Below are positions 1 to 64,000 of a stretch of 64,000 bases of DNA, piece after piece. This stretch comes from an uncultured Phycisphaeraceae bacterium. Its GTDB lineage: Bacteria; Planctomycetota; Phycisphaerae; UBA1845. Position 1 is the stretch's first letter. Every line of letters starts with the position of its first letter. Where the stretch lies: positions 12,983-76,982 of the forward strand of contig CAZMVD010000004.1 in the NCBI GenBank assembly GCA_964569425.1. The letters run 5' to 3'. A program made the translations under genes and the position numbers. Under the pieces are notes generated by a model, which saw only the letters and a program-made list of their open reading frames with translations, had not been told where the DNA came from and did not search any database.

Positions 1-78
1 CGTAGGTCGCCGCTACCCTCGATTTTAGTGCGTCGCCCTTCGGGCGTGGTCTGTTTCAGGGCAGCTACTGGCTGAACG

Positions 79-1206
79 TCATTTTCCCAGATTGCTCAGG
101 TAGTCCCTGACCTTGTCGAAGAACCCCTTCGACTCGGGCAGGACGGATTTGTCTTCGGTGCGTGCGAAATCGCGGAGCAGGGTTTCCTGTTCGCGGTTGA
201 GCCGCGAGGGGATCTCCACCAGCACTTCCACCAGTTCGTCGCCTTTGCGGCCGCTGCGCAGATCGGGCAGGCCCTGGCCTTTGAGCCGGAATACCTGCCC
301 GTGCTGCGTGCCGTGCGGGATGCGCAGCTCGGCCTTGCCGTCCAGCGTGGGCACTTCAACCAATGCCCCCAATGCCGCCTGCGTGAAGCTGATGGGCATG
401 CGGCAGATGAGCGAGTTCTCGTGGCGTTCGAAGAACGGGTGGGGCTCCACGCGTACGTAGCAGTGCAGGTCGCCGCGGCCGGTGCCGTCCTCGGCGGGCT
501 CGCCTTCGCCGCGCACGCGGATGGCCTGGCCGTCATGAATGCCGGGCGGAACCTGCACACTGACCTCGCGGTGGCGCATGACCCGTCCCGAGCCGCGACA
601 GGCGGCGCAGGGCGTGACGACGGTCGATCCGCGCCCCCGGCAGGATGGGCAGGTGGTGATGACCCGGCCGAAGATGCTGCCCAGACCGCTGGTTTGCTCG
701 ACCTGTCCGTAGCCGCCGCAGGTGGAGCAGGTGCGTCGCTGTGAGCCCTTGGCGGCGCCGCTGCCGGCGCACTCGTCGCACGTGTCCTGGCGCGAGAATT
801 CGATGGTACGCTGGGTGCCGCGGGCGACTTCGGCCAGGGAGACGGCGACTTCGGTCTGCAAGTCCGCCCCTCGGCTGCGGCGTCGCCGGCCGCCCCCGCC
901 GCCGAAAATATCGCTGAACATCGAGAAGATATCCTCGACGTTCATGTGGCTGTAGTCGTGCACGCCCGCGCCGCCCAGCCCGGCGTGGCCGAACTGGTCG
1001 TAGCGCTGCCGCTTCTGTGGATCGGAGAGCACTTCGTAGGCCTGGGCGGCTTCCTTGAACATTCCCTCGGCGGAACTGTCGGGGTTGCGGTCGGGGTGGT
1101 ATTTGTGCGCAAGGCGGCGATAGGCCTTTTTGATTTCCTCCGGTGATGCCTCCCGCGTGACGCCGAGGACTTCGTAGAAATCTCTTTTGGTCGATGCCAC
1201 CGCCAT
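79..1206 (-). CDS. dnaJ: Molecular chaperone DnaJ (Hsp40)
   Basis: J-domain DFYEVLGV...HKYHPDRNP with the HPD motif, then a Gly-rich linker. Four CxxCxGxG zinc-finger repeats follow ([32 protein letters not shown]), then a C-terminal client-binding region. The track ORF opens at a TTG (1266). The ATG at 1206 ([15 protein letters not shown]) is the sensible start. Confidence 0.93.
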
Positions 1207-1267
1207 TCCCAACTTGCCTCGTTTGCTTGCTACGACGGTTTTGTCCGCCGTTCCCCCCTCATGCAAA

Positions 1268-1289
1268 GGGCGGACCTTTCGGCCCGCCC
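1268..1289 (-). terminator. GC-rich hairpin between groEL copy 2 and dnaJ (possible partial terminator or mRNA stabiliser)
   Basis: Plus-strand GGGCGGACC-TTTC-GGCCCGCCC forms a 9-bp stem with one mismatch. It lies about 35 nt downstream of the groEL stop and is followed in minus sense by only TTT. It is weak as a canonical intrinsic terminator. Confidence 0.3.
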
Positions 1290-1324
1290 ATGCCCTTTAT
1301 GGGGTTAACACGCCGGCCCTAAAC

Positions 1325-2935
1325 CTATCGGACGGCGTGGTCGATTTTCTTGTTCTCGTCCTTGAGATCGGTCACCAGCACTTCGGTGGTGAGCAGCAGG
1401 CCGGAGACGCTCGCGGCGTTTTCGAGGGCGACTCGCGCGACCTTGGCCGGGTCGATGATGCCGGCCTTGACCATGTCGACGAACTCGCCGTTGCGTGCGT
1501 CGAAGCCGTAAGCGCCGCTTTTTTCCAGTATCTGCTCGACGACCACTTCGCCCTCGCGCCCGCTGTTGGCCACGATCTGGCGGGTGGGTGCCCGTAGTGC
1601 CTGGAGGACGATGTCCACGCCGATCTTCTCATCGCCGCGGGCCTTGTCGCGCATCTTCTGCACGGCGGGAATGGCGCGCAGGTAGGCCACGCCGCCGCCG
1701 GGGATGATGCCCTCTTCGGCTGCGGCTTTGGTGGCGTGGAAGGCGTCGTCCACCAGGTCCTTGCGCTCTTTGACCTCGACTTCGGTGGCGCCGCCGACGC
1801 GGATGACGGCCACGCCGCCGGTGAGCCGGGCCAGGCGTTCCTGCAGCTTTTCGCGGTCGTAGTCGCTGGTGGTTTTTTCCATCTGAGCGCGAATCTGATC
1901 GATGCGCGCCTTGACGTCGCTCTTCTTGCCGGCGCCTTGAATGATCGTGGTGTTGTCCTTGTTAACGACCACTTTCTTGGCGGTGCCCATGTGCTCCAAC
2001 GTGATGTTTTCGAGCTTGACGCCGAGGTCTTCACTGATCATGGTCGCGCCGGTGAGCACGGCGATGTCGCCCAGCATGGCCTTGCGGCGGTCGCCGAAGC
2101 CGGGCGCCTTGACGGCGCAGCACTGGAGCACGCCGCGGACCTTGTTGACCACCAGCCCGGCGAGGGCTTCGCCCTCGACGTCCTCGGCGATGACCAGCAG
2201 GCTCTTGCCGCCGGTGGCGATGGATTCGAGCGCGGGGACGAAGCTGCGCAGGTTGGAGATTTTCTTTTCGTAGACGAGGATGGCCGGGTCGTTGAGCACG
2301 CACTCCAGCGAAGCGGGATTGGTCATGAAGTAGGGCGAGATGAAGCCCTTATCAAACTGCATGCCCTCGACCACTTCCTTTTCGGTTTCGAGCGACTTGC
2401 CCTCTTCGATTTCGACCACGCCGTCGGTGCCTACCGCCTCGATGGCGCCGGCCAGCAGCTTGCCGATTTCCGCATCGCCGTTGGCGGAGATGGTGGCGAT
2501 CTTGGCGAGGTCGTCGTTGGAGCGGACCTTGGTGGAGAGGTTCTTGATGGCTTCCACGGCGGCGGCCACGGCCTGGTCGATGCCGCGCTTGACCGCCATA
2601 GCGTTGGCGCCGGCGGAGACCATTTTGTATCCCTCGCGGAAGATGGCCTCGGCGAGGACGGTGGCGGCGGTGGTACCGTCGCCGACGACGTCGCTGGTTT
2701 TGGAAGCGACCTGGTTGATCAGCTTCGCTCCCATGTTCTCGAACGGATCGGGCAGTTCGACCTCTTTGCTTACACTCACCCCGTCTTTGGTGATGCGCGG
2801 CGATCCGTAGGACTTCTGGAGGATCACATTGCGGCCGGTGGGCCCCATGGTGATTTTGACGGCGTCGGCCAGCTTGGACAATCCGTCCAGAATCTGCTGC
2901 CTTGCGTCCTGGGCGTACATCAGTTGCTTGGGCAT
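1325..2935 (-). CDS. groL: Chaperonin GroEL (60 kDa), paralogue 2, 536 aa
   Basis: Full-length GroEL signature strings are present: [71 protein letters not shown] sits upstream of the ATG at 2935. The C-terminus ends [11 protein letters not shown], with no GGM tail. Confidence 0.96.
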
Positions 2936-3125
2936 GGGTAACTCCTTATGGCGATCCGCGTGGGTTTCAGGCCGCGCGGACTCACCAAATTCGTTTGGGA
3001 TTCACTGTTCGTTCGGGGTTCAATGGACGAGCCCCTCCGTTAACACCTAGGTTTTCAAGTCATGCGCCGCGTGTGTCGGAGCTTCGCATCTCCGCGCGGG
3101 CTGAAAGCCCGCGGCTCGTTTCGCT

Positions 3126-3446
3126 TTACTTTTCGACGATGGCGAGCAGGTCGCTCTCGCGGATCACGACGTACTTGTCCATGTTGAACTCGATTTCGGT
3201 GCCGGAGTATTTTCCGTAATAGACTTCGTCCCCTACGCGGACCGACATTTCGCCGCGGTTGCCGCTGTCCAGCAACTTGCCCGGTCCGACCGCGAGCACT
3301 GTGCCGCGCTGCGGTTTTTCGCGGGCGTTGTCCGGCAGAATGATGCCGCCGGCGGTGGTTTCCTCGGCCTGGCACGGCTCGACGAGCACCCGGTCATCCA
3401 TGGGGCGGAACTTGATCTTCGACTTGATTGCTGTGGCAGTTGCCAT
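3126..3446 (-). CDS. groS: Co-chaperonin GroES (10 kDa)
   Basis: FRPMDDRVLVEP...TAGGIILPDNAREKPQRGTVLAVGPG...GDEVYYGKYSGTEI is the classic Cpn10 pattern. ATG at 3446 has an AAGGAG SD. The longer track ORF (to 3503) adds a non-homologous extension. Confidence 0.93.
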   Translation of the reverse strand: MATATAIKSKIKFRPMDDRVLVEPCQAEETTAGGIILPDNAREKPQRGTVLAVGPGKLLDSGNRGEMSVRVGDEVYYGKYSGTEIEFNMDKYVVIRESDLLAIVEK

Positions 3447-3610
3447 CGTATTTTCGCTCCTTGAGAAAGAACCGTCTGATCTTCCGGCGGCCCTTCGCGC
3501 CACCGAAAGCTCGATTTACTTCAAACCTCTCGATTCCTTACCACGTTGCCGATCAACCTTGCACCCTGTTGCCTGTTGCCTGGTTTCGGCTTTTCGGCGT
3601 TTCGGTTTTT

Positions 3611-5263
3611 CTACATCATGTCCATGTCGTCGTCGTAGTCGCCGCCAGCGGCGCCCGGGGCGTGATCATGATCCTTCTTGGACTTTGGTTTCTCTGAAAT
3701 GCACACGTCTGTGCTCAGCAGGATGCGTGCGACACTGCTGCCGTTTTCGAGCGCCGAGCGGACCACCTTGGTCGGGTCGATGACGCCGTCCTTCACCAGG
3801 TCTGCGAAGCTGCCGGTCTCGGCGTTGTAGCCGAAGTTGCCGCTGCCTGACTGTACCTTATGGAAGACCACGCCCGGATTGGCGCCGGCGTTCTGAGCGA
3901 TCTGCTTGAGCGGGGCGTAGAGTGCTTCGCGGACCACGTCCACGCCGAGCTGCTCGTCGCCGGGGAACTTCAGACCGTCGAGCGCCGAAGTGGCGCGCAC
4001 GAGCGCGACGCCGCCGCCGACCACGATGCCCTCTTCCAATGCGGCGCGGGTGGCGTGCAGCGCGTCTTCGATGCGCGACTTCTTTTCTTTCATTTCCGTC
4101 TCGGTGGCCGCGCCCACGTTGATCTGTGCCACGCCGCCCACCAGCTTGGCGCGCCGCTCTTCGAGTTTTTCGCGATCGTAATCGGATGTGGTGTTCTCGA
4201 TTTCCGCGGCGATTTGTTTGATGCGCGACTGGATCTGCTCAGTCGAGCCGGCGCCTTCGATGATGGTCGTGTTGTTGGCGTCGACGGTGATCTTCTTCGC
4301 CTGGCCGAGGTCCTGAATCGACACTTTCTCCAGGTCGAGCCCCAGGTCCTTCATGATCGGGTTGGCGCCGGTAAGCACGGCGATGTCCTGGAGCATGGCC
4401 TTGCGGCGGTCGCCATATCCCGGCGCTTTCACCGCGCACACTTCGAGAATGCCGCGGAGTTTGTTGACCACGAGGGTGGCCAGCGCTTCGCCTTCGATGT
4501 CTTCGGCGATGATGAGCAGGGGGCGCTTGGCCTTGGCTACCTTTTCCAGCAGCGGCACCAGCTTGGGCACGCTGCTGATTTTCTCTTCGTGAATGAGCAC
4601 GAAGGCCTTGCTCAGGTCGCAGGTGACTTCTTCCTGGTCGGTGACGAAATGCGGCGAAAGGAACCCGCGGTCGAACTGCATACCTTCCACGACTTCCACC
4701 GTGGTCTCGGCACTTTTTCCTTCCTCGACCGTGATCACGCCGTCTTTGCCGACCTTCTCGAAGCAGTCGGCCAACAGCTTGCCGATCGCCTCATCGTTGT
4801 TGGCGGAGATTTTCGCGACATTGATGATGTCATCGCGCTTGTTCACGCGAACCGGGCGCGACATTTCCTTGAGCGCCTCCACGACCTTGACGACGGCCTT
4901 CTGGATGCCGCGATTGAGCGCGTTGCTGTCGGAGCCGGCGGCGATGTTCTTGAGCCCCTGGCGGAAGATGGCCTCGGCCAGCACCGTGGCCGTGGTGGTG
5001 CCGTCGCCCGCGACGGAGCTGGTCTTGCTGGCCGCTTCCTTGACGAGTTGGGCACCCAGGTTTTCGTATTTGTTGATGAGGTCGACTTCTTCGGCGACGG
5101 TGACGCCGTCCTTGGTGACGGTGGGGCTTCCCCAGCCTTTGTCGATGACTGCGTTCCTGCCCCGGGGACCGAGCGTTGCTTTGACGGCGCCGGCGAGCTT
5201 CTGCACGCCGCCCCACAGCGCCTGCCGTGCCTCTTGATCGTAGGCCAACTGCTTAACAGCCAT
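3611..5263 (-). CDS. groL: Chaperonin GroEL (60 kDa), paralogue 1, 550 aa
   Basis: Signature strings [63 protein letters not shown] are present. AGGAGAA SD precedes the ATG at 5263. It has an unusual acidic/His tail [22 protein letters not shown]. Confidence 0.96.
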
Positions 5264-5631
5264 GTGACGGTTCTCCTGTACGGTGGATGATCACCTGATT
5301 GAAGGAATTCACAGTCCGGCGAAGGGAATCAGCCCCGAGGCCAAGGACCCTCCTCCGCTTTTAGTCCGCAAATTCCCTTAGCATGGTGAATGCCAGCGCA
5401 ATCATACGAGCTAGAATGTTGTAACACGTTGATATACAGAGACTTAGGCTTCGGCTTCGCCGGCCATGCTGGTTCTGATAACCTGCCACGTTGGCAGCCG
5501 GCAATCGGAGCGGCTCGGGGGCGTGCCAAATTGACAGCGGGTCCATGGCGAAGTGTTTCTTGTTGACGGTGGTGCCCGGAGGTAACGTGCCGACACTTTC
5601 CTGGAGTTGACCATCCATTATCTTCGAAACG

Positions 5632-6084
5632 ATGCGAATCCGACCTGCTCGAATCGACGACGCTGACGCCGTCACCCGATTCAACGCCGCCATGGCCGAG
5701 GAGTCGGAGGGCCTCCGGCTGGACATTGCGACGCTGTCCTCCGGCGTTCGCGCGGCGCTGGCCGATTCGGCCAAGTGCCTTTACTACATCGCCGAGATTC
5801 AGGATCGCCCCGTGGGTCAGACCATGGTTACGTATGAATGGAGCGATTGGCGAAACGCGTGGCTGTGGTGGATACAGAGCGTTTACGTTTTGCCCGAGGC
5901 TCGTCGGAAGGGTGTGTTCCGGCGTCTTTATGCCCATGTGCGGGAGGCCGCGCTGGCTCGGGGTGACGTGTGCGGTCTTCGGCTCTATGTCCATCGTGCC
6001 AACGGCGGGGCAATCAGCACCTACCAACGCCTGGGTATGACGCTGGGCGACTACCTCGTTTGCCAGGACGATTGGGGCCAGTGA
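5632..6084 (+). CDS. GNAT-family N-acetyltransferase, 150 aa
   Basis: Size and layout are typical of GNAT. There is a beta-strand/helix motif A-like segment VYVLPEARRKGVFRRLYAHV (acetyl-CoA pyrophosphate-binding R/Q-x-x-G-x-G/A type). The C-terminal part is YQRLGM. Confidence 0.8.
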   Translation: MRIRPARIDDADAVTRFNAAMAEESEGLRLDIATLSSGVRAALADSAKCLYYIAEIQDRPVGQTMVTYEWSDWRNAWLWWIQSVYVLPEARRKGVFRRLYAHVREAALARGDVCGLRLYVHRANGGAISTYQRLGMTLGDYLVCQDDWGQ

Positions 6085-6460
6085 CCTTCAAGGGGTGAGG
6101 TTTTCAGGACAAGTGTGGCCGGTTGTCCGGTAACCGGGATCGTTCAGACTCGGTGGCCTTACTCGCGCCATGGTGAATCGCACCGCTGAGATGAGTACTG
6201 AGTCTGCCAGCAATTATCGGACTAAGATTAGTCCCAGATATCGTAGTTTCTGAAGAGGATGACTGGGTAAATGGGGTAACCACTTAGTTTTGGCAAGGAT
6301 GGCCTCCAGGACTTGTGGATGTTGGGTGGTTCGCACCGTCGGAAGATTGCGAATACTCGCGGTTTGATGGTCCGACGGTGATACGCTCGTTCGCATTACG
6401 GCCAAGCCCTTGAACAAGGCGAGGGGACGGACGGGGGTCATTGGGTGGGGTAAGGGGGCT

Positions 6461-8557
6461 ATGAGCAAGCGCTTTACGAGCGGCAGGCCATGGGGAAGTG
6501 CGGTCGCCCTAGTGGTCTGGGGGCTGGTCGGACTAGGTGGATGTGGGACGGTGCCCGTTGGACAGATACCCGCCCCAGATCGACCTATTCTCGGTGCGGG
6601 GGCGGACAATGACAATGTGGCCGGACCGGGCGGAGCGAACGACGGAAACGACGCGACACTGGAACTGGGCTTCGCGGCGATACCGATTTTCTGCTGCAAT
6701 CCACTGACGCGAGATTTCGAGGCGATGGCACTGGAAGGGGTGCTTCCCTCGGGTGCTACCTTTGAGTGGGACTTCGGCGACGGCGGTAAGGCTCGGGGGC
6801 GTGCGGTGCAACACACGTATCGCTGGTCCGGGACCTATTTTGTGTCGCTTGTTGCCGTGCTGCCGGGTGACATCATTCGGACCACAACCGATCTGGTGAC
6901 CGTTGGCTATGCGCCGGATGAACTCCCAAGCGACCCATCATCGGCCGACCCCCCGGAAGACCCCGCAGACGGAGGCAACGATCCGCCGTCAAACCTGACG
7001 GTCATTGCGGACGCCGGGGCCGACCGCGAGGTGCCGGGGGGATACGTGGTGTTGCTGGACGGCTCTGCGAGCACGGGGTCCGGTTCGGGCGTGCTTTCCT
7101 TCACGTGGTCGCAGGTCAGCGGGCCGGGCGTTTCGATCACCAATGCCAGCAAGTCCAAGGCGACGTTCGTGGCGCCGGCGGAACTGAGTGAGACGATCAC
7201 CATGACGTTCAAGCTGGTGGTCACTCAGGATGGAGTGGCGGCGAACGACTACGTGGTGGTGCGGGTGGTGTCCCGTTCGAATGCTATTGTCGTGGCCGCG
7301 GCGGGCGCCGATCAACAGGTGGTGGGCGGCGCGACCGTGGTGCTGGACGGTAGCGGGAGCATCGCGTTTGGCACGGGCCCGGTGTCTTACCACTGGGCCG
7401 AAGTTTCGGGCGTCTTTGCCATCATCGAAAGTCCTGATAGTGCCATTACGACACTGACTGCGCCGGAAGTGGACGAGACGGTCACATTGGTTTTTGAACT
7501 GACGGTCACGCAGGGGACGGGCACGGGCCGAGACACGGTTGCGGTGGTGGTCGTACCTCCGGCGGCCCCGCCGGCGCCCGACCCTTCCAGTATCGAGGCG
7601 TTGCGAATGCTGCCGCCGCTTCCCAAGGTGCACTACAACTGGTCGTTTCCGGCGGCGTTCTTGAACGATGCTGCCAACGACGATCGGCTTCGCGAATGGG
7701 TGCGTATTTCCCATTCGGGCGTGGTGTGGGGCGAACTGGTGAAGCAGGCGCAGCTTCAAAAGGTGATGCGCATGTGCCGAGAGGTCAACGCGACGAACCC
7801 GCCCATTCCGGCGACGGTGGGTCTGGTGTTTCGGCCGTTTACCAACATCTTCCCGCCTGACGCACCGCCGACTTACACCGGGCCGGAGCAAGCGGAAGAA
7901 ATCGAGTTGCTCAACCAGCGACTGAACCTGATCAAAGGCTGGGTAGCGCAGGATAATCAGGCGCACGGATCGCCGGTGGTCATTTCGTGCGTGATCCTGG
8001 GCAGCGAGCGGTTTTTCGTCAAGGCGGCGGGGGAAACGGGCGCGGAGGCGTGGAACGCGGCCATCGACGCCAAGCACAATTTGACCTACCTGACGGTGAA
8101 GCAGGCGCTGCCACAGGCGCGGGTGGAGTGGTACGCGCGAGCGATCAGTCCGTTATTCACGCTGCGCGAGATGGGTGAGGCGTTCAGCGCGCCGATGTAC
8201 CACACTCCGGAGCCGTTATCGCTCAGGTCGATTCTGATTCGAGGCATTGCGGCGGCACAGGCGCACGGGGTAGACGAATTCACGCCGTGGATCTGCCTGG
8301 GGACGTCCTACTACTGGAATGCGGATGGGACCAAGTCGTGGCGATTCGACAATCCCTATGACGAGAGTGCTTCCTGGCAGCTTGGAGCGCAGATCAACTA
8401 CGGGGGTTACGCGGGCGACGACTACGGCATCCAGGAGTACGCGGATGTCGTGATTCACTGGCCGCCGCCATGGGATTCGCGGATTGCGAATTGGCAGTCG
8501 CATTTTGTGGCCTATGTGCTGGGAGCGAACGGGCTGGCCATGTTCGAAAGGCCCTGA
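6461..8557 (+). CDS. Secreted lipoprotein with one PKD domain, two PKD/REJ-like Ig repeats and a ~330-aa C-terminal domain of unknown function
   Basis: Signal peptide plus lipobox (LVGLGGC) starts from the ATG at 6461, which is preceded by GGGGG. PKD motif: FEWDFGDGGKARGRAVQHTYRWSGTYFVSLVAV. Two tandem ~95-aa repeats follow (ADAGADREVPGG...FTWSQVSGPGVSI...KATFVAP... and AAAGADQQVVGG...YHWAEVSGVFAII...TTLTAPE...). I do not recognise the C-terminal domain. Confidence 0.72.
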   Translation: MSKRFTSGRPWGSAVALVVWGLVGLGGCGTVPVGQIPAPDRPILGAGADNDNVAGPGGANDGNDATLELGFAAIPIFCCNPLTRDFEAMALEGVLPSGATFEWDFGDGGKARGRAVQHTYRWSGTYFVSLVAVLPGDIIRTTTDLVTVGYAPDELPSDPSSADPPEDPADGGNDPPSNLTVIADAGADREVPGGYVVLLDGSASTGSGSGVLSFTWSQVSGPGVSITNASKSKATFVAPAELSETITMTFKLVVTQDGVAANDYVVVRVVSRSNAIVVAAAGADQQVVGGATVVLDGSGSIAFGTGPVSYHWAEVSGVFAIIESPDSAITTLTAPEVDETVTLVFELTVTQGTGTGRDTVAVVVVPPAAPPAPDPSSIEALRMLPPLPKVHYNWSFPAAFLNDAANDDRLREWVRISHSGVVWGELVKQAQLQKVMRMCREVNATNPPIPATVGLVFRPFTNIFPPDAPPTYTGPEQAEEIELLNQRLNLIKGWVAQDNQAHGSPVVISCVILGSERFFVKAAGETGAEAWNAAIDAKHNLTYLTVKQALPQARVEWYARAISPLFTLREMGEAFSAPMYHTPEPLSLRSILIRGIAAAQAHGVDEFTPWICLGTSYYWNADGTKSWRFDNPYDESASWQLGAQINYGGYAGDDYGIQEYADVVIHWPPPWDSRIANWQSHFVAYVLGANGLAMFERP

Positions 8558-8616
8558 GGCGCAAGGGTTGGGGACTGCGCGCACCCGGTGGATGGGCGTG
8601 CTTCGGGATTTCAATA

Positions 8617-10812
8617 TCACGGTGGTGGCGCGAGCAGGCGGGCGTATTTGGAGTCGAGCGACGCGGCCACGCTGAGGTGTTCGCTTGCCCGGGGATCGCC
8701 ATACTCTGCCAATAACAGCCCAAGATTGAAGCGGGCATCGGCGTTTCGCGGATTGCCGGCGACGGCGCGTTCCAGCAGCGGCCGAGCGCCGGCCAGATCG
8801 CCGGTTCGAAGCAGGACCGATCCCAGGTTGTTGAGCAAGTCGACGTCGTCGGGCATTCCTGTCAACGCGGCGCGATAGGCGGCGATGGCGCCGTCGAGAT
8901 CACCCTGGTGAGCCAACAGCGTGCCCAGATTGTAATTCGCCTTCGGATGGTGAGGATCAAGCTGGACCGCGGCGCGCAGCGAAGCGACTGACTCATCGAA
9001 CAACCCCAACTCGGCTAAAGCACTTCCCAGATCGGCATGGGCCGCGGCGCGGGCGGGGTCCAGGCGGGCGGCGGCGCGCAGGCCGGCGACGGCCGCGGAG
9101 TATTCGCCGCGCCGAGCGCGCAGCGCGGCGAGTCCATGGTGGGCGGTGGCGAAGTAGCGTGCGGCGGTTCCGGGGTCGGCGGGTTCCTCGGCCAGTATGG
9201 CGCGAAACGCGCGTTCGGCGTCGGCGGTTCGGTCGGTTCCGGCCAACACCTGGGCCAGGTAGAGATGGGCTTCCAGATCGCGTGGATGGGCGGCGAGGAT
9301 TCGTGCCGCGAAGTGCTCGACGAGTTCGAAGCGCTGCGCGGCCATGCCGGCGATCAGCGCGCTGCGGTGGACGCGCTCATTGGCAAACAGCCCCCATTGG
9401 TCGGCGATGGTAAGGCGGCTCAATGCCATTCCTGCGATTTCCCGACGCTGCTCCGCATTCGGTTCCTGTTGCAGGGCCCGAGCGGCACGCAGGCCGTTGT
9501 ACTCGTGGTAGCGTACGAACGCACTGTGCATCAGGAGCACCCCCAACAGGGCGGCGAGTGCGGCGAAGGCATAACCCGGTCGGGTCCAGCGGCCCAGCTC
9601 CTTAAGCGGCCAGCGGGCTACGGAGACGGCGGGGCGGCGAAACAGCCGCACGGTCACCACGGCCAGAAACGCAAAGATGGCGCCCAAGGCGAGTGCGAGC
9701 AAGAACGGGATGCGGCTGTAGAGTCCGCGGAAGGAGAGCAGTGTCGCTAGGAAGATGACTCCGATGAGCGTTTCTTCCCACAGGGAATAGTCGTAGGGCA
9801 GTCCGAAGCGGCCGCCGCTGCGCCAGGACTTGAACAGCGCCGGCCGGGCCAAGCCGTAGGAGAGCGCCCCCTGCGGGCAGGCGGCAACGCAGTCGAGGTC
9901 CTTCAGGCAGGCGGAGTTGACCACCATGCCGTGGATGCGAACCTCGTCGTGCACGCGCACGCCGCTGGTGCAGGCCGCGGTGCAGCGCCCGCACTGCTGA
10001 CAGGCGTCTGACACTTTGATGCGCGCCGGCGTGAAGCGGTCGGCAAGGGCGAAGATCGCCCCGTACGGGCACACATAGGTGCAGAAGGAGCGCGACCCCA
10101 GCAGGTACACGATGACGAACCCGCACACCAGGAAGGTGAGGGCGATGATCCACGGGCCGGGCAGGTTGCGCCAGAAGTTGGTGGTGACGAACGACGCCCA
10201 GCCCTCGCGGTCGGTGGAGAAACGAAAGGTGGGGAAGGCGTGGTCGTTCCAGGCGCGGACGATCTGCGGCCAGAGGAACATGTACGCGGCCGTCAGCGGC
10301 GGCACCAGCAACAGCAGGCGCGAGCGGATGGGCTTGGCGCGCAGGCCGACCTTGCGGAGCAGCCAGGCGCACAGATCCTGCAAGACCATGATGTGGCAGG
10401 CCCAGGAGCAGAAGAACCGGCCGAAGATCAGGGTTCCCAGTACCAGGGCGCACATGAACAGGAACCCGGCGGTGATGATGCCGAGTTCGAGCGTGTACAT
10501 CACCTCATTGAGTTCCAGCGGCGCCAGGGTGCTGCCGGTGAGCTTCCAATGGACGATGTGGATGGCGAAGACCAGATAGACCAGTGAAAGCGACAGGGCG
10601 CGCCAGCGGGCGAAGTTTCGACGGCGGACCGGAGCGCGGTCAGGGCCGGCGGGCGTGCCCGACTCGGCGCCGGGCGCGGCACTTGAGTTTTCCCGCTCCG
10701 CGCGGGCTGCCCTTGACGCTGTGCGTAAAGGGGAGCAAGCCCGCGGCTCGGCCGCATCGAGCACCGGCAGGCTCGTGGTGCGCTCGCGTTGGGATCCTCG
10801 GGCGCGCCTCAC
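8617..10812 (-). CDS. NapH/MauN-like integral-membrane polyferredoxin fused to a C-terminal TPR array, 731 aa
   Basis: Multiple TM helices carry the family hallmarks GRFFCSWACH and SFCTYVCPYG (CxxxC-P/H inside the membrane). Next come the ferredoxin motifs CQQCGRCTAAC and C-x5-C-x3-CP (CLKDLDCVAACP). Three more TM helices follow, then ~290 aa of TPR-like repeats (e.g. ANYNLGTLLAHQGDLDGAIAAYRAAL). The GTG start overlaps the upstream stop as GTGA. Confidence 0.75.
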   Translation of the reverse strand: MRRARGSQRERTTSLPVLDAAEPRACSPLRTASRAARAERENSSAAPGAESGTPAGPDRAPVRRRNFARWRALSLSLVYLVFAIHIVHWKLTGSTLAPLELNEVMYTLELGIITAGFLFMCALVLGTLIFGRFFCSWACHIMVLQDLCAWLLRKVGLRAKPIRSRLLLLVPPLTAAYMFLWPQIVRAWNDHAFPTFRFSTDREGWASFVTTNFWRNLPGPWIIALTFLVCGFVIVYLLGSRSFCTYVCPYGAIFALADRFTPARIKVSDACQQCGRCTAACTSGVRVHDEVRIHGMVVNSACLKDLDCVAACPQGALSYGLARPALFKSWRSGGRFGLPYDYSLWEETLIGVIFLATLLSFRGLYSRIPFLLALALGAIFAFLAVVTVRLFRRPAVSVARWPLKELGRWTRPGYAFAALAALLGVLLMHSAFVRYHEYNGLRAARALQQEPNAEQRREIAGMALSRLTIADQWGLFANERVHRSALIAGMAAQRFELVEHFAARILAAHPRDLEAHLYLAQVLAGTDRTADAERAFRAILAEEPADPGTAARYFATAHHGLAALRARRGEYSAAVAGLRAAARLDPARAAAHADLGSALAELGLFDESVASLRAAVQLDPHHPKANYNLGTLLAHQGDLDGAIAAYRAALTGMPDDVDLLNNLGSVLLRTGDLAGARPLLERAVAGNPRNADARFNLGLLLAEYGDPRASEHLSVAASLDSKYARLLAPPP

Positions 10813-13013
10813 GGGGGGTTCAATCCCGTCAGGTGGCGAACGGTTTCATACACCGGCTGCCCATCCGGCCCGTAGGGGTCGACGAGGATCAGGCGGTCGA
10901 TAACCGGCGAATCGAGCGACAGCGGGCGGTGACACTGCGTGCAGCCGGCGGCGGGATTCGCCGCGTAGCCCAGCGACTCTTCCTTGGGCAGCACGTTGTG
11001 GTCCATGCCCCAGATGTAGGGGTACCACTCGATGGGAATGCCGGTGCCTTCGGGGTCAAAGGATGCAACCCCACCGGGCGCCGCGGCATCCTCGTACCAC
11101 ACGCGTTTGCCCTTCACCAGGACGGGATTGGCCGCAATCTGCCGGCCGTTGGCGTCGTTGCCCTTGAGCACCTGGAGGTAGGCGTAAATCTCCTCCGGGC
11201 GGTTGATTTCGAGCTTGCCGTCGCCGTTGTCGTCGGTGACCACGGGGAGCGGCGTGCTGCCCACGGCCTGGGCGACGCGCCAGGTGTAGATGGGCGCAAT
11301 GATATCGTCGCTGAGATCTTCGGGCGTGCCCTTCCGGTCCCAGTCGGCGAAGTAGATGGTGTTCCAGATGCTGGCGGGGAACCAGCGCAGCACGCCGTCC
11401 ACGTCGGCCTTCTGAATGAACGACGGGTACCACCGGCTCTTGTCCGGATCATCGGGGTTGAGCGGATCGGCGGAGTAGAAGTCGTAGGACATGCCCACGG
11501 TGCCAGGGATGGTGATATCGCGAAAGACCACGCAGGGCACCAGCGGATAGGGAATATGGCAGAACTGGCAGGAGAGGGTCTCGTACATGTCGGTGTTGTG
11601 AATCAGGGTGCTGCCAGGGACGTCGGGCGCGTCGGGGTGTTTGAGTGGGTTGAGCGAGCCGTCGGCCAGGCGCGGCAGGTGGCAGTTGCGGCAGGTGAGC
11701 TGGTTCTGCCAGTCGAGGTCGTTGCGGTAGTGAATCTGCGGGCTGTTGCCCTTGCCGATGTTGTGGTTGATGTCACCCATGTGGCACACGGTGCACACGC
11801 GGCTCTCGTGCGGGGGGATGTCGTTGGTCGGGTCGGCGTCGTTGAGGCGGTTGAACTTGCGGTAGTGGACGTCGCGGTCGTCGAACCAGGTGGTGCCCGA
11901 GATGGTGCTAAACGGGTGGCAGCCCCAGCAGGCGATATCCTTAGGCGGCCAGGTGACCGAAGAAGGCGAAAGGGCTAGGGCGCCGCCCGCGTCTTCCATC
12001 AGACTGCCGTTGGTCAGACCGACGGCGTAGTCGATCTGGAGCCGCGGGGGCGACGTTCCGGTAGCCAGGTTGGAGAACCAGCCCTGGCCGGCGGTTCCCG
12101 CTGCGGCGAAGGCCGGCACCGAGGCGCCGGTGTCGTCCACGAGGGCCGCGCCCGTGGCCAGGATCGCACGGCGCCAGGTGTGACTCATGTCGGTACCGTT
12201 GACGATGGGGCGGTCGTTGCGGTGGCACAGCAGACAATCCGGGCCGGAGGTTCCGGTGACGTTCCAGGGGGCGAGGGTTACCGTGCCGGTGGCGTAGTTT
12301 TGCACGCTGTAGTCGCCGTCGAGCGCCATCTCCGCGGCGGTTCGGCCAAGTTTTTCGTAGCCGAATTCTCCGGTGTCCGGGTCGTAGTAGCGTTCGCCGT
12401 CGCGATCGAGTTCGCCCGGCCCGCCGCCGGGGTGGCAGCCGCTGCAATCGCGCACCCAGGCAAAGCTGGTCTGGTCGATCTGCGAGGGGTGGGTGTTGTC
12501 TTTGGCCGCGAGCATGAACTGGAACGACTGGCCCCACTTGCCGTAGCGTCCGCCGCTTTTCACCCAGAAGCGACCGTCGCCTTCATAGTCGTCGCGCATG
12601 TCGATGTTGCCGGCGGAATCGGTACGGCCGTCCTGAAACCAGGAGCCGTTGGTGATGGTGTCCACCGGGTGGCAATCGCCGCAGGTGTGCCGTCCGCTGT
12701 AGGGGACGGTGGAGCCGGCAACGATCACGTTGCCCTGGGCGTCCTTGAGGGGCATGGGCAGGTGGCCCAGCGTGCGGACCAGCAGGGCGAGGTCGTGGAG
12801 GTCGATGTCGCCGTCGGCGTCAAGGTCCGCGGCGACAGTGCAGGCGCCGGGGGGCGCGGCGTCGGGTCCGGCCAGGCATGGGTGCCAGAGGGCGAAGTCG
12901 GTGCGGCCGACGTAGCCGTCGCCGTCATAGTCGCCGCTTGTGGTGGCGCGGGTGGAGGGGGTTAGAACCAGACCTGCTGCCAGCGGCAGCCACAACCAAA
13001 TGCGCTTTGACAT
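10809..13013 (-). CDS. Secreted octahaem c-type cytochrome with N-terminal dockerin-like module, 734 aa
   Basis: Signal peptide MSKRIWLWLPLAAGLVLTPSTRA. Eight CxxCH motifs: CGDCH, CSGCH, CLLCH, CWGCH, CTVCH, CRNCH, CQFCH, CTQCH. The N-terminal segment DYDGDGYVGRTDFALW...DLDADGDIDLHDLALLVRTLG is an EF-hand/dockerin-type duplicated Ca-binding motif. AAGGAGAG SD precedes the ATG at 13013. Confidence 0.87.
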   Translation of the reverse strand: MSKRIWLWLPLAAGLVLTPSTRATTSGDYDGDGYVGRTDFALWHPCLAGPDAAPPGACTVAADLDADGDIDLHDLALLVRTLGHLPMPLKDAQGNVIVAGSTVPYSGRHTCGDCHPVDTITNGSWFQDGRTDSAGNIDMRDDYEGDGRFWVKSGGRYGKWGQSFQFMLAAKDNTHPSQIDQTSFAWVRDCSGCHPGGGPGELDRDGERYYDPDTGEFGYEKLGRTAAEMALDGDYSVQNYATGTVTLAPWNVTGTSGPDCLLCHRNDRPIVNGTDMSHTWRRAILATGAALVDDTGASVPAFAAAGTAGQGWFSNLATGTSPPRLQIDYAVGLTNGSLMEDAGGALALSPSSVTWPPKDIACWGCHPFSTISGTTWFDDRDVHYRKFNRLNDADPTNDIPPHESRVCTVCHMGDINHNIGKGNSPQIHYRNDLDWQNQLTCRNCHLPRLADGSLNPLKHPDAPDVPGSTLIHNTDMYETLSCQFCHIPYPLVPCVVFRDITIPGTVGMSYDFYSADPLNPDDPDKSRWYPSFIQKADVDGVLRWFPASIWNTIYFADWDRKGTPEDLSDDIIAPIYTWRVAQAVGSTPLPVVTDDNGDGKLEINRPEEIYAYLQVLKGNDANGRQIAANPVLVKGKRVWYEDAAAPGGVASFDPEGTGIPIEWYPYIWGMDHNVLPKEESLGYAANPAAGCTQCHRPLSLDSPVIDRLILVDPYGPDGQPVYETVRHLTGLNPP

Positions 13014-13101
13014 GTAAGCTCTCCTTGTGAAGGGATCTCTTCCGATCCAGACAAGGGTGCGGTTCCCGTTGGCCCGCGCTGTGGTACGCGACAGCGCTCC
13101 G

Positions 13102-15594
13102 CTACTTCGGCCCGGTGAATTGATTCATCATGTCTCGATAATCAAGCAGGTCGATATCATCATCCTCGTTGAAATCAAACACGATGGAACATTCCTGCGG
13201 GGGTGCGCCGTAGCCGGGGTCGGTGTTGCTACCGCTGAAGCACGTCTGGAGCGTGGCGAGGTCGCGCAGATCCAAAGAACCATTGGCGTCGGCATCTCCC
13301 AGCAAGCATCCCTGGTAGCACGCGGCGGGGACGCAATCGGGCGTGCCACCGTCATCCAGACAATTGTGCAGGGGGTAGTCGGGGAAACAGATGGTCCCGT
13401 CGAACCAGCAACAAAGGCCCAATGCGGGGCATTGGCACTGCACGTCGATGGGCACCAGAGGACAGCGGTCGAAGCAGTCGGGCACGCCGTCGCCGTCGGT
13501 GTCTTCCATCACGTCGCAATCGTCGGGGATGCCGTCGCCGTCGCAGTCCGGCTCGCAGCCGTCGGGCACGCCGTTTTCGTTGCAGTCGGCGCACCACAGC
13601 TCACCGGGGGGGCAGGTGGCGATGTTGCAGTCATCGGGAATGCCGTTGCCGATGCAGTCGGGTTCGCATTCGTCGGGCATGCCGTTGGCATTGCAGTCGA
13701 GGCTGCCGCCGCAGGGAATTTCGCAACCGGAGGCGCCACAATCGATGTCGCACGCGTCCACGATGCCGTTGCCGTTGCAGTCGATGAGCGGCAGTTGCGG
13801 CCCGACGGAGCGGGCGTAGACCTGCGACGGCATGCCCGGCTTGAACAGGCCAATGGTTACGGTGGTGGGCGTGGGCGGCAGATCGGTATCGAACCAGAAG
13901 GCGTACGACGTGCCAAACCGGATCGCGTTGGCGTTGGGGTTCACCTGGTAGGGCGTGGTGGACCAGGTCAACGCGTCGGCCGAAATGCTTGGCGCCCAGT
14001 CGGTGCCGTCGTACACCTCGCCGCTGTGGTATTCGACGTCACGGAAACCGACGTTGGCAATCACCGACGTGGGGGAGACGGGCACGCTGAACCGCCCGGC
14101 TGAGCGGTCGGAGTTCAAATTCTGCAAGGCATAGGAGTATCGCCACACGCCGGCGGTGGGCGAAAAGGCTTTGACGGCGAGAATGAAAAGACCCTCCCCG
14201 GGAATCTGCACGTCGGTTTCCTCGACGCCGGGGTCGACGTCGCGCCAGGCGCGTACTGCCGGTCGTCCGCGCTGGGTGGCGAAGGCGCCGTCGGTCAACA
14301 TTTCGTAGAATCCCTGGGGCGTCTTGATCACCAGCACTTCGCGATAGGACGCATTGTTGTTGTGGGTACCGGCAAGGGCGTCATCAGGGTTGACATAATG
14401 GCCCTGCACAAAATAGCGCGCGCCCTCGTTGAACAGTGGTTCAAGATCGCCGTGACGAATCAGCAGTCTGCGATCAAGTCCGGAGGTAGGCGCCGGATTG
14501 CTCCAACCTGACCACGGATAAGGAAAGTACCCTGTATGGGCGTTCACCGTCGAGTTGGGGCTCATGTTGGTCTGCACCACGTTGAGACTGGCGCTATAGG
14601 GATCGGAGCAGCCCACGCCGAGGGCTTGCCCCCCTTCGACGGGGTCGTTGCACGGACCGCAAAGGTCCTGGGACACGGCGTAGAAACCGTGCTTGACCCA
14701 GCTCAGACCGATCTGCTCGAAGCGATTGTCCTTCAATCGGTAGGCATTCTGCACAATCACCGGATGCTGGTTGGTGATGGCGATCCAGTTGGCGCGCTGC
14801 GTGCCCAGGTTGCAGGCGGTGGTGCCAACGCCGTAAGCACTGATGCCGCCTTCGGTGGCGAATCTTCTGACGCTTTGCAGATCCGCCACGACGACGTCCG
14901 GCCCCACCGAGGCTGCCACATTCTCGCCGCCGGCCAACGCGGAGGGCACCATACAACCGGGCGCGGAAGGTGCTCCGCCCAGGGGAACCAGGTGACCGTC
15001 GAAGGAGAGTGAACCGGCGGTGGCGCCCCGTGGCGAAGCCGACCCGGGTGCATCGGCCCAGTCGCCCGTGATGACCAACTCCGCGGCGAGGCGCAACTCG
15101 CTGCGCTGCGCGTTGCCCTCGAGCAGCAGAGAATCGAGCTCGAACAATTCGATCTTCGGTCCTCCGTCGGCCCGCGCGACAACGAACAGGCCGCCATGGG
15201 AAGCCACTTCAATGGCGAGCTGGTCGAGTACCACGCGGCGCCCAGCCAGGTTCCCGAGAAAAGCGCCGCGAATCGGCAGTACGCCCTCCACCACACGCAG
15301 GGGGGCGCCGGCCTTCACTTCGAACTCCAGGGTGGCGCCGCCTGATACGACAAAGTCAACGTGACCTTCCTCCAGGAGTTGGTCTTCATCCTGGGCGGCG
15401 GCAACGAGTTCGAAGCCGAACTGTTCAAACAACGCGGGAAACCACTCGATGTGCAATTCACCGTCGCAGGCCAGGAAGTGTTCAGCGCTGCGCGATGACA
15501 CGAACGGTTCTTGCATTTGCCCCTGGGCGAGGGCGCCGTTGGCCAATAGCGCAATTGACATCAACAGCCGCGGCTCAGTCCAACGATGCCACAT
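13102..15594 (-). CDS. Secreted protein: ~600-aa unknown N-terminal domain, Cys-rich DCNxNGxPDxC repeat array, C-terminal dockerin-like module, 830 aa
   Basis: ATG at 15594 has an AAGGAG SD. The track ORF opens 18 nt earlier at a TTG. Signal peptide MWHRWTEPRLLMSIALLANGALAQG. The Cys-rich repeats and the C-terminal GDADANGSLDLRDLATLQTCFSG...FNEDDDIDLLDYRDMMNQFTG are readable in the translation. I do not recognise the N-terminal domain (QHPVIVQNAYRLKDNRFEQIGLSWVKHGFYAV...GCSDPY). Confidence 0.72.
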   Translation of the reverse strand: MWHRWTEPRLLMSIALLANGALAQGQMQEPFVSSRSAEHFLACDGELHIEWFPALFEQFGFELVAAAQDEDQLLEEGHVDFVVSGGATLEFEVKAGAPLRVVEGVLPIRGAFLGNLAGRRVVLDQLAIEVASHGGLFVVARADGGPKIELFELDSLLLEGNAQRSELRLAAELVITGDWADAPGSASPRGATAGSLSFDGHLVPLGGAPSAPGCMVPSALAGGENVAASVGPDVVVADLQSVRRFATEGGISAYGVGTTACNLGTQRANWIAITNQHPVIVQNAYRLKDNRFEQIGLSWVKHGFYAVSQDLCGPCNDPVEGGQALGVGCSDPYSASLNVVQTNMSPNSTVNAHTGYFPYPWSGWSNPAPTSGLDRRLLIRHGDLEPLFNEGARYFVQGHYVNPDDALAGTHNNNASYREVLVIKTPQGFYEMLTDGAFATQRGRPAVRAWRDVDPGVEETDVQIPGEGLFILAVKAFSPTAGVWRYSYALQNLNSDRSAGRFSVPVSPTSVIANVGFRDVEYHSGEVYDGTDWAPSISADALTWSTTPYQVNPNANAIRFGTSYAFWFDTDLPPTPTTVTIGLFKPGMPSQVYARSVGPQLPLIDCNGNGIVDACDIDCGASGCEIPCGGSLDCNANGMPDECEPDCIGNGIPDDCNIATCPPGELWCADCNENGVPDGCEPDCDGDGIPDDCDVMEDTDGDGVPDCFDRCPLVPIDVQCQCPALGLCCWFDGTICFPDYPLHNCLDDGGTPDCVPAACYQGCLLGDADANGSLDLRDLATLQTCFSGSNTDPGYGAPPQECSIVFDFNEDDDIDLLDYRDMMNQFTGPK
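13460..13785 (-). repeat. Coding repeat array: about six copies of a short Cys/Asp motif (DCNxNGxPDxCE/D, thrombospondin-type-3-like) inside the 830-aa protein
   Basis: Translation reads IDCNGNGIVDACDID...DCNANGMPDECEPDCIGNGIPDDCNI...DCNENGVPDGCEPDCDGDGIPDDCDV..DTDGDGVPDCFDRC. The underlying GC-rich periodic DNA explains the pile-up of spurious ORFs in all frames at 13350-13850. Confidence 0.65.
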
Positions 15595-16085
15595 GATCAA
15601 CTCCTTGACCAAACGGTCCGCTCCACGGTCGACGACGTTACGGAATCCGCGGGCGGGGAATATTGGTCAAAGGGGGGAACGCAGGACGCGCCCGATTTTA
15701 GCACACCGTTGGAGTGATTTCTCAGCTTCTCGATGATGGTGCGATAAGACGGACGGAAGACCCTGCCTGGTTCCTGTTTCCGAGAACCGGAATGCCACAA
15801 GTGCCGATAAGCGAGACGCCGCACGCGCATACCCCCTCCGGGATTTCACAAGCAAGTTTGATGCCACTGAGTGAGTGACCAAATTGGCCGCTGCTTTGCT
15901 CGTGGAATGCGGTTTCGCGCTCGTATCCCGCGGGAGACCAAGCCATGCTTGATCTATGCAGTGGACGCGAATGTTCGACGAACGAGTGACGCCGGGTGAT
16001 TTCGCGCAGTTGGTGCGCGAAATGCCCCAAAGACGCTGCGAGAGCCACTTCCAGTGCCGAAATGCAATCAGGACTTGAAACGGCG

Positions 16086-17114
16086 TCAAAGTGCTGCGAT
16101 CGATGGCCTCAGGTCTGATTGCGGCTGGTTTGCCGGGTCTTGAATCACGTCTGGATGCGGCTTCGGCGCGATACTATCGGACTGAGCTAAACGGGCCTGA
16201 ATTGCCGCAGGCAATGGTACGCGCACCTGCCACGCGAGGCGCATGGCCACGAGGAGTCGAACCACCAGGTAGCTCAGGTCAAGTTGCCACCACCGGAGCC
16301 CATGCCGCGCCGACGTGGGAAAGGCGTGGTGGTTGTTGTGCCAGCCTTCGCCGAGCGCCAGGACTCCACAAAGGAAATTATTTCGGCTTTCATCGTTACA
16401 GCGGAAAGGGCGACCACCCCAGATATGGCAAATTGAATTAATGCTCCAGGTCACGTGATGGACGAGGAAGATGCGAACCAATCCACCCCATAGGAAGCCA
16501 AGGAGCGCTCCAAGCCAGGTGCCGGTCAGAAGTCCTCCGATGGCGGTGGGGATGAACAAACCGAGCAGGACCCACAGGCCCCACAGGTTACTGACGCAAT
16601 TCACGAGCCGGTCCGAAATCAGGTCGCCGACATATCGGCTCAAACCCGGCTGATGGGGGGCGAACATCCAGCCGACGTGCGCGTGCCACATGCCGACAAA
16701 CACGCCGCGGATGCCCCCGCCAAACCCGTGCGGGGAGTGAGGGTCGTCGGCCTGATCGCTGTGTTGATGGTGCCGCCGATGAACGGCCACCCAACGGATG
16801 AGCGGGCCCTGGACCGACATGGACCCGAGCACGCCGAGCAGAAACTTGACCGGACGGACGGTTTCGAAAGAACGGTGGGTAAAGAGCCGGTGATATCCGA
16901 GGGTGATTCCCAATCCCGTGGCGAGGTACATGGAAACGAGCAAAGACAACTCGACCCAGCCGAGTCCCCGTCCCCAAAGCAGGGCGATACCGGCTATCAG
17001 CCCTATGAATGGACCGAGCACGCCGATCAAGGTGGCGACGCGCTGCGTCCCAGTAGGTTCCAGGTGCGGTGTCTGGTCGACCTTGCCCATAAGCCATCCG
17101 TGCTTTGGAAACAA
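16086..17114 (-). CDS. Membrane acyl-lipid/acyl-CoA desaturase (delta-9 type)
   Basis: Three His boxes have the spacing typical of stearoyl-CoA/DesC-type desaturases: HRLFTH, HRRHHQH, HNNHHAF. It has N-terminal TM helices. The start is uncertain: TTG at 17114 or ATG at 17090 (MGKVDQTP). Confidence 0.88.
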   Translation of the reverse strand: MFPKHGWLMGKVDQTPHLEPTGTQRVATLIGVLGPFIGLIAGIALLWGRGLGWVELSLLVSMYLATGLGITLGYHRLFTHRSFETVRPVKFLLGVLGSMSVQGPLIRWVAVHRRHHQHSDQADDPHSPHGFGGGIRGVFVGMWHAHVGWMFAPHQPGLSRYVGDLISDRLVNCVSNLWGLWVLLGLFIPTAIGGLLTGTWLGALLGFLWGGLVRIFLVHHVTWSINSICHIWGGRPFRCNDESRNNFLCGVLALGEGWHNNHHAFPTSARHGLRWWQLDLSYLVVRLLVAMRLAWQVRVPLPAAIQARLAQSDSIAPKPHPDVIQDPANQPQSDLRPSIAAL

Positions 17115-17223
17115 GAGGCACTGTCGGCCAGGGTTACCGGCGGGTGCGCTCGCTCAAATGTCGGGCGTAAAATGCAACCGGGAGGTCGCGGTTGCGACCT
17201 CCCGGTTGATCCGGTAACCGGTC

Positions 17224-17541
17224 TTAGTAGCGTCGGCCGCCGCCGCCACCGTAGCCGCCGCGTCCGCCGCCACCACCACCGTGGCTGCGGTTTTCTTTCG
17301 GCTTGGCTTCGTTGACCGTCAACGCGCGTCCATCCTGAGACTGCCCGTTGAGTGCGTTGATCGCAGCCTGGGCCTCCTCGTTGGAGCTCATTTCGACGAA
17401 TCCGAAGCCTTTGCTGCGCCCGGTGTCGCGGTCCGTAATGACCTGGGCGGACTCGACCGTGCCGTGAGAAGCGAACATTTGTTCCAAACTCGCGTCTGTG
17501 ATCGAGTAGGCCAGGTTACCCACATACAACTTTCTGCCCAT
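17224..17541 (-). CDS. RRM-type RNA-binding protein with Gly/Arg-rich tail, 105 aa
   Basis: RNP2 KLYVGNL and RNP1 KGFGFVEM motifs are present. The C-terminal tail is GGGGGGRGGYGGGGGRRY. ATG at 17541 has an AGGAGAA SD. Confidence 0.92.
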   Translation of the reverse strand: MGRKLYVGNLAYSITDASLEQMFASHGTVESAQVITDRDTGRSKGFGFVEMSSNEEAQAAINALNGQSQDGRALTVNEAKPKENRSHGGGGGGRGGYGGGGGRRY

Positions 17542-17876
17542 GAAGATTTCTCCTGTAGATAGGGCAATTCGACCCGGCATTTACTTTCAGGGTCGTTCTT
17601 GAAAGAGGCCGAAATCCGGCCTGGAGGCAGGAACAGCGATTTCGCTCACGAGGCGCGGCGTAACCAATCAATCGACGCGGACCTTCTAGCGGGTCGTCAG
17701 ATCCAACCGAGCGGTATTGTAGCGCAAACCCGCCATTGAGCAAGGGGGGAAAAAACGGAAAGGAACCCCGGTGTCAAACGCTCGGGTGCACCCGACCCCG
17801 TACCGGCAGGTCCTTCTTCGCCCGGCCATGGAGCATTCACCCACCACACGTCTCCAGAAATGGGCGACGGCGCGGA

Positions 17877-20800
17877 TTATGCCGGGCGTCCGCCGGTGCC
17901 GGTTTCCGTGGTCGCCGGCTGTCCGACCGATGTTCGTGGTCGCGATGCCAACACTGAAAACAGCGCCGGCAGCATCAGCAGCGTGAGCAGGTTGTCGGAA
18001 ATCACGCCGCCGATCACCACGGTGGCCAGCGGGCGCTGCACTTCGGCTCCGACGCCGGTGTTCAGGGCCATGGGGATGAACCCCAGCGCGGCCACCAAGG
18101 CGGTCATGAGGATCGGCCGCAGGCGGATGAGCCGTGTTTCCTCAATCGCCTGATGCAGCTCCGCCCCGTCGGCCAGGCGCTGGCGGATTGTGGAAACCAG
18201 CACCAGCCCATTGAGCACTGACACGCCCGATACTGCGATGAACCCGATGCCTGCGGAAATGGTAAAGGGCATATCGCGCAACCAGAGCGCGACGACACCG
18301 CCCACTGCGGCGAACGGAGCCCCGGTGAAGACGACCAGTGCGTCGCGCACGCTGTGCATGCTCAGGTACAGAAGTACGAAAACCAAGGCGAGCGAGATGG
18401 GAATCACGACGGTCAGGCGTTGCGCGGCGCGGATGAGGTTTTCGTATTGCCCGCCAAAGCGGAAATAGTAGCCCGCGGGAAGCGAGACCTTCGCTTCGAT
18501 GTGCCGCCGCGCTTCGGCCACAAACCCACCCAGATCGCGCCCGCGGACGTTGGCCTGCACGATGATGCGGCGGCGGCCCCATTCGCGCTGGATGGTCGCG
18601 GGGCCCTCGCTCTGGCGAACGTGCGCCAGTTGGCCAATGGGAATGCGCTGTCCTGCGGGGCCGGGGAGCGGGATGGCGGCGAGCGCCTCGGGATCTGCGC
18701 GGAAGCGATCCGGCAGTCGTATGACGAGGTCGAGGCGTTGCTGGCCCCATCGAATCTGTCCCGCGGGAATTCCGCCCAGGGCGGCCACGATGTCGAGCAC
18801 GTTGCGTGCCGGGATTCCATGGCGTGCGGCGGCGGCTTGATCGACGCGTATTTCGACGACGGGTAATCCGGTGAGTTGCTCGACGGTAACGTCCTCCGCG
18901 CCGGCGATGCCCTCCAGGGCGGCGCGCACTTCGGCGGCCGTTGCGCGGAGTGTGTCCAGATCGTCGCCGAAGATCTTGACGCCGAGGTCGGCGCGGACGC
19001 CGGCGATCATCTCGTTCATGCGCATTTCGATGGGCTGGGTGAAGGTGAGATTCTGGCCGGGAAAGGCGGCGAGTTCGGCGTGCATGGCGTCGGCCAGTTC
19101 GGCCTGCGTGGCAGCTCGTTTCCAGCGTTCGCGCGGCGTGAGCGCCATGAAGACATCCGTGACTTCCAGCCCCATGGGGTCGGTGGAGATTTCGGGGGTA
19201 CCGGTGCGGCTCCAGACGTCGCGGATTTCGTCGGGAAAGCGCTCCAGCAGGAATTGTTCGATCCGGGTGTTGTAGCGCAGCGTTTCCTCCAGCGAAATGC
19301 CCGAGAGACGCACGGCGTTGAACACGATGGCCATTTCGTGGAGCCGCGGCACGAACTCGCTGCCCAGTTGCCGGGACAGCCAGCTGCCGCCGCCAAGCAC
19401 GGCCGCCCCGGCCAGCAACGTCGCGCCACGGAACCGCAATGCCATGCCCAGCAGGGGACGATAGAGCCACTGGGCGGCGCGCACCGCGAAGTTCTCGCGC
19501 TCCCGGACGCGGCGCGACAGGCACAGGCTGGCCAGTACCGGCGTCAGCGTGATGGAGAAGATCAGCGAGCTTAGCAGCGCGAAGATGACGGTGAGCGCCA
19601 TGGGGCGAAACAGTTTTCCCTCGATGCCCTCCAGCAGCAGAATGGGCAGGTACACGACCATGATGATGAGTTCGCCGAACATGGTCGGGCGGCGAACCTC
19701 CACGGCGGCATCGCGCACGATTTCGACGACCGAGCGCGTGTCACGGCGGTCGCCGAGCTTGCGGACGCAGTTTTCGACACTAATGACCGAGCTGTCCACG
19801 ACCAACCCGAAGTCGATGGCGCCCAGGCTCAGCAGGCTGGCGGCGATTCCCGCCTGCAGCATCCAGTGGAAGGCAAAGAGCATGGCCAGGGGAATGGCCA
19901 GCGCGACAATCAGACCGGCGCGCCAGTTGCCCAGGAATACGAACAGCACGGCGACGACGAGCAACGCACCCTCAAACAGGTTGCGCTGGACGGTGGCAAT
20001 GACCTGGTCCACCAGCTCGGTGCGCTCATAGAGCACTTTAACTTCGACGTCGGGCGGAAGAGAGCTGCGGACGTCGGCCAGGCGTTCTTCCAGGCGTTGG
20101 GTCACGACGTGGGCGTTTTCGCCGATGAGCATGAAGCCCAGCCCGTGGACGACCTCGCCGCGCCCGTTAGCCGTCACGCCGCCACGGCGGATTTCGTGTC
20201 CGAAGCGAACTTCGGCGACGTCGTGGACATGAATGGGTACGCCGTCGAATGCGGCGATCATGATGTTGCCGATCTCCGCTTCGTTGACCGGCAAGCTTAC
20301 GCCCTGCACGAGGTGCATTTCGCCGGCGCGAGAGATACTGCCGCCGCCGACGCTGTGATTGTTCTGGGCCAGCGCCTCGCGCAGGTCGTCCAGCGTGAGG
20401 TTGAATTGAATCAGGCGTTCGGGGTCGGCGAGGACATGAAACTGGCGTCGTTCTCCGCCCCAGGTGTTGATTTCGGCGACGCCCGAAACCGACTGGAGCT
20501 GCGGGCGGATCACCCAATCCTGAATGGTGGTCAGTTCCATCAGGCTGCGCGCCGAGCTGGTGACGATGTAATGGAAGATTTCACCCAGTCCGGTGGACAT
20601 GGGCCCGAGCGTCGGTCGATCCACTCCGGGAGGTAATTCGACAGTGCCAAGTTGCTCAGTGACCAACTGGCGGGCGAGGTGCAGGTCGGTGCCGTCGTCG
20701 AAGATGGCGTTGATCTGGACGAAACCGAACTTGGAGACTGAGCGGATCTCCGCGAGCCGCGGCAGTCCTCCAAAGGCACGCTCGATGGGAAGGGTTACCT

Positions 20801-20990
20801 GTTGTTCGATCTCCACGGGCGACAGTGCGGGCGCGACGGCGTTGACCTGGACCATGACCGGCGTGGTGTCGGGGAAGGCATCGATCGGCAGTCGCGACAA
20901 GGCGTGCAGACCGATAACGACCAGCGTGGCGGCAGCCACCACGACCAGAAACCGGTTGTGCAGCGACCAGGAAATCACCCCATTGAGCAT
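17877..20990 (-). CDS. czcA: CzcA/CusA-family heavy-metal efflux RND permease, 1037 aa
   Basis: The N-terminus MLNGVISWSLHNRFLVVV...LPIDAFPDTTPVMVQV is typical of the HME-RND family. It has 12-TM RND architecture with two large periplasmic loops. ATG at 20990 lies 20 nt after the adaptor stop. Confidence 0.92.
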   Translation of the reverse strand: MLNGVISWSLHNRFLVVVAAATLVVIGLHALSRLPIDAFPDTTPVMVQVNAVAPALSPVEIEQQVTLPIERAFGGLPRLAEIRSVSKFGFVQINAIFDDGTDLHLARQLVTEQLGTVELPPGVDRPTLGPMSTGLGEIFHYIVTSSARSLMELTTIQDWVIRPQLQSVSGVAEINTWGGERRQFHVLADPERLIQFNLTLDDLREALAQNNHSVGGGSISRAGEMHLVQGVSLPVNEAEIGNIMIAAFDGVPIHVHDVAEVRFGHEIRRGGVTANGRGEVVHGLGFMLIGENAHVVTQRLEERLADVRSSLPPDVEVKVLYERTELVDQVIATVQRNLFEGALLVVAVLFVFLGNWRAGLIVALAIPLAMLFAFHWMLQAGIAASLLSLGAIDFGLVVDSSVISVENCVRKLGDRRDTRSVVEIVRDAAVEVRRPTMFGELIIMVVYLPILLLEGIEGKLFRPMALTVIFALLSSLIFSITLTPVLASLCLSRRVRERENFAVRAAQWLYRPLLGMALRFRGATLLAGAAVLGGGSWLSRQLGSEFVPRLHEMAIVFNAVRLSGISLEETLRYNTRIEQFLLERFPDEIRDVWSRTGTPEISTDPMGLEVTDVFMALTPRERWKRAATQAELADAMHAELAAFPGQNLTFTQPIEMRMNEMIAGVRADLGVKIFGDDLDTLRATAAEVRAALEGIAGAEDVTVEQLTGLPVVEIRVDQAAAARHGIPARNVLDIVAALGGIPAGQIRWGQQRLDLVIRLPDRFRADPEALAAIPLPGPAGQRIPIGQLAHVRQSEGPATIQREWGRRRIIVQANVRGRDLGGFVAEARRHIEAKVSLPAGYYFRFGGQYENLIRAAQRLTVVIPISLALVFVLLYLSMHSVRDALVVFTGAPFAAVGGVVALWLRDMPFTISAGIGFIAVSGVSVLNGLVLVSTIRQRLADGAELHQAIEETRLIRLRPILMTALVAALGFIPMALNTGVGAEVQRPLATVVIGGVISDNLLTLLMLPALFSVLASRPRTSVGQPATTETGTGGRPA

Positions 20991-21010
20991 CGCGTGGCCC
21001 TTTCGCGCAG

Positions 21011-22528
21011 CTAGCGTTTCTGCTTGAAATCGTCGGGACAGCAACCGGCGCCGATTTCGCCTTTGAGGATCTCGGTCTTGAGCAGGTAGCTCCCCGCGAC
21101 CACGACGGGTTCACCCTCGCGTACGCCCTCGTGGACTTCGAACAGGCCGTCGATCGGCAGCCCGAGGCGCACCGGGCGCGGTTGAAACATCGTGGCGCTC
21201 TCGCGCACAAACACGACATTGCAGCACCCGTCCCATTGCACCGCGTTCTGGGGAACCACCAGTGCATCCGGTTCCTCGCGCCAGGGTACGATGGCCTGCG
21301 CGAATCGGTTGGCCTGCAGCAACCCGTCGCGATTTTCGAACTCCGCGCGTGCTTTGAGCGTGCGGGTACGCGGATCGAGCGCCGTGCTTACCCAGGTAAT
21401 CTGCCCATCGAACGGGTCTCCATCGACCCCGTCGAAGACCAGGGTAACGGGCATTCCGGTGCGCAGTCGCACGCGGGCGTCGGCCAGGTCGAGCCACGCC
21501 CACATGCGCGAGGTGTCGGCCAGGGCAAAGAGCGTCCGCGCGGTGTCCACGGTTTCTCCGGCCACGATGTTTCTTTCGACGATTTCACCGGCGAACGGCG
21601 CTGTGAGCGGGAGGAGGGGGGACATGTCGCCGCTTTCCGCGACACGGCGGACTTCGTCCTCGGGCAAGCCGAGGTTGCGAAGTCGCTGCAGGGCGCGTGT
21701 TTCGGCGATGCGCGCTTCTGTCACGCGGCTTTCGAGTTCCTGGACCTCGCGGCGACTGGCGATGCCGGACGATTCCAACTCCCGATCGCGTTTGAGGTTT
21801 GCGGTGTACAGTTCGATCATGGCCCGCGCATGCAGCAGTTCTGCCTTCGCCTCGGCCAGTCCGGGCGAATCGATGATGGCCAATACGTCTCCGGTCTGGA
21901 TCGCTGCGCCGAGATCGGCGCGTACCTCGCGTACGACACCGGCCACGCGCGGCGCGAGCCGCGCCAGGCGGTTTTCGTCGTAGGCGATCTCCGCGGGGCA
22001 GGTGACGGTATGGCGGATGGGGCGGCGTTCGACCGGTGCGAAGGTAAACCCGGCGCGCCGCGCCACTTCGGGATCGGCCAGCCGGATCTTGGTGTTTCTG
22101 TTCGTGCAGTCACGGGCAGGTGTTCGTTGACTTCGCGGCAACGCCGCTTCGGTGTTTTCGGCCGGAGGTTCGTCCTCCGCGACGTCGTTTTCGGGATTGA
22201 GTTTGGCCCAGCGCGCCGCCACTTCCGGATGGCAACGGGTGCACTGTGATTCGGGCAGAAGGTGTTCGCCGCACCAGTCGCCCGCAGCCTTGAAGGTTTC
22301 GATGAGGGAATCGTCACAGCGCGTACAAACCGATTCGGGGACGCCGTGCCCTCCGCACCAGCCGTCGTCCAGGTGCGGGTGGACGGGACTGGACTCGGGT
22401 CCCAAGTTGGCGGGGGCTTCCGCCCTTAGCGCGCCCGGCGGTTCGAGGCGCGGTTTGCAACCCGGTAGGAACAGCGCCGCCGCCGCGAGAAATACGAACA
22501 ACTTCCTGGATTGGTAGTTCCTGGTCAT
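21011..22528 (-). CDS. czcB: RND efflux periplasmic adaptor (CzcB/HlyD family) with lipobox and duplicated N-terminal Cys/His motif, 505 aa
   Basis: ATG at 22528 gives MTRNYQSRKLFVFLAAAALFLPGC (lipobox). Duplicated motifs follow: WCGGHGVPESVCTRC and WCGEHLLPESQCTRCH. The rest is a barrel-sandwich/coiled-coil/beta-barrel adaptor core (GDVLAIIDSPGLAEAKAELL...). The C-terminus ends GAGCCPDDFKQKR. Confidence 0.85.
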   Translation of the reverse strand: MTRNYQSRKLFVFLAAAALFLPGCKPRLEPPGALRAEAPANLGPESSPVHPHLDDGWCGGHGVPESVCTRCDDSLIETFKAAGDWCGEHLLPESQCTRCHPEVAARWAKLNPENDVAEDEPPAENTEAALPRSQRTPARDCTNRNTKIRLADPEVARRAGFTFAPVERRPIRHTVTCPAEIAYDENRLARLAPRVAGVVREVRADLGAAIQTGDVLAIIDSPGLAEAKAELLHARAMIELYTANLKRDRELESSGIASRREVQELESRVTEARIAETRALQRLRNLGLPEDEVRRVAESGDMSPLLPLTAPFAGEIVERNIVAGETVDTARTLFALADTSRMWAWLDLADARVRLRTGMPVTLVFDGVDGDPFDGQITWVSTALDPRTRTLKARAEFENRDGLLQANRFAQAIVPWREEPDALVVPQNAVQWDGCCNVVFVRESATMFQPRPVRLGLPIDGLFEVHEGVREGEPVVVAGSYLLKTEILKGEIGAGCCPDDFKQKR

Positions 22529-22712
22529 CGTTTTTTCGCCTTCATTGAAAGGAAGGACTTCAGAAACCCACGGTGGTGCCCGAGTGGGAGCAACCAGGCT
22601 CGGTTCTGTCAGCCCGAGGCGCATCGGATTCGCGAGCGCGCATCCCATTCCGTATCGCCGCAGCGGTGACACGGAAACGTCAGACAAACGGAGGAGCCGG
22701 CAGCGCGCGGAA

Positions 22713-23084
22713 TCAGATGAGAAGGGGAAGGACTCGTTGCTCGCCGGGCGGAACGGAGCGCAGGCCGTCGGCGGCGTTCACCGACCGGCCGGAGTCGCAA
22801 AGTCCATCGTGGGCGTCCTGCGGCCGCGCCGTAAATGGAGCCGAGTGGTCGACGTGGATGGTCTCGGTCCTTTCGGGAGTGACCCCGTGGCCGGAACAGA
22901 AGCAAGGCGCCGGCGGAGGCGTAGAAGGAGCGGAAGGCGTTTGCGGGGCGGTGTTGCGTCGGTCATGGTCGCAACAGTCCCGCGGGGCGCTGCCGTCGGG
23001 TTCGGCATGGGCGCGCACGCCGCAGAGCAGCGGGCAGGCGCCCGCGATCCAAAGGACCAGCATGGGGGAAACGGCCCGATTCAT
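22713..23084 (-). CDS. Small secreted Cys/His-rich protein, 123 aa (putative periplasmic metal-binding accessory of the czc locus)
   Basis: Signal peptide MNRAVSPMLVLWIAGACPLLCGVRAHA. Mature part carries CCDHD, CFCSGHG and HVDH clusters. Codon third positions are strongly G/C as in neighbouring real genes. TATACT sits 6 nt upstream of the ATG. I recognise no homology, so the function is a guess from context. Confidence 0.45.
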   Translation of the reverse strand: MNRAVSPMLVLWIAGACPLLCGVRAHAEPDGSAPRDCCDHDRRNTAPQTPSAPSTPPPAPCFCSGHGVTPERTETIHVDHSAPFTARPQDAHDGLCDSGRSVNAADGLRSVPPGEQRVLPLLI

Positions 23085-23231
23085 TACGTGAGTATATCGG
23101 CGTATTCCGCTTGTCGTCCAGCTTGAAAGTCGGTTCGGCCGGCCAGGTTGCCCGGTGCCGGCCCGCGCCGGAGGGGCAGCACCTCCCGTTTCCGGGTGCC
23201 AACGACCGAGTGGGCGACAAACGTTCCAAGG

Positions 23232-24638
23232 TCAGGGTTCGCCGCCCGGAGAAGGGCCGACAACAGGTAGCGACACGCCCGAGCGGCCGGTATCGGCCGC
23301 CGGGGCGGTGGTCACGCGGGCACCGACCGCTTCCATGTCGCCGCCGATATCTTCGACGAAAACGTCCTCGAGGTCGGTCTTGTCCACGTCGCGGCGCAGC
23401 AGGAAGTAGAGCACAGTGCTGGCGCAATAGTAGAAGGACGCCAGAAATGCAAACATCACCCCGACAACGATCATGACGTAGACGCCGATGATCGCGGCGG
23501 AGACGCAGTCGTACCAGGTGAGCGCGCTCCAGTCGGGCCAGGCGTGCAGAGCGCTGGGGCTGCGGAGCGGCCAGAGCGCCTCAAGCTTGGCCACCGCCGC
23601 TTCGCCCGTGCCGCGCTGCCCCCACCAGCCGAACGGTGCGGTTGCCGCGCCCACCACGCCGCGCGTGATGGATAGCGCAAAGTAAGTGAACAGGTTCACG
23701 AACATCCAGCAGATGCTGACATAGATCAGTGCGAGAATGCCGTAAAGCAGTGTTTTCCACGGTTTGCTGAAGGCGTAGCTCAGGCTGCGCGCGAAGGCGT
23801 CGTAGGCGTCCTGCGCCTCGGCCGCAACCGCAGGCCACATCAGGCTCCCGCCCACGGCCAATCCCACCAGCAGAATGGCGACCACAAATCCCCCCACAAC
23901 GGGGAGAAAGAAAGTGAGTCCACCGATCACGTCCCCAAGGACGGGGATTGACAGGAACAACCCGAAGAGAAACATCAGCAAGACCACGCCAGCGGCAAAC
24001 AGCAGGGGGATGCATGGTGCCAGCACGAAACCACCGAACAGATTGTCACGGGAAAAGCGCAACCCCTGGGACATCGTCAGCTTCTCGTCGCGCGCGAATT
24101 GCACCGCCGCCACGCGACAAATCGCGCCGCCCCCCAACGCCCAAATCAACAGCATGCCACTGCCGAACAACAGGAAGAAAACGAAGTGTTCGCGACACAT
24201 CCACCAGGTTCCATAAGCCAGCGCCGACAGACTGCGCAGCGGACGCATGTTCGCATGGGTTGCGAGGTACTCGCCCAGGGATGTGCCTGCCGCCATCGAC
24301 ATACCGGGTACGGTCGAACCCATCAACCCGAAGACCGATCGTTGGGCGTGCTCGCGCCACACTTCGAAGATGCCATGATCGCCGGGCAGCGTCTCATAAG
24401 TGCTGCCCAACTCTCGCGCCATGATGAATCGATCGATGGCCGCTGCGTCCACGCCCCCGCGCAGACACCAGACACTGTCAAGCAGGGTGCCAAAAACGAA
24501 GGTTGCGATGATCGCCACCAGCGCCAGGCCGAGCTTGGCGGGCTGCACGGCCATGCCCAACGTGCGGAAAATGTGCAGCAGTCCGCTGTCTTCCAGCCAG
24601 GTACGATGATTGTCCGGCGTGGGCGGTGGTGTTGTCAT
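23232..24638 (-). CDS. Polytopic integral membrane protein of unknown function, 468 aa
   Basis: AAGGAG SD precedes the ATG at 24638. There are at least 8 long hydrophobic segments (e.g. LGLALVAIIATFVFGTLL, FVFFLLFGSGMLLIWALGGGAI, GFVVAILLVGLAVGG, IIGVYVMIVVGVMFAFLASFYY). I recognise no family motif. Confidence 0.6.
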   Translation of the reverse strand: MTTPPPTPDNHRTWLEDSGLLHIFRTLGMAVQPAKLGLALVAIIATFVFGTLLDSVWCLRGGVDAAAIDRFIMARELGSTYETLPGDHGIFEVWREHAQRSVFGLMGSTVPGMSMAAGTSLGEYLATHANMRPLRSLSALAYGTWWMCREHFVFFLLFGSGMLLIWALGGGAICRVAAVQFARDEKLTMSQGLRFSRDNLFGGFVLAPCIPLLFAAGVVLLMFLFGLFLSIPVLGDVIGGLTFFLPVVGGFVVAILLVGLAVGGSLMWPAVAAEAQDAYDAFARSLSYAFSKPWKTLLYGILALIYVSICWMFVNLFTYFALSITRGVVGAATAPFGWWGQRGTGEAAVAKLEALWPLRSPSALHAWPDWSALTWYDCVSAAIIGVYVMIVVGVMFAFLASFYYCASTVLYFLLRRDVDKTDLEDVFVEDIGGDMEAVGARVTTAPAADTGRSGVSLPVVGPSPGGEP

Positions 24639-24974
24639 GAGCCGCTCCTTCGTGGTGTCGGGTTGCGTGTTTTCGAACGATGAAGCCGAGCATGGGCATT
24701 ATAATTGCTCGGGGCGCCCGAGAAAGGGACGACCTGCAAGGGTCTGATCCCTACGTCGGACAAACCGACAGATTTGGTGTCGGTGCTTCGCGGTGCTGCC
24801 GCGTCCGGGGGGCGCCGGGTCCCATTCTCAAATTGCAATCTATTGGGATTGCTGAAGATACGGGCGCTGCCGTGAGGCGGTCGTTGACTCAATGTTGGCG
24901 TAAATCCTGTTTTTTCGCCGCGCTTTTACGGTGGGATTGCAGCGGTGCGGGAGTCGTTTTTCGCCGGGAATTTC

Positions 24975-25003
24975 TGGCAAATCGCGTGTGGATCGGCTAT
25001 ACT
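24975..25003 (+). promoter_or_regulatory. Sigma-70-like promoter candidate (TGGCAA-N17-TATACT)
   Basis: Read directly: TGGCAA at 24975-24980, a 17-nt spacer, TATACT at 24998-25003. It lies inside a 706-bp gap with no credible CDS and points toward the terminator at 25226-25254. Confidence 0.25.
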
Positions 25004-25225
25004 CCTGATAGTCTGATCGGCGCAGCTTTCATGCTCGATCCGGGAGCAAATATTGGCTGAACCGATAAAGGACCCTGCGGAGGCCCCAAGTGCTGCGCCA
25101 TACGACGTACCGACCCCTTTGAGGTTGGCGGTCCGGGTGCCACGGGGTCACCCACCTTATGTATAGGGTTCTGTCAAGCGCTTCCGCCGGCATTGCGACG
25201 GTTGCCCGTTCGGACGGTTTTGGTG

Positions 25226-25254
25226 AAGGCCTGCGCCAGGCGCGGGCCTTTTTT
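25226..25254 (+). terminator. Strong plus-strand intrinsic terminator with no upstream CDS
   Basis: AAGGCCTGCG-CCAGG-CGCGGGCCTT forms a 10-bp stem (one G-U) with a 5-nt loop. It runs into TTTTTT (25249-25254). In the minus-strand reading the hairpin is not followed by a U-tract, so it is plus-strand specific. Confidence 0.5.
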
Positions 25255-25344
25255 CATCGGGCGGGCCTCGGTAGCGAGGGGGCTTATTCTCCTCGCTCTG
25301 TCTTCTTGCAGCATTTCTCGACGCTACGGGTATACTGACTCGGT

Positions 25345-26559
25345 ATGAACGGGCTGGTACTCTTCGAAGACGATCGCTGGGACGATTTGCTGCCCCTTAC
25401 CTATTGGCGCACGGTCTTTGAACTTCAGGTGGGACGGCACCTGCAACTGGATCGAATCGCCCAGCGATTGGGAACCGCTGTCGCAGGTGTGTGGACGCGC
25501 GATTGGATGGCGCGCGTCGCCGCCCAGCGTTGTGGGGCGCTGGTGAATCAACCGTTGGCTGCTCCGGCCATTCTGGTCAACGGGCGCTGGGTTCCGGATG
25601 GCCCGGTGGCACTCCCCGACCGACCGTGCGTCGGGTTGATCGATGATGAAGTCGTGGTGGTAGTCTGTGACACGAGTTGCATCGGGCGATTCAGTTCGGA
25701 GATCATGCTGGATGGGTCGCGGCGCCGCCAAGCCGTGGCCGGGTTGGAGCAGATCACGCTTTCGGGCCGGCTGGTTCGATACGCGTGGGACATAGTGGGC
25801 GAACTTCCTGAACGCCTTGCGGGCGATTGGCAACCGGCGGACGCGACCATCGAAACGGAATTGGCCCCCGGCACGCTTTCCGGCTCGAAGCAGGACCTGC
25901 ACGCGGGGCAGCGCACGCGCATCCACCCCACGGCCGTACTGGATACCACAGCGGGCCCTGTTTATGTAAGCCACGACGTGCAGGTCGGGCCGTGCGCCGT
26001 GATCGAGGGTCCGGCGTATATCGGCCCGGGTACGCGTGTCAATGCCCATGCCTGGCTGCATGGTGGCAACGCCATCGGTCCGGTGTGCCGCGTGGGGGGG
26101 GAAATGCACGGGTGCGTCGTGCTCGGCTACACCAACAAGCACCATCTGGGTTTTCTGGGGCACGCCTACATCGGAAGCTGGGTGAACATCGGCGCCGGCA
26201 CGTGCAATTCGGATTTGAAGAACACTTATGGATCGGTTCGAGTGCCACACCAGGGTACCAAAGTGGACACGCGGCAACCGTTTTTCGGCTGCGTGATCGG
26301 CGACCATGCCAAGCTGGGCATCGGCACGCTTATCCCTACGGGTGCGGTGATCGGCTTTGCGGCCACGTCCGCCGGCGGTGGCCTGCTGCCGCTTTGGGTG
26401 CCGTCGTTCGGATGGTTCACCGCAGGCGGCGCGAGCGAGGGCGACCCGGCGCGTCTGCTTGACGTGGCGTCACGGGTGATGGGGCGGCGCAACGTGGACC
26501 TGACCGACGAGGAAGTGGAGCTGTTTCTCGATCTCGGGACGCGCGTTCGCCATTTATGA
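25345..26559 (+). CDS. Putative sugar nucleotidyltransferase with C-terminal left-handed beta-helix (GlmU-like architecture), 404 aa
   Basis: The N-terminal segment MNGLVLFEDDRWDDLLPLTYWR resembles the putative-sugar-nucleotidyl-transferase family. The C-terminal half is an obvious hexapeptide-repeat run (GPCAVIEGPAYIGPGTRVNAHAWLHGGNAIGPVCRVGGEMHGCVVLGYTNK...GSWVNIGAGTCNSDL). Confidence 0.72.
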   Translation: MNGLVLFEDDRWDDLLPLTYWRTVFELQVGRHLQLDRIAQRLGTAVAGVWTRDWMARVAAQRCGALVNQPLAAPAILVNGRWVPDGPVALPDRPCVGLIDDEVVVVVCDTSCIGRFSSEIMLDGSRRRQAVAGLEQITLSGRLVRYAWDIVGELPERLAGDWQPADATIETELAPGTLSGSKQDLHAGQRTRIHPTAVLDTTAGPVYVSHDVQVGPCAVIEGPAYIGPGTRVNAHAWLHGGNAIGPVCRVGGEMHGCVVLGYTNKHHLGFLGHAYIGSWVNIGAGTCNSDLKNTYGSVRVPHQGTKVDTRQPFFGCVIGDHAKLGIGTLIPTGAVIGFAATSAGGGLLPLWVPSFGWFTAGGASEGDPARLLDVASRVMGRRNVDLTDEEVELFLDLGTRVRHL

Positions 26560-26633
26560 CCGATGCGTGGACTGCCCCGGGGGCGCACGATCGGCGCGTA
26601 GACATTCCGTGGCCATCCGCGGGCCCGGCGGTT

Positions 26634-26945
26634 TCAAGTCACCTTCGTGCCGGTCTTTTCTTCCACGCTGCGGATTTTTCCGGCGATGTTCTGGGGCCGA
26701 TCGGTCCGCGTTCCGAAGCGCAGCGACGACGAAATGCGCGGCACGCCCAAACGATGGAGTTCTTCGTGGCAGCGTTTGACCACCGCGAATACGCGGTCCC
26801 ACTCGCCTTCGATGTTGGTGCCGTAGGCGTGCAGGTGTGAGGACAGCCCGGACTCGCGGATGATCCGCTCGCAGGCGGCGATGTAAGATGATACAGACAC
26901 GCCGACGCCGAGTGGTACAACGCACAGATCGACAATCACGTTCAT
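26634..26945 (-). CDS. MTH1187/YkoF-family (DUF77) thiamine-binding-like protein, 103 aa
   Basis: MNVIVDLCVVPLGVGVSVSSYIAACERIIRESGLSSHLHAYGTNIEGEWDRVFAVVKRCHEEL matches the family pattern (V-x-P-L-G ... S-x-Y-V/I ... H-x-x-GT-x-I/L-EG). It is the 3' end of a 497-aa track ORF whose upstream part is antisense to der. ATG at 26945. Confidence 0.8.
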   Translation of the reverse strand: MNVIVDLCVVPLGVGVSVSSYIAACERIIRESGLSSHLHAYGTNIEGEWDRVFAVVKRCHEELHRLGVPRISSSLRFGTRTDRPQNIAGKIRSVEEKTGTKVT

Positions 26946-27080
26946 GGCTGGGTAACCTCCCTTGTCGCCCCGCCCCAGGCGACGCCCACCATCATAACCG
27001 GTTCGTGTCCAGTGCCCTACCCCGACCGTTGACGGGCTGCGTTTCGCCTTACGGGGGTTCGCGGGTATTCTGATAGGGAT

Positions 27081-28412
27081 ATGCCACTGCCGATCGTTGC
27101 CATTGTGGGCCGCCCCAACGTGGGCAAGAGCAGCCTGTTCAACTGCCTGACGCGGGCGCGGATCAGCATTGTGGATCCCACGGCCGGCGTGACGCGCGAC
27201 CGCGTCAGCCATTTGTGCGAATTGGGTGACCGGTACATCGAGTTGGTGGATACCGGCGGCTGGGGCATTGTCGACCGCGATGACCTCAGCGAGGACGTCG
27301 AGCGGCAGATCCGCTTCGCCGTCGATCGCGCCGATCTGATCCTGTTCGTTGTGGACGCGCGCGAGGGCCTCGCGCCGCTGGACCGCGCCACCGCCGAAAT
27401 GCTTCGCCCGCACGCCGATCGGGTGAAGCTCATCGTCAATAAAGTCGATGAGCCGAAATTGGAGGCGGGCATCGGCGAGTTTCTCAAGCTCGGGTTCGGC
27501 GAGGCGCTGCCGGTCAGCGCCATCGACGGCGGCGGACGATCGGCACTGGTGCAACTCATCACCGATGCGCTGGCGGGTCGTGAGCGCGATGTCCCCGCCG
27601 ATCCCACGATGAAGATCGCACTGGTCGGGAAGCGCAACGCCGGCAAGAGCACGTTCATCAACGCGCTGGCGGGCGAAGAACGGGTCATTGTGAGTGAGAT
27701 TCCGGGCACCACCCGCGACAGCATCGACGTGCGCTTCGAAAAGGACGGCCGCGTGCTGGTGGCGATCGACACGGCCGGGGTGCGCAAGAAGAACCGCATG
27801 GCCGACGACGTCGAGTTCTACGCGTTCACCCGCGCCACCCAGTCCGTGCGCCGCGCCGACGTCGTGCTGCTGCTGATCGACGCCGCGGAGCCCGTCGGCC
27901 AGGTGGACAAGCGGCTGGCCGCGCTCATTGCGGAAGAGTACAAGCCGTGCGTGATCGTGGTGAACAAGTGGGACCTGGCGAAGGGTCGCGCGGGCGTGGA
28001 CGAATACGGAGACTATCTGGACAAGATACTGCCGGAGATCGATTTTGCCCCGGTGGCGTTCACGTCGGCTTCGGCAGGGCGCAACGTGCAGCCGACGATC
28101 GACCTCGCTACGGAGTTGTTCAAGCAATCCACCATGCGGGTCGGCACCGGGCGCCTCAACCAGGCGCTGCAGGAGGCGCTGTCACAAAACGCGCCGCGGA
28201 GCAAGCGCGGTCGACGGGCGCCGCGTTTCTACTATGCCACGCAGGTCGCGGCTCAGCCGCCGACCATTGTGGTGTTTGTGAATTCGCCGGAGCTGGTCAC
28301 CACGGATTATGAGCGATTTCTGCACAACCGGCTGCGGGAACGATTGCCCTTCGAGGAAATTCCGATACGATTGTGGTTCCGAGCGCGGCGGACGCGCGCG
28401 GTGATGCCGTAG
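27081..28412 (+). CDS. der: Ribosome-biogenesis GTPase Der (EngA)
   Basis: Two tandem GTPase domains are present. P-loops are GRPNVGKSS and GKRNAGKST, with DTGG and DTAG G3 motifs and NKVD/NKWD G4 motifs. A C-terminal KH-like domain follows. Confidence 0.96.
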   Translation: MPLPIVAIVGRPNVGKSSLFNCLTRARISIVDPTAGVTRDRVSHLCELGDRYIELVDTGGWGIVDRDDLSEDVERQIRFAVDRADLILFVVDAREGLAPLDRATAEMLRPHADRVKLIVNKVDEPKLEAGIGEFLKLGFGEALPVSAIDGGGRSALVQLITDALAGRERDVPADPTMKIALVGKRNAGKSTFINALAGEERVIVSEIPGTTRDSIDVRFEKDGRVLVAIDTAGVRKKNRMADDVEFYAFTRATQSVRRADVVLLLIDAAEPVGQVDKRLAALIAEEYKPCVIVVNKWDLAKGRAGVDEYGDYLDKILPEIDFAPVAFTSASAGRNVQPTIDLATELFKQSTMRVGTGRLNQALQEALSQNAPRSKRGRRAPRFYYATQVAAQPPTIVVFVNSPELVTTDYERFLHNRLRERLPFEEIPIRLWFRARRTRAVMP

Positions 28413-28477
28413 GCCGTTTTGGGGGTTTGCCGGCCCGTCACACCGTTCGCCCGGACCCGCGCTGCCAGGAGACGACC

Positions 28478-29014
28478 ATGTCCATCGAACTGCATTGCCC
28501 CAAGTGCGGAAAGCTGATTCGCGCTCCGGAAAGCGCGGGCGGCAAGCACGGAAAGTGCCCCAACTGCTCGGCCAGCGTGTATGTGCCCATGCCCCCGGCC
28601 GAGGACGACATCATTCCCATCGCGCCGCTCGATGAAGACGAAGAGCGCCGTGCCGACGAGGAGCGCCGCCAGGCGCTGCGCTACGCGGCCACGCTGGAGA
28701 AGGCGACCGACATTCCGGGCGAGAAGCCGTCACGGGGGCGCGACGCCGGGGCGGCCGGCGCCGCCCGTCGCCCCGCGGAAACCCCCGGCGAAGTGATTAA
28801 CCTCGCAGAGGAGGTCGAGCGCTTCATTCTGGCGATGCGCGACTCGAAGCTTGACGAGGCGGATTCCGCAGCCGCGCGGCTGAACCGGTCGGGGTCGCGG
28901 GCGCGGGACTACGTCGAGGGGCTCATGCTCGATGAAATCCCGCCCAAGATCGGCAACATCCCGCCGCCCCTGGTTCAGGGTTTTCTCAAGACGTTGCTGG
29001 CGCGGCTGGGCTAG
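28478..29014 (+). CDS. Zinc-ribbon protein of unknown function, 178 aa
   Basis: ATG at 28478 follows an AGGAGACGACC SD. The N-terminal CPKCGKLIRAP...GKCPNCSASVYVP is a CxxC...CxxC ribbon. An acidic/Arg-rich linker and an alpha-helical C-terminus follow. Confidence 0.55.
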   Translation: MSIELHCPKCGKLIRAPESAGGKHGKCPNCSASVYVPMPPAEDDIIPIAPLDEDEERRADEERRQALRYAATLEKATDIPGEKPSRGRDAGAAGAARRPAETPGEVINLAEEVERFILAMRDSKLDEADSAAARLNRSGSRARDYVEGLMLDEIPPKIGNIPPPLVQGFLKTLLARLG

Positions 29015-29124
29015 CGGACCATAACGATACTCAGTCGTTCATAACCTTTGCCGAGGTTACCCGTCGAAACGTGTACCCGAGATGGGTTCGGTGTCTCGTC
29101 GAGCGGAGTCTCGAGGGGTATGGT

Positions 29125-30084
29125 ATGCGCATGGCAGGGGCGGAGTTTCAACACGGAAGACGACGAACCCGGGTCACGGCAGAGGTCATCGCAACGGCGT
29201 GTGTGCTGCTCGGCATGGCCGGATGTTCGCCGGATGGGGGGGACTCCCGTCAGGTTGTCGGCCTGTTCGGCCAGCTCGGATTGGGGCCCGGCTGTTTCAG
29301 CTATCCGCGCGCCATTTCGTACGATCCCACGGGGTCGGTGCTGGTGGTGGACAAGTCCGGGCGTATTCAGCGTTTCGATGCCGAAGGCGAATGGCTGGCC
29401 TCGTGGAGGGTTCCGGAAACGGCGTTCGGCAAGCCCGTGGGGCTGGCGGTGCATCCCGACGGGCGGGTGCTGGTGGCGGATACGCATTATCACCGGGTAC
29501 TGATCTACGACCGCGAGGGGCAACTCGCGGGCACTTTCGGAAGCGAGGGACTGGGTGATGGCGCGTTTCAACTGACCACCGACGTGGCGGTGGACGCGGA
29601 AGGGTACCTGTACGTCAGCGAGTACTACGACCAGAACCGCATTACCAAGTGGTCGGCGGACCTGCGATTCGTACAGGCGATGGGGGAGGGTCCGGTGGGG
29701 GGGGTGGAGTTGAACCGCCCGACCGGCCTGGTGATCGATGACGAGCAGACGCTGTGGGTGGCGGATGCGTGCAATCATCGCGTGGTGCGCTTCAGTCGAT
29801 CGGGTGAGTTCCTGAGCACGTTCGGTCGGATGGGGCGGGAGCCGGGCGAGTTGCGCTATCCATATGACATCAGTCTGTCACCTGAAGGGACGCTGCTGGT
29901 GTGCGAATACGGCGGCGATCGATTGCAATGGTTTGACAAAAGCGGGCGTTCGCTCGGCACCTGGGGCCGCAGCGGGCGAAAACCCGGTGAACTGTCGGGG
30001 CCGTGGGGTGCAGTCTACGGGCCGCGCGGGCGGATTTACGTCGTGGACTCCATGAACAGCCGCATTCAGATTGTGCAACCATGA
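29125..30084 (+). CDS. NHL-repeat beta-propeller lipoprotein, 319 aa
   Basis: Lipobox LLGMAGC follows the ATG at 29125 (GAGGGG SD). Six repeats of the NHL pattern are present (YPRAISYDPTGSVLVVD, KPVGLAVHPDGRVLVADT, QLTTDVAVDAEGYLYVSE, NRPTGLVIDDEQTLWVAD, RYPYDISLSPEGTLLVCE, SGPWGAVYGPRGRIYVVD). The stop overlaps the next start (ATGA). Confidence 0.82.
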   Translation: MRMAGAEFQHGRRRTRVTAEVIATACVLLGMAGCSPDGGDSRQVVGLFGQLGLGPGCFSYPRAISYDPTGSVLVVDKSGRIQRFDAEGEWLASWRVPETAFGKPVGLAVHPDGRVLVADTHYHRVLIYDREGQLAGTFGSEGLGDGAFQLTTDVAVDAEGYLYVSEYYDQNRITKWSADLRFVQAMGEGPVGGVELNRPTGLVIDDEQTLWVADACNHRVVRFSRSGEFLSTFGRMGREPGELRYPYDISLSPEGTLLVCEYGGDRLQWFDKSGRSLGTWGRSGRKPGELSGPWGAVYGPRGRIYVVDSMNSRIQIVQP

Positions 30085-33000
30085 TGGCATTGGGCTGGGC
30101 ACTGCCGTTCGACTTCGCCGAGCCGCGGTGGCTGTGGCTGTGCCTGCTCATCCCGGTTTTGGTCGTCGCGTCGCTGCGCAGCCTGGCGGGATTGCAGCCC
30201 TTGCGGCGAGGGATGGCGGTGGCAGCACGCAGTGTGCTCATCGTGCTGCTGGCCTGTTGCCTGGGCGGTGTGGAGCATGTGCGCCGCAACAACGACCTGA
30301 CCGTGATCTACCTGATGGATCGTTCGTACAGCGTTCAAGGTCTGCAGGATGCGCAGGAATCGTTCATTCGCGAGTCCACTCGTTCCATGCCCGCAGACGA
30401 CCGCGTAGGTCTTATCGACTTTGCGCGCCATGCCTACCTCCAGCAGTTGCCCATGCGCGGGGGCTATTTTCTTCCTCCCGGGCGGCTGCCGCCCATGGCC
30501 AACGTGGACCGCACGGATATCGCCGCGGCGTTGCGTCTGGCGATGGCCATGTTTCCGCACGATACCGCCAAGCGGATCGTGCTGATGTCCGACGGCAACG
30601 ACAACATGGGCGACGTGCTTGCCGAGGCGCGCCGTGCCAAGGCCGACGGCATCCCCATCGACGTGGTGCCGTTATGGTACGAGCACCGCAACGAGGTTTA
30701 CGTGGAGCGGCTCATCGCTCCCACTCATGCCGAGCCGGGCGAGCAGGTTCCGCTGCGCATTGTCCTTAACACGCAGCGACCGGTGTCAGGCGTGCTTTCG
30801 ATCTACCGCAATGGGGAACTCGTGGACCTGGCGCCGGACGATCGTCGCGTCCACCTGCGCCCCGGCAGTAATACCTTTTTCCTGAAGCTGCCGTTGCGCA
30901 ACATGACCACTCAGGCCTTCGAGGCGGTGTTCCAGCCCGACGATGACAGCCTCGACGGCATCGCTTTGAACAACCGCGCCCGCGCCTTCACCTTTGTGGC
31001 CGGGGGCAGCCGGGCGCTGCTGGTTACTGCCCATGCCGGCGACGACCTGGCGCTGGCGGAGGCTCTGCAGAGCGAAAACGTGATTGTGGACATGGTGTCG
31101 ATCGACCAGCTCGGGGCGTTCGAACTGGCCGACATGCTCAGTTACGCGAGCATCATCCTGTCCAACATACCTGCGGCGGCGTTTACCGACGATCAGCACC
31201 GCTCGCTGGCCGCGTATGTGAAAGACACGGGGAGCGGACTCATCATGACCGGGGGGGACGAGGGGTTCGGCGCCGGCGGATGGATCGGCAGTCCGGTGGA
31301 AGCGGTCATGCCGGTGTCGTTCGAGATCAAGCACAAGCGGGTTATTCCGAGAGGGGCGCTGGTGCTCATCATGCACAGTTGCGAGATTCCCCGCGGCAAC
31401 TACTGGGCCAAGGAAATGGCCAAGAAAAGCGCCGACACGATCAGCTCGCAGGATTATTTCGGCGTGCTCGCGTACGGTTATTCGCCGCCGGGGGAGAACT
31501 GGGAGGTACCGCTGGATCTTAACACCAACCGCGCGGCGGTGAAGGCCAAGATCGACCGCATGCAAGTCGGCGACATGCCTGATTTCGGGTCCACCCTGCA
31601 GATGGCCTATCGGGAGTTGACGGCCGGGCGCGGCAAGGACGCGGCGCAGAAGCACGTGATCATTCTTAGTGACGGCGATGCGTCACCCCCGGCGCTCAAA
31701 CTGTTGGACGATTACACGGCGGCGAAAATTACGGTGAGCACCATCGGAATCGGCTGGGGGGCTCACGTGATGGAGGGCACCATGCGGCACATTTCCGAGA
31801 GGACCGGCGGCAAGTACTACGCGGCCCGAAACCCCAGGCAGCTCCCGCAGATCTTCACCAAGGAATCCAAAGTGGTTCGTCGACCGCTGATCATCGAGGA
31901 ACCGTTCGTGCCTCGGGTTGCTCAGGCCCACAGCGCACTGCTCGCCGGGATCGACGTGGGCGAGACGTTGCCGCCGCTCGGCGGCATGGTGCTCACCTCA
32001 CCCAAGCAGAGCCCCAATGTACTCATGCCGCTGGTGCGTTCCACCGACGACGGCGCCGATCCGGTGCTTGCCCATTGGCAATACGAACTGGGCAAGACCG
32101 TGGCGTTTGCCGGGGGCTACTGGCCGCGCTGGGGCGAAGCCTGGACCCGCTGGCCGAAGTTTGCGAAGTTCTGGGCACAGGTGGTCCGCTGGACCATGCG
32201 ACAGGAATCGCCGGCCAACTTCGACACCTACACGAAGGTAGAGGGCCAGCAGGGCCGCATCGTGATCGACGCCCTGGACAAGAACGCCGCCTACCTCAAC
32301 AACCTGGTGCAGCGCGCCCGCGTGGTGGGACCGGACAACGAGGAAATACCCTTGCAGTTCCGGCAGACGGGGCCCGGGAAATACGAGGCCACCTTCGACG
32401 CGGAAAAGGCCGGCCAATACCTGGCCACCGTGCAGATTTTCGACGGGGGGAGAAATCTGGGGACGCTGCGCACCGGGCTGGCGGTGCCCTTCTCGCCCGA
32501 GTATCGCGACCTGCGCCCCAACGAGGGAATGCTGCGGCAGATTGCGGAGATATCGGGCGGGCGCTGGCTGGACCTGCCCCCGCAGCAGGCGGACGTGTTT
32601 CGCCACGATCTTCCGCCGACCGAATCGCGCCGGCCGGCGTGGGATTGGGTGCTCGCCTGGCTGGTGCTCCCGGCATTCCTGCTTGACGTGGCCGTCCGCC
32701 GGCTGGCGAGCATGTTAGCGCTGTCGATCGTGGTCGAGGTGGTGCTGCTGGTGGTGCTGCTGATCGGGTGCGACGTGCGGTCCAGCGGCTGGTGGGGCAT
32801 TCTCGGGGCGTTCGTATTCGCCGAGGTGATCGGATGGACGATGCGCGCCCGCTACATCCGTCCGCTGTTTGAATATCTGACGCACGGTGCGACGGCCCTG
32901 GCGCAGGCCGGGGAACGCAGCGCGGTGGCTTTGGACAAGCTCAAGACCACACGCGAGAAGGTGCGCGAAGGAACTCGCGGCGGTGACGACGAAGGCACCA

Positions 33001-33257
33001 GAGATCCTGGCGCCGCCGACGGCGCTGCGGTCCGCGCGGCGCGGCGCTTTGACGCCGGGGAACAGGTGGCGCCGGGCAGCGGCGTTTCATTGGAGGATTC
33101 GCTGGGGGCGGCCGGGGCGCGCGAGAGTGAATCGCAGGGTCCATCTCGCCGACCGCCTGTCGGCCTCCCCAAGCAGGCCGATGAAGAAACCACCTCGCGC
33201 CTGCTGCGTGCCAAACGCCGCGCCCAGCGAGATCGGGAAGACCAGGGCGACAGGTGA
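30081..33257 (+). CDS. Large BatA-like membrane protein with two VWA domains, a GATase1/ThuA-like central domain, C-terminal TM helices and a charged tail, 1058 aa
   Basis: The N-terminal aerotolerance-regulator-type segment is FAEPRWLWLCLLIPVLVV plus a second TM. VWA 1 reads VIYLMDRSYSV...LMSDGNDN. The central part is ILSNIPAAAFTDDQHRSLAAYVKDTGSGLIMTGG. VWA 2 reads HVIILSDGDASPP...TVSTIGIG. The C-terminal TM pair is followed by an Arg/Asp/Glu-rich tail. Confidence 0.8.
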   Translation: MMALGWALPFDFAEPRWLWLCLLIPVLVVASLRSLAGLQPLRRGMAVAARSVLIVLLACCLGGVEHVRRNNDLTVIYLMDRSYSVQGLQDAQESFIRESTRSMPADDRVGLIDFARHAYLQQLPMRGGYFLPPGRLPPMANVDRTDIAAALRLAMAMFPHDTAKRIVLMSDGNDNMGDVLAEARRAKADGIPIDVVPLWYEHRNEVYVERLIAPTHAEPGEQVPLRIVLNTQRPVSGVLSIYRNGELVDLAPDDRRVHLRPGSNTFFLKLPLRNMTTQAFEAVFQPDDDSLDGIALNNRARAFTFVAGGSRALLVTAHAGDDLALAEALQSENVIVDMVSIDQLGAFELADMLSYASIILSNIPAAAFTDDQHRSLAAYVKDTGSGLIMTGGDEGFGAGGWIGSPVEAVMPVSFEIKHKRVIPRGALVLIMHSCEIPRGNYWAKEMAKKSADTISSQDYFGVLAYGYSPPGENWEVPLDLNTNRAAVKAKIDRMQVGDMPDFGSTLQMAYRELTAGRGKDAAQKHVIILSDGDASPPALKLLDDYTAAKITVSTIGIGWGAHVMEGTMRHISERTGGKYYAARNPRQLPQIFTKESKVVRRPLIIEEPFVPRVAQAHSALLAGIDVGETLPPLGGMVLTSPKQSPNVLMPLVRSTDDGADPVLAHWQYELGKTVAFAGGYWPRWGEAWTRWPKFAKFWAQVVRWTMRQESPANFDTYTKVEGQQGRIVIDALDKNAAYLNNLVQRARVVGPDNEEIPLQFRQTGPGKYEATFDAEKAGQYLATVQIFDGGRNLGTLRTGLAVPFSPEYRDLRPNEGMLRQIAEISGGRWLDLPPQQADVFRHDLPPTESRRPAWDWVLAWLVLPAFLLDVAVRRLASMLALSIVVEVVLLVVLLIGCDVRSSGWWGILGAFVFAEVIGWTMRARYIRPLFEYLTHGATALAQAGERSAVALDKLKTTREKVREGTRGGDDEGTRDPGAADGAAVRAARRFDAGEQVAPGSGVSLEDSLGAAGARESESQGPSRRPPVGLPKQADEETTSRLLRAKRRAQRDREDQGDR

Positions 33258-33341
33258 AGTTGCAGACTCGAACGCGAGTGATATTGCGGTTGGACCGGCC
33301 GGCCTGAAAGCCCGCCGCCACGCGAGAGAAAGGAAAGACCC

Positions 33342-34358
33342 ATGGCTACGACCGTTGATCCCGCCATTCAAAAGGCCACCGAAGAATTTCGTCACAAGTT
33401 CAAAACGCTTCGCGACGAGATTGGCAAGGCCATCGTCGGTCATGCAGAAGTGATCGACGGCGTACTTACGGCGCTGTTCGTCGGCGGGCACGTGCTGCTC
33501 GAAGGCGTGCCCGGACTGGGCAAGACTTACCTGATCCGCACGTTGGCGCAGGCGCTCGATCTTCAGTTCTCGCGCATCCAGTTCACGCCCGACCTGATGC
33601 CCGCGGACATCATCGGCACGACGATCATCTCCGAGGACCCCGCCAGCGGAAAGCGTTCCTTCGAGTTTCAGCGCGGGCCGCTCTTCGCCCAGATCGTCCT
33701 CGCCGACGAAATCAACCGTGCCACGCCCAAGACTCAGTCAGCGCTGCTCGAAGCGATGCAGGAGCACACCATCACCGTCGGCGGAACCCGACACGCGCTG
33801 GAAGAGCCATTTTTCGTTATGGCCACCCAGAACCCCATCGAACAGGAAGGCACCTACCCGCTGCCCGAGGCGCAGCTCGACCGCTTCATGTTCAAGCTGG
33901 TGGTCAACTACTCCAGCCGGGAGGAACTCAAGACTATCCTGGAGCGCACCACCACCGGCTATCAGCCGCAGATCAACAAAGTCATGCGCGGCGCGGACAT
34001 CCTGGGCACCCAGCAGTTGGTTCGCCGCGTGGTCATGGCTCCGCACGTGGAAGACTACGCCATTCGCACGGCCATGGCCTCGCACCCCGGCGGGCCGCAC
34101 GCGCTGGACATCACCAACAAATATGTCCGCTGGGGCGTCAGCCCGCGTGCGGTGCAGGCGCTGGCGCTCTCCGCCAAGCTCCACGCGCTGCTCGACGGGC
34201 GCTTCAACGCCAGCTTCAGCGACGTCAAGAAAATGTACCTGCCGGCCATGCGCCACCGCGTGATCCTCAACTTTGAGGGCGAAGCCGAGGGCATCAGCAC
34301 CGATGACGTGCTGCGCGAGATTCTCGATAAGACCCCGACCATGGCCGAGGCGGCGTAG
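33342..34358 (+). CDS. MoxR-family AAA+ ATPase
   Basis: Walker A reads LLEGVPGLGKT and Walker B reads IVLADEINRA. FTPDLMPADIIGT and NPIEQEGTYPLPEAQLDRF are hallmark MoxR strings. Length is 338 aa. Confidence 0.94.
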   Translation: MATTVDPAIQKATEEFRHKFKTLRDEIGKAIVGHAEVIDGVLTALFVGGHVLLEGVPGLGKTYLIRTLAQALDLQFSRIQFTPDLMPADIIGTTIISEDPASGKRSFEFQRGPLFAQIVLADEINRATPKTQSALLEAMQEHTITVGGTRHALEEPFFVMATQNPIEQEGTYPLPEAQLDRFMFKLVVNYSSREELKTILERTTTGYQPQINKVMRGADILGTQQLVRRVVMAPHVEDYAIRTAMASHPGGPHALDITNKYVRWGVSPRAVQALALSAKLHALLDGRFNASFSDVKKMYLPAMRHRVILNFEGEAEGISTDDVLREILDKTPTMAEAA

Positions 34359-34480
34359 GGGGGGGAATGCGTAATGGTGAATGCGGAGTATGGTTCGCAG
34401 CGGTGCCGGCGAAGTTGAACCAGGCTCGGGTCGGAGCGCCGTTGGAACACGACGATGAGTCGATGATGCTCTGATGCTTC

Positions 34481-34912
34481 CTACGGTCCCGTGAATCCCG
34501 CTTGCAGCGCGGCGAAGTCGAGCATGTCCACCGTGCCGCTGCGGTCCACGTCGAAGCACGAACAATCTGCCGGCGGCGGTCCCAGATCGGGCCCGGTGAG
34601 GCAGAGTTCGAACAGTGAATGGTCGGCCAGTGCCACCAGCCCGTCCTCGTCGCAGTCGGCGGGCGGGGTCTGAAACCAGAAGCCGCCAGTCATCTCGAAT
34701 GGCCCGCCTACCATGTCGCCCGCATCCGGTTGGCCGATGGTGCCGGAAAGCTCGAACACGCCGTCGGCACTGGCGCTGCGCATGGCGCCGCCGCCGTCGA
34801 TGGTGGAGCGCGTAATCTCCCACTGCTGAGCGATCGCCGTGACGCCCGCCGTCGCTGCGCACGCCGCAACAACGTTCAGTACGGTCGCTGGCCTGAAAAA
34901 TCGCCTTGCCAT
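34481..34912 (-). CDS. Small secreted protein: GTIGQPDAG...GGFW motif domain plus C-terminal dockerin-like module, 143 aa
   Basis: ATG at 34912 has a GGAGG SD. Signal peptide MARRFFRPATVLNVVAACAATAGVTAIA. Then TIDGGGAMRSASADGVFELSGTIGQPDAGDMVGGPFEMTGGFWF. The C-terminus reads DCDEDGLVALADHSLFELCLTG...DVDRSGTVDMLDFAALQAGFTG. Confidence 0.6.
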   Translation of the reverse strand: MARRFFRPATVLNVVAACAATAGVTAIAQQWEITRSTIDGGGAMRSASADGVFELSGTIGQPDAGDMVGGPFEMTGGFWFQTPPADCDEDGLVALADHSLFELCLTGPDLGPPPADCSCFDVDRSGTVDMLDFAALQAGFTGP

Positions 34913-35013
34913 CCGGTTCCTCCTTTGTTTTTGCCGCACCGGCGTCAGCCCTCGGCGAAGACCAGAGCGATCGGCACGGTGCGGCATCATCAACCTCCGG
35001 CGCTCGTGGACCG

Positions 35014-36513
35014 CTACGGTCGCACCACACGGTACAGGACCGGCCCGGTCGAATTCGTGTTCGTAATCCCCAACAGGTACATATGGTCGCCTTCGAACGC
35101 GATGCCCACCCAGGTGGCCACGTCTTCGTCGGGGACTTCAAACGTCTCGACGACGCGGCCGGTTCCCGGATTGATGCGGGCCACCGATCGGGTGGCCATG
35201 GTGACAAAACCCCACAAGTCAGTCCCATCGAAAGCCAGGCCGCGAACTTCGCGGTTGAAGTCGATCGCCTGATCGAGGACGTCGGGCTCGGCGTTGGAAT
35301 CGACGATCAGGAAAACGAACCGCCCGCCGTTGGCCTGGCCGAAGCCGTGCAACCACAGGCGGTTGGTGGTCGGGACAAAAGCCGCCGCGCGGATGGTGAT
35401 CTGGCGGCTGAGGTCGTTGGCGGTGTGGATGGTGTCGAACACCGTGGTGAGGTTGGAGCGAGAGATATCCGGGCTGCCGCCGCAGGCGCAGTGATGCCAG
35501 AAGTGCGGCGGGATCGCAACCGACTGGGTGGTCTGAATTAAACGACTGTTGGTCGGTGCGAGCGGAGCGATGATCGCGTCGGTCGCGAGATCAAACACCT
35601 CAATCTGGTTGTTGGTCGAGTTGTACACCAGGTCGCCATTGAACAGCACCAGGCCGGAGAAGAACGACGGTACGGGGATGTTCGTAAACAGCTCCACGAC
35701 CTGCAGCGCGCCGCAACTCACGTCTGCCGGCAGGGCATCCTCGCGCGAAAACAACGCGATGTTGCCCGCGCCGTCCGCCAGGCCCAGGAAATCGCCGTCG
35801 ATCACCACGGTGGGGAAGATGTTCGTTCGCTCGGGGTGCAAGCGCAGTGACCGTTCGCGGACGAAGTCGATGAGCAGCGTGTCGTTGTTGTAAAAGAGGT
35901 AGAGTATTCGCACGCAGTCGTTGGTCCCGGTCAATAGGTCGCGGAAGAACACGCGGCCCATGCCGCCGTCGTCCAGGACCATTCCGGTGACTTCGAGATT
36001 GGCGTCAAAGTTGGGCAGCATGATGCCGGACCGAAGCTGCCACGTGCCACGAATCGGCCCGGACGACGACGGTCCGCCGATGGTGGCGGCACGCACCGCG
36101 TGCAGTGCAAAGGGCACCGGCGTCAGCGACTGGCGCGGGCTGAGCGCCGTCAAGGGGCCGCCGGTGGGGTGCGCCACCTCGATCTGCAACCAGCGGGCGC
36201 TACCGTCGAAAGCGGCGGTGCCGAAATCCAGCAGGACGGTGAACAGGCCGTTAACCACCGTAACGGGCGGGTTCCCCGCGCTTCCATCAAAGTTGACCGG
36301 CGAGCCGATCTGAGTGCCGCCGACCGGAGCGTCCCACAGCGTGAACCGGAACCGGCAGGTGTCACTCACCGCGACGCTGTTCCACTTTAGCTGTCCTTGA
36401 TAGGAAAACGCCGTGTTGACCGGCTGCCCAGCCTCGACGACCGCGCCCACCGGCGCGAGCATGAGAGACACCCATACGATCCTCGTTACCCTTCCGGTTC
36501 GAATTGTCTTCAC
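35014..36513 (-). CDS. Secreted protein, family member P1: shared N-terminal FSYQGQL module plus a beta-propeller-like C-terminal domain, 499 aa
   Basis: GTG at 36513 has an AAGGAGAA SD and gives a signal peptide (VKTIRTGRVTRIVWVSLMLAPVGAVVEA). Module: FSYQGQLKWNSVAV...FRFTLWDAPVGGTQIG...VVNGLFTVLLDFGTAAFDGSARWLQIEV...LSPRQSLTPVPFA. The C-terminal ~350 aa are unrelated to P3. Confidence 0.7.
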   Translation of the reverse strand: MKTIRTGRVTRIVWVSLMLAPVGAVVEAGQPVNTAFSYQGQLKWNSVAVSDTCRFRFTLWDAPVGGTQIGSPVNFDGSAGNPPVTVVNGLFTVLLDFGTAAFDGSARWLQIEVAHPTGGPLTALSPRQSLTPVPFALHAVRAATIGGPSSSGPIRGTWQLRSGIMLPNFDANLEVTGMVLDDGGMGRVFFRDLLTGTNDCVRILYLFYNNDTLLIDFVRERSLRLHPERTNIFPTVVIDGDFLGLADGAGNIALFSREDALPADVSCGALQVVELFTNIPVPSFFSGLVLFNGDLVYNSTNNQIEVFDLATDAIIAPLAPTNSRLIQTTQSVAIPPHFWHHCACGGSPDISRSNLTTVFDTIHTANDLSRQITIRAAAFVPTTNRLWLHGFGQANGGRFVFLIVDSNAEPDVLDQAIDFNREVRGLAFDGTDLWGFVTMATRSVARINPGTGRVVETFEVPDEDVATWVGIAFEGDHMYLLGITNTNSTGPVLYRVVRP

Positions 36514-36598
36514 TTCCGTTCTCCTTGATGGAGGTTTACGGTCGGTCCCGCCGCAAGGGTACGAAGTTGGCTCGGGCATTCAGCAGAACCCCATGCCG

Positions 36599-36712
36599 CT
36601 ATAGCTGATCCTGGTAGGTGAACCCTGACCCTAACGGCGCATCGGCCCCGCAAACAAGGGCCACGGACGTTCCAGCGATCAAGATTCCCGGTTTTTTCTT
36701 ATGTGTTCTCAT
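36599..36712 (-). pseudogene. 37-codon 5' remnant of a family member (signal peptide plus GFTYQDQL, then TAG)
   Basis: ATG at 36712 with a GGAGA SD gives MRTHKKKPGILIAGTSVALVCGADAPLGSGFTYQDQL-stop. Its end (ADAPLGSGFTYQDQL) closely parallels P4 (ADALLGSGFTYQEQL). The codon where the paralogues have K is TAG. Confidence 0.45.
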
Positions 36713-36770
36713 CTTCTGTTTCTCCGTTACAGAACCCTTGTTCCAATCTGTAAAATCTCCGCTTTGGGCG

Positions 36771-38561
36771 CTACTTGGCACGGGCGCAGATCACCCAGGC
36801 TCTGGTTGCGCCGGGGCTATCTTCTATTCCTGAGCTGTCCTTCTCACAGTACCATCCTGTCGGCGCCCCGGAGGAGCCACCAAATGCGTTGGGAATCGGC
36901 TCCGAGTGTGAGACCCCTCGACAGCAACTGTGAGCGCTGCAGCCCCCCCCAAGGGCGACTTTGCCAGGAGGACATTGAGCGGTGCATGTCAAGCTATTGT
37001 TGCAGAATTCGGCGATGGTTTCGATGCCGATGTCCAACACGCCGCTGACGTGGGCGTCGCCGGCGACGTGCAGACCGTTCGTGGGTGGCGTCGTCACGTT
37101 GGCTCCAACCGAAACGCCGCCGGTCGAGGCCACCAGAAGCTTGGTGGCGCCACCGATCTGCACGCGCAGCGCGTGATTGCCCGAGGGGACGTTGACGTGC
37201 AGGCGGGAATTGGGTGAGGACACGCCGACGCCGACGTTGCCTCCGCCGCTGGCCAGGGTAACGTCGCCGCTGGAGTTGCTGTTGAGCCGCAGCGACACGG
37301 GACCGATCGCAAACGGCGGTACCGAATCGCGACTGTAGGCATCAATCTCGCGCCCGTCGATTTCCGTGCGATAGGACGGCCCCAGAACGGTGCCCCCGGC
37401 GGTCGTACTGCGCGAAAAGAGACCTCCCGGCCCCGGCGCGTCGGCGGCTCTGCTGGCCGAGATCGTCCCTGACGATTCAATCCCCGATCCGCTGTCGTTT
37501 CCAATGACGCGAACACGCCCCTCGAAATAGCCGGCCCAGCCGCTGCTGCCCGAGGCCTCGCCGAAGATACCCACGCCATTGCCCTCGTGGGATCCGCGGA
37601 TGCCGTAACCATTGGCGGCGGTACCGAAGTTTCGGCCCCAGACCCCAGCCGAGCGGGCACCGGGCGTGGTGCTATTGATGAATCCGCGAACACCGGCGGC
37701 GTCGTTGGATGTAGAGTTGGTTTCGCCCTGAACGCCTGGAAAGGTCCCGGATGCCGTGTGAATCCCGCGAATAGTGATCCAGTTGTTCTCGGCGTAGACC
37801 ATCGAAATGTTGTTCGGGCCGGTGATGTGCAGCCTGTGCAGTGGATCGGCTACGCCGATGCCCAACCGCCCGTCGTTGGTCAGACGCATCAGTTCATTGT
37901 CCGCGCCACTCGCTCCGGCGTGAAAGCGGACGCCACCGGTACCGCCGTCATGGTTGATGAAGACGGCCCCGTCCTGGCTGGCGTTGAGAACGAGGTTGTT
38001 GGCCGCCGAACCGCGAATCGACGGACGGGTCGGGTTGTTCACGCCGCCGCTGTAAAGATCCAGGTTGTTTCCGATACTGAGGTGCTGACGCGGCGAGGTC
38101 GTGCGAATGCCGAGTCTGCCATTGTGAAGGCTGTGAATGTCGTCGCCGTTGGCGGCCCACCATCCGTCGCCGCCGACCACCGGTGCGTTCAAGGCAAACA
38201 GCGCATAGGGCGCCGGGTTGATCGGCTGGCGGGGTTCGAGCGAAAAGTACGACCCAAAGGAATCCTTCAGCTCAATCTGAAGCCAGCGAGGATTGCCGTC
38301 GAACGCGCCAATACCGAAGTCCAGATCGACCTGGAACAAGCCGTTGACCACGTCCAACGGATCCACTTCGATCGCCGATCCGATCACGAGTCCATGGCTG
38401 GCCGTGGACCAGAGCGAGAAACGCATGGCCGTCGGCTCGCTAACCGGCACGCCCCCCTGCTTGAGCTGCCCCTGATAGGTGAACGACCTGGCCGAAACCG
38501 GCAGCTGCCAGCCCAAAGCCGTTACTAGAAAGGCCGAAAGAGTGCTGAGTTTCTTGCCCAT
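36771..38561 (-). CDS. Secreted protein, family member P3: shared N-terminal FTYQGQL module plus a tail-fibre-like repeat region and a Cys-rich C-terminal knob, 596 aa
   Basis: GGGAGGAA SD precedes the ATG at 38561. Signal peptide MGKKLSTLSAFLVTALGWQLPVSA. Module: FTYQGQLKQGGVPV...MRFSLWS...VVNGLFQVDLDFGIGAFDGNPRWLQIEL...LEPRQPINPAPYA. It has repeated G-x-(L/V)GIG-x-x-x-P-x-x-x-LH(I/V) motifs (GRLGIRTTSPRQHLSI, GRLGIGVADPLHRLHI, GNVGVGVSSPNSRLHV). The C-terminus reads CPPGKVALGGGCSAHSCC...WYC...WVIC. Confidence 0.75.
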   Translation of the reverse strand: MGKKLSTLSAFLVTALGWQLPVSARSFTYQGQLKQGGVPVSEPTAMRFSLWSTASHGLVIGSAIEVDPLDVVNGLFQVDLDFGIGAFDGNPRWLQIELKDSFGSYFSLEPRQPINPAPYALFALNAPVVGGDGWWAANGDDIHSLHNGRLGIRTTSPRQHLSIGNNLDLYSGGVNNPTRPSIRGSAANNLVLNASQDGAVFINHDGGTGGVRFHAGASGADNELMRLTNDGRLGIGVADPLHRLHITGPNNISMVYAENNWITIRGIHTASGTFPGVQGETNSTSNDAAGVRGFINSTTPGARSAGVWGRNFGTAANGYGIRGSHEGNGVGIFGEASGSSGWAGYFEGRVRVIGNDSGSGIESSGTISASRAADAPGPGGLFSRSTTAGGTVLGPSYRTEIDGREIDAYSRDSVPPFAIGPVSLRLNSNSSGDVTLASGGGNVGVGVSSPNSRLHVNVPSGNHALRVQIGGATKLLVASTGGVSVGANVTTPPTNGLHVAGDAHVSGVLDIGIETIAEFCNNSLTCTAQCPPGKVALGGGCSAHSCCRGVSHSEPIPNAFGGSSGAPTGWYCEKDSSGIEDSPGATRAWVICARAK

Positions 38562-38741
38562 AATGATTCCTCCCTCATGACCTGCCCGGCGTTACAAGAG
38601 CAACCCGCGATGAGTTGTGCGCTCTTTAGCGCAACGTGATCCTCAGAAGAGAATATGCAATCGCCAAGCAAAACCTTCAGAAAAACCCTCGGGTGCTCTT
38701 CAAATCTCCGCAGTCCGCTGGCTAGATTGATCCAGCGATTC

Positions 38742-39398
38742 CTAGTGGCGGGGTCTCCGGCACACACATTTGTCGTCCAGAAAATCAAAGTTAGTCCTAT
38801 AAATAGTCAGTTTCTCCGCGATTACAGAGTTTCTAGGGGGTACAGTCCAATTCTGTGGCGTTTCCACCCGGCGCGCCAATCTTCCGTAGCTTCCGTTGGG
38901 GCGGTCCATGTCGCGGCCCAGATTCGGAGTACCGCAGGTCCAATTGCACTTCTGACCCGAGGTGGCGATTCTGTCACGGAGGCGCTCGCCCGGTGCAGGC
39001 AGTCTTGAGTAGCGGTACGGCCCGGCGCTAAATGGATCGTGCGGGCGGCGGATGGCGATCTGGAGATAGCGGGTTGCACCGTAAGACGCGGCCGCGCCAA
39101 AGGCCAGCTCTACGGAGAACGGGCCGTTGACGACGTCGACATCGTTTATCGCCACCGGGTCGCCGACCTGATTTTCGCCGGTCCACGGCTTGCTACTGCC
39201 GGGGTTGTCACAAAGCGTGAACTCGAAGTCCGCCGAGTCGTTCAGCGGCGCGCCTTCCTGTTTGAGCTGTTCCTGGTAGGTAAATCCTGACCCCAGCAGT
39301 GCATCGGCCTCGGCCGCGGCGCCCGTGAACAATGCCGAAACGGCAAAATGAATAAGAAGTCGTTTCTGGTTCAAGGCTCCCCTCCCTTCACGGTGCAT
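38742..39398 (-). CDS. Secreted protein, family member P4: diverged N-terminal module with a short atypical C-terminus (possibly decaying)
   Basis: GFTYQEQLKQEGAPLNDSADFEFTLCD...VVNGPFSVELAFGAAASYGATRYLQIAI follows a signal peptide (LLIHFAVSALFTGAAAEA). The start is ambiguous: ATG at 39398, or TTG at 39374 which has a GGGAGG SD. The last ~80 codons run into visibly lower-GC DNA and match nothing I recognise. Confidence 0.5.
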   Translation of the reverse strand: MHREGRGALNQKRLLIHFAVSALFTGAAAEADALLGSGFTYQEQLKQEGAPLNDSADFEFTLCDNPGSSKPWTGENQVGDPVAINDVDVVNGPFSVELAFGAAASYGATRYLQIAIRRPHDPFSAGPYRYSRLPAPGERLRDRIATSGQKCNWTCGTPNLGRDMDRPNGSYGRLARRVETPQNWTVPPRNSVIAEKLTIYRTNFDFLDDKCVCRRPRH

Positions 39399-40132
39399 CA
39401 CCCACGCAGGTGTTCGCGTGGCCCGGCCCGAGCAAGTGCTGCGAGAGTCAGATTCTCTCGAAAAAAGCCGGGAAAGTCAATCAAGACCAGAAGACGAATT
39501 ACGTTCATGGACTTGCTCCCATTGCAGTGAATCACGCACTCAGGCGTCACCGTAACTGTGACGTGTCTCATTTAAGGCACTTCCCGGCGCAAGCGATCGG
39601 CCCGCTTATTTGGTGAACCGGCCGTGGAGGCGGACGCCCGAGAGTCCGTCCCGAAAGGCCGTGCACCATGTTACCAAAACGCCCGGCGGCAATGCTACTC
39701 CCCGTGCCCTTCACTTCTTGCCATAGGTCTCTGTGACGCTCGGTAGGAATCCGGGCGGCGTCCGATAACGCGAGTGTCGACCTTTGGCACTTCGCGGGGC
39801 AAGTCGCCGGGCCACTATTGCCCCGAGGCGCGAAAACTGACGCCCGTCCCGGTCTGATTCCCAACGCGGAAGCCACCTTGCAAGATCACCGAACCGACGA
39901 CGAACGTCACGAAGTCGACTTTTTTTGAAAATCTTGTTGAGATGGCTGGACCGGATTGCTAGTCTGGGGTTGTCGTCGGGCCGTCGCCGGCAGCGCCGGA
40001 TCACCAGAACACGTCGTTCTGCACTCGAAGCACAGTGCGGCAACGGGTGGTCCAAAGAGGCCTTTCATCGGCATTGGTCCTTCGCATCTCAGGATATGCC
40101 GGTGGTCTGTTCATAGCGAAGGGAAACGTACC

Positions 40133-41653
40133 ATGGATCATTGGCAAGAAGCGTACCGCAAGCAAGGACGCTCGGCTGAGTTCATCGCCCTGGTACTGGG
40201 CTTGATTCTGGCTGGATGCCATGTCGACACTGGATCGATGAACCCGGGGGACAACGACTTCCTAGGCAACGCAGTGAGCTTTCCCACCAGCGGTGATCGA
40301 ACGATCGTTTCCACGAGCGCCCAAGAAGGCGATCTGATCGTGTTCGGCGACCAGGCGACCGCGGTCGTAAACCGGATGCGGATGAGCCACCCGGAATTTG
40401 TCCTTGACGTTCATTTTGACGCCGCAGCCCGGCCCATTGCCGCTGAACTCGATGGGCTTGTGGTAGAGTTTACGCATCACGATGACGGCACGTTTGACTA
40501 CATCCTGTCAGAAGACGGCGCGGAGATCAGTTCCGGCCACGATCTGGCGCTGCCATCGGTAGGCGCAGCGCTTTCGTCCGTTGACCGACGGGCAAAGTCG
40601 CTGGCGACGTACCAGGATAGTTCGCTGGACCTGTTGTTGTGCGCGGGAGATCGAGTCAACAGGGTCGCACGCGAGGAGTGCGGCCGAAGGGGGCAACTTG
40701 TTTCCGGGGACGATTTCGACCTGGCTTTGCAAATGCGCGCCGACCGCCAGATGGTCAGCGGTGGTTTACTCCTTTGCGCCCTTGGCCGTGTGGGAGCCAG
40801 AATAGACCAGGATGCGTCGGCCCATTGCGGTAATTGCGCTCAAATCTCCAGTTCCTGCTGCGACCGGATTGATAGCGCCAGGACCGCATTGCTCGCCATT
40901 GTTGTGCTGGTCGAGTACATCATGGGTGAAGCCGCAGCCGGCCTGTTCGACACGAACACGAGCGGCGACCCGTGTCAACCACCTGAGGCATCGCCTCCGC
41001 CGCCTCCGCCTCCTCCCCCACCACCGCGACCCGAGCCGACCACCGATTGCTCCGACGATCGGTGCTTTTACTGCTGGGTCGGCACGCGCTACGAAGGTGC
41101 CTGTCCATCGGTCTTTGACGGCGACGGAACATGCGACTGCGGTTGCCAATTCGATGATAGCGACTGCGCGACCGCTGACGACGAACCACCGGGGGACGAC
41201 GAGCCCGGCGATGATGAACCGCCACCGGCCGTGGGGATGGCCTCGGCCGCGGTCTGTCCCGAGGGGTTCACCATCAACGTCAGCGGAGACCATGTGCCGG
41301 CGCTGCGTGAGGTGGTGTTTCATTCTTTTTTGGAGGATATGCCGTTCTTCGCGCGCTGTTTTTATGTGCGCCGCGACGGTGTCAACCCAGACCGGCTGAT
41401 CGACCTTTCATTGTGGTACCGCCCGCCCAGCGCCGGCACGCCGCACGGCGACTGCGGAAGACGTGACGAGGGAGAGATTGTCACCGGCATCAGCGGTTGC
41501 CGGGAGCGGCGGAGCACGCAACGGACCATTACGGCGGTCTACTGCCTGTCTACGCCAATCGTCGACGGCAACGCCGAGCCCGCGACCGATGCCGTTCTTG
41601 ATGAACTCGTCAGCAACGCCGTGCAGGCCGGCGTCGGCGCCGCGTGCCCATAG
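40133..41653 (+). CDS. Lipoprotein of unknown function with an 11-Pro run and a Cys/Asp-rich segment, 506 aa
   Basis: ATG at 40133 gives a lipobox (LGLILAGC). The internal run is EASPPPPPPPPPPPRPEP. Next comes DCSDDRCFYCWVGTRYEGACPSVFDGDGTCDCGCQFDDSDC and an acidic DDEPPGDDEPGDDEPP linker. Confidence 0.6.
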   Translation: MDHWQEAYRKQGRSAEFIALVLGLILAGCHVDTGSMNPGDNDFLGNAVSFPTSGDRTIVSTSAQEGDLIVFGDQATAVVNRMRMSHPEFVLDVHFDAAARPIAAELDGLVVEFTHHDDGTFDYILSEDGAEISSGHDLALPSVGAALSSVDRRAKSLATYQDSSLDLLLCAGDRVNRVAREECGRRGQLVSGDDFDLALQMRADRQMVSGGLLLCALGRVGARIDQDASAHCGNCAQISSSCCDRIDSARTALLAIVVLVEYIMGEAAAGLFDTNTSGDPCQPPEASPPPPPPPPPPPRPEPTTDCSDDRCFYCWVGTRYEGACPSVFDGDGTCDCGCQFDDSDCATADDEPPGDDEPGDDEPPPAVGMASAAVCPEGFTINVSGDHVPALREVVFHSFLEDMPFFARCFYVRRDGVNPDRLIDLSLWYRPPSAGTPHGDCGRRDEGEIVTGISGCRERRSTQRTITAVYCLSTPIVDGNAEPATDAVLDELVSNAVQAGVGAACP

Positions 41654-41758
41654 TCACAACGAGGTTACCATCGAGACGGACAACGCTGCGCCCGAGATTC
41701 CGGACTTCGCGGGCCGCGAATTCCCGCACCACCAAAGGCGCGGGCCGGGAACATCGAT

Positions 41759-42358
41759 TCAGCGGGATTCGGCCGTGTGCAGTCCCAACCGCCGGCTGAG
41801 CCGCTCATAGAATTGCAGCGCCACGGCCTGCTCGGCTTTTACGACGTCGTCGGCCCCGAGCTGCGCCGCGTGCATGCCCTTCGAGGAGTAGTTGGTGCGC
41901 GCGATTATGTAGATTTCCGGGTGCAGCCGCCGTGCTACACCGATTGCTTTCAGTACGGCCTCTTCATCGGGAATGGTCAGCGCCAACATACCCGCCGAAT
42001 TCAGCCCCGCCGACACCAGAACCTCGCTCTGCGACGCATCGCCCTGGACGATCGTGCGCCCCAGCGCACGCTGGGTTTCTACCGTCACGGCGTTCTGCTC
42101 GATGATGGTGTAGGGAATGTGCAGACCGGTGAGCAGGTCGACGACGCAACGACCGGCCAGCCCAAAGCCGGCCACAATGACGTGGCCTTTCAATCGGCCG
42201 TCGAGCGCATCCGATGGGATCGGAGAGACGAGCAACTTGGTGCCGTCCGGCCAGTCGACGGGGCCCTCCAGGTCGATTCGTCCGTCCACACAAGTTGCCA
42301 CGCGCGACGAAGCTGCGGCAGGCAGGGCTGCGTTCCCGTGGACAGGTGGCGTGGGCAT
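41759..42358 (-). CDS. TrkA-N/RCK NAD-binding domain protein with a short N-terminal extension, 199 aa
   Basis: Rossmann GxGxxG reads VIVAGFGLAGRCVV, followed by ...IVQGDASQSEVLVSAGLNSAGMLALTIPDEE...IIARTN. ATG at 42358 has a GGGAGGGA SD. The track ORF opens earlier at a TTG (42409). No channel or transporter gene is adjacent. Confidence 0.75.
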   Translation of the reverse strand: MPTPPVHGNAALPAAASSRVATCVDGRIDLEGPVDWPDGTKLLVSPIPSDALDGRLKGHVIVAGFGLAGRCVVDLLTGLHIPYTIIEQNAVTVETQRALGRTIVQGDASQSEVLVSAGLNSAGMLALTIPDEEAVLKAIGVARRLHPEIYIIARTNYSSKGMHAAQLGADDVVKAEQAVALQFYERLSRRLGLHTAESR

Positions 42359-42418
42359 GCCGCGTGATCCCTCCCGTTCTCGCGGTTCGCCTCGTGCGCC
42401 GATCGACAACCGCTCACG

Positions 42419-43822
42419 CTATTGCAGGCGCTTGCCGCTGTACTTGCGGATCGCCTCGGCTACCAGGTAGAACGAACCGGTGATGCACACCAGGTCTTCG
42501 CGGCTAATGGCGCACAGTGCGATCTGCATGGCATCATCAAGGTCGCGTGCCACTTGGGCCATCTTGCCTGACTGCTCCGCAAACTCGGCCGCCAACTCGG
42601 CCGGATCAGCGGAGCGAGGCGAATCCGTCCGCGTAAAGATGATCTTATCCGCCCCAAGCTGGATGCGCCGTACCATGCCGGTAATGTCCTTGTCCCGGCT
42701 GCAACCGAAGATCATGACCATCGAATCGTAGCTGATGTTCTGTCCGATCGCGCGGACCAGCGCGTCGATGCTCGAAGCGTTGTGCGCCGCATCGACCAGG
42801 ATCCGCGGCTGTTCGCAGATCATCTGCATCCGCCCCAGCAGGTTCACATGCGTCAGACCTTCCATGGCCTTCTGGTCGTCGATCGGGAAGCCGCGCGCTT
42901 TGAGCACGTCCAACATTCCCAGCGCCAGGCCGCAATTCACGGCCTGGTGCTCGCCGAGCAGCGGCACGTGCAAGTGCTCAAACCGACTCGTCGGCGTGGT
43001 CAGGCAAATGCGCGCGTGCCGACCGACCGACCGCGAAAACTCAAACCGATAGCTGAAATCCACCTGCTCATCCGAAAACCGCAGGGGAGCCTGTTGTCCG
43101 GTTGCCGACTTCTCCAGCACTTCGCGCACGTTCGCACGTTGCGGAGAGCTGATGATCGGGACACCTTTCTTGAATACGCCCGCCTTTTCCGCGGCAATCT
43201 GCGGCAAGGTGCTCCCAAGCTGCGCCATGTGGTCAAAACTGATGCTGGTGATGCCGATCACTTCCGGGTGCAGCACGTTGGTGGCGTCCAGCCTGCCGCC
43301 TAACCCGGTTTCGACCACGGCGATATCAACCTCCTCCTTGGAGAAATGGTGAAACGCCGCCGCGGTAAGGACTTCAAAATAAGTTGGATCGGGGACTTTG
43401 GCTTTCGTGGTCACGGCGGCCACGGCGGCCACGGCCCGCGCGAAGGCCGGCTCGGAGATCATCTCGCCATTGATGGCGATCCGCTCCCGGATACTCAGCA
43501 GGTGTGGCGACGTATATAGCCCAACCTTCAAGTCGCAAGCGGCCAACATCTGCCCGAGCATGGTCGCTGTACTGCCCTTGCCCTTTGTGCCCGCGATGTG
43601 CGCTGACTTGAAATCTCTTTGCGGATTCCCAAGTGCATGCAGAATGCGCGTTACCCTGGCCAAGCTGAAGTTGTTAGCATTGTGCGACGGTCGGATGAGC
43701 CGCTCATAATTTGTCAGTGAATCTAAATAATTCACTGCTGAGCGGAACGTCTTGATCTGTCGCGACTCTGCCTTCTTCTTGGGGGTACCTTTAGGTTTGC
43801 GAGCGGTTGTGGTCTTGGTCAT
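42419..43822 (-). CDS. folC: Bifunctional folylpolyglutamate synthase / dihydrofolate synthase
   Basis: Mur-ligase-type P-loop IAGTKGKGST is present, with YTSPHLLSIRERI, VETGLGGRLDATNV and a C-terminal Mur ligase domain. Length is 467 aa. Confidence 0.93.
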   Translation of the reverse strand: MTKTTTARKPKGTPKKKAESRQIKTFRSAVNYLDSLTNYERLIRPSHNANNFSLARVTRILHALGNPQRDFKSAHIAGTKGKGSTATMLGQMLAACDLKVGLYTSPHLLSIRERIAINGEMISEPAFARAVAAVAAVTTKAKVPDPTYFEVLTAAAFHHFSKEEVDIAVVETGLGGRLDATNVLHPEVIGITSISFDHMAQLGSTLPQIAAEKAGVFKKGVPIISSPQRANVREVLEKSATGQQAPLRFSDEQVDFSYRFEFSRSVGRHARICLTTPTSRFEHLHVPLLGEHQAVNCGLALGMLDVLKARGFPIDDQKAMEGLTHVNLLGRMQMICEQPRILVDAAHNASSIDALVRAIGQNISYDSMVMIFGCSRDKDITGMVRRIQLGADKIIFTRTDSPRSADPAELAAEFAEQSGKMAQVARDLDDAMQIALCAISREDLVCITGSFYLVAEAIRKYSGKRLQ

Positions 43823-44136
43823 GCGAGCGGATTGTAATCAATCTTCACGAAATCGTCAACGCGTGTTCAGTTCCGATTGCGTGATCATACGTCGAGTGGG
43901 CGCCAGAGGTCGCAACTACATAAGTTATTACAAATCCTATGTTTGTGCCCTACCTCGGTCTCTGGTCGCTTCGGGAGAGTCTCATGAACCCGACCACTAA
44001 ATTGAAGCTTAACTACTGGGGATGTCGAGCTACTTCGTGGCATTACAGCGGTGCAGTGGTCATGGGCCGTTCTCAGGATGAGCACTTGGTTTCCAGGCGT
44101 AGGATTCGCGCAGCAAGTCGGCCCTCGGCTGCTAGA

Positions 44137-45255
44137 ATGATGGCCATGTCTATAAAGGGAATTCTTGAGATCGAAGGCGATCCTCAACTGTTCGTTGGAC
44201 CGGTGGTCGACGATCTTGGGCGGCTATTGGCGGAACGCCCCGATGTGACGAAAAACGGAACCGTCTTGCTGGTCAGTGACCAGACCGTCGGATCGCTTTA
44301 TGGCGATCGGGTAGGGGCATCTGTCATTCGTGCGGGGTTCCGGGTGGCCGGTCATACGCTTCCGGTGGGCGAATCCGCGAAGAGCCTTCCCTGCGCGGGA
44401 GGACTGTACGAGACCCTCCGGTCATTGCGCATCGGTCGGGATGGCTGGATAGTCGCGTTGGGTGGTGGTGTGGTGAGCGACCTGGCCGGTTTTGTCGCCG
44501 CCACCTGGATGCGTGGCATTCGTTGGGCAATCTTGCCCACTTCGATGGAGGCCATGGTCGATGCATCCATCGGTGGAAAGACGGCTTTGAATCTCCCCGG
44601 AGGCAAGAACCTGATTGGTGCGTTTCACCAGCCATCGCTCATTGCCATGGACCCGGACACGTTGAAGACCCTGCCGCCGCGCGACGTGCGCGCGGGCCTG
44701 GCGGAGTCTGTCAAACACGCCCTATTGTGCAATGAGTCGTTTCTCGCCTGGCATGAGGAGAATGCACCTCGAATCATCGGCTTGGAGGAGGAACAGATAC
44801 GAGAGTTGATCTTGCGAAACGTCCGTTTCAAGTCCGAAGTGGTGAAGCAAGACCCGCGCGAGACTACGGGCGCTCGCGTGGTCTTAAACCTGGGACACAC
44901 CGTCGGACACGCTATCGAAGCCAACTGCGGAGGCGCCTGGCGCCACGGCGAGTGTGTCTCACTGGGGCTGGTCGCGGCCTGTCGTCTTTCCGAAGCCATG
45001 GGCCTGATCGACGCAGGGCTAGTGACAAGGGTGATCCAGTTGCTGACCTCATTGGAGCTTCCGGTTCGATTGCCGGGGGCGCTCGATGAAGAGCGGATAC
45101 GGCGGTCGATGCTCGGCGACAAGAAGGTGAAGGGTGGTCGGCTTCGGTTCGTTTTGCTGAAGGGGATCGGTCGGCCGGTGGTCGTTGACGAGGTTCCGGG
45201 TGATTTGGTGCGCGCCGTACTTTCGAGTTTGGCGCCGGAAGCGGGCTTGTCGTAA
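44137..45255 (+). CDS. aroB: 3-dehydroquinate synthase
   Basis: GGGVVSDLAGFVAATWMRGIRWAILPTSMEAMVDASIGGKTALN, NLIGAFHQP and LNLGHTVGHAIE match the AroB nucleotide- and metal-binding motifs. The start is among ATG 44137/44140/44146. The track ORF start (43939) adds ~66 non-homologous residues. Confidence 0.9.
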   Translation: MMAMSIKGILEIEGDPQLFVGPVVDDLGRLLAERPDVTKNGTVLLVSDQTVGSLYGDRVGASVIRAGFRVAGHTLPVGESAKSLPCAGGLYETLRSLRIGRDGWIVALGGGVVSDLAGFVAATWMRGIRWAILPTSMEAMVDASIGGKTALNLPGGKNLIGAFHQPSLIAMDPDTLKTLPPRDVRAGLAESVKHALLCNESFLAWHEENAPRIIGLEEEQIRELILRNVRFKSEVVKQDPRETTGARVVLNLGHTVGHAIEANCGGAWRHGECVSLGLVAACRLSEAMGLIDAGLVTRVIQLLTSLELPVRLPGALDEERIRRSMLGDKKVKGGRLRFVLLKGIGRPVVVDEVPGDLVRAVLSSLAPEAGLS

Positions 45256-45342
45256 AGCGATAAGGCGATAAGATGAAGCGCCCCGGGCAAAGACAGTCCG
45301 CACGACGTGGGCAGACGCCACACGCGTTTTCGGAATCCCGGC

Positions 45343-45416
<74 letters not shown>

Positions 45417-45861
45417 GTGACACGTGGATAGCCGAAAGCGCGGGGCCGTCGCATTCGCGGCGGTGTTGATAGTTACGCGGGTCGCGCTCCATTGCTGCGC
45501 GGCGGTGTTTCATCACCTTACTCTGCTGGATCGCAAGGCCTTCGATTGGGCATTTTCGTCTCGCGCAACAAACCGCTTTATCCGCTCCGCGTAAATATGT
45601 CCGCATCATCGCCGATGCATTGATGATGATCCGGGCGCTCCAGTGAAGCGCGTAGCCGTTCACCACCGACCCGGCCGCCGGACCGCCGTGTTCAAGAGAT
45701 CGAACCGCCTTGTTCGCCCGCACTGATTGCCACCCTGGCGAATGGGGGCGCAAGCATCAGTGCCTCGGCGAGTCACCTGCTTCGGTCGTTCCTGGTTTGC
45801 ACAGCGGTCCCGATCATCCTTGTTGAGATTGCGGACCCGGGCACGGCCTGCGTCGGACAGA

Positions 45862-47139
45862 TTAATCGGAGTCCTCGATGACACGAACCCGGACGCTCAC
45901 CGGCAGGTGATCCGAAGCGCGGGAGCGAAAGGACATCCCGCCGCCGGCGGCCGCCACAAGCTCGGCATGCACGGTGGCCGTGGTCTGGGTGATTTCCTCG
46001 CCGGCCAGGCCGCCGTCTCCCTGAGAGACGATGACGTAGTCGAGCTTGCGGTCGTGCTGCGCGGGAGGGTTGCTGGTCAGGCGCGTGGCCGGGTAGGACG
46101 GATGATCGGCCAGCACGTCCCAACCGGTGGCTTCCAGATTGTCCCAGAACGTCTCCATGTGGCTGTCGAAGCGGTCGGCGTTCAGGTCGCCTGCGAGCAA
46201 GACATCAAACTCGCCCGCCGGAACGCAGCCGTTGGCCGCGCGCGATTCCTCGACCCACGCCACCACGGCGGTCATGGCCTGGTCGTGGTTCTGAGTCAGC
46301 TCGCGCTTCGACGCCAGGTGCAGTGAAATGACGACGAAGTCGTTCATCTCCACGCCGTTATCGAACAGTCGAAAGTAGGCCAACAGCGGCTGTCGGGCGA
46401 ACAGCTTGCTGCCTTCGACCACGGTATTGGGCAGCGCGGCCTCGCAATGCCATACCAGGTGCGCCACCTGCGTATCGTAGAGCACCGCCAGGCGCTGCGC
46501 GCCGCCCGTGGTGCCGATGACGTAGGCGTAGCGGTCAGCGCCGAGCTTGCTCACCAGCCGGTCCAGTTCGTGAGAACGCGCTTCGGCGGAACCGCTGTCC
46601 GACTCGTCGGGCACGTCATGGCCGTTGATCTCCTGAAGCAGCACGATACTCAGGTCGAGCGTGTTGATCGTGTCGGCGATGAATTGGTAGTCGGCGTCCG
46701 TGCGCGGCGGTAGCGCGTTGGCGCCCTGAAATTCCGGAAACCCGCGCTTGGCGCCCTCCTTTAGGTATTCCAGGTTCCAGGTGGCGATTCCAATGGACTC
46801 CAGGGTTGGCGGCGGTGGCGCGGTCGGACAGGCGACGACCGCCGCGGCGTAGCGCGATGAAATCCAGCCGGAATCTTCGCGGGACTGGACGCGTAGCCAG
46901 CGGTCATCGTGCGCCGTTTCCACGACTTGGGCGATGGTGCCGTCGGGAAAACGGCGCCCGGTGAAGCTGTTACGCGACTCGGCGTGAATGGGCACGCCGT
47001 CGACGTGGGTGGCCGACAAGCGGACGCAATCGCCGGGGTGCTGAGCCAGCCCGACGGGCGAAACCAGTAAACAGACGGCGAGCATGACGCCGATATTCGC
47101 CGACCGAGGGGGCACAACGGGAACGAGCTTCGTGCGCAT
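45862..47139 (-). CDS. Secreted endonuclease/exonuclease/phosphatase (EEP)-family protein with N-terminal SH3-like domain, 425 aa
   Basis: ATG at 47139 has an AGGAGG SD. Signal peptide MRTKLVPVVPPRSANIGVMLAVCLLVSPVGLAQ. The SH3b-like part reads RFPDGTIAQVVETAHDDRWLRVQS..GWISSRY. EEP motifs are IGIATWNLEYL, VLLQEI, GDLNAD, SDHLPV. The 155 upstream codons of the track ORF are not supported. Confidence 0.82.
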   Translation of the reverse strand: MRTKLVPVVPPRSANIGVMLAVCLLVSPVGLAQHPGDCVRLSATHVDGVPIHAESRNSFTGRRFPDGTIAQVVETAHDDRWLRVQSREDSGWISSRYAAAVVACPTAPPPPTLESIGIATWNLEYLKEGAKRGFPEFQGANALPPRTDADYQFIADTINTLDLSIVLLQEINGHDVPDESDSGSAEARSHELDRLVSKLGADRYAYVIGTTGGAQRLAVLYDTQVAHLVWHCEAALPNTVVEGSKLFARQPLLAYFRLFDNGVEMNDFVVISLHLASKRELTQNHDQAMTAVVAWVEESRAANGCVPAGEFDVLLAGDLNADRFDSHMETFWDNLEATGWDVLADHPSYPATRLTSNPPAQHDRKLDYVIVSQGDGGLAGEEITQTTATVHAELVAAAGGGMSFRSRASDHLPVSVRVRVIEDSD

Positions 47140-47636
47140 GGGGAAGCCTCCTGAAAACGAGTCACGAGGGGAAGGCCGGCCGACAAAGGCCGGACGATGC
47201 AAGCAATGTGCGTTGGTCGCGCCAGGAGTCAATCCAGCCAGGCACTTTGTCGATCCAAGGGAATGCTGGAGAACGGTTGACGGTCCGCCCGGTCCGGGCG
47301 AGATCGTGGAGTGTTTGGCGCGGGGATGGTTCGTGTGCACGACTTCGATCCCGAAGAGCCTATCGCTTTCCTTGGCGCTGCAGACTGGGGAATGGTCCGT
47401 GATCGGACCGGATGGCGGGAGTGATCGCATCCCGGGATCAAGATCACTGGCCCAATGAATGCCGAGTGTTGCATGCTGTGCGTATCGACTCCACGTACAA
47501 TGGACACCCGGGGTCGTGTAAGCCATTGGGCTTTGGCACAGCACAGCCAATGCGGTAGGATGATCGCCGCGCCGCCGTGCAGCGCCGTTGTCGCGAAAGA
47601 ACAATAGCAGTAGCCGTATCCAAACAGGAGGCGACG

Positions 47637-48245
47637 GTGGTTACGACATCGATGTATCCCAGCATTCTCATGTTTGGTTGTCCGGGATCGGGCAAAGGAA
47701 CTCAGGGCGTGGTGCTGGGGCAAATGCCCAACCTGGTGCACCTGGCCATGGGCGATATTTTCCGCGGGCTGGATCCGCAATCGGACATCGGCAAGGAGTT
47801 TCGCTCCTATTCCACGCAAGGGTTGCTTGTACCTGACGAACTGACGATTCGCGTGTTCCGCCATCACGTGGAGGAGCGCGTGGCTGCCGGCCAGATCGAC
47901 CTGGCCTATCACACGTTGATTCTGGACGGCATCCCGCGGACGGTGGCCCAGGTGGAACTTCTCAAGCCGGTGATCGACGTCAAAGCGGTTCTCTACCTCA
48001 TGATCGACGATCGTGATGCGCTGATCGCGCGGCTGATGGGCCGCGCGAAGAAGTCCAACCGCCCCGACGACGCCGATCGGGGCGTGATTGAGAACCGCAT
48101 TGAGGTGTTTGAACGCGAGACGTTTCCAGTGCTTGACGCTTATCCCAAACGGCTGATCGCACGGATCAATGCCGATCAGCACCCGCTTTCCGTGCTGCGC
48201 GACCTGGCCGATGCGCTGGTTCCCGTGGTTTCCGGAAGTTTGTAA
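47637..48245 (+). CDS. adk: Adenylate kinase-family nucleoside-monophosphate kinase (short-LID type)
   Basis: P-loop reads GCPGSGKGTQG. HLAMGDIFR is the NMP-binding part. LILDGIPRTVAQ and a short LID (GRAKKSNRPDDADRG) without Zn-Cys residues follow. GTG at 47637 has an AGGAGG SD at 5-nt spacing. The alternative start is ATG 47652. Confidence 0.8.
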   Translation: MVTTSMYPSILMFGCPGSGKGTQGVVLGQMPNLVHLAMGDIFRGLDPQSDIGKEFRSYSTQGLLVPDELTIRVFRHHVEERVAAGQIDLAYHTLILDGIPRTVAQVELLKPVIDVKAVLYLMIDDRDALIARLMGRAKKSNRPDDADRGVIENRIEVFERETFPVLDAYPKRLIARINADQHPLSVLRDLADALVPVVSGSL

Positions 48246-48280
48246 CGAACGTTTCGGTGAGACAACCGGTTTTCAGCAGG

Positions 48281-48481
48281 ATGGCCATGGAAGGCACGAA
48301 AATCCGACTGTTCAAGCAGACAACGCCCGATGGGAAGGTGTACCTGACCGGCGCCATGTCCAAGGTGTCGCGCCTTCTCATCGTGGAGAACGACCGCAGA
48401 AAGTCTCCGAACGATCCGGATTTCTACGCCTTCATTGTTCCGAACCGTGGGGCCGGCACACTGCCGCCTGAGCAGCAATGA
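48281..48481 (+). CDS. Small hypothetical protein, 66 aa
   Basis: MAMEGTKIRLFKQTTPDGKVYLTGAMSKVSRLLIVENDRRKSPNDPDFYAFIV. Codon usage is compatible with coding. There is a loose resemblance to the DUF736 pattern (G-x-F-K...G-x-(I/L)...IVPN...(N/D)-A-P-D-(F/Y)), from memory only. The evidence is weak. Confidence 0.35.
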   Translation: MAMEGTKIRLFKQTTPDGKVYLTGAMSKVSRLLIVENDRRKSPNDPDFYAFIVPNRGAGTLPPEQQ

Positions 48482-48512
48482 CGAGATGCGTCACGCCGCA
48501 GGCCGACACCGG

Positions 48513-49562
48513 TCAGGGCGGCGATGCGATCGGAGTTGCCGCCCCCTTGACCCGAACGCCGGGCGGAACGCCGCCCGATCCGCCGCCGACCACTGTTCCA
48601 AGATACATGACCGAGAACAGACCTTCCTCGGTATCCGAAGTCCACCGGCCGTTGCCCTCGAATCGAATGACACGGGTCAGTTCACCAGGGGTCCCGAAGA
48701 CGGCCGGATCCATTGTGGCGCAGTAAGCCATTTGCCCATCGAAAGTCACCGCACAGCTTTCGGCGGTTCCCTGTCCCTGCGCGTTGTTCCGCCCGACCAA
48801 ACCGGTGTCGATGGTCAACGTCGACCCGCTGAGTAAGACGGTGCCCTGCGGCATTTCGTCCAGACATCCGATGAGTTCCGTTCCCTGGACCACCCCGGTC
48901 ACGACTGTTCCGTTCTGTAGCGTGGGGCCGACACCGCCGAACAGTACCGCCGCGCCGATGGCTCCGGGATCGTCGAGAAACGTACCCCCGAAAAAGTGCA
49001 GGCTGGACAAGGTCCATTCGGTGAAATCGTCAAAGCTCACGGGGGCCTCATCGCACACCGCAAAGCGGACAATCTGGGTGCGCTCGGGGGCGCTTTCTTC
49101 ACCGTTGGCGTTGACCGTTCCTTCGGTGTCGTTCAGTTGGCACCTGGCCGGCGGGTCGAGAATACGGCCCGGGGCGCACAACGCCGCGTGGCCGCTCACG
49201 TTGACGCCGCATGGTCCGCCCGATTCCACATCATTGAACATAGCGCTCAGCGTTAACTGGCCATTGACATAGCGGAGCGAGGCAGGTGGGTCCAGGCCCA
49301 GACAGCGGCCATTCGATTCGGGCGTGTGAATGACGATGAACTCGGTTTGTGCGCCATTGCCGGAGGCGATGAAGGTGGGAGAACCGATCATCCAGGGTTC
49401 GTTGGCACGAAAAAAGCCATTGAGATCCCCATCGCCAGTGTCATCAAGCATCGGGTTTTCGTCGTTTTGCCCTGTTCCAAGCACGTGGCGACAGGAGCAG
49501 ACCAGCCCGAGGCTACCAAGCAGGACTAGACTCACCTTGACGTGCCGTGAAATGGGGCGCAT
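48513..49562 (-). CDS. Secreted or lipoprotein-like hypothetical protein, 349 aa
   Basis: ATG at 49562 has a GAGGGG SD. N-terminal signal VKVSLVLLGSLGLVCSC. It is Gly/Thr/Cys-rich and probably a beta-rich extracytoplasmic protein. I recognise no family. Confidence 0.55.
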   Translation of the reverse strand: MRPISRHVKVSLVLLGSLGLVCSCRHVLGTGQNDENPMLDDTGDGDLNGFFRANEPWMIGSPTFIASGNGAQTEFIVIHTPESNGRCLGLDPPASLRYVNGQLTLSAMFNDVESGGPCGVNVSGHAALCAPGRILDPPARCQLNDTEGTVNANGEESAPERTQIVRFAVCDEAPVSFDDFTEWTLSSLHFFGGTFLDDPGAIGAAVLFGGVGPTLQNGTVVTGVVQGTELIGCLDEMPQGTVLLSGSTLTIDTGLVGRNNAQGQGTAESCAVTFDGQMAYCATMDPAVFGTPGELTRVIRFEGNGRWTSDTEEGLFSVMYLGTVVGGGSGGVPPGVRVKGAATPIASPP

Positions 49563-49726
49563 TTCTTCAACCCCTCGATTGGCCGAGCGACATCAGGTCG
49601 GTGTGTCTTCGGCGCAGGCCCATTTCCGATCTTATGCGAGCGCGAAGAATAGAGAGATTACGACACCGCATTCAGGTCACTTCGTGGAAACAGGCGAACG
49701 ACGATTAAAAAGGAGCCCGCGACGCC

Positions 49727-50461
49727 TCAACGCCGGATGGTCGAGACTTCCGTTCGGCTGATGTTGCAGGCAAGTTCCGGCACCATCCAATGCCGCGGCT
49801 CTTTCACGTCACCGACGTGGTTGATTTCCCGTGCGGGAACCCCCACCACCGTAGACAAGGGCGCCACGTCTTGAATGACGACGGCCCCAGCGCCGATGAC
49901 AGCTTCGCACCCGACGCGCAAACTCTGGATGATCGTGGCGCCGATTCCCACGAACGCGCCGGACTCCACGGTGACTCGGCCCGCGATACGCGCGCCGGGG
50001 CAGACGTGGGTCGCGGTGCCGATGTGCGTTTCATGGTCAATGATGCACCCCGTGTTCAGAATCACGGAGTCGCCGATCTGACAGTGGGCACAAACCAGCG
50101 CCCCGGCAGCGATCACAATGTTGGAACCCAGACTCACATTTCGCGCCAGGTTGGCCGAGGGATGGACCGCGTTGATGAGAGTCAGCCCCATCGCGTCCAA
50201 TTGGTCGGCAAAGGCGCGGCGAACGCCGTTGTTGCCGATGGCGACGATGACGCAGCGCGTGTGGTGTTCCTCGCAAATGCGCGGCAGGTCGCCCGGTTGG
50301 CCCAGCACTCGTACGCCGTCGATCCGCCGGCCCGCCACCTTGGGATTGGAATCCACGAAGCCCACCACTTCGTATTGACCTGCGTTAACCAGGATATCGA
50401 GGACCACGCGACCGTGCCCGCCGCACCCGAAGATAACGCATCGTGGTTTCGAGTCAGTCAT
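49727..50461 (-). CDS. NeuD/PglB/VioB-family sugar acetyltransferase (hexapeptide), 244 aa
   Basis: The N-terminal Rossmann-like part is RCVIFGCGGHGRVVLDIL...VVGFVDSNP...VLG...CVIVAIGNN. It is followed by a left-handed beta-helix (IGDSVILNTGCIIDHETHIGTATHVCPGARIAGRVTVESGAFVGIGATI...VGVPARE). ATG at 50461. Confidence 0.85.
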   Translation of the reverse strand: MTDSKPRCVIFGCGGHGRVVLDILVNAGQYEVVGFVDSNPKVAGRRIDGVRVLGQPGDLPRICEEHHTRCVIVAIGNNGVRRAFADQLDAMGLTLINAVHPSANLARNVSLGSNIVIAAGALVCAHCQIGDSVILNTGCIIDHETHIGTATHVCPGARIAGRVTVESGAFVGIGATIIQSLRVGCEAVIGAGAVVIQDVAPLSTVVGVPAREINHVGDVKEPRHWMVPELACNISRTEVSTIRR

Positions 50462-50733
50462 GGGGCGGATCCGACATCTGGACGTAACGCGCGACGACAG
50501 AGGCTGGTCGAGCTTCGTCACAATTCCGGTTTCTCGCACTGCTTTAGGGGAATATCGGCAGCAGCCCCCCCGGTCATCATGGAAAGAGGCCTGCTCAAAG
50601 TGCTGGAAACCGCTGGGGGCAGTAAAATCCATTGCCCGGCCGTGAATAGACTGCGCGGTCTTTGGTTGTCGATGAGTAGGTATGGACCTATGATGCGGAC
50701 GCCGCCGCGACGGGCGGACTCAGTGATAAAGCT

Positions 50734-51516
50734 TTGAATAACATGACGTTATCGTCAACACACCCCGGACCAGGAACTTCCGATAGGGTGCTCCATACGC
50801 CCTTCATCGTTACAGTGACACTTCTAGGCATCGGGGCCGTATTGGCCGGTCCGGTCACGAGCCACATGGATATCAAACAGGTCAAGAAGGAACTGCCGCT
50901 TCGTACGCCCTTGGCCGCGCTTGATTCTGAAGGTCTCCATCCATATCGCGTGGTGGAACGCCAGATTCTGGAACCGACGATGGTCGAAGCGCTGGGTACG
51001 GAACATTACATCAGTTGGCTGCTGGAAGACACGTCGCGCGGCGAGCGCGATCCCATGAGAGTGGCCCACCTGTTCATCACCTATTACTCCGGTGGGCGCG
51101 AGAAAGTGCCGCACACGCCGGACGTTTGCTACCTGGGCTCGGGCTATCGCCCGGCGAGGCCGCATGAGAACATCGAGCGGCGGATTGCGTCGCTGGCGGG
51201 GCGGTTCGACGAGATTCCGCTTCGCGTGCTGACGTTCCAGAAGACGGCGGTGCACGACCATCGCCAGGTGTCGGTAGTCTATACGTTTTTCGTCAACGGC
51301 ACGTTTGCGGTGGACAGCCGCTGGGTGCGCGTGCTGCTCAACAACTTGCGGAACCGTTACGCTTTCTTCAGCAAGGTCGAGGTGAGTTTTCCATTCGCCA
51401 CCCGCGAGGACACGATCGAGGGAGCGACGCAACTTCTGAACCTGCTGTTGCCGGTTTTGATCGAGCGACACTGGCCGGACTTTGAGGAGGCTGAGCGGAA
51501 AGCGAAGGAGACCTGA
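50734..51516 (+). CDS. EpsI-family (exosortase-associated, DUF3485-like) protein
   Basis: It has a single N-terminal TM (FIVTVTLLGIGAVLAGPV). Then the family pattern follows: LGTEHYISWLL...VAHLFITYYSGGREKVPHTPDVCYLGSGY...IPLRVLTFQK...VSVVYTFFVNGTF...RNRYAFFSKVEVSF. The track start is a TTG (50734) and the first ATG is 50743. The assignment is by remembered motif pattern, not a search. Confidence 0.62.
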   Translation: MNNMTLSSTHPGPGTSDRVLHTPFIVTVTLLGIGAVLAGPVTSHMDIKQVKKELPLRTPLAALDSEGLHPYRVVERQILEPTMVEALGTEHYISWLLEDTSRGERDPMRVAHLFITYYSGGREKVPHTPDVCYLGSGYRPARPHENIERRIASLAGRFDEIPLRVLTFQKTAVHDHRQVSVVYTFFVNGTFAVDSRWVRVLLNNLRNRYAFFSKVEVSFPFATREDTIEGATQLLNLLLPVLIERHWPDFEEAERKAKET

Positions 51517-51790
51517 GCCTGGGAACCGGCGCATTGGGGAGCTGCCGGTGCTTCAGGACCGCCGCGTGGGCCCGGCCAGGTCACCGTCACGGATCGTGAA
51601 AGGCAAAGCGCATGGGCGGCTATGCGCACGAGTAGGCCTGCAAATGGGATTGGTGAAAATAGAACTGGTTGGGACAATCGAGTCATCCAAGACCGGTGGA
51701 CAGAGGTGACGAACCAACCCAACCGCATTGCGACCTGCGACCCGTGACCGGGGCACGCCGTGAATAGACAAGTGTTAAGGATGCTTCGCC

Positions 51791-54700
51791 ATGGCGCGTA
51801 AACGACTGAACAAGAACGTGGTGGTGGGTCTGACCCTGTTTGGGTTTTTCTGCGCCATTGTGGTCTCAGTGCTCATGCTCCGGCAGTTGCAGAAGAGCGA
51901 TCCTGAACACTTCGTTTCCCTGGCACAACGGTACATCGAGCAGGAGCAGTGGCAACAGGGGGCGGTTTTCTATCTGAAAGCGTGGGAGGTCAGCCAGGAT
52001 CCGCAGTACCTGGTGACTTACGGCGACATGTTGCTGAACGCCGGCGAGGTGGGAGCGGCCCTTTCCGCATGGGAGGAAACGCTGATCAGGCGTCCTACGT
52101 TCCTACCCGCCCACCGCCGCCGGGTGGAGCTGCGTCTGGAGCTGGCACGACTGTATGGACAGTCTCGGGATTGGCGTGCCTTGCTCGAAGCGGCACAGGC
52201 GATGTCGGGGCCGGAAATCGAAAGGAATCCGGGCGACGAGGCGTTGGCACAATATGCAACGGGAATGGCGTTGGCGGGACTGGGTGCCTCGGTCGAAGGG
52301 GGTACGGAACGCGGGATGGCGGCGATCCGCGAATCGGTCCGCCTGGCGCCCGACGAGGTGGATTACGCCCTGGACCTGGCGACGCTTCTGGTAGCGCAGA
52401 GCGACGTGGCCGGCGGCGAATCAATCTACCGGGAGTTAATGGAGCGTTACGAAGGGCCGGGGACCAAAGGGTCCAAGGTGCGGCTGGGCTATGCCCGCCA
52501 CCTGGCGCGCACCCGAGCGCCTCAACACGAGTCCGAAGCGGAGGCTGCAGCGCGCTTCCTGGAAGCCGACGCGCTATATCGGCAGAGCATTACACTTGCC
52601 GGCGAAGACGCGGAGACGCTGTATGACGCGAAGCTGGCATACGCGATGTACCTGAGCGCACGGTGGGCGCGGGCGCGCGCCGCGCAACTGTCGGATGCCG
52701 GCGAGCACTTCTCAAAGGCAGAGCAGATGCTGCAGGACTGTCTTGCCCTGGACGCACTGCGCTTTGACGCTGCGGTGCAATTGGCGTCACTCTACCGGGC
52801 GGCGGAAAAGCAGGATGAAGTCATCGAAATTAGCCGGCAACGGCTGGCTCAGGGCTTTTCGCGAAAAGGGGTGGCGGCGGCGCGAAACAAACTGAGCCTG
52901 TTCCGGCTGCTCATGTTGGCCTCCGATGCGTGCCTGTCGAAGATCGTGGAATTGGACCGCACCAACGGAGCGGCAGACCGGAGCGCCCGGGAGGAATGGC
53001 TGACGCTTGCACGCCAATTGGTGGACGATGCCGCAGGTGAGTTTCCCGGGCATCCGCGCATGCTCAGCCAGTCGGGCCGCGTGAAATTGGCCGCGGGGCG
53101 GGATCGCGATGCCTTGGAGGACCTGCGGCGCGCCGACGAGCTATACACAGGGTCAGGGGTGATTGACTGGGAAAACAAAACCATTCTGGCGCGGCTGCAC
53201 CTGCGGCTCAATGAACCGGGCGCAGCCAAGGCGGTGCTTGAGGCGGCGCGGGAACAGGCCGCCGGACGGGCATCCGCGGGATTCTGGCTGCTGTATGCCC
53301 ACGTGCTTTTTCAGAACGACGAGTTGACCAATCCGGAGTTGAGCCGGGCATTGGCGCAGGTGGCCGCACTGGATCCGGATAACGAGGACGCAAAGCGTCT
53401 GCAGGCCGCAGTGTTCGAGCGGCAGGGCAAGACGCAGCAGGCGCTGGCGCTGACCACTTCGCCGACGTCGACGGCACTGCTGACCGCGCGGGAACAAGCC
53501 ATCGACGGGAATGCCGATGCCGCGGTTGAAACGCTCCGCCACGCGCTGGAATCCGACCCCGCCGAGCCGCGCCTGATCGGCGGCGCGGTGCAGCTCCTGC
53601 TCAGTCTGCAGCGTATGGACGAGGCGCGACAAATCGTGACGGCCGCGCTGGCATTGCGCCCCGACGAAGTCACTTTGAAGGCTTTGGAAGTCGCAACCCG
53701 CGCCGCTCTTACGGAGAACGAACGGCTGGCGGCCTTGCGCGGTTTGATCGAAGCGGAGCCTGACGGATTTCAACGGGCATTGAGCCTGACGGATTTCTAC
53801 ATCCGGGCCGAAGATCTGCACCACGCGCTGGCTTCTGTCAACCAGGCCGAGGCGCATCTCCTGGCCCGCGACACGCCCGCGGCTTTATCCGCCACCCAGG
53901 CGCACCACCGCATGCTCCTGCGAACGAAGTTGCAGCTTGGGGCGCAACTGGAAGATCAGGCGGCGATGAAAGAAGCACGCGACTCCGCCGTCAAGCACAA
54001 TGTCGACGGGGCCGGCGGTCAGGCTATCGTGGGGCAGTATCATCTGTATCGCCAGGAGGTGGAACAGGCGATCCTGGCGCTGCGCACGGCGGTCACGGAG
54101 CAGCCAACCCACACACGGGCGCTGACGTCGCTGGGACAATGCTATCAACTCCAGGGGCGTCCGGAAGAGGCTCGGAGCTGGTACGAGCGCGCCCTGGCGG
54201 TCAATCCGAACGAGCCCCTGGCTCATCGCGGACTCGCCCTGTTGGCGCGCGTCGCCGGGGACGCGGAGTCGTATGAGAAACACCTGGCGGTGTGTGCACA
54301 ACTGATTCCCTTCGATCCCTGGGTTCGCGGCGAGGTGGTCGCGAAGCAGGAACGCCGCGATCCGCGGGGGGCCATCGCCCGGCGGCAGGCGCAGCTTAAG
54401 GAGAACCCCGGCGACGTGGAGAACCTGCAACGATTGGCCGCCCTGTGCGAGGCGGCCAATGAATTGAGTCTGGCGGACGAGTACTACACACAATTGTTGA
54501 CCCTGGCTCCGGACGACCGAAACCGGGTGGTCGAGGCAAGCAAGTACTACCGGCGTACGCGGCGCCCCGCGCGTTCGCTAGAAGTGGTGACGCAATACGC
54601 GAAATCGCGACCGTCGGCGGCGGAGCGGGCCGACGCGCAGATTCTCGTAGCGGCACATCACCTGGCGATGGAAGATCTGGCCGCCGTGGAACAAACACTG

Positions 54701-56380
54701 CTGGGGGCGGCGGACATCGCGGAGACATTCGAGGTCTGTTATAGCCTGGGCGAGTTCTATCTGCGCTCCGTTCAACGGGCAGACGATGCGTTAGGCTGGT
54801 ACGACAAGGCGATGGCGTTGGCGCGGGAGGCTCAATCACCACGGCTGATCACGGTGATGGCGGCCCGCGTCGCCTGTGCGCTCTCGCGGTCGGTGGATGA
54901 CCTTTCGATTGCGCGCCGCCTGGTCGCCGAATTTCGCGCAGCATTTCCGGAAGATCCGCGCGGACACCTGTGGGAGAGCGAACTCTACTCGCGCGAAGGC
55001 CGATTGGATGACGCCGTGGCGTCGCTCTCGCGCTTTCTGGAGCAGCGCCCGGCGGAACCGTATGCGTTGCTGCAACGGGCGCAGCTTCAGGCGGCACAGG
55101 GACGATTGCCGGCGGCGATCGCGGATCTGGAGGCGTTGAAACGCGCCCATCCGCTGGCGTTGGAGCTGGAGCCGCGACTGCTTCTGGCGCGCTGGCAGGA
55201 GCAGAGCGGCCGGCGTGACCTGGCCCTGCGCGAACTGGAATGGCTGGCCGCCGAGGCGCCGAATTCTCCGCGCGCGATCGAGGCACTGGTGGCTGCCTAC
55301 GTGCGCCAGCAGCGATTCACTGACGCAGATCGGATGGTCACGGCGCAGATTAACCGCGCCGCCAACGAACCCGATGCGCGGTGGTTTGGGTTGCGCGGGT
55401 CTGTGTCCCTGAACCAGGAGGAATTCGACAAGGCGCTTCGCGACTTTCGTCGCGCGGCCGAAGTTTCGGGCTACGCGGCCGACCGCGTGGCCGACGTGCT
55501 GGACGTGTACTGGATCGCAGAGCGCTTCGCGGAAGGGTTGGAGTACTGCACCGCGCAGGCCAACGCGGAGCGTGAATCCCCACGGGTGCGTTCTTGTTGT
55601 GCCAAGTTCCTGGCGCGATCAGGGCGCGACGCGGAAGCCGTGGCCGCGTTTCGCGATGCCATGACCCTGGCCATGAGCCAGACTCCGGCCATGGTGCGCG
55701 CTGTGACGGCCAACCTCGTCGCAGCCTGGCCCGATTCCGCGACGGCATTGGCGCTGTTTGAAGTCAATCCGCCCGGCGGATCAGCGGCAAGGGCCAATGA
55801 CCGCATCCTGGTGCGTTTGTACCGCCTGGCGAACCAGATTGAACAGGCACAGGAGCGCATGGAACGGTTGATTAGCTCGGCGACCAGCGATGGGGAGCGG
55901 GCAGAGTTGCTGCTGGAGCAGGGCGAACTGCATCAGGTGCACGGCGACTGGGTAGCCGCGCGCCAGGCGTATGAGGACGTGCTTCGCTATGCGCCGCAGC
56001 ATTGGATGGCGCTGAACAACCTGGCATACATTCTTTCCGACCATTTGGGAGCGCCCCAGCAGGCGTTGCCCTACGCGCGGGCTGCGGTGCGCCTCGTCGA
56101 TTCGGCGGATACGCTCGATACGCTGGGGTGGATCTATGTGAAGCTCGGGAACTTCGCGTCGGCCATCGCCGAATTGAGCCGGTCGGTGCGGCTCAACCCC
56201 GATGCCCCCTTGACTTTTTATCATCTCGCAGAAGCGTATCGCCGCAATCGCCAGTTTGGGCCGGCCGGGGATGTGCTGAGCAACGGTCTGGAAGTGGCGC
56301 GATTGCGCGGCGATGACGCGACATTGGCACTGTTGCTGGCGTCCAAGGAACGCATCGACCGTAACGATGACAAGCCGTAG
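51791..56380 (+). CDS. Giant membrane-anchored TPR-repeat protein, 1529 aa
   Basis: N-terminal TM VVVGLTLFGFFCAIVVSVLML is followed by continuous TPR-like helical hairpins through the C-terminus (e.g. ALNNLAYILSDHLGAPQQALPYARAAVRL, ADTLDTLGWIYVKLGNFASAIAELSRSVRLNP). Confidence 0.85.
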   Translation: MARKRLNKNVVVGLTLFGFFCAIVVSVLMLRQLQKSDPEHFVSLAQRYIEQEQWQQGAVFYLKAWEVSQDPQYLVTYGDMLLNAGEVGAALSAWEETLIRRPTFLPAHRRRVELRLELARLYGQSRDWRALLEAAQAMSGPEIERNPGDEALAQYATGMALAGLGASVEGGTERGMAAIRESVRLAPDEVDYALDLATLLVAQSDVAGGESIYRELMERYEGPGTKGSKVRLGYARHLARTRAPQHESEAEAAARFLEADALYRQSITLAGEDAETLYDAKLAYAMYLSARWARARAAQLSDAGEHFSKAEQMLQDCLALDALRFDAAVQLASLYRAAEKQDEVIEISRQRLAQGFSRKGVAAARNKLSLFRLLMLASDACLSKIVELDRTNGAADRSAREEWLTLARQLVDDAAGEFPGHPRMLSQSGRVKLAAGRDRDALEDLRRADELYTGSGVIDWENKTILARLHLRLNEPGAAKAVLEAAREQAAGRASAGFWLLYAHVLFQNDELTNPELSRALAQVAALDPDNEDAKRLQAAVFERQGKTQQALALTTSPTSTALLTAREQAIDGNADAAVETLRHALESDPAEPRLIGGAVQLLLSLQRMDEARQIVTAALALRPDEVTLKALEVATRAALTENERLAALRGLIEAEPDGFQRALSLTDFYIRAEDLHHALASVNQAEAHLLARDTPAALSATQAHHRMLLRTKLQLGAQLEDQAAMKEARDSAVKHNVDGAGGQAIVGQYHLYRQEVEQAILALRTAVTEQPTHTRALTSLGQCYQLQGRPEEARSWYERALAVNPNEPLAHRGLALLARVAGDAESYEKHLAVCAQLIPFDPWVRGEVVAKQERRDPRGAIARRQAQLKENPGDVENLQRLAALCEAANELSLADEYYTQLLTLAPDDRNRVVEASKYYRRTRRPARSLEVVTQYAKSRPSAAERADAQILVAAHHLAMEDLAAVEQTLLGAADIAETFEVCYSLGEFYLRSVQRADDALGWYDKAMALAREAQSPRLITVMAARVACALSRSVDDLSIARRLVAEFRAAFPEDPRGHLWESELYSREGRLDDAVASLSRFLEQRPAEPYALLQRAQLQAAQGRLPAAIADLEALKRAHPLALELEPRLLLARWQEQSGRRDLALRELEWLAAEAPNSPRAIEALVAAYVRQQRFTDADRMVTAQINRAANEPDARWFGLRGSVSLNQEEFDKALRDFRRAAEVSGYAADRVADVLDVYWIAERFAEGLEYCTAQANAERESPRVRSCCAKFLARSGRDAEAVAAFRDAMTLAMSQTPAMVRAVTANLVAAWPDSATALALFEVNPPGGSAARANDRILVRLYRLANQIEQAQERMERLISSATSDGERAELLLEQGELHQVHGDWVAARQAYEDVLRYAPQHWMALNNLAYILSDHLGAPQQALPYARAAVRLVDSADTLDTLGWIYVKLGNFASAIAELSRSVRLNPDAPLTFYHLAEAYRRNRQFGPAGDVLSNGLEVARLRGDDATLALLLASKERIDRNDDKP

Positions 56381-56431
56381 AGAGAGCAGAGACTTCAAGA
56401 CAGGTGCGGACAACTGGCGAAAGAAAAAGGC

Positions 56432-57070
56432 ATGGAAGATCTGGCGGCGGCACCGGTAAACGATTTTCTGGACGAGGTCGCGGCTCGGCGTCCCACGCCG
56501 GGCGGCGGCGCCGTTGCGGCAACCGCGGGCGCGCTGGCATGCGCCATGGCACGGATGGTCAATGCCTACTCGTTGCGGTCGGATCTGCCCGCGGCGGAGC
56601 GCTTGCAACTGGAGGGAACGGCCGTTGGCCTGCGGCGTGCCGATGAACTGCTGCGCGCGTTGATCACAGAGGACGCCAGGGCGTATGGTCAACTGACGGC
56701 CGCTGCCAGGGCGGCACGCGCGGATGCATCGGCGAATTCGGTTCATCAACAGGCGGTGCTGGGCGCAATCGCCGCGCCCATGCAGATGGCGGCGCTGGCC
56801 GCGGAGGCGCTGGTGCTGATGGATCAACTGAAAGAGTCAGCGAACAGGCACTTGCTCAGCGATTTGGGCGTAGCGGCGGTGCTGGCTGCCGCGGCGGCGC
56901 AGGCGGCCGGATACAGCGTGCAGGTGAATCTACCCTCGTTGAAAGACCAGCGGCAAGCGGAGCGCCTGAAGAAAGAACTGGTCGACATACTGCACCACAC
57001 TGCGGAACGCCGACAGAGAATCGAGGCATTTGTGCTGGGCTTTCTGGACCGCGCGGCGAACGCCGGGTGA
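56432..57070 (+). CDS. Cyclodeaminase/cyclohydrolase-family protein (FtcD C-terminal / FchA-like)
   Basis: FLDEVAARRPTPGGGAVAATAGALACAMARMVNAYS is the characteristic N-terminal motif of the formiminotransferase-cyclodeaminase C-terminal domain family. It is an all-helical 212-aa protein. Confidence 0.85.
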   Translation: MEDLAAAPVNDFLDEVAARRPTPGGGAVAATAGALACAMARMVNAYSLRSDLPAAERLQLEGTAVGLRRADELLRALITEDARAYGQLTAAARAARADASANSVHQQAVLGAIAAPMQMAALAAEALVLMDQLKESANRHLLSDLGVAAVLAAAAAQAAGYSVQVNLPSLKDQRQAERLKKELVDILHHTAERRQRIEAFVLGFLDRAANAG

Positions 57071-57073
57071 TCA

Positions 57074-57334
57074 ATGCAGGAGATGGACGAAACACCCCCC
57101 TATCGACTGGACATTGCCGGTCTTTCGGCCGAGCCCGTCGAAGACCGGGCTTCCGCCGCGACCCCGAAGCGCCCGTGGGTGGGAGTCCGTTTCGACTGCT
57201 GCGGCGTGTACCTGCGAATCTACCGCAACCGCGAGGGTACGGCCTACGAGGGTGCGTGTCCGAAATGCACGCGGCGTGTCCGCTTGAAAGTCGGACCGGA
57301 CGGAACGAGCTCGCGCTTCTTTGTCGCGGAATGA
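57074..57334 (+). CDS. Small Cys-containing (zinc-ribbon-like) hypothetical protein, 86 aa
   Basis: It starts 3 nt after the preceding stop. VGVRFDCCGVYLRIYRNREGTAYEGACPKCTRRVRLKV has a CC...CxxC arrangement. Coding-like codon usage. Confidence 0.5.
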   Translation: MQEMDETPPYRLDIAGLSAEPVEDRASAATPKRPWVGVRFDCCGVYLRIYRNREGTAYEGACPKCTRRVRLKVGPDGTSSRFFVAE

Positions 57335-57522
57335 CCTGTTTCGGGCAGTTTCTATCGATGGCAGGGATGGAGAAAAGCGAACAACGAAGAATCGAAATCG
57401 AACCGGCCGCGCCGATTTCGCAGTCCTCCTGGGCGATGCGACGAAGAAGTGCCAGCGATTCGTTTTCAGCAGAGTTCATGCCGGTGCCGACATGATCCCG
57501 GGCGGGTGCCGGCCACCCGGTT

Positions 57523-58422
57523 TTACTCAACCTCTTCTTCCACATCCGCGGCCGCGTAGCCGGCGAGCTGTGGCGGTGGTGTGATGCCCAGCAGCGCCAG
57601 CGCATCGCGTTCCACGATGCCGCGAAGCTGCTCGCGCGGCACCGGGGGCAGGCCTGTTCCCTGGCAAATGTGGTTGATGTCGTAGAGTTCTTCGATGGCC
57701 TGGGTGGGCGTAGCCAGCGGGAAGCCACTGCCGAGCAGCAGCTTGTCCATCACCCCGGATTGCGAAGCGCCGAGTAACGCCTGATAGGCCATCCAGGGGT
57801 GGCGCGTGATCCCACTGATTTCCGCATACACATGGCGATGCTTGGCCAGCAGGGCGAGCGTCTCGTGCACCCAGGGATAGCCCAGGTGGGCGATGACGAT
57901 TTTCAGGTCGGGCAGTTCGCGGGCCACTTCGTCCAGCAAGACCGGCTGGGCATACTCCAGCTTGGCCGCGGGGGCAAGGAAGACACCGGTATGAAAGAGG
58001 ATCGGCAGGTTCCAGCGTGCCGCCTCGGCGTAGACACGCATGGCCTGGCTGTTGGTCGGGTGAAAGTCCTGGGCCGCGGGCGCGACGGCGAGACCGCGAA
58101 GACCCAGGTCGTTGCGGGCTTCGCGTATGTCGTCCAGCGCTTCGCGCGGCTGACTGGGGTCGATGCCCGCAAAACCAATGAGACGTTCGGAGTAGTTGCG
58201 GACGTGTTCCGCAAGGCGCCGGTTGGGGATCTCAGCCCCCAGGTAATGGCTCTTGAAACCAAGCACGATGGACACGTCCACCGGTTCGGACGCGGAAAGG
58301 TGGCGGGCGGCACCGGATCGGGCGGAATCCCAGGTCTCCTGCCCGCTCTTTCCATTGGCGGGCTGGCAGCGGCCCAATTCGTCGGGGTGCTCCCACGTGT
58401 AGGTGTAACAGTCGATGATCAT
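57523..58422 (-). CDS. Amidohydrolase_2-like TIM-barrel protein with substituted metal ligands, 299 aa
   Basis: The overall pattern matches the amidohydrolase-2 family (IGFAGIDP, LGLRGLAV, PILFHTG, KIVIAHLGYPW, KLLLGSGFP). However the N-terminal H-x-H reads IDCYTYT, and the C-terminal GSD-(F/Y)-P reads GSGFP. Confidence 0.75.
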   Translation of the reverse strand: MIIDCYTYTWEHPDELGRCQPANGKSGQETWDSARSGAARHLSASEPVDVSIVLGFKSHYLGAEIPNRRLAEHVRNYSERLIGFAGIDPSQPREALDDIREARNDLGLRGLAVAPAAQDFHPTNSQAMRVYAEAARWNLPILFHTGVFLAPAAKLEYAQPVLLDEVARELPDLKIVIAHLGYPWVHETLALLAKHRHVYAEISGITRHPWMAYQALLGASQSGVMDKLLLGSGFPLATPTQAIEELYDINHICQGTGLPPVPREQLRGIVERDALALLGITPPPQLAGYAAADVEEEVE

Positions 58423-58649
58423 CAGTCTGGGAGCAGGTGCCCTCCGTGTGGCTCTGGGGTGGAATCATCTCACGCGACCGACGTAACATCCTATCGGAAC
58501 GGGCAGAAACCGGTCAACCAGAGGGGTTTGTTTTCGCCTTGAGCGAAGTTCCCTTGCGTTGCAAGGTCGGGGAAACGCCGATAGAGTCTCGGGCGGGTTC
58601 AGCGTCTGCCAAAGGTGCACGTTGTGCAAAGGTCTCGAGGAGCGCATCC

Positions 58650-59123
58650 ATGTCCGGCAAGAAATCTGCAAACTCCGTTACGCGGATTTCCGAAGCTCGC
58701 CACGGGGAGGACGAGTATTTGCTTCTTCCCGAGGACAACGACCTGTTCGTTCGTACGGGTCGGCAGATCATCGCTGCGTGTCAGTTGGGCATCAGTGTTG
58801 AACTATGGCTGAACGAGCTGTCTGCGGCCATGAAGAAGGCTCACGATTGGGCGAAGGAACGACCAGCGCAGGTTCGATCGTGTTACTGCTCCCCACGCGG
58901 AGGGAGTGTTGTTTTCTTCGTTGCGCCGCAATCCGAGCAGTTTGACTTTGACCTCGCGGATTCGATGGCGGACTTGAATCTCGACTTGCTCAAGACGTTC
59001 AACCTCGGACTGATCGAGGTGCGGCAGATTCCGTGGGCGGAGTTCGATCGATTTGTCGATCCGGAGTCGGGGAAGAGGCTCTATGGCGAACACTTCCAGC
59101 CACCTACGTCAGTGGGCGCATAA
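58650..59123 (+). CDS. Hypothetical protein, 157 aa (first gene of an overlapping pair)
   Basis: ATG at 58650 has a GAGGAG SD 7 nt upstream. The translation is balanced and helix/strand-like (…ISVELWLNELSAAMKKAHDWAKERP…GGSVVFFVAPQSEQFDFDLADSMADLNLDL…). I recognise no family. Confidence 0.5.
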   Translation: MSGKKSANSVTRISEARHGEDEYLLLPEDNDLFVRTGRQIIAACQLGISVELWLNELSAAMKKAHDWAKERPAQVRSCYCSPRGGSVVFFVAPQSEQFDFDLADSMADLNLDLLKTFNLGLIEVRQIPWAEFDRFVDPESGKRLYGEHFQPPTSVGA

Positions 59124-59529
59124 CCGATCGTTCATACCCCTCATCCCTCGTTCCTTCACGGACTGGATCGTCACCGTCACTTTCTATACAGCGCTTCATG
59201 CCATTGATGCCTTGTTGGTTGCGGACAAAGTCCCCGGGATTGTATCGCACGCCGCGCGCAATGACGTGCTGATGCGGACCAACCGTTATGCCAACCTTGC
59301 CAAGCGGTTTCTTCCGCTCTACGACCTGTCACAAACCGTCCGTTGCCTGGCCGATCCGGGAAAGTGGATTCCGTTCGAGTGCGTCGAGCGAGAGGTTTTC
59401 GGGAGGTACCTGTACCCCATCGAGCAATCCGTAAGCCGGTTGCTCAAGTCTTCGGAATTGACAAGCGAGCCGATACGCCTGGACCAAACAGAAAAAAGCA
59501 AGGACACCGTTTCCGGCTCAGGCGGGTAG
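59083..59529 (+). CDS. Hypothetical alpha-helical protein, 148 aa (second gene of an overlapping pair)
   Basis: ATG at 59083 lies 41 nt inside the upstream gene, in another frame. [42 protein letters not shown] is reminiscent of HEPN-type four-helix proteins, but I cannot place a clean R-x(4-6)-H motif. Confidence 0.5.
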
Positions 59530-60351
59530 GGGCTGGGTGACCACTCCCTCCCAAGGTGAGCTGGCGGTGGCATACCGTTTTCGGGGAATCCGTCCGGCCA
59601 GAAACGCGCTGCGGCCGGCTTGGCACGCGCTGGCCATGGCCGCAGCCATCAGGACCGGGTCTTTGGCGCCGGCGATGCCGCTATTCAGCAGCACACCGTC
59701 CGCGCCCAGTTCCATGGCGATGGTCACGTCGGACGCGGTTCCCACACCGGCGTCGACGATCACCGGATAATGGGGATCGTTATCCTTCAAGTACTCCAGA
59801 CACAGGCGAATGTTGGCCGGATTGAGAATCCCCTGTCCGGAACCAATGGGCGATCCCAGGGGCATGACGCTGGTGGCGCCAACTTCCTTGAGTCGCCGGG
59901 CGAGGATGGGATCATCATTGGTGTACGCCAGCACCTCAAACCCGCAGGCTACCAGCTCCTCGGTCGCCTGGATGGTGCCGATGGGGTCCGGCAGCAGCGT
60001 TTTCTTGTCGGCGAGGACTTCGACTTTGACCCACTTGCCGCCGGGGTTGCCCAGCCCCTCCAGCAACTCGCGGCTGAGCTTCGCGGAGCGGATGGCATCT
60101 TTTGCGGTAAAGCAACCAGCCGTGTTCGGCAGAATGGTGAAGCGGGACAGATCCAGGTGGTCGAGGATGCTGTCGGCGCGCTTCCCGCCCTCGGCGCGGA
60201 GAACGTCCCGACGAACGGCCACCGTGACGACATCACACCGGGAAGCTTCCAGGGCGGCCGTCATTTGTTCGAAACTGGCGTACTTGCCTGTGCCCACAAA
60301 GAGGCGCGAAGAGAACTCGAACGACCCGACGCGGTAGCGCTCCGCACTCAT
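59518..60351 (-). CDS. thiG: Thiazole synthase ThiG
   Basis: [32 protein letters not shown]...[18 protein letters not shown] and [11 protein letters not shown] are classical ThiG motifs. The start overlaps the thiS stop by 1 nt (TAATG). Confidence 0.96.
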
Positions 60352-60551
60352 TATCCACCTCCCACAAATGTGACGATTTCAACCCGGTCACCCTCCTGAA
60401 GAACCCGACCGCCAAAGGACATTCGCGGAACGAGTTCTTCGTTGACCTCCACGGCCACACGGATCGGCTCCAGGCACAGGCGACCCAGAAGCACAGCGAG
60501 GGTGGCGCCGCTTTCCACTTGGTCGGGTTGGCCGTTGAGGATAATTTTCAT
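60351..60551 (-). CDS. thiS: Sulfur-carrier protein ThiS
   Basis: This is a 66-aa ubiquitin-fold pattern MKIILNG...[12 protein letters not shown]...[16 protein letters not shown]. It ends with the C-terminal GG and lies immediately upstream of thiG. Confidence 0.88.
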
Positions 60552-60584
60552 AGGAATGGCACGAACCGGCGGGGTCGTCGCACC

Positions 60585-60926
60585 TCACCTCGCCATCGCC
60601 AAACGATTGTAGGGCAGGAGGGCCGTGGTTTCAACGGGCTCAAGTTTGTGCGAGAAGATGATGAGCAGATAGACGATGGCAGCAGCAAGCAACGACAGCG
60701 TAATCGCGACCTTGGCCTGGGTCCGCTGGTTGCGGACGTTTGGATCTGTGGCCGCTTCTTTACGAAGGGACCAGAGCACGAGCCCGGCAAGACAAAGGGC
60801 CCCCGGAGCGCCAAACCAAAGGACGAGAACGATGCCGATGTCAGTAAACGTCGTGCGAAAGATCAACATCTCTGCCGCCAGCAACAGCGTTCCGAGGGCA
60901 ATCCACACGGCGGCGAGGGCGAGCAT
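60585..60926 (-). CDS. Small membrane protein (3 predicted TM), 113 aa
   Basis: This is the 3' part of a 398-aa track ORF whose upstream part is antisense to moeA. From the ATG at 60926: MLALAAVWIALGTLLLAAEMLIF...IGIVLVLWFGAPGALCLAGLVLW...VAITLSLLAAAIVYLLIIF. It lies 33 nt upstream of thiS. No SD is seen. Confidence 0.42.
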   Translation of the reverse strand: MLALAAVWIALGTLLLAAEMLIFRTTFTDIGIVLVLWFGAPGALCLAGLVLWSLRKEAATDPNVRNQRTQAKVAITLSLLAAAIVYLLIIFSHKLEPVETTALLPYNRLAMAR

Positions 60927-61139
60927 GAGTGGGTTTCCCGGATCAGTCCTGCAACATCCCTGGGGGGCACGATAGCTTGGGAACCGGTTGTTGAGCAAGC
61001 TGGGTAACACGGATACCCTGACACGTTGCGGGCGAACAGGACGCGGATGAGGATGCCGGTCGCGGCGGCCATTGCCGGTGTGGTTCTGGTCTGTCAGAAC
61101 CCGAAAGGAATGAGCCGTACTGCCCGGTGGGGCGCAAGT

Positions 61140-62354
61140 ATGTTGATCGACGTTGACGAGGCTCATCGCATACTGTTTGCCCATGTCCGCGCGGGGGCGA
61201 AGGAACGGCAGCCGCTGCGCGCCGCCCTGTATCGCACGCTGGCGGAAGACGTGCATTGTGATATCGATTTTCCGCCCTTCGACCGTTCGATGATGGATGG
61301 CTTCGCGGTGCGCGCGGCAGATACGGTCGCGGCGCCGACCACGCTGGCGGTCGCGGGGCAAATCGCGGCCGGGGCAGCAGCGGGCCGGGCGCTGGCGGCC
61401 GGCGAAGCCATGCAGATCAACACCGGGGCACCTTTGCCCCGGGGTGCCGATGCGGTCGCACGCCTGGAGCAAACGGAGCTGCGCGAGAATGGGTCGAAGG
61501 TGGTGGTGCAACAGGCCTTGACGCCCGGGAAATTTGTGACATATCGTGGCACTTATGCACGCGCCGGGCAGACGGTGCTGGCGGCGGGAACCGTACTCAC
61601 GCCCATAAACGTGGGTGCGGCCGCCACGTGTGGCGCCAGCATGGTGACGGTGTATCGACGGCCGACCATGGCGATTCTGCCCACGGGCGACGAGTTGATC
61701 GACATCGATCAGGTGCCGGCCGGTGCAAAGATCCGTAATTCGAATGCGTTCATGCTCGAGGCGCTGGTGCGCGATGCCCATGCGTCACCTTTGATACTGG
61801 GCACGGCGCGCGACGACCGCGACGATATTCGCCGGCGCATGGCCGAGGGGCGGCGTTGCGACGTGCTGTGCATCACGGGCGGGGTTTCGGTCGGCGCGTT
61901 CGACTTTGTGCCGGAGCTGGTGCGTGAGTCCGGCGCCCGAATTCTGATCGAGAAACTGGCCATCAAGCCGGGCCGACCGGCTTTGGTGGCCCTGAGCCGG
62001 GATGGGAAGCTCATCTGTGCGCTGCCGGGCAATCCCCTGAGCGCCTTTGTAGGCTTTGAACTCCTGGTGCGACCGGTGCTGGCGGCACTCGAAGGACGCG
62101 CCGGCTGGACGCCGGCGACCGTGCACGCAGTCTTGGACGGCGCGTTGCCGTCCACGGGCAACCGTCGAAGCTACCTGCCGGCGCGCGCGTGCATCACACC
62201 ACAAGGCGGTTGGAAGGTCCGACCCCTGGCGTGGCAGGGATCGGGAGATGCCTTGGGGGCGGCGACGGCGAATGCGTTGATCGCCCGTTCGCCGAACGAT
62301 AGCGCGACGGCGCCGGGTGATTCGGTGTCCGTTATACTGCTGGAGCGATTGTAG
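61140..62354 (+). CDS. moeA: Molybdopterin molybdotransferase MoeA
   Basis: FPPFDRSMMDGFAVRA, INTGAPLPRGADAV, PTGDEL, IRNSNAFML, ITGGVSVGAFDFV and KPGRP are MoeA hallmarks. The start is ATG 61140 (MLIDVDEAHRIL) or 61110. The track start 61026 is too long. Confidence 0.9.
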   Translation: MLIDVDEAHRILFAHVRAGAKERQPLRAALYRTLAEDVHCDIDFPPFDRSMMDGFAVRAADTVAAPTTLAVAGQIAAGAAAGRALAAGEAMQINTGAPLPRGADAVARLEQTELRENGSKVVVQQALTPGKFVTYRGTYARAGQTVLAAGTVLTPINVGAAATCGASMVTVYRRPTMAILPTGDELIDIDQVPAGAKIRNSNAFMLEALVRDAHASPLILGTARDDRDDIRRRMAEGRRCDVLCITGGVSVGAFDFVPELVRESGARILIEKLAIKPGRPALVALSRDGKLICALPGNPLSAFVGFELLVRPVLAALEGRAGWTPATVHAVLDGALPSTGNRRSYLPARACITPQGGWKVRPLAWQGSGDALGAATANALIARSPNDSATAPGDSVSVILLERL

Positions 62355-62466
62355 GCCAGGGGATGACCGGGCGGGGTAAGGACTCCCTCCCTTGGGACGG
62401 CACGGGACGGAATCGCGTGCCACGCCGTGGCATCAGCTTTTTCGGGGTCGGGCGAAAGTCGAGGGC

Positions 62467-64000
62467 ATGGCCAGGACGGTGACGGTGAAGCGAGCACTCG
62501 AAAGGCGGCGAAAGGGTCATGCGCGCGGGGCTGCGCCGGAGCCGGAGTTGGTGGCGGCTTCTGCCGCGCCCGGCCTGCGCGACACACGGGACATGCACAC
62601 CCACGGGCCGCTGCTCCTGCTGGCGCTGGCAACGCTCTTCTTCAAGAGCCTGATTTTCGCACCGATTTCGATCTGGCCGCTGGCGTTTGTATGCCTGACG
62701 CCGTGGTTGGTGCTCGTGGGCTGTGCCAGTCGGGCGCCCCGCGTGTACTTTTACAGCGTGGTATTGGGGGCGGCCTTCTTCCTGATCAACATGCGCTGGA
62801 TGTACCCGGCCACGGGGTGGGGCTATCTCGCGTTGTCCCTCTATCAGACGGTGTACTTTCCGCTGATGGCGATCCCCGTGCGTTCGGTGATCCGACGACG
62901 GAACTGGCCCCTCGCGGTCGTGTTTCCGTGTGTCTGGGTGGGGGGCGAGATTCTTCGCGCGGTGGTGCTGTCCGGCTTTCCGTGGTTTTTTCTGTCGCAC
63001 GGTTTGTACCAGGTGTTGAGCTTGATTCAGGTGAGCGATCTGGTGGGCGCCTATGGCGTGAGTTTCGTGGCGGCCACCGTCAATGGTGCGGTTGCCGACG
63101 TCATCATCTGCCGATGGCGAAAAGCACGCATGGCGCCGCGTCAAGGAAACGGCCGGCAGGGGCGCGGTGGACAATGGGAGGCATGGCGCTCGGCCCTGCG
63201 AGAGCGGCGGGTGAGTGTCGTGCTGGCGCTGGCATTGCCGGCTCTTTGCATCGTGTATGGGCAAGTGCGGCTGCGGCAGAACACCGGCAGTATCGGGCCG
63301 AAGGTCGCGGTTCTCCAGGGTGATTTCGTCAACACGGTAGAAGGCGACGAAGTGCCCGACGTGGAAAAGCGAGCGATCTACTTCTCCATGCTGGACGCGG
63401 CCGCGGAACAACAACCGGACTTGTTTCTGTTGCCAGAGACGCCGTGGATCATCTATTTGAACCCGGAAGTGCGCGACTTTTTCCCCATGAGCCGCGAGAG
63501 TTTCCAGGCTTTCCATTCGCGCGCCCAGCGAAGGAGCGCATACATCGTGACCGGCAGCGCCTCGATGGTTCCCACGCCCGATGACTTGCTTACCAAAGAC
63601 CGACGCTACAATTCCGCCATGGTCTTCCATCCCGATGGCCGCGAGCCGGGCCGCTACGACAAGAATCACCTGGTATACTTCGGCGAGGTGGTCCCTTTCC
63701 GTTTTGGACGATTTCACTCACTCTACTTGTGGCTCAACCGCATCATGCCCTTCAGCGGACCGGATGGCGACTATGAGTATTCCCTGTTCCCCGGCGACGG
63801 GTTCAAGGTCTTCGCCATGCAGCCGAAGTCGCAGCTGACGCAGACCTTTCGCTTCGGTGTGCCCATCTGCTACGAGGACGTCATGCCCTACGTCAGCCGC
63901 AGGTTCACCTACGACGGCGGCGAAAAACGGGTGGACTTCCTGCTGAACATCAGCAATGACGGCTGGTTCGGGCGCGGCATTCAACAGCCCCAGCACCTGG
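62467..64000 (+). CDS. lnt: Apolipoprotein N-acyltransferase Lnt (5' part; continues beyond the window end)
   Basis: Not in the ORF track because there is no stop before 64000. I translated frame 1 from the first ATG after an in-frame TAA at 62377. It gives N-terminal TM helices (LLLLALATLFFKSLIFAPISIWPLAFVCLTPWLVLV, GFPWFFLSHG). The CN-hydrolase domain follows with the E/K/C triad context: FLLPETPW, RYDKNHLVYFGEVVPF, FGVPICYEDV, NISNDGWF. Confidence 0.87.
   Translation, partial: MARTVTVKRALERRRKGHARGAAPEPELVAASAAPGLRDTRDMHTHGPLLLLALATLFFKSLIFAPISIWPLAFVCLTPWLVLVGCASRAPRVYFYSVVLGAAFFLINMRWMYPATGWGYLALSLYQTVYFPLMAIPVRSVIRRRNWPLAVVFPCVWVGGEILRAVVLSGFPWFFLSHGLYQVLSLIQVSDLVGAYGVSFVAATVNGAVADVIICRWRKARMAPRQGNGRQGRGGQWEAWRSALRERRVSVVLALALPALCIVYGQVRLRQNTGSIGPKVAVLQGDFVNTVEGDEVPDVEKRAIYFSMLDAAAEQQPDLFLLPETPWIIYLNPEVRDFFPMSRESFQAFHSRAQRRSAYIVTGSASMVPTPDDLLTKDRRYNSAMVFHPDGREPGRYDKNHLVYFGEVVPFRFGRFHSLYLWLNRIMPFSGPDGDYEYSLFPGDGFKVFAMQPKSQLTQTFRFGVPICYEDVMPYVSRRFTYDGGEKRVDFLLNISNDGWFGRGIQQPQHL

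Follow-up and report, generated by a model that had tools for sequence, protein, structure and literature searches.

A putative cluster of chimeric surface-protein genes with a conserved small partner gene in a planctomycete-like genome

Genes and features of the locus

The locus lies in a 64-kb stretch of DNA that was analysed at its full length and is referred to here as the window. It comprises three genes (P1, P3 and P4) whose products begin with a related N-terminal module, a remnant of a further copy, and a small gene next to P1, termed the partner gene. Open reading frames were present at the positions originally given for them, all on the minus strand. Two short-read metagenome contigs related to the window, L080 and L081, were used for comparison. 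The features are as follows.

34481..34912, minus (34912->34481): small partner gene, an open reading frame
35014..36513, minus: P1, 499 aa, with a GTG start at 36513 and an AAGGAG ribosome-binding site upstream
35014-36066, minus: predicted beta-propeller-containing head of P1, directly after the module (AF2 and Foldseek)
~36052-36420, minus: N-terminal module of P1 (module HMM, E = 3e-41)
36346..36569, minus: 224-bp segment represented by only 10 bp in L080 (blastn of L080 against the window)
36537..36712, minus: remnant with its decayed extension (translation and tblastn)
36771..38561, minus (38561->36771): P3, 596 aa, an open reading frame
36771-37151, minus: C-terminal Cys-rich knob of P3 (from sequence)
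38145-38495, minus: N-terminal module of P3 (module HMM, E = 1e-40)
38742..39398, minus (39398/39401->38742): P4, 218 aa, an open reading frame
38955-39296, minus: degenerate N-terminal module of P4 (module HMM, 97 bits)
39315..39797, minus: upstream region and 5' cassette of P4 (blastn conservation in L080 and L081)

The original prediction described four genes sharing a signal peptide and an N-terminal module. The module is found in three of them (P1, P3 and P4), but the fourth is a fragment with nine intact module codons, and no further copy was detected by tblastn in the window. Nor is the signal peptide common to the set, since those of P1 and P3 are unlike the type carried by P4 and the remnant. 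The dips in GC content reported for the spacers are real (0.50-0.55 versus 0.62-0.68). Ten neighbouring open reading frames were scanned. The flanking genes include those for MoxR, VWA, Mur ligase, DHQ synthase, TrkA and NHL propeller proteins, and among the ten there was no match to phage families and no recombinase, reverse transcriptase or invertase.

A shared module with unrelated C-terminal parts

The module is about 110 aa long and follows the signal peptide in P1, P3 and P4. In BLASTP alignments, the modules of P1 and P3 are 48% identical over 113 aa (E = 1.6e-25), those of P1 and P4 are 38% identical over 131 aa (E = 1e-17) and those of P3 and P4 are 34% identical over 110 aa (E = 1e-13), a similarity far above chance, as had been claimed. 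The module occupies residues ~25-140 in 119 of 120 homologues of P3, and its profile matches 53,139 protein clusters, nearly always right after a signal peptide. Members of the family are numerous in Chloroflexota, Verrucomicrobiota, Phycisphaerae and other phyla, and the C-termini behind the module are highly diverse (S74, collagen, pectinesterase, beta-helix, Kelch and FGE by Pfam). Module genes form same-strand tandem arrays in 22 of 79 related loci. The original prediction had allowed that a ubiquitous module would make the tandem arrangement unremarkable, and this is in part what was found: because the module is ubiquitous and arrays are a common trait of the family, the arrangement is typical rather than special.

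The module family is very large and is covered by neither of the two general domain libraries searched. The Pfam-A copy held no model for the module, and NCBIfam gave only sub-threshold matches, to the Bdellovibrio-specific model NF053851 (Bdello_MAT_N). The modules of the window score 13.8-19.6 bits against a cutoff of 60 (P1 17.2, P3 13.8), with no match for that of P4. More widely, 27 of 53 module sequences match this model weakly but in register (best E = 2e-5), over profile positions 109-159 only. Homology between the module and the N-domain of the Bdellovibrio MAT (mosaic adhesive trimer) proteins is therefore suggestive but unproven, as the scores fall far under the cutoff and cover only the last third of the profile. 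The module is modelled by AF2 as a six-stranded beta-sandwich (pLDDT 88.8) for which Foldseek returned no PDB match at E <= 1e-3; matches to viral proteins were weak (best E = 6.6e-4).

No mutual similarity was detected among the C-terminal parts of P1, P3 and P4, in agreement with the original description of them as unrelated. P1 consists of a signal peptide, the module and a head, and has no fibre stalk, so that it may not be a trimeric fibre. The AF2 model of the head (pLDDT 92.3) gave 664 Foldseek matches in the PDB at E <= 1e-3, the top ones among those listed being beta-propellers, and superposed best on glutaminyl cyclase (2iwa/2faw, TM 0.61-0.63). The C-terminal part, described previously as propeller-like, is thus confidently predicted to be a beta-propeller-containing fold. 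P1 is a chimera, since its head is found without the module in 25 other proteins; the four of these homologues whose N-termini were inspected (P0271, P0273, P0279 and P0283) open with lipobox-like signal peptides. The head is under purifying selection (dN/dS 0.06-0.11 against the L080 and L081 orthologues).

In P3 the signal peptide and module are followed by a stalk and a Cys-rich knob. The tail-fibre-like GIG...P...LH repeats of the original prediction are present in the stalk as repeated (E)LMRLT..G.LGIG...P...LH motifs, and the stalk aligns to the Bd2133 fibre (PDB 8OND, E = 1.6e-6) and weakly to 8OML (E = 0.02). It is common to P0002-P0006 and others, while the knob is weakly common to other module proteins. 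Searches with Pfam (E <= 1) found neither a YadA-type beta-barrel anchor nor any other domain of trimeric autotransporter adhesins in P1, P3 or P4, so that membership of this class is not supported.

P4 probably represents a copy that has been truncated and is decaying. Its module reaches 97 bits, compared with 142-144 for those of P1 and P3, and several near-invariant positions are changed (FTYQG G->E, W->C, NGLF->NGPF, LDFG->LAFG and PRQ->YRY). The 70-aa tail had no homologue among the ~270 proteins and 79 related loci compared. Against 5' ends in L080 and L081, P4 shows dN of 0.44-0.49 and dS of 1.1-1.6. Its upstream region and 5' cassette are repeated twice in L080 (1791-1960 against 39484-39315 of the window, 76%; 4667-5061 against 39481-39088, 71%), and positions 633-796 of L081, upstream of the single fibre gene of that contig, match 39797-39629 at 76%. 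A single sigma-70-like match (39480-39452, n = 1) is no more than expected by chance.

The small partner gene

The small gene downstream of P1 is a conserved partner of the module family, a point that the original prediction missed. By sequence, its product is a secreted protein of 143 aa with a signal peptide, a core of ~55 aa and a dockerin-like or EF-hand-like C-terminal tail. The core motif (W.I..T.DGGG...F.L.GTIGQPDAG...GG.F.L.GGFW in the window) can also be given as W.T.DGGG..Y.L.GTIGQPDAG..GG.Y.L.GGFW, and at least 1620 homologues were found. In 43 of the 79 related loci, from several phyla, a partner gene directly adjoins a module gene. When all 57 partner genes are counted (56 in the 79 loci and that of the window), every one shares the strand of its nearest module gene and 41 lie directly downstream of one. 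The partner family is not exclusive to module genes: a partner follows directly in only 39 of 100 evaluable module genes, and in three of five loci reached from the partner side there was no module gene within 6 kb. The partner is under purifying selection (dN/dS 0.13-0.16 against the L080 and L081 orthologues). Module and partner distances are correlated (r = 0.44), a value confounded by phylogeny.

The product had been described as dockerin-tagged. A dockerin-like tail is indeed present, but in the window it scores 19.4-19.9 bits against Dockerin_1 (PF00404), under the Pfam threshold of 22.9. Dockerin_1 matches occur in 14 of 54 family members (best E = 4.3e-8) and matches to the GC-type dockerin NF041540 in five of 54. 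The tail is absent from Chloroflexota members and is thus a lineage-specific addition. The resemblance to cohesin-dockerin anchoring of the cellulosome type (NF041540) lies in this tail, which recalls a dockerin/EF-hand calcium-binding module; the sub-threshold score in the window, the tailless Chloroflexota members and the failure to identify a cohesin set the two apart.

A second likeness is to PamT, the predicted tip pilin of the CPR Pam pilus (NF058579), also a small, Sec-exported beta protein. The PamT model is matched weakly, at N-terminal positions 13-80, by 28 of 54 partner sequences (best E = 1.7e-5), and by the window partner at 11.7-12.2 bits against a cutoff of 240, partly over the signal peptide. 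A preprint (bioRxiv 10.64898/2026.03.03.709456) notes the co-localisation of a "tail fibre-like protein" with the pam operon. By these scores the likeness to PamT would be a lead rather than membership.

Exchange within the module and its interpretation

The flank formed by the MoxR gene, the partner gene and the body of P1 is kept in L080 and L081, with 85% nucleotide identity up to the codons for FTLWDAP and different sequence past them. These codons, which lie inside the module, mark a mosaic junction at 36345/36346, across which dS goes from ~0.5 in the body to saturation in the first 57 codons. Beyond the junction, positions 36346-36569 hold a decayed old module end, a TAA, a ribosome-binding site, the GTG of P1, the signal peptide and the first 27 residues of the module. 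Between P3 and P1, the remnant forms an open reading frame of 37 aa (ATG 36712 to TAG 36599). It encodes a signal peptide and GSGFTYQDQL, and the stop codon (36599-36601) is followed by ~20 decayed module codons that run to the TAA at 36537; a tblastn match with P4 as query continues past this stop. The stretch 36570-36650 has 83% nucleotide identity to positions 4837-4917 of L080, the 5' end of P0269. The truncated copy claimed originally is thus confirmed and, judged by its sequence, represents an orphaned 5' end, of the type that the P1 orthologue retains in L080 and L081. A new 5' end may have been inserted in the window, or a deletion may have given rise to a hybrid gene in both L080 and L081.

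Recombination at the shared 5' region, as proposed originally, is borne out by the related genomes: the joint lies in the module, the three genomes have one, two and three module genes (three in the window) plus fragments, and the gene upstream of P1 has been replaced. In a related contig, an S74 fibre gene stands upstream of the P1 orthologue where the window has P3. Two of the three genomes, the window and L080, also contain decayed 5' fragments in the spaces between their intact genes. What has been observed is exchange between genomes ~85% identical in DNA, not between strains of one population. Among the paralogues, the longest exact DNA match is at most 11 bp and identity reaches 70-75% over short patches; only one direct repeat was found between copies, 89 nt long and 72% identical, and a search of the locus gave no long high-identity direct repeats. 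The view of the locus as a diversifying one holds as far as swaps between genomes are concerned, but with exact identity so short and no recombinase or reverse transcriptase in the ten open reading frames, nothing points to a mechanism that is active or programmed.

The reading preferred here, with a probability of about 0.7, is that chimeric, MAT-like surface proteins are encoded here in a chromosomal cluster, accompanied by a conserved small partner gene. Each protein would be exported through its Sec signal peptide, and the module would serve as a cell-proximal handle mounting the protein on the envelope. The remainder of each protein would be exchangeable, being a stalk with a Cys-rich knob in P3, a propeller fused directly to the module in P1, and decaying in P4. 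The partner would cooperate with the module, its likeliest role being that of an adaptor or anchor, with assembly factor as the alternative. Occasional recombination inside the module would have assembled and reshaped the array, re-assorting 5' ends and C-terminal parts and leaving orphaned 5' fragments behind.

It is unlikely that the locus is instead an ordinary, static cluster of old paralogues produced by ancient duplication, with the small gene as an unrelated neighbour. The low identity of the copies (only 34-48% in protein, as well as the short exact DNA matches), the lack of a recombinase or reverse transcriptase among the ten neighbouring frames and the commonness of tandem arrays in a huge family would fit such a history. 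However, neither the number of genes nor the gene found upstream of the P1 orthologue is constant among related genomes, the module contains a breakpoint with a dS discontinuity, decayed 5' fragments are present in the window and L080, and the partner adjoins module genes in 43 of the 79 loci, in several phyla, which argues against a chance neighbour.

Comparison with phage tail fibres raises a further alternative. A fibre gene followed by a small Tfa-type chaperone gene is a classic phage layout, and the locus resembles the lambda/Mu Tfa systems and S74 fibres such as T5 pb1 and K1F endosialidase in its fibre repeats, in the conserved N-terminal attachment part with exchangeable distal parts, and in the small gene directly downstream. 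In addition, the P3 stalk matches a tail fibre family (PHROG 9942, E = 6.5e-6), and relatives such as g1 of L080 end in the phage-type S74 chaperone-protease. Yet P1, P3, P4 and the small protein itself carry Sec-type signal peptides, which are absent in phage fibres. The flanks (MoxR, VWA, Mur ligase, DHQ synthase and TrkA) are of housekeeping character with no phage structural family among the ten frames, the module has no clear viral structural match (best TM 0.55), and P1 and the partner have no PHROG match, the partner being dissimilar to the known Tfa families there. A prophage or tailocin remnant, with tail fibres and an assembly chaperone gene downstream, is thus very improbable; that the partner is a secreted chaperone is possible and would be compatible with the preferred reading.

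Programmed antigenic or host-range variation (pilE/pilS, shufflon or DGR), with P4 and the remnant as silent cassettes copied into an expression site, is the least credible explanation: a truncated copy and a 5' fragment do lie beside intact genes, and the 5' cassette is repeated in L080 too, but the fragments carry stop codons and decay, the differences are only between genomes ~85% identical, the copies are too dissimilar for gene conversion (11 bp of exact match at most), and neither long high-identity repeats nor an invertase or reverse transcriptase in the ten frames accompany them.

For the cluster of chimeric surface proteins, the closest known kind is the chimeric MAT fibres of Bdellovibrio, of which the locus would be a distant relative. 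In both, the signal peptide leads directly into a conserved beta-rich N-domain of ~110-130 aa without a PDB homologue, as reported for the MAT N-domain by Caulton et al. 2024 (PMC10769870). Both sets have variable C-terminal parts of S74 and non-S74 types (FGE, collagen-like and beta-helix) and several paralogues per genome, some of them adjacent, and the stalk motif of P3, although not P1 or P4, which lack a stalk, aligns to the solved Bd2133 fibre. They differ in that the module reaches only sub-threshold scores over the last third of the MAT model, the host is planctomycete-like and not a known predator, the P1 propeller is joined straight to the module, and a small partner gene is present, none being mentioned in the MAT paper (PMC10769870). 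Trimerisation and surface display belong to the MAT system, whereas here they, like an adhesin function, are putative.

The MAT authors proposed "tip swapping" and left as questions the binding target of the N-domain and the mode of tip exchange (PMC10769870). The locus bears on both, that is, on what the constant N-domain binds and on how tips are exchanged. For exchange, an event has been caught with its joint inside the N-module and the displaced 5' end still in the window genome, and a P1-type head occurs elsewhere without the module, behind a lipoprotein-type signal peptide in the inspected examples. For binding, the partner is a concrete candidate because it stands directly beside module genes in over half of the related loci, in several phyla. 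Tentatively, the MAT-type N-domain may have its missing binding partner in the small secreted protein, the two forming a two-component system that mounts exchangeable adhesive heads on the cell envelope and would be widespread in non-predatory Planctomycetota, Chloroflexota and Verrucomicrobiota and possibly in CPR (PamT-like), with a lineage-specific partner tail (dockerin-like in Phycisphaerae, none in Chloroflexota) giving attachment. If so, MAT-type fibres would be a general bacterial surface organelle and not a predator tool. More than 50,000 protein clusters contain the module itself, and most of them come from bacteria that are uncultured and non-predatory. As the family is uncatalogued, many proteins now called "hypothetical" or "tail fiber domain-containing" could become one surface-display class.

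The gene array and its C-terminal domains

The minus strand of the window carries five consecutive ORFs between 34481 and 39401, as follows.

39398/39401 to 38742, minus strand: P4, ORF
38561 to 36771, minus strand: P3, ORF of 596 aa
36712 (ATG) to 36599 (TAG), minus strand: remnant, ORF of 37 codons
36513 (GTG, with AAGGAG upstream) to 35014, minus strand: P1, ORF of 499 aa
34912 to 34481, minus strand: partner, ORF of 143 aa encoding a secreted protein

A common stretch of ~110 aa, the module, sits directly behind the signal peptides of P1, P3 and P4. It is 48% identical between P1 and P3 (113 aa, E 1.6e-25), 38% between P1 and P4 (E 1e-17) and 34% between P3 and P4 (E 1e-13), and no additional copy was found in the 64-kb window. 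The original prediction described four tandem genes sharing a signal peptide and an N-terminal module. Its coordinates and the module similarity were recovered, but the module is carried by P1, P3 and P4, while the remnant consists of a signal peptide, nine intact module codons and ~20 decayed codons running past the stop codon. Nor is the signal peptide common to the array, in which different types occur. The spacers are lower in G+C, as predicted (0.50-0.55 versus 0.62-0.68), and a promoter and terminator scan of the locus gave matches no more frequent than in shuffled sequence.

The C-terminal parts had been called unrelated, and P1, P3 and P4 indeed have no mutual similarity beyond the module; a Pfam and NCBIfam search of the three proteins gave no match above threshold. 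The 350-aa P1 head, which had been described as propeller-like, is predicted with high confidence (pLDDT 92.3), and a Foldseek search of its model against the PDB returned 664 matches at E<=1e-3, the matches listed being beta-propellers. It superposes best on five-bladed glutaminyl cyclase (TM 0.61-0.63, rmsd 4.2-4.4 A). The propeller is seen by fold search alone, as neither the single sequence nor a profile of the head matched the PDB. The head (35014-36066, minus strand) defines a function-unassigned family of ~400-450 aa (fetched homologues P0271-P0294) from Planctomycetota, Gemmatimonadota and others, which combines a conserved H-C-x-C-G-G-S motif with the beta-propeller fold and has no match in Pfam or PDB sequence searches.

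Among 28 homologues of the P1 head, the module is present in the window protein and two close relatives only. The other 25 (39-57% identical) lack it, so P1 is a true chimera. In the four N-termini inspected (P0271, P0273, P0279 and P0283), a lipobox-like signal peptide and a long linker stand in place of the module. The module of P1 occupies the position that a lipid anchor and linker take in these relatives, which would fit an anchoring role. In P3 the module is followed by the fibre stalk and then by a Cys-rich knob with weak similarity to other module proteins. The P4 module reaches 97 bits, those of P1 and P3 142-144, and it is altered at near-invariant positions (G to E in FTYQG, W to C, NGLF to NGPF, LDFG to LAFG and PRQ to YRY). 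The sequences fetched contain no homologue of the 70-aa tail of P4. P4 is probably a decaying stub.

Exchange within the module

P1 orthologues are present on two Logan metagenome contigs, L080 (7.4 kb) and L081 (3.6 kb), each from a separate sequencing run; their heads are 94% and 93% identical to that of P1 in amino acid sequence, respectively. Both are 85% identical to the window at the nucleotide level from MoxR through the partner and the body of P1, with MoxR 98% and the partner 87% identical at the amino acid level. The L080 alignment ends at window position 36345, at the FTLWDAP codons within the module, and that of L081 at 36258. Upstream of the breakpoint, the genes of both contigs differ from the window in the signal peptide and the start of the module. 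Their alternative 5' start is 83% identical in nucleotide sequence to the window remnant (36650-36570) and 68-71% identical to the P4 5' region. Where L080 carries 10 bp, the window carries 224 bp comprising the decayed end of an old copy, a TAA codon, a ribosome-binding site, a GTG start, a new signal peptide and module residues 1-27. Substitution rates along P1 are given below.

Substitution rates between the window and the contigs (L080 / L081)
P1 head: dN 0.034 / 0.038; dS 0.59 / 0.35; omega 0.06 / 0.11
Module 3' part: dN 0.109 / 0.173; dS 0.49 / 0.57; omega 0.22 / 0.30
First 57 codons: dN 0.71 / 0.72; dS 3.7 / saturated; omega not meaningful

Gene content between the same flanks differs as well. 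In the window, P4, P3, the remnant and P1 fill this interval. In L080 it contains a signal-peptide fragment, a 681-aa S74 fibre with no relation to P3 apart from the module, a decayed module fragment and then the P1 orthologue. The single fibre gene of L081 follows an intergenic segment homologous to that before P4, with mutS farther upstream. An assembly artefact is an unlikely source of the joint, since the contigs arose independently of each other and exact matches between the paralogues do not exceed 11-14 bp. The event was either the gain of a new 5' end by the window or a deletion between modules that left a hybrid gene in L080 and L081, and the comparison cannot tell which. In either direction, a joint within the module has re-assorted 5' ends and heads, in agreement with the predicted recombination at the common 5' region.

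Decayed pieces of module genes lie between intact genes at related loci too, including a signal-peptide-only piece (L080 1791-1960) and a frameshifted module (L080 4093-4370); at another module locus, a truncated module is followed directly by a partner gene (L001 12158-12741). Rearrangement of these arrays seems to leave fragments of this kind behind regularly.

On the right of the locus, an NHL-repeat propeller, a 1084-aa VWA/BatA-like protein and a MoxR AAA+ ATPase stand in a row (29071-34358, plus strand), converging on the partner. MoxR, whose C-terminal fragment in L080 is 98% identical in amino acid sequence to that of the window, marks the stable right flank of the variable locus. On the left, divergent next to P4, lies a 565-aa ORF (39956-41653, plus strand) with a poly-proline run, an acidic D/E-P-P-G repeat and many cysteines. 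It has no family match, and neither L080 nor L081 has it in the corresponding flank; synteny among the three genomes is thus lacking on the left side of the locus as well.

A programmed source of this variation was considered and rejected. The longest exact match between the window paralogues is 11 bp, with 70-75% identity over short patches, and they are too diverged for present-day homologous recombination. A Pfam scan of ten neighbouring ORFs found housekeeping-type or other non-mobile families only in nine (MoxR, VWA, Mur ligase, DHQ synthase and TrkA among them) and no match in one; it detected no integrase, invertase or reverse transcriptase. Variation between genomes that are ~85% identical therefore reflects occasional historical events rather than a programmed switch. 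A prophage was likewise rejected, as no phage structural gene occurs among the ten ORFs scanned.

A large module family and the MAT fibres

The module represents a very large N-terminal domain family that is for the most part uncatalogued. With P3 as the query, 136 proteins were retrieved, and the module lies at residues ~25-140 in 119 of the 120 listed. A profile built from 53 module sequences matches 53,139 cluster representatives when the threshold is E<=1e-3, and 10,435 when it is E<=1e-30. At least 568 module loci occur in a scan with one genome per species, where the highest module identity is 53-55%, and they are found in Phycisphaerae, other Planctomycetota, Chloroflexota, Verrucomicrobiota, Acidobacteriota and more. 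C-terminal Pfam domains of the proteins retrieved with P3 include Peptidase_S74, collagen, pectinesterase, beta-helix, Kelch, FGE-sulfatase and the YadA head. The module has no match in Pfam-A and only weak matches among viral proteins. It is modelled by AlphaFold2 as a six-strand beta-sandwich (pLDDT 88.8) without a PDB match at E<=1e-3. In some proteins the module is present two or three times per chain (P0121-P0127; three stretches in the 1039-aa P0121), and in some of these the best-matching copy lies at residues 150-490, away from the N-terminus, so the domain is not strictly N-terminal.

Same-strand tandem arrays of two to five copies within 20 kb occur in 22 of the 79 module loci compared. 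The original prediction itself held that a ubiquitous module would make them unremarkable, and the tandem layout is therefore typical of the family rather than particular to the window genome. Of the diversifying locus proposed there, exchange at the module stands, but instead of a special diversification device the locus represents an ordinary case within an enormous family.

The closest known kind is the mosaic adhesive trimer (MAT) fibres of Bdellovibrio bacteriovorus. These begin with an N-domain that lacks a PDB homologue and is presumed to adjoin the cell surface and bind some element of it; trimeric beta-helical fibres come next, and then diverse, possibly swappable tips (PMC10769870). 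Relatives beyond Bdellovibrio include a planctomycete, and some bear FGE, collagen-like and beta-helix tips (Supplementary Table S3, PMC10769870), the same C-terminal domains as in the module homologues. P1 and P3 match the MAT N-domain model NF053851 (Bdello_MAT_N) weakly (17.2 and 13.8 bits; cutoff 60) and so fall outside the curated Bdellovibrio family. Of the 53 module sequences, 27 match the model in one register (strongest E 2e-5), their last third aligning to profile positions 109-159. This is suggestive of homology between the module and the MAT N-domain. The repeated stalk motif of P3 (ELMRLTNDGRLGIGVADPLHRLHI) independently points to a MAT link: it can be aligned with 8OND, the solved structure of the Bd2133 fibre (E 1.6e-6), and weakly with 8OML. 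Together, the register matches and the P3 stalk lead us to treat the locus as a distant MAT-like branch.

The partner gene

The main feature overlooked by the original prediction is the partner, noted there as a small dockerin-tagged protein. It consists of a signal peptide, a ~55-aa core and a tail that is dockerin-like but scores 19.4 bits against Pfam Dockerin_1, below the cutoff; among 54 relatives, 14 match Dockerin_1 and five a GC-type dockerin model. Two large proteins of the window (10809-13013 and 13102-15612, both minus strand) contain dockerin-like domains related to the partner tail (tblastn, 35-42% identity), the former with an N-terminal Dockerin_1 match above the cutoff (25.8 bits) and a cytochrome c7-like region. 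No cohesin was identified alongside the dockerin-like proteins, whose domains suggest a dockerin-based surface attachment system in this organism.

Homologues of the partner core are present in 49 of the 79 module loci, and in 43 there is a module gene immediately next to one. With the window included, 57 partner genes were counted, 56 of them in these loci. Every one shares the strand of the nearest module gene, and 41 follow a module gene directly, most at a distance of less than 130 bp; conversely, 39 of 100 evaluable module genes have a partner directly downstream. The pairing occurs in Phycisphaerae, other Planctomycetota, Chloroflexota (with partners of ~100 aa, core only), Verrucomicrobiota and Acidobacteriota. 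Two layouts are found, one with a fibre gene and partner repeated twice and one with three fibre genes and a single partner, the latter in the window and at locus L051. The family has at least 1620 members, the few with a source name being "hypothetical protein", and is under purifying selection (omega 0.13-0.16). The link is looser viewed from the partner side: at five independent loci reached in this way, a module gene was directly upstream in two and none was within 6 kb in three.

No natural fusion of module and partner was found among 415 proteins and all locus ORFs; a candidate at L001 12158-12741 was rejected, since the partner gene is in a different frame from the truncated module. A mirror-tree correlation was significant (r 0.44) but confounded by shared phylogeny and was not accepted as evidence of interaction. 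The MAT paper makes no mention of a partner gene (PMC10769870), and a search of one literature collection found no paper with the sequence motifs.

The main alternative is that the partner is a secreted assembly factor, comparable to phage tail-fibre chaperones, whose genes lie downstream of those for the fibres. In the reading preferred here, the partner core would act together with the N-terminal module, and the lineage-specific tail would fix the complex to the envelope. The N-terminus of PamT (NF058579, positions 13-80) is weakly matched by 28 of the 54 partner sequences (best E 1.7e-5). [quoted passage not shown] Given these matches and this co-localisation, PamT-like proteins might be partners of fibre proteins, instead of or besides pilus tips.

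The locus thus adds to the MAT-like chimeric surface proteins a variant with a recombination joint, head relatives free of the module and, in the small downstream gene, a conserved candidate for the partner of the N-terminal domain.
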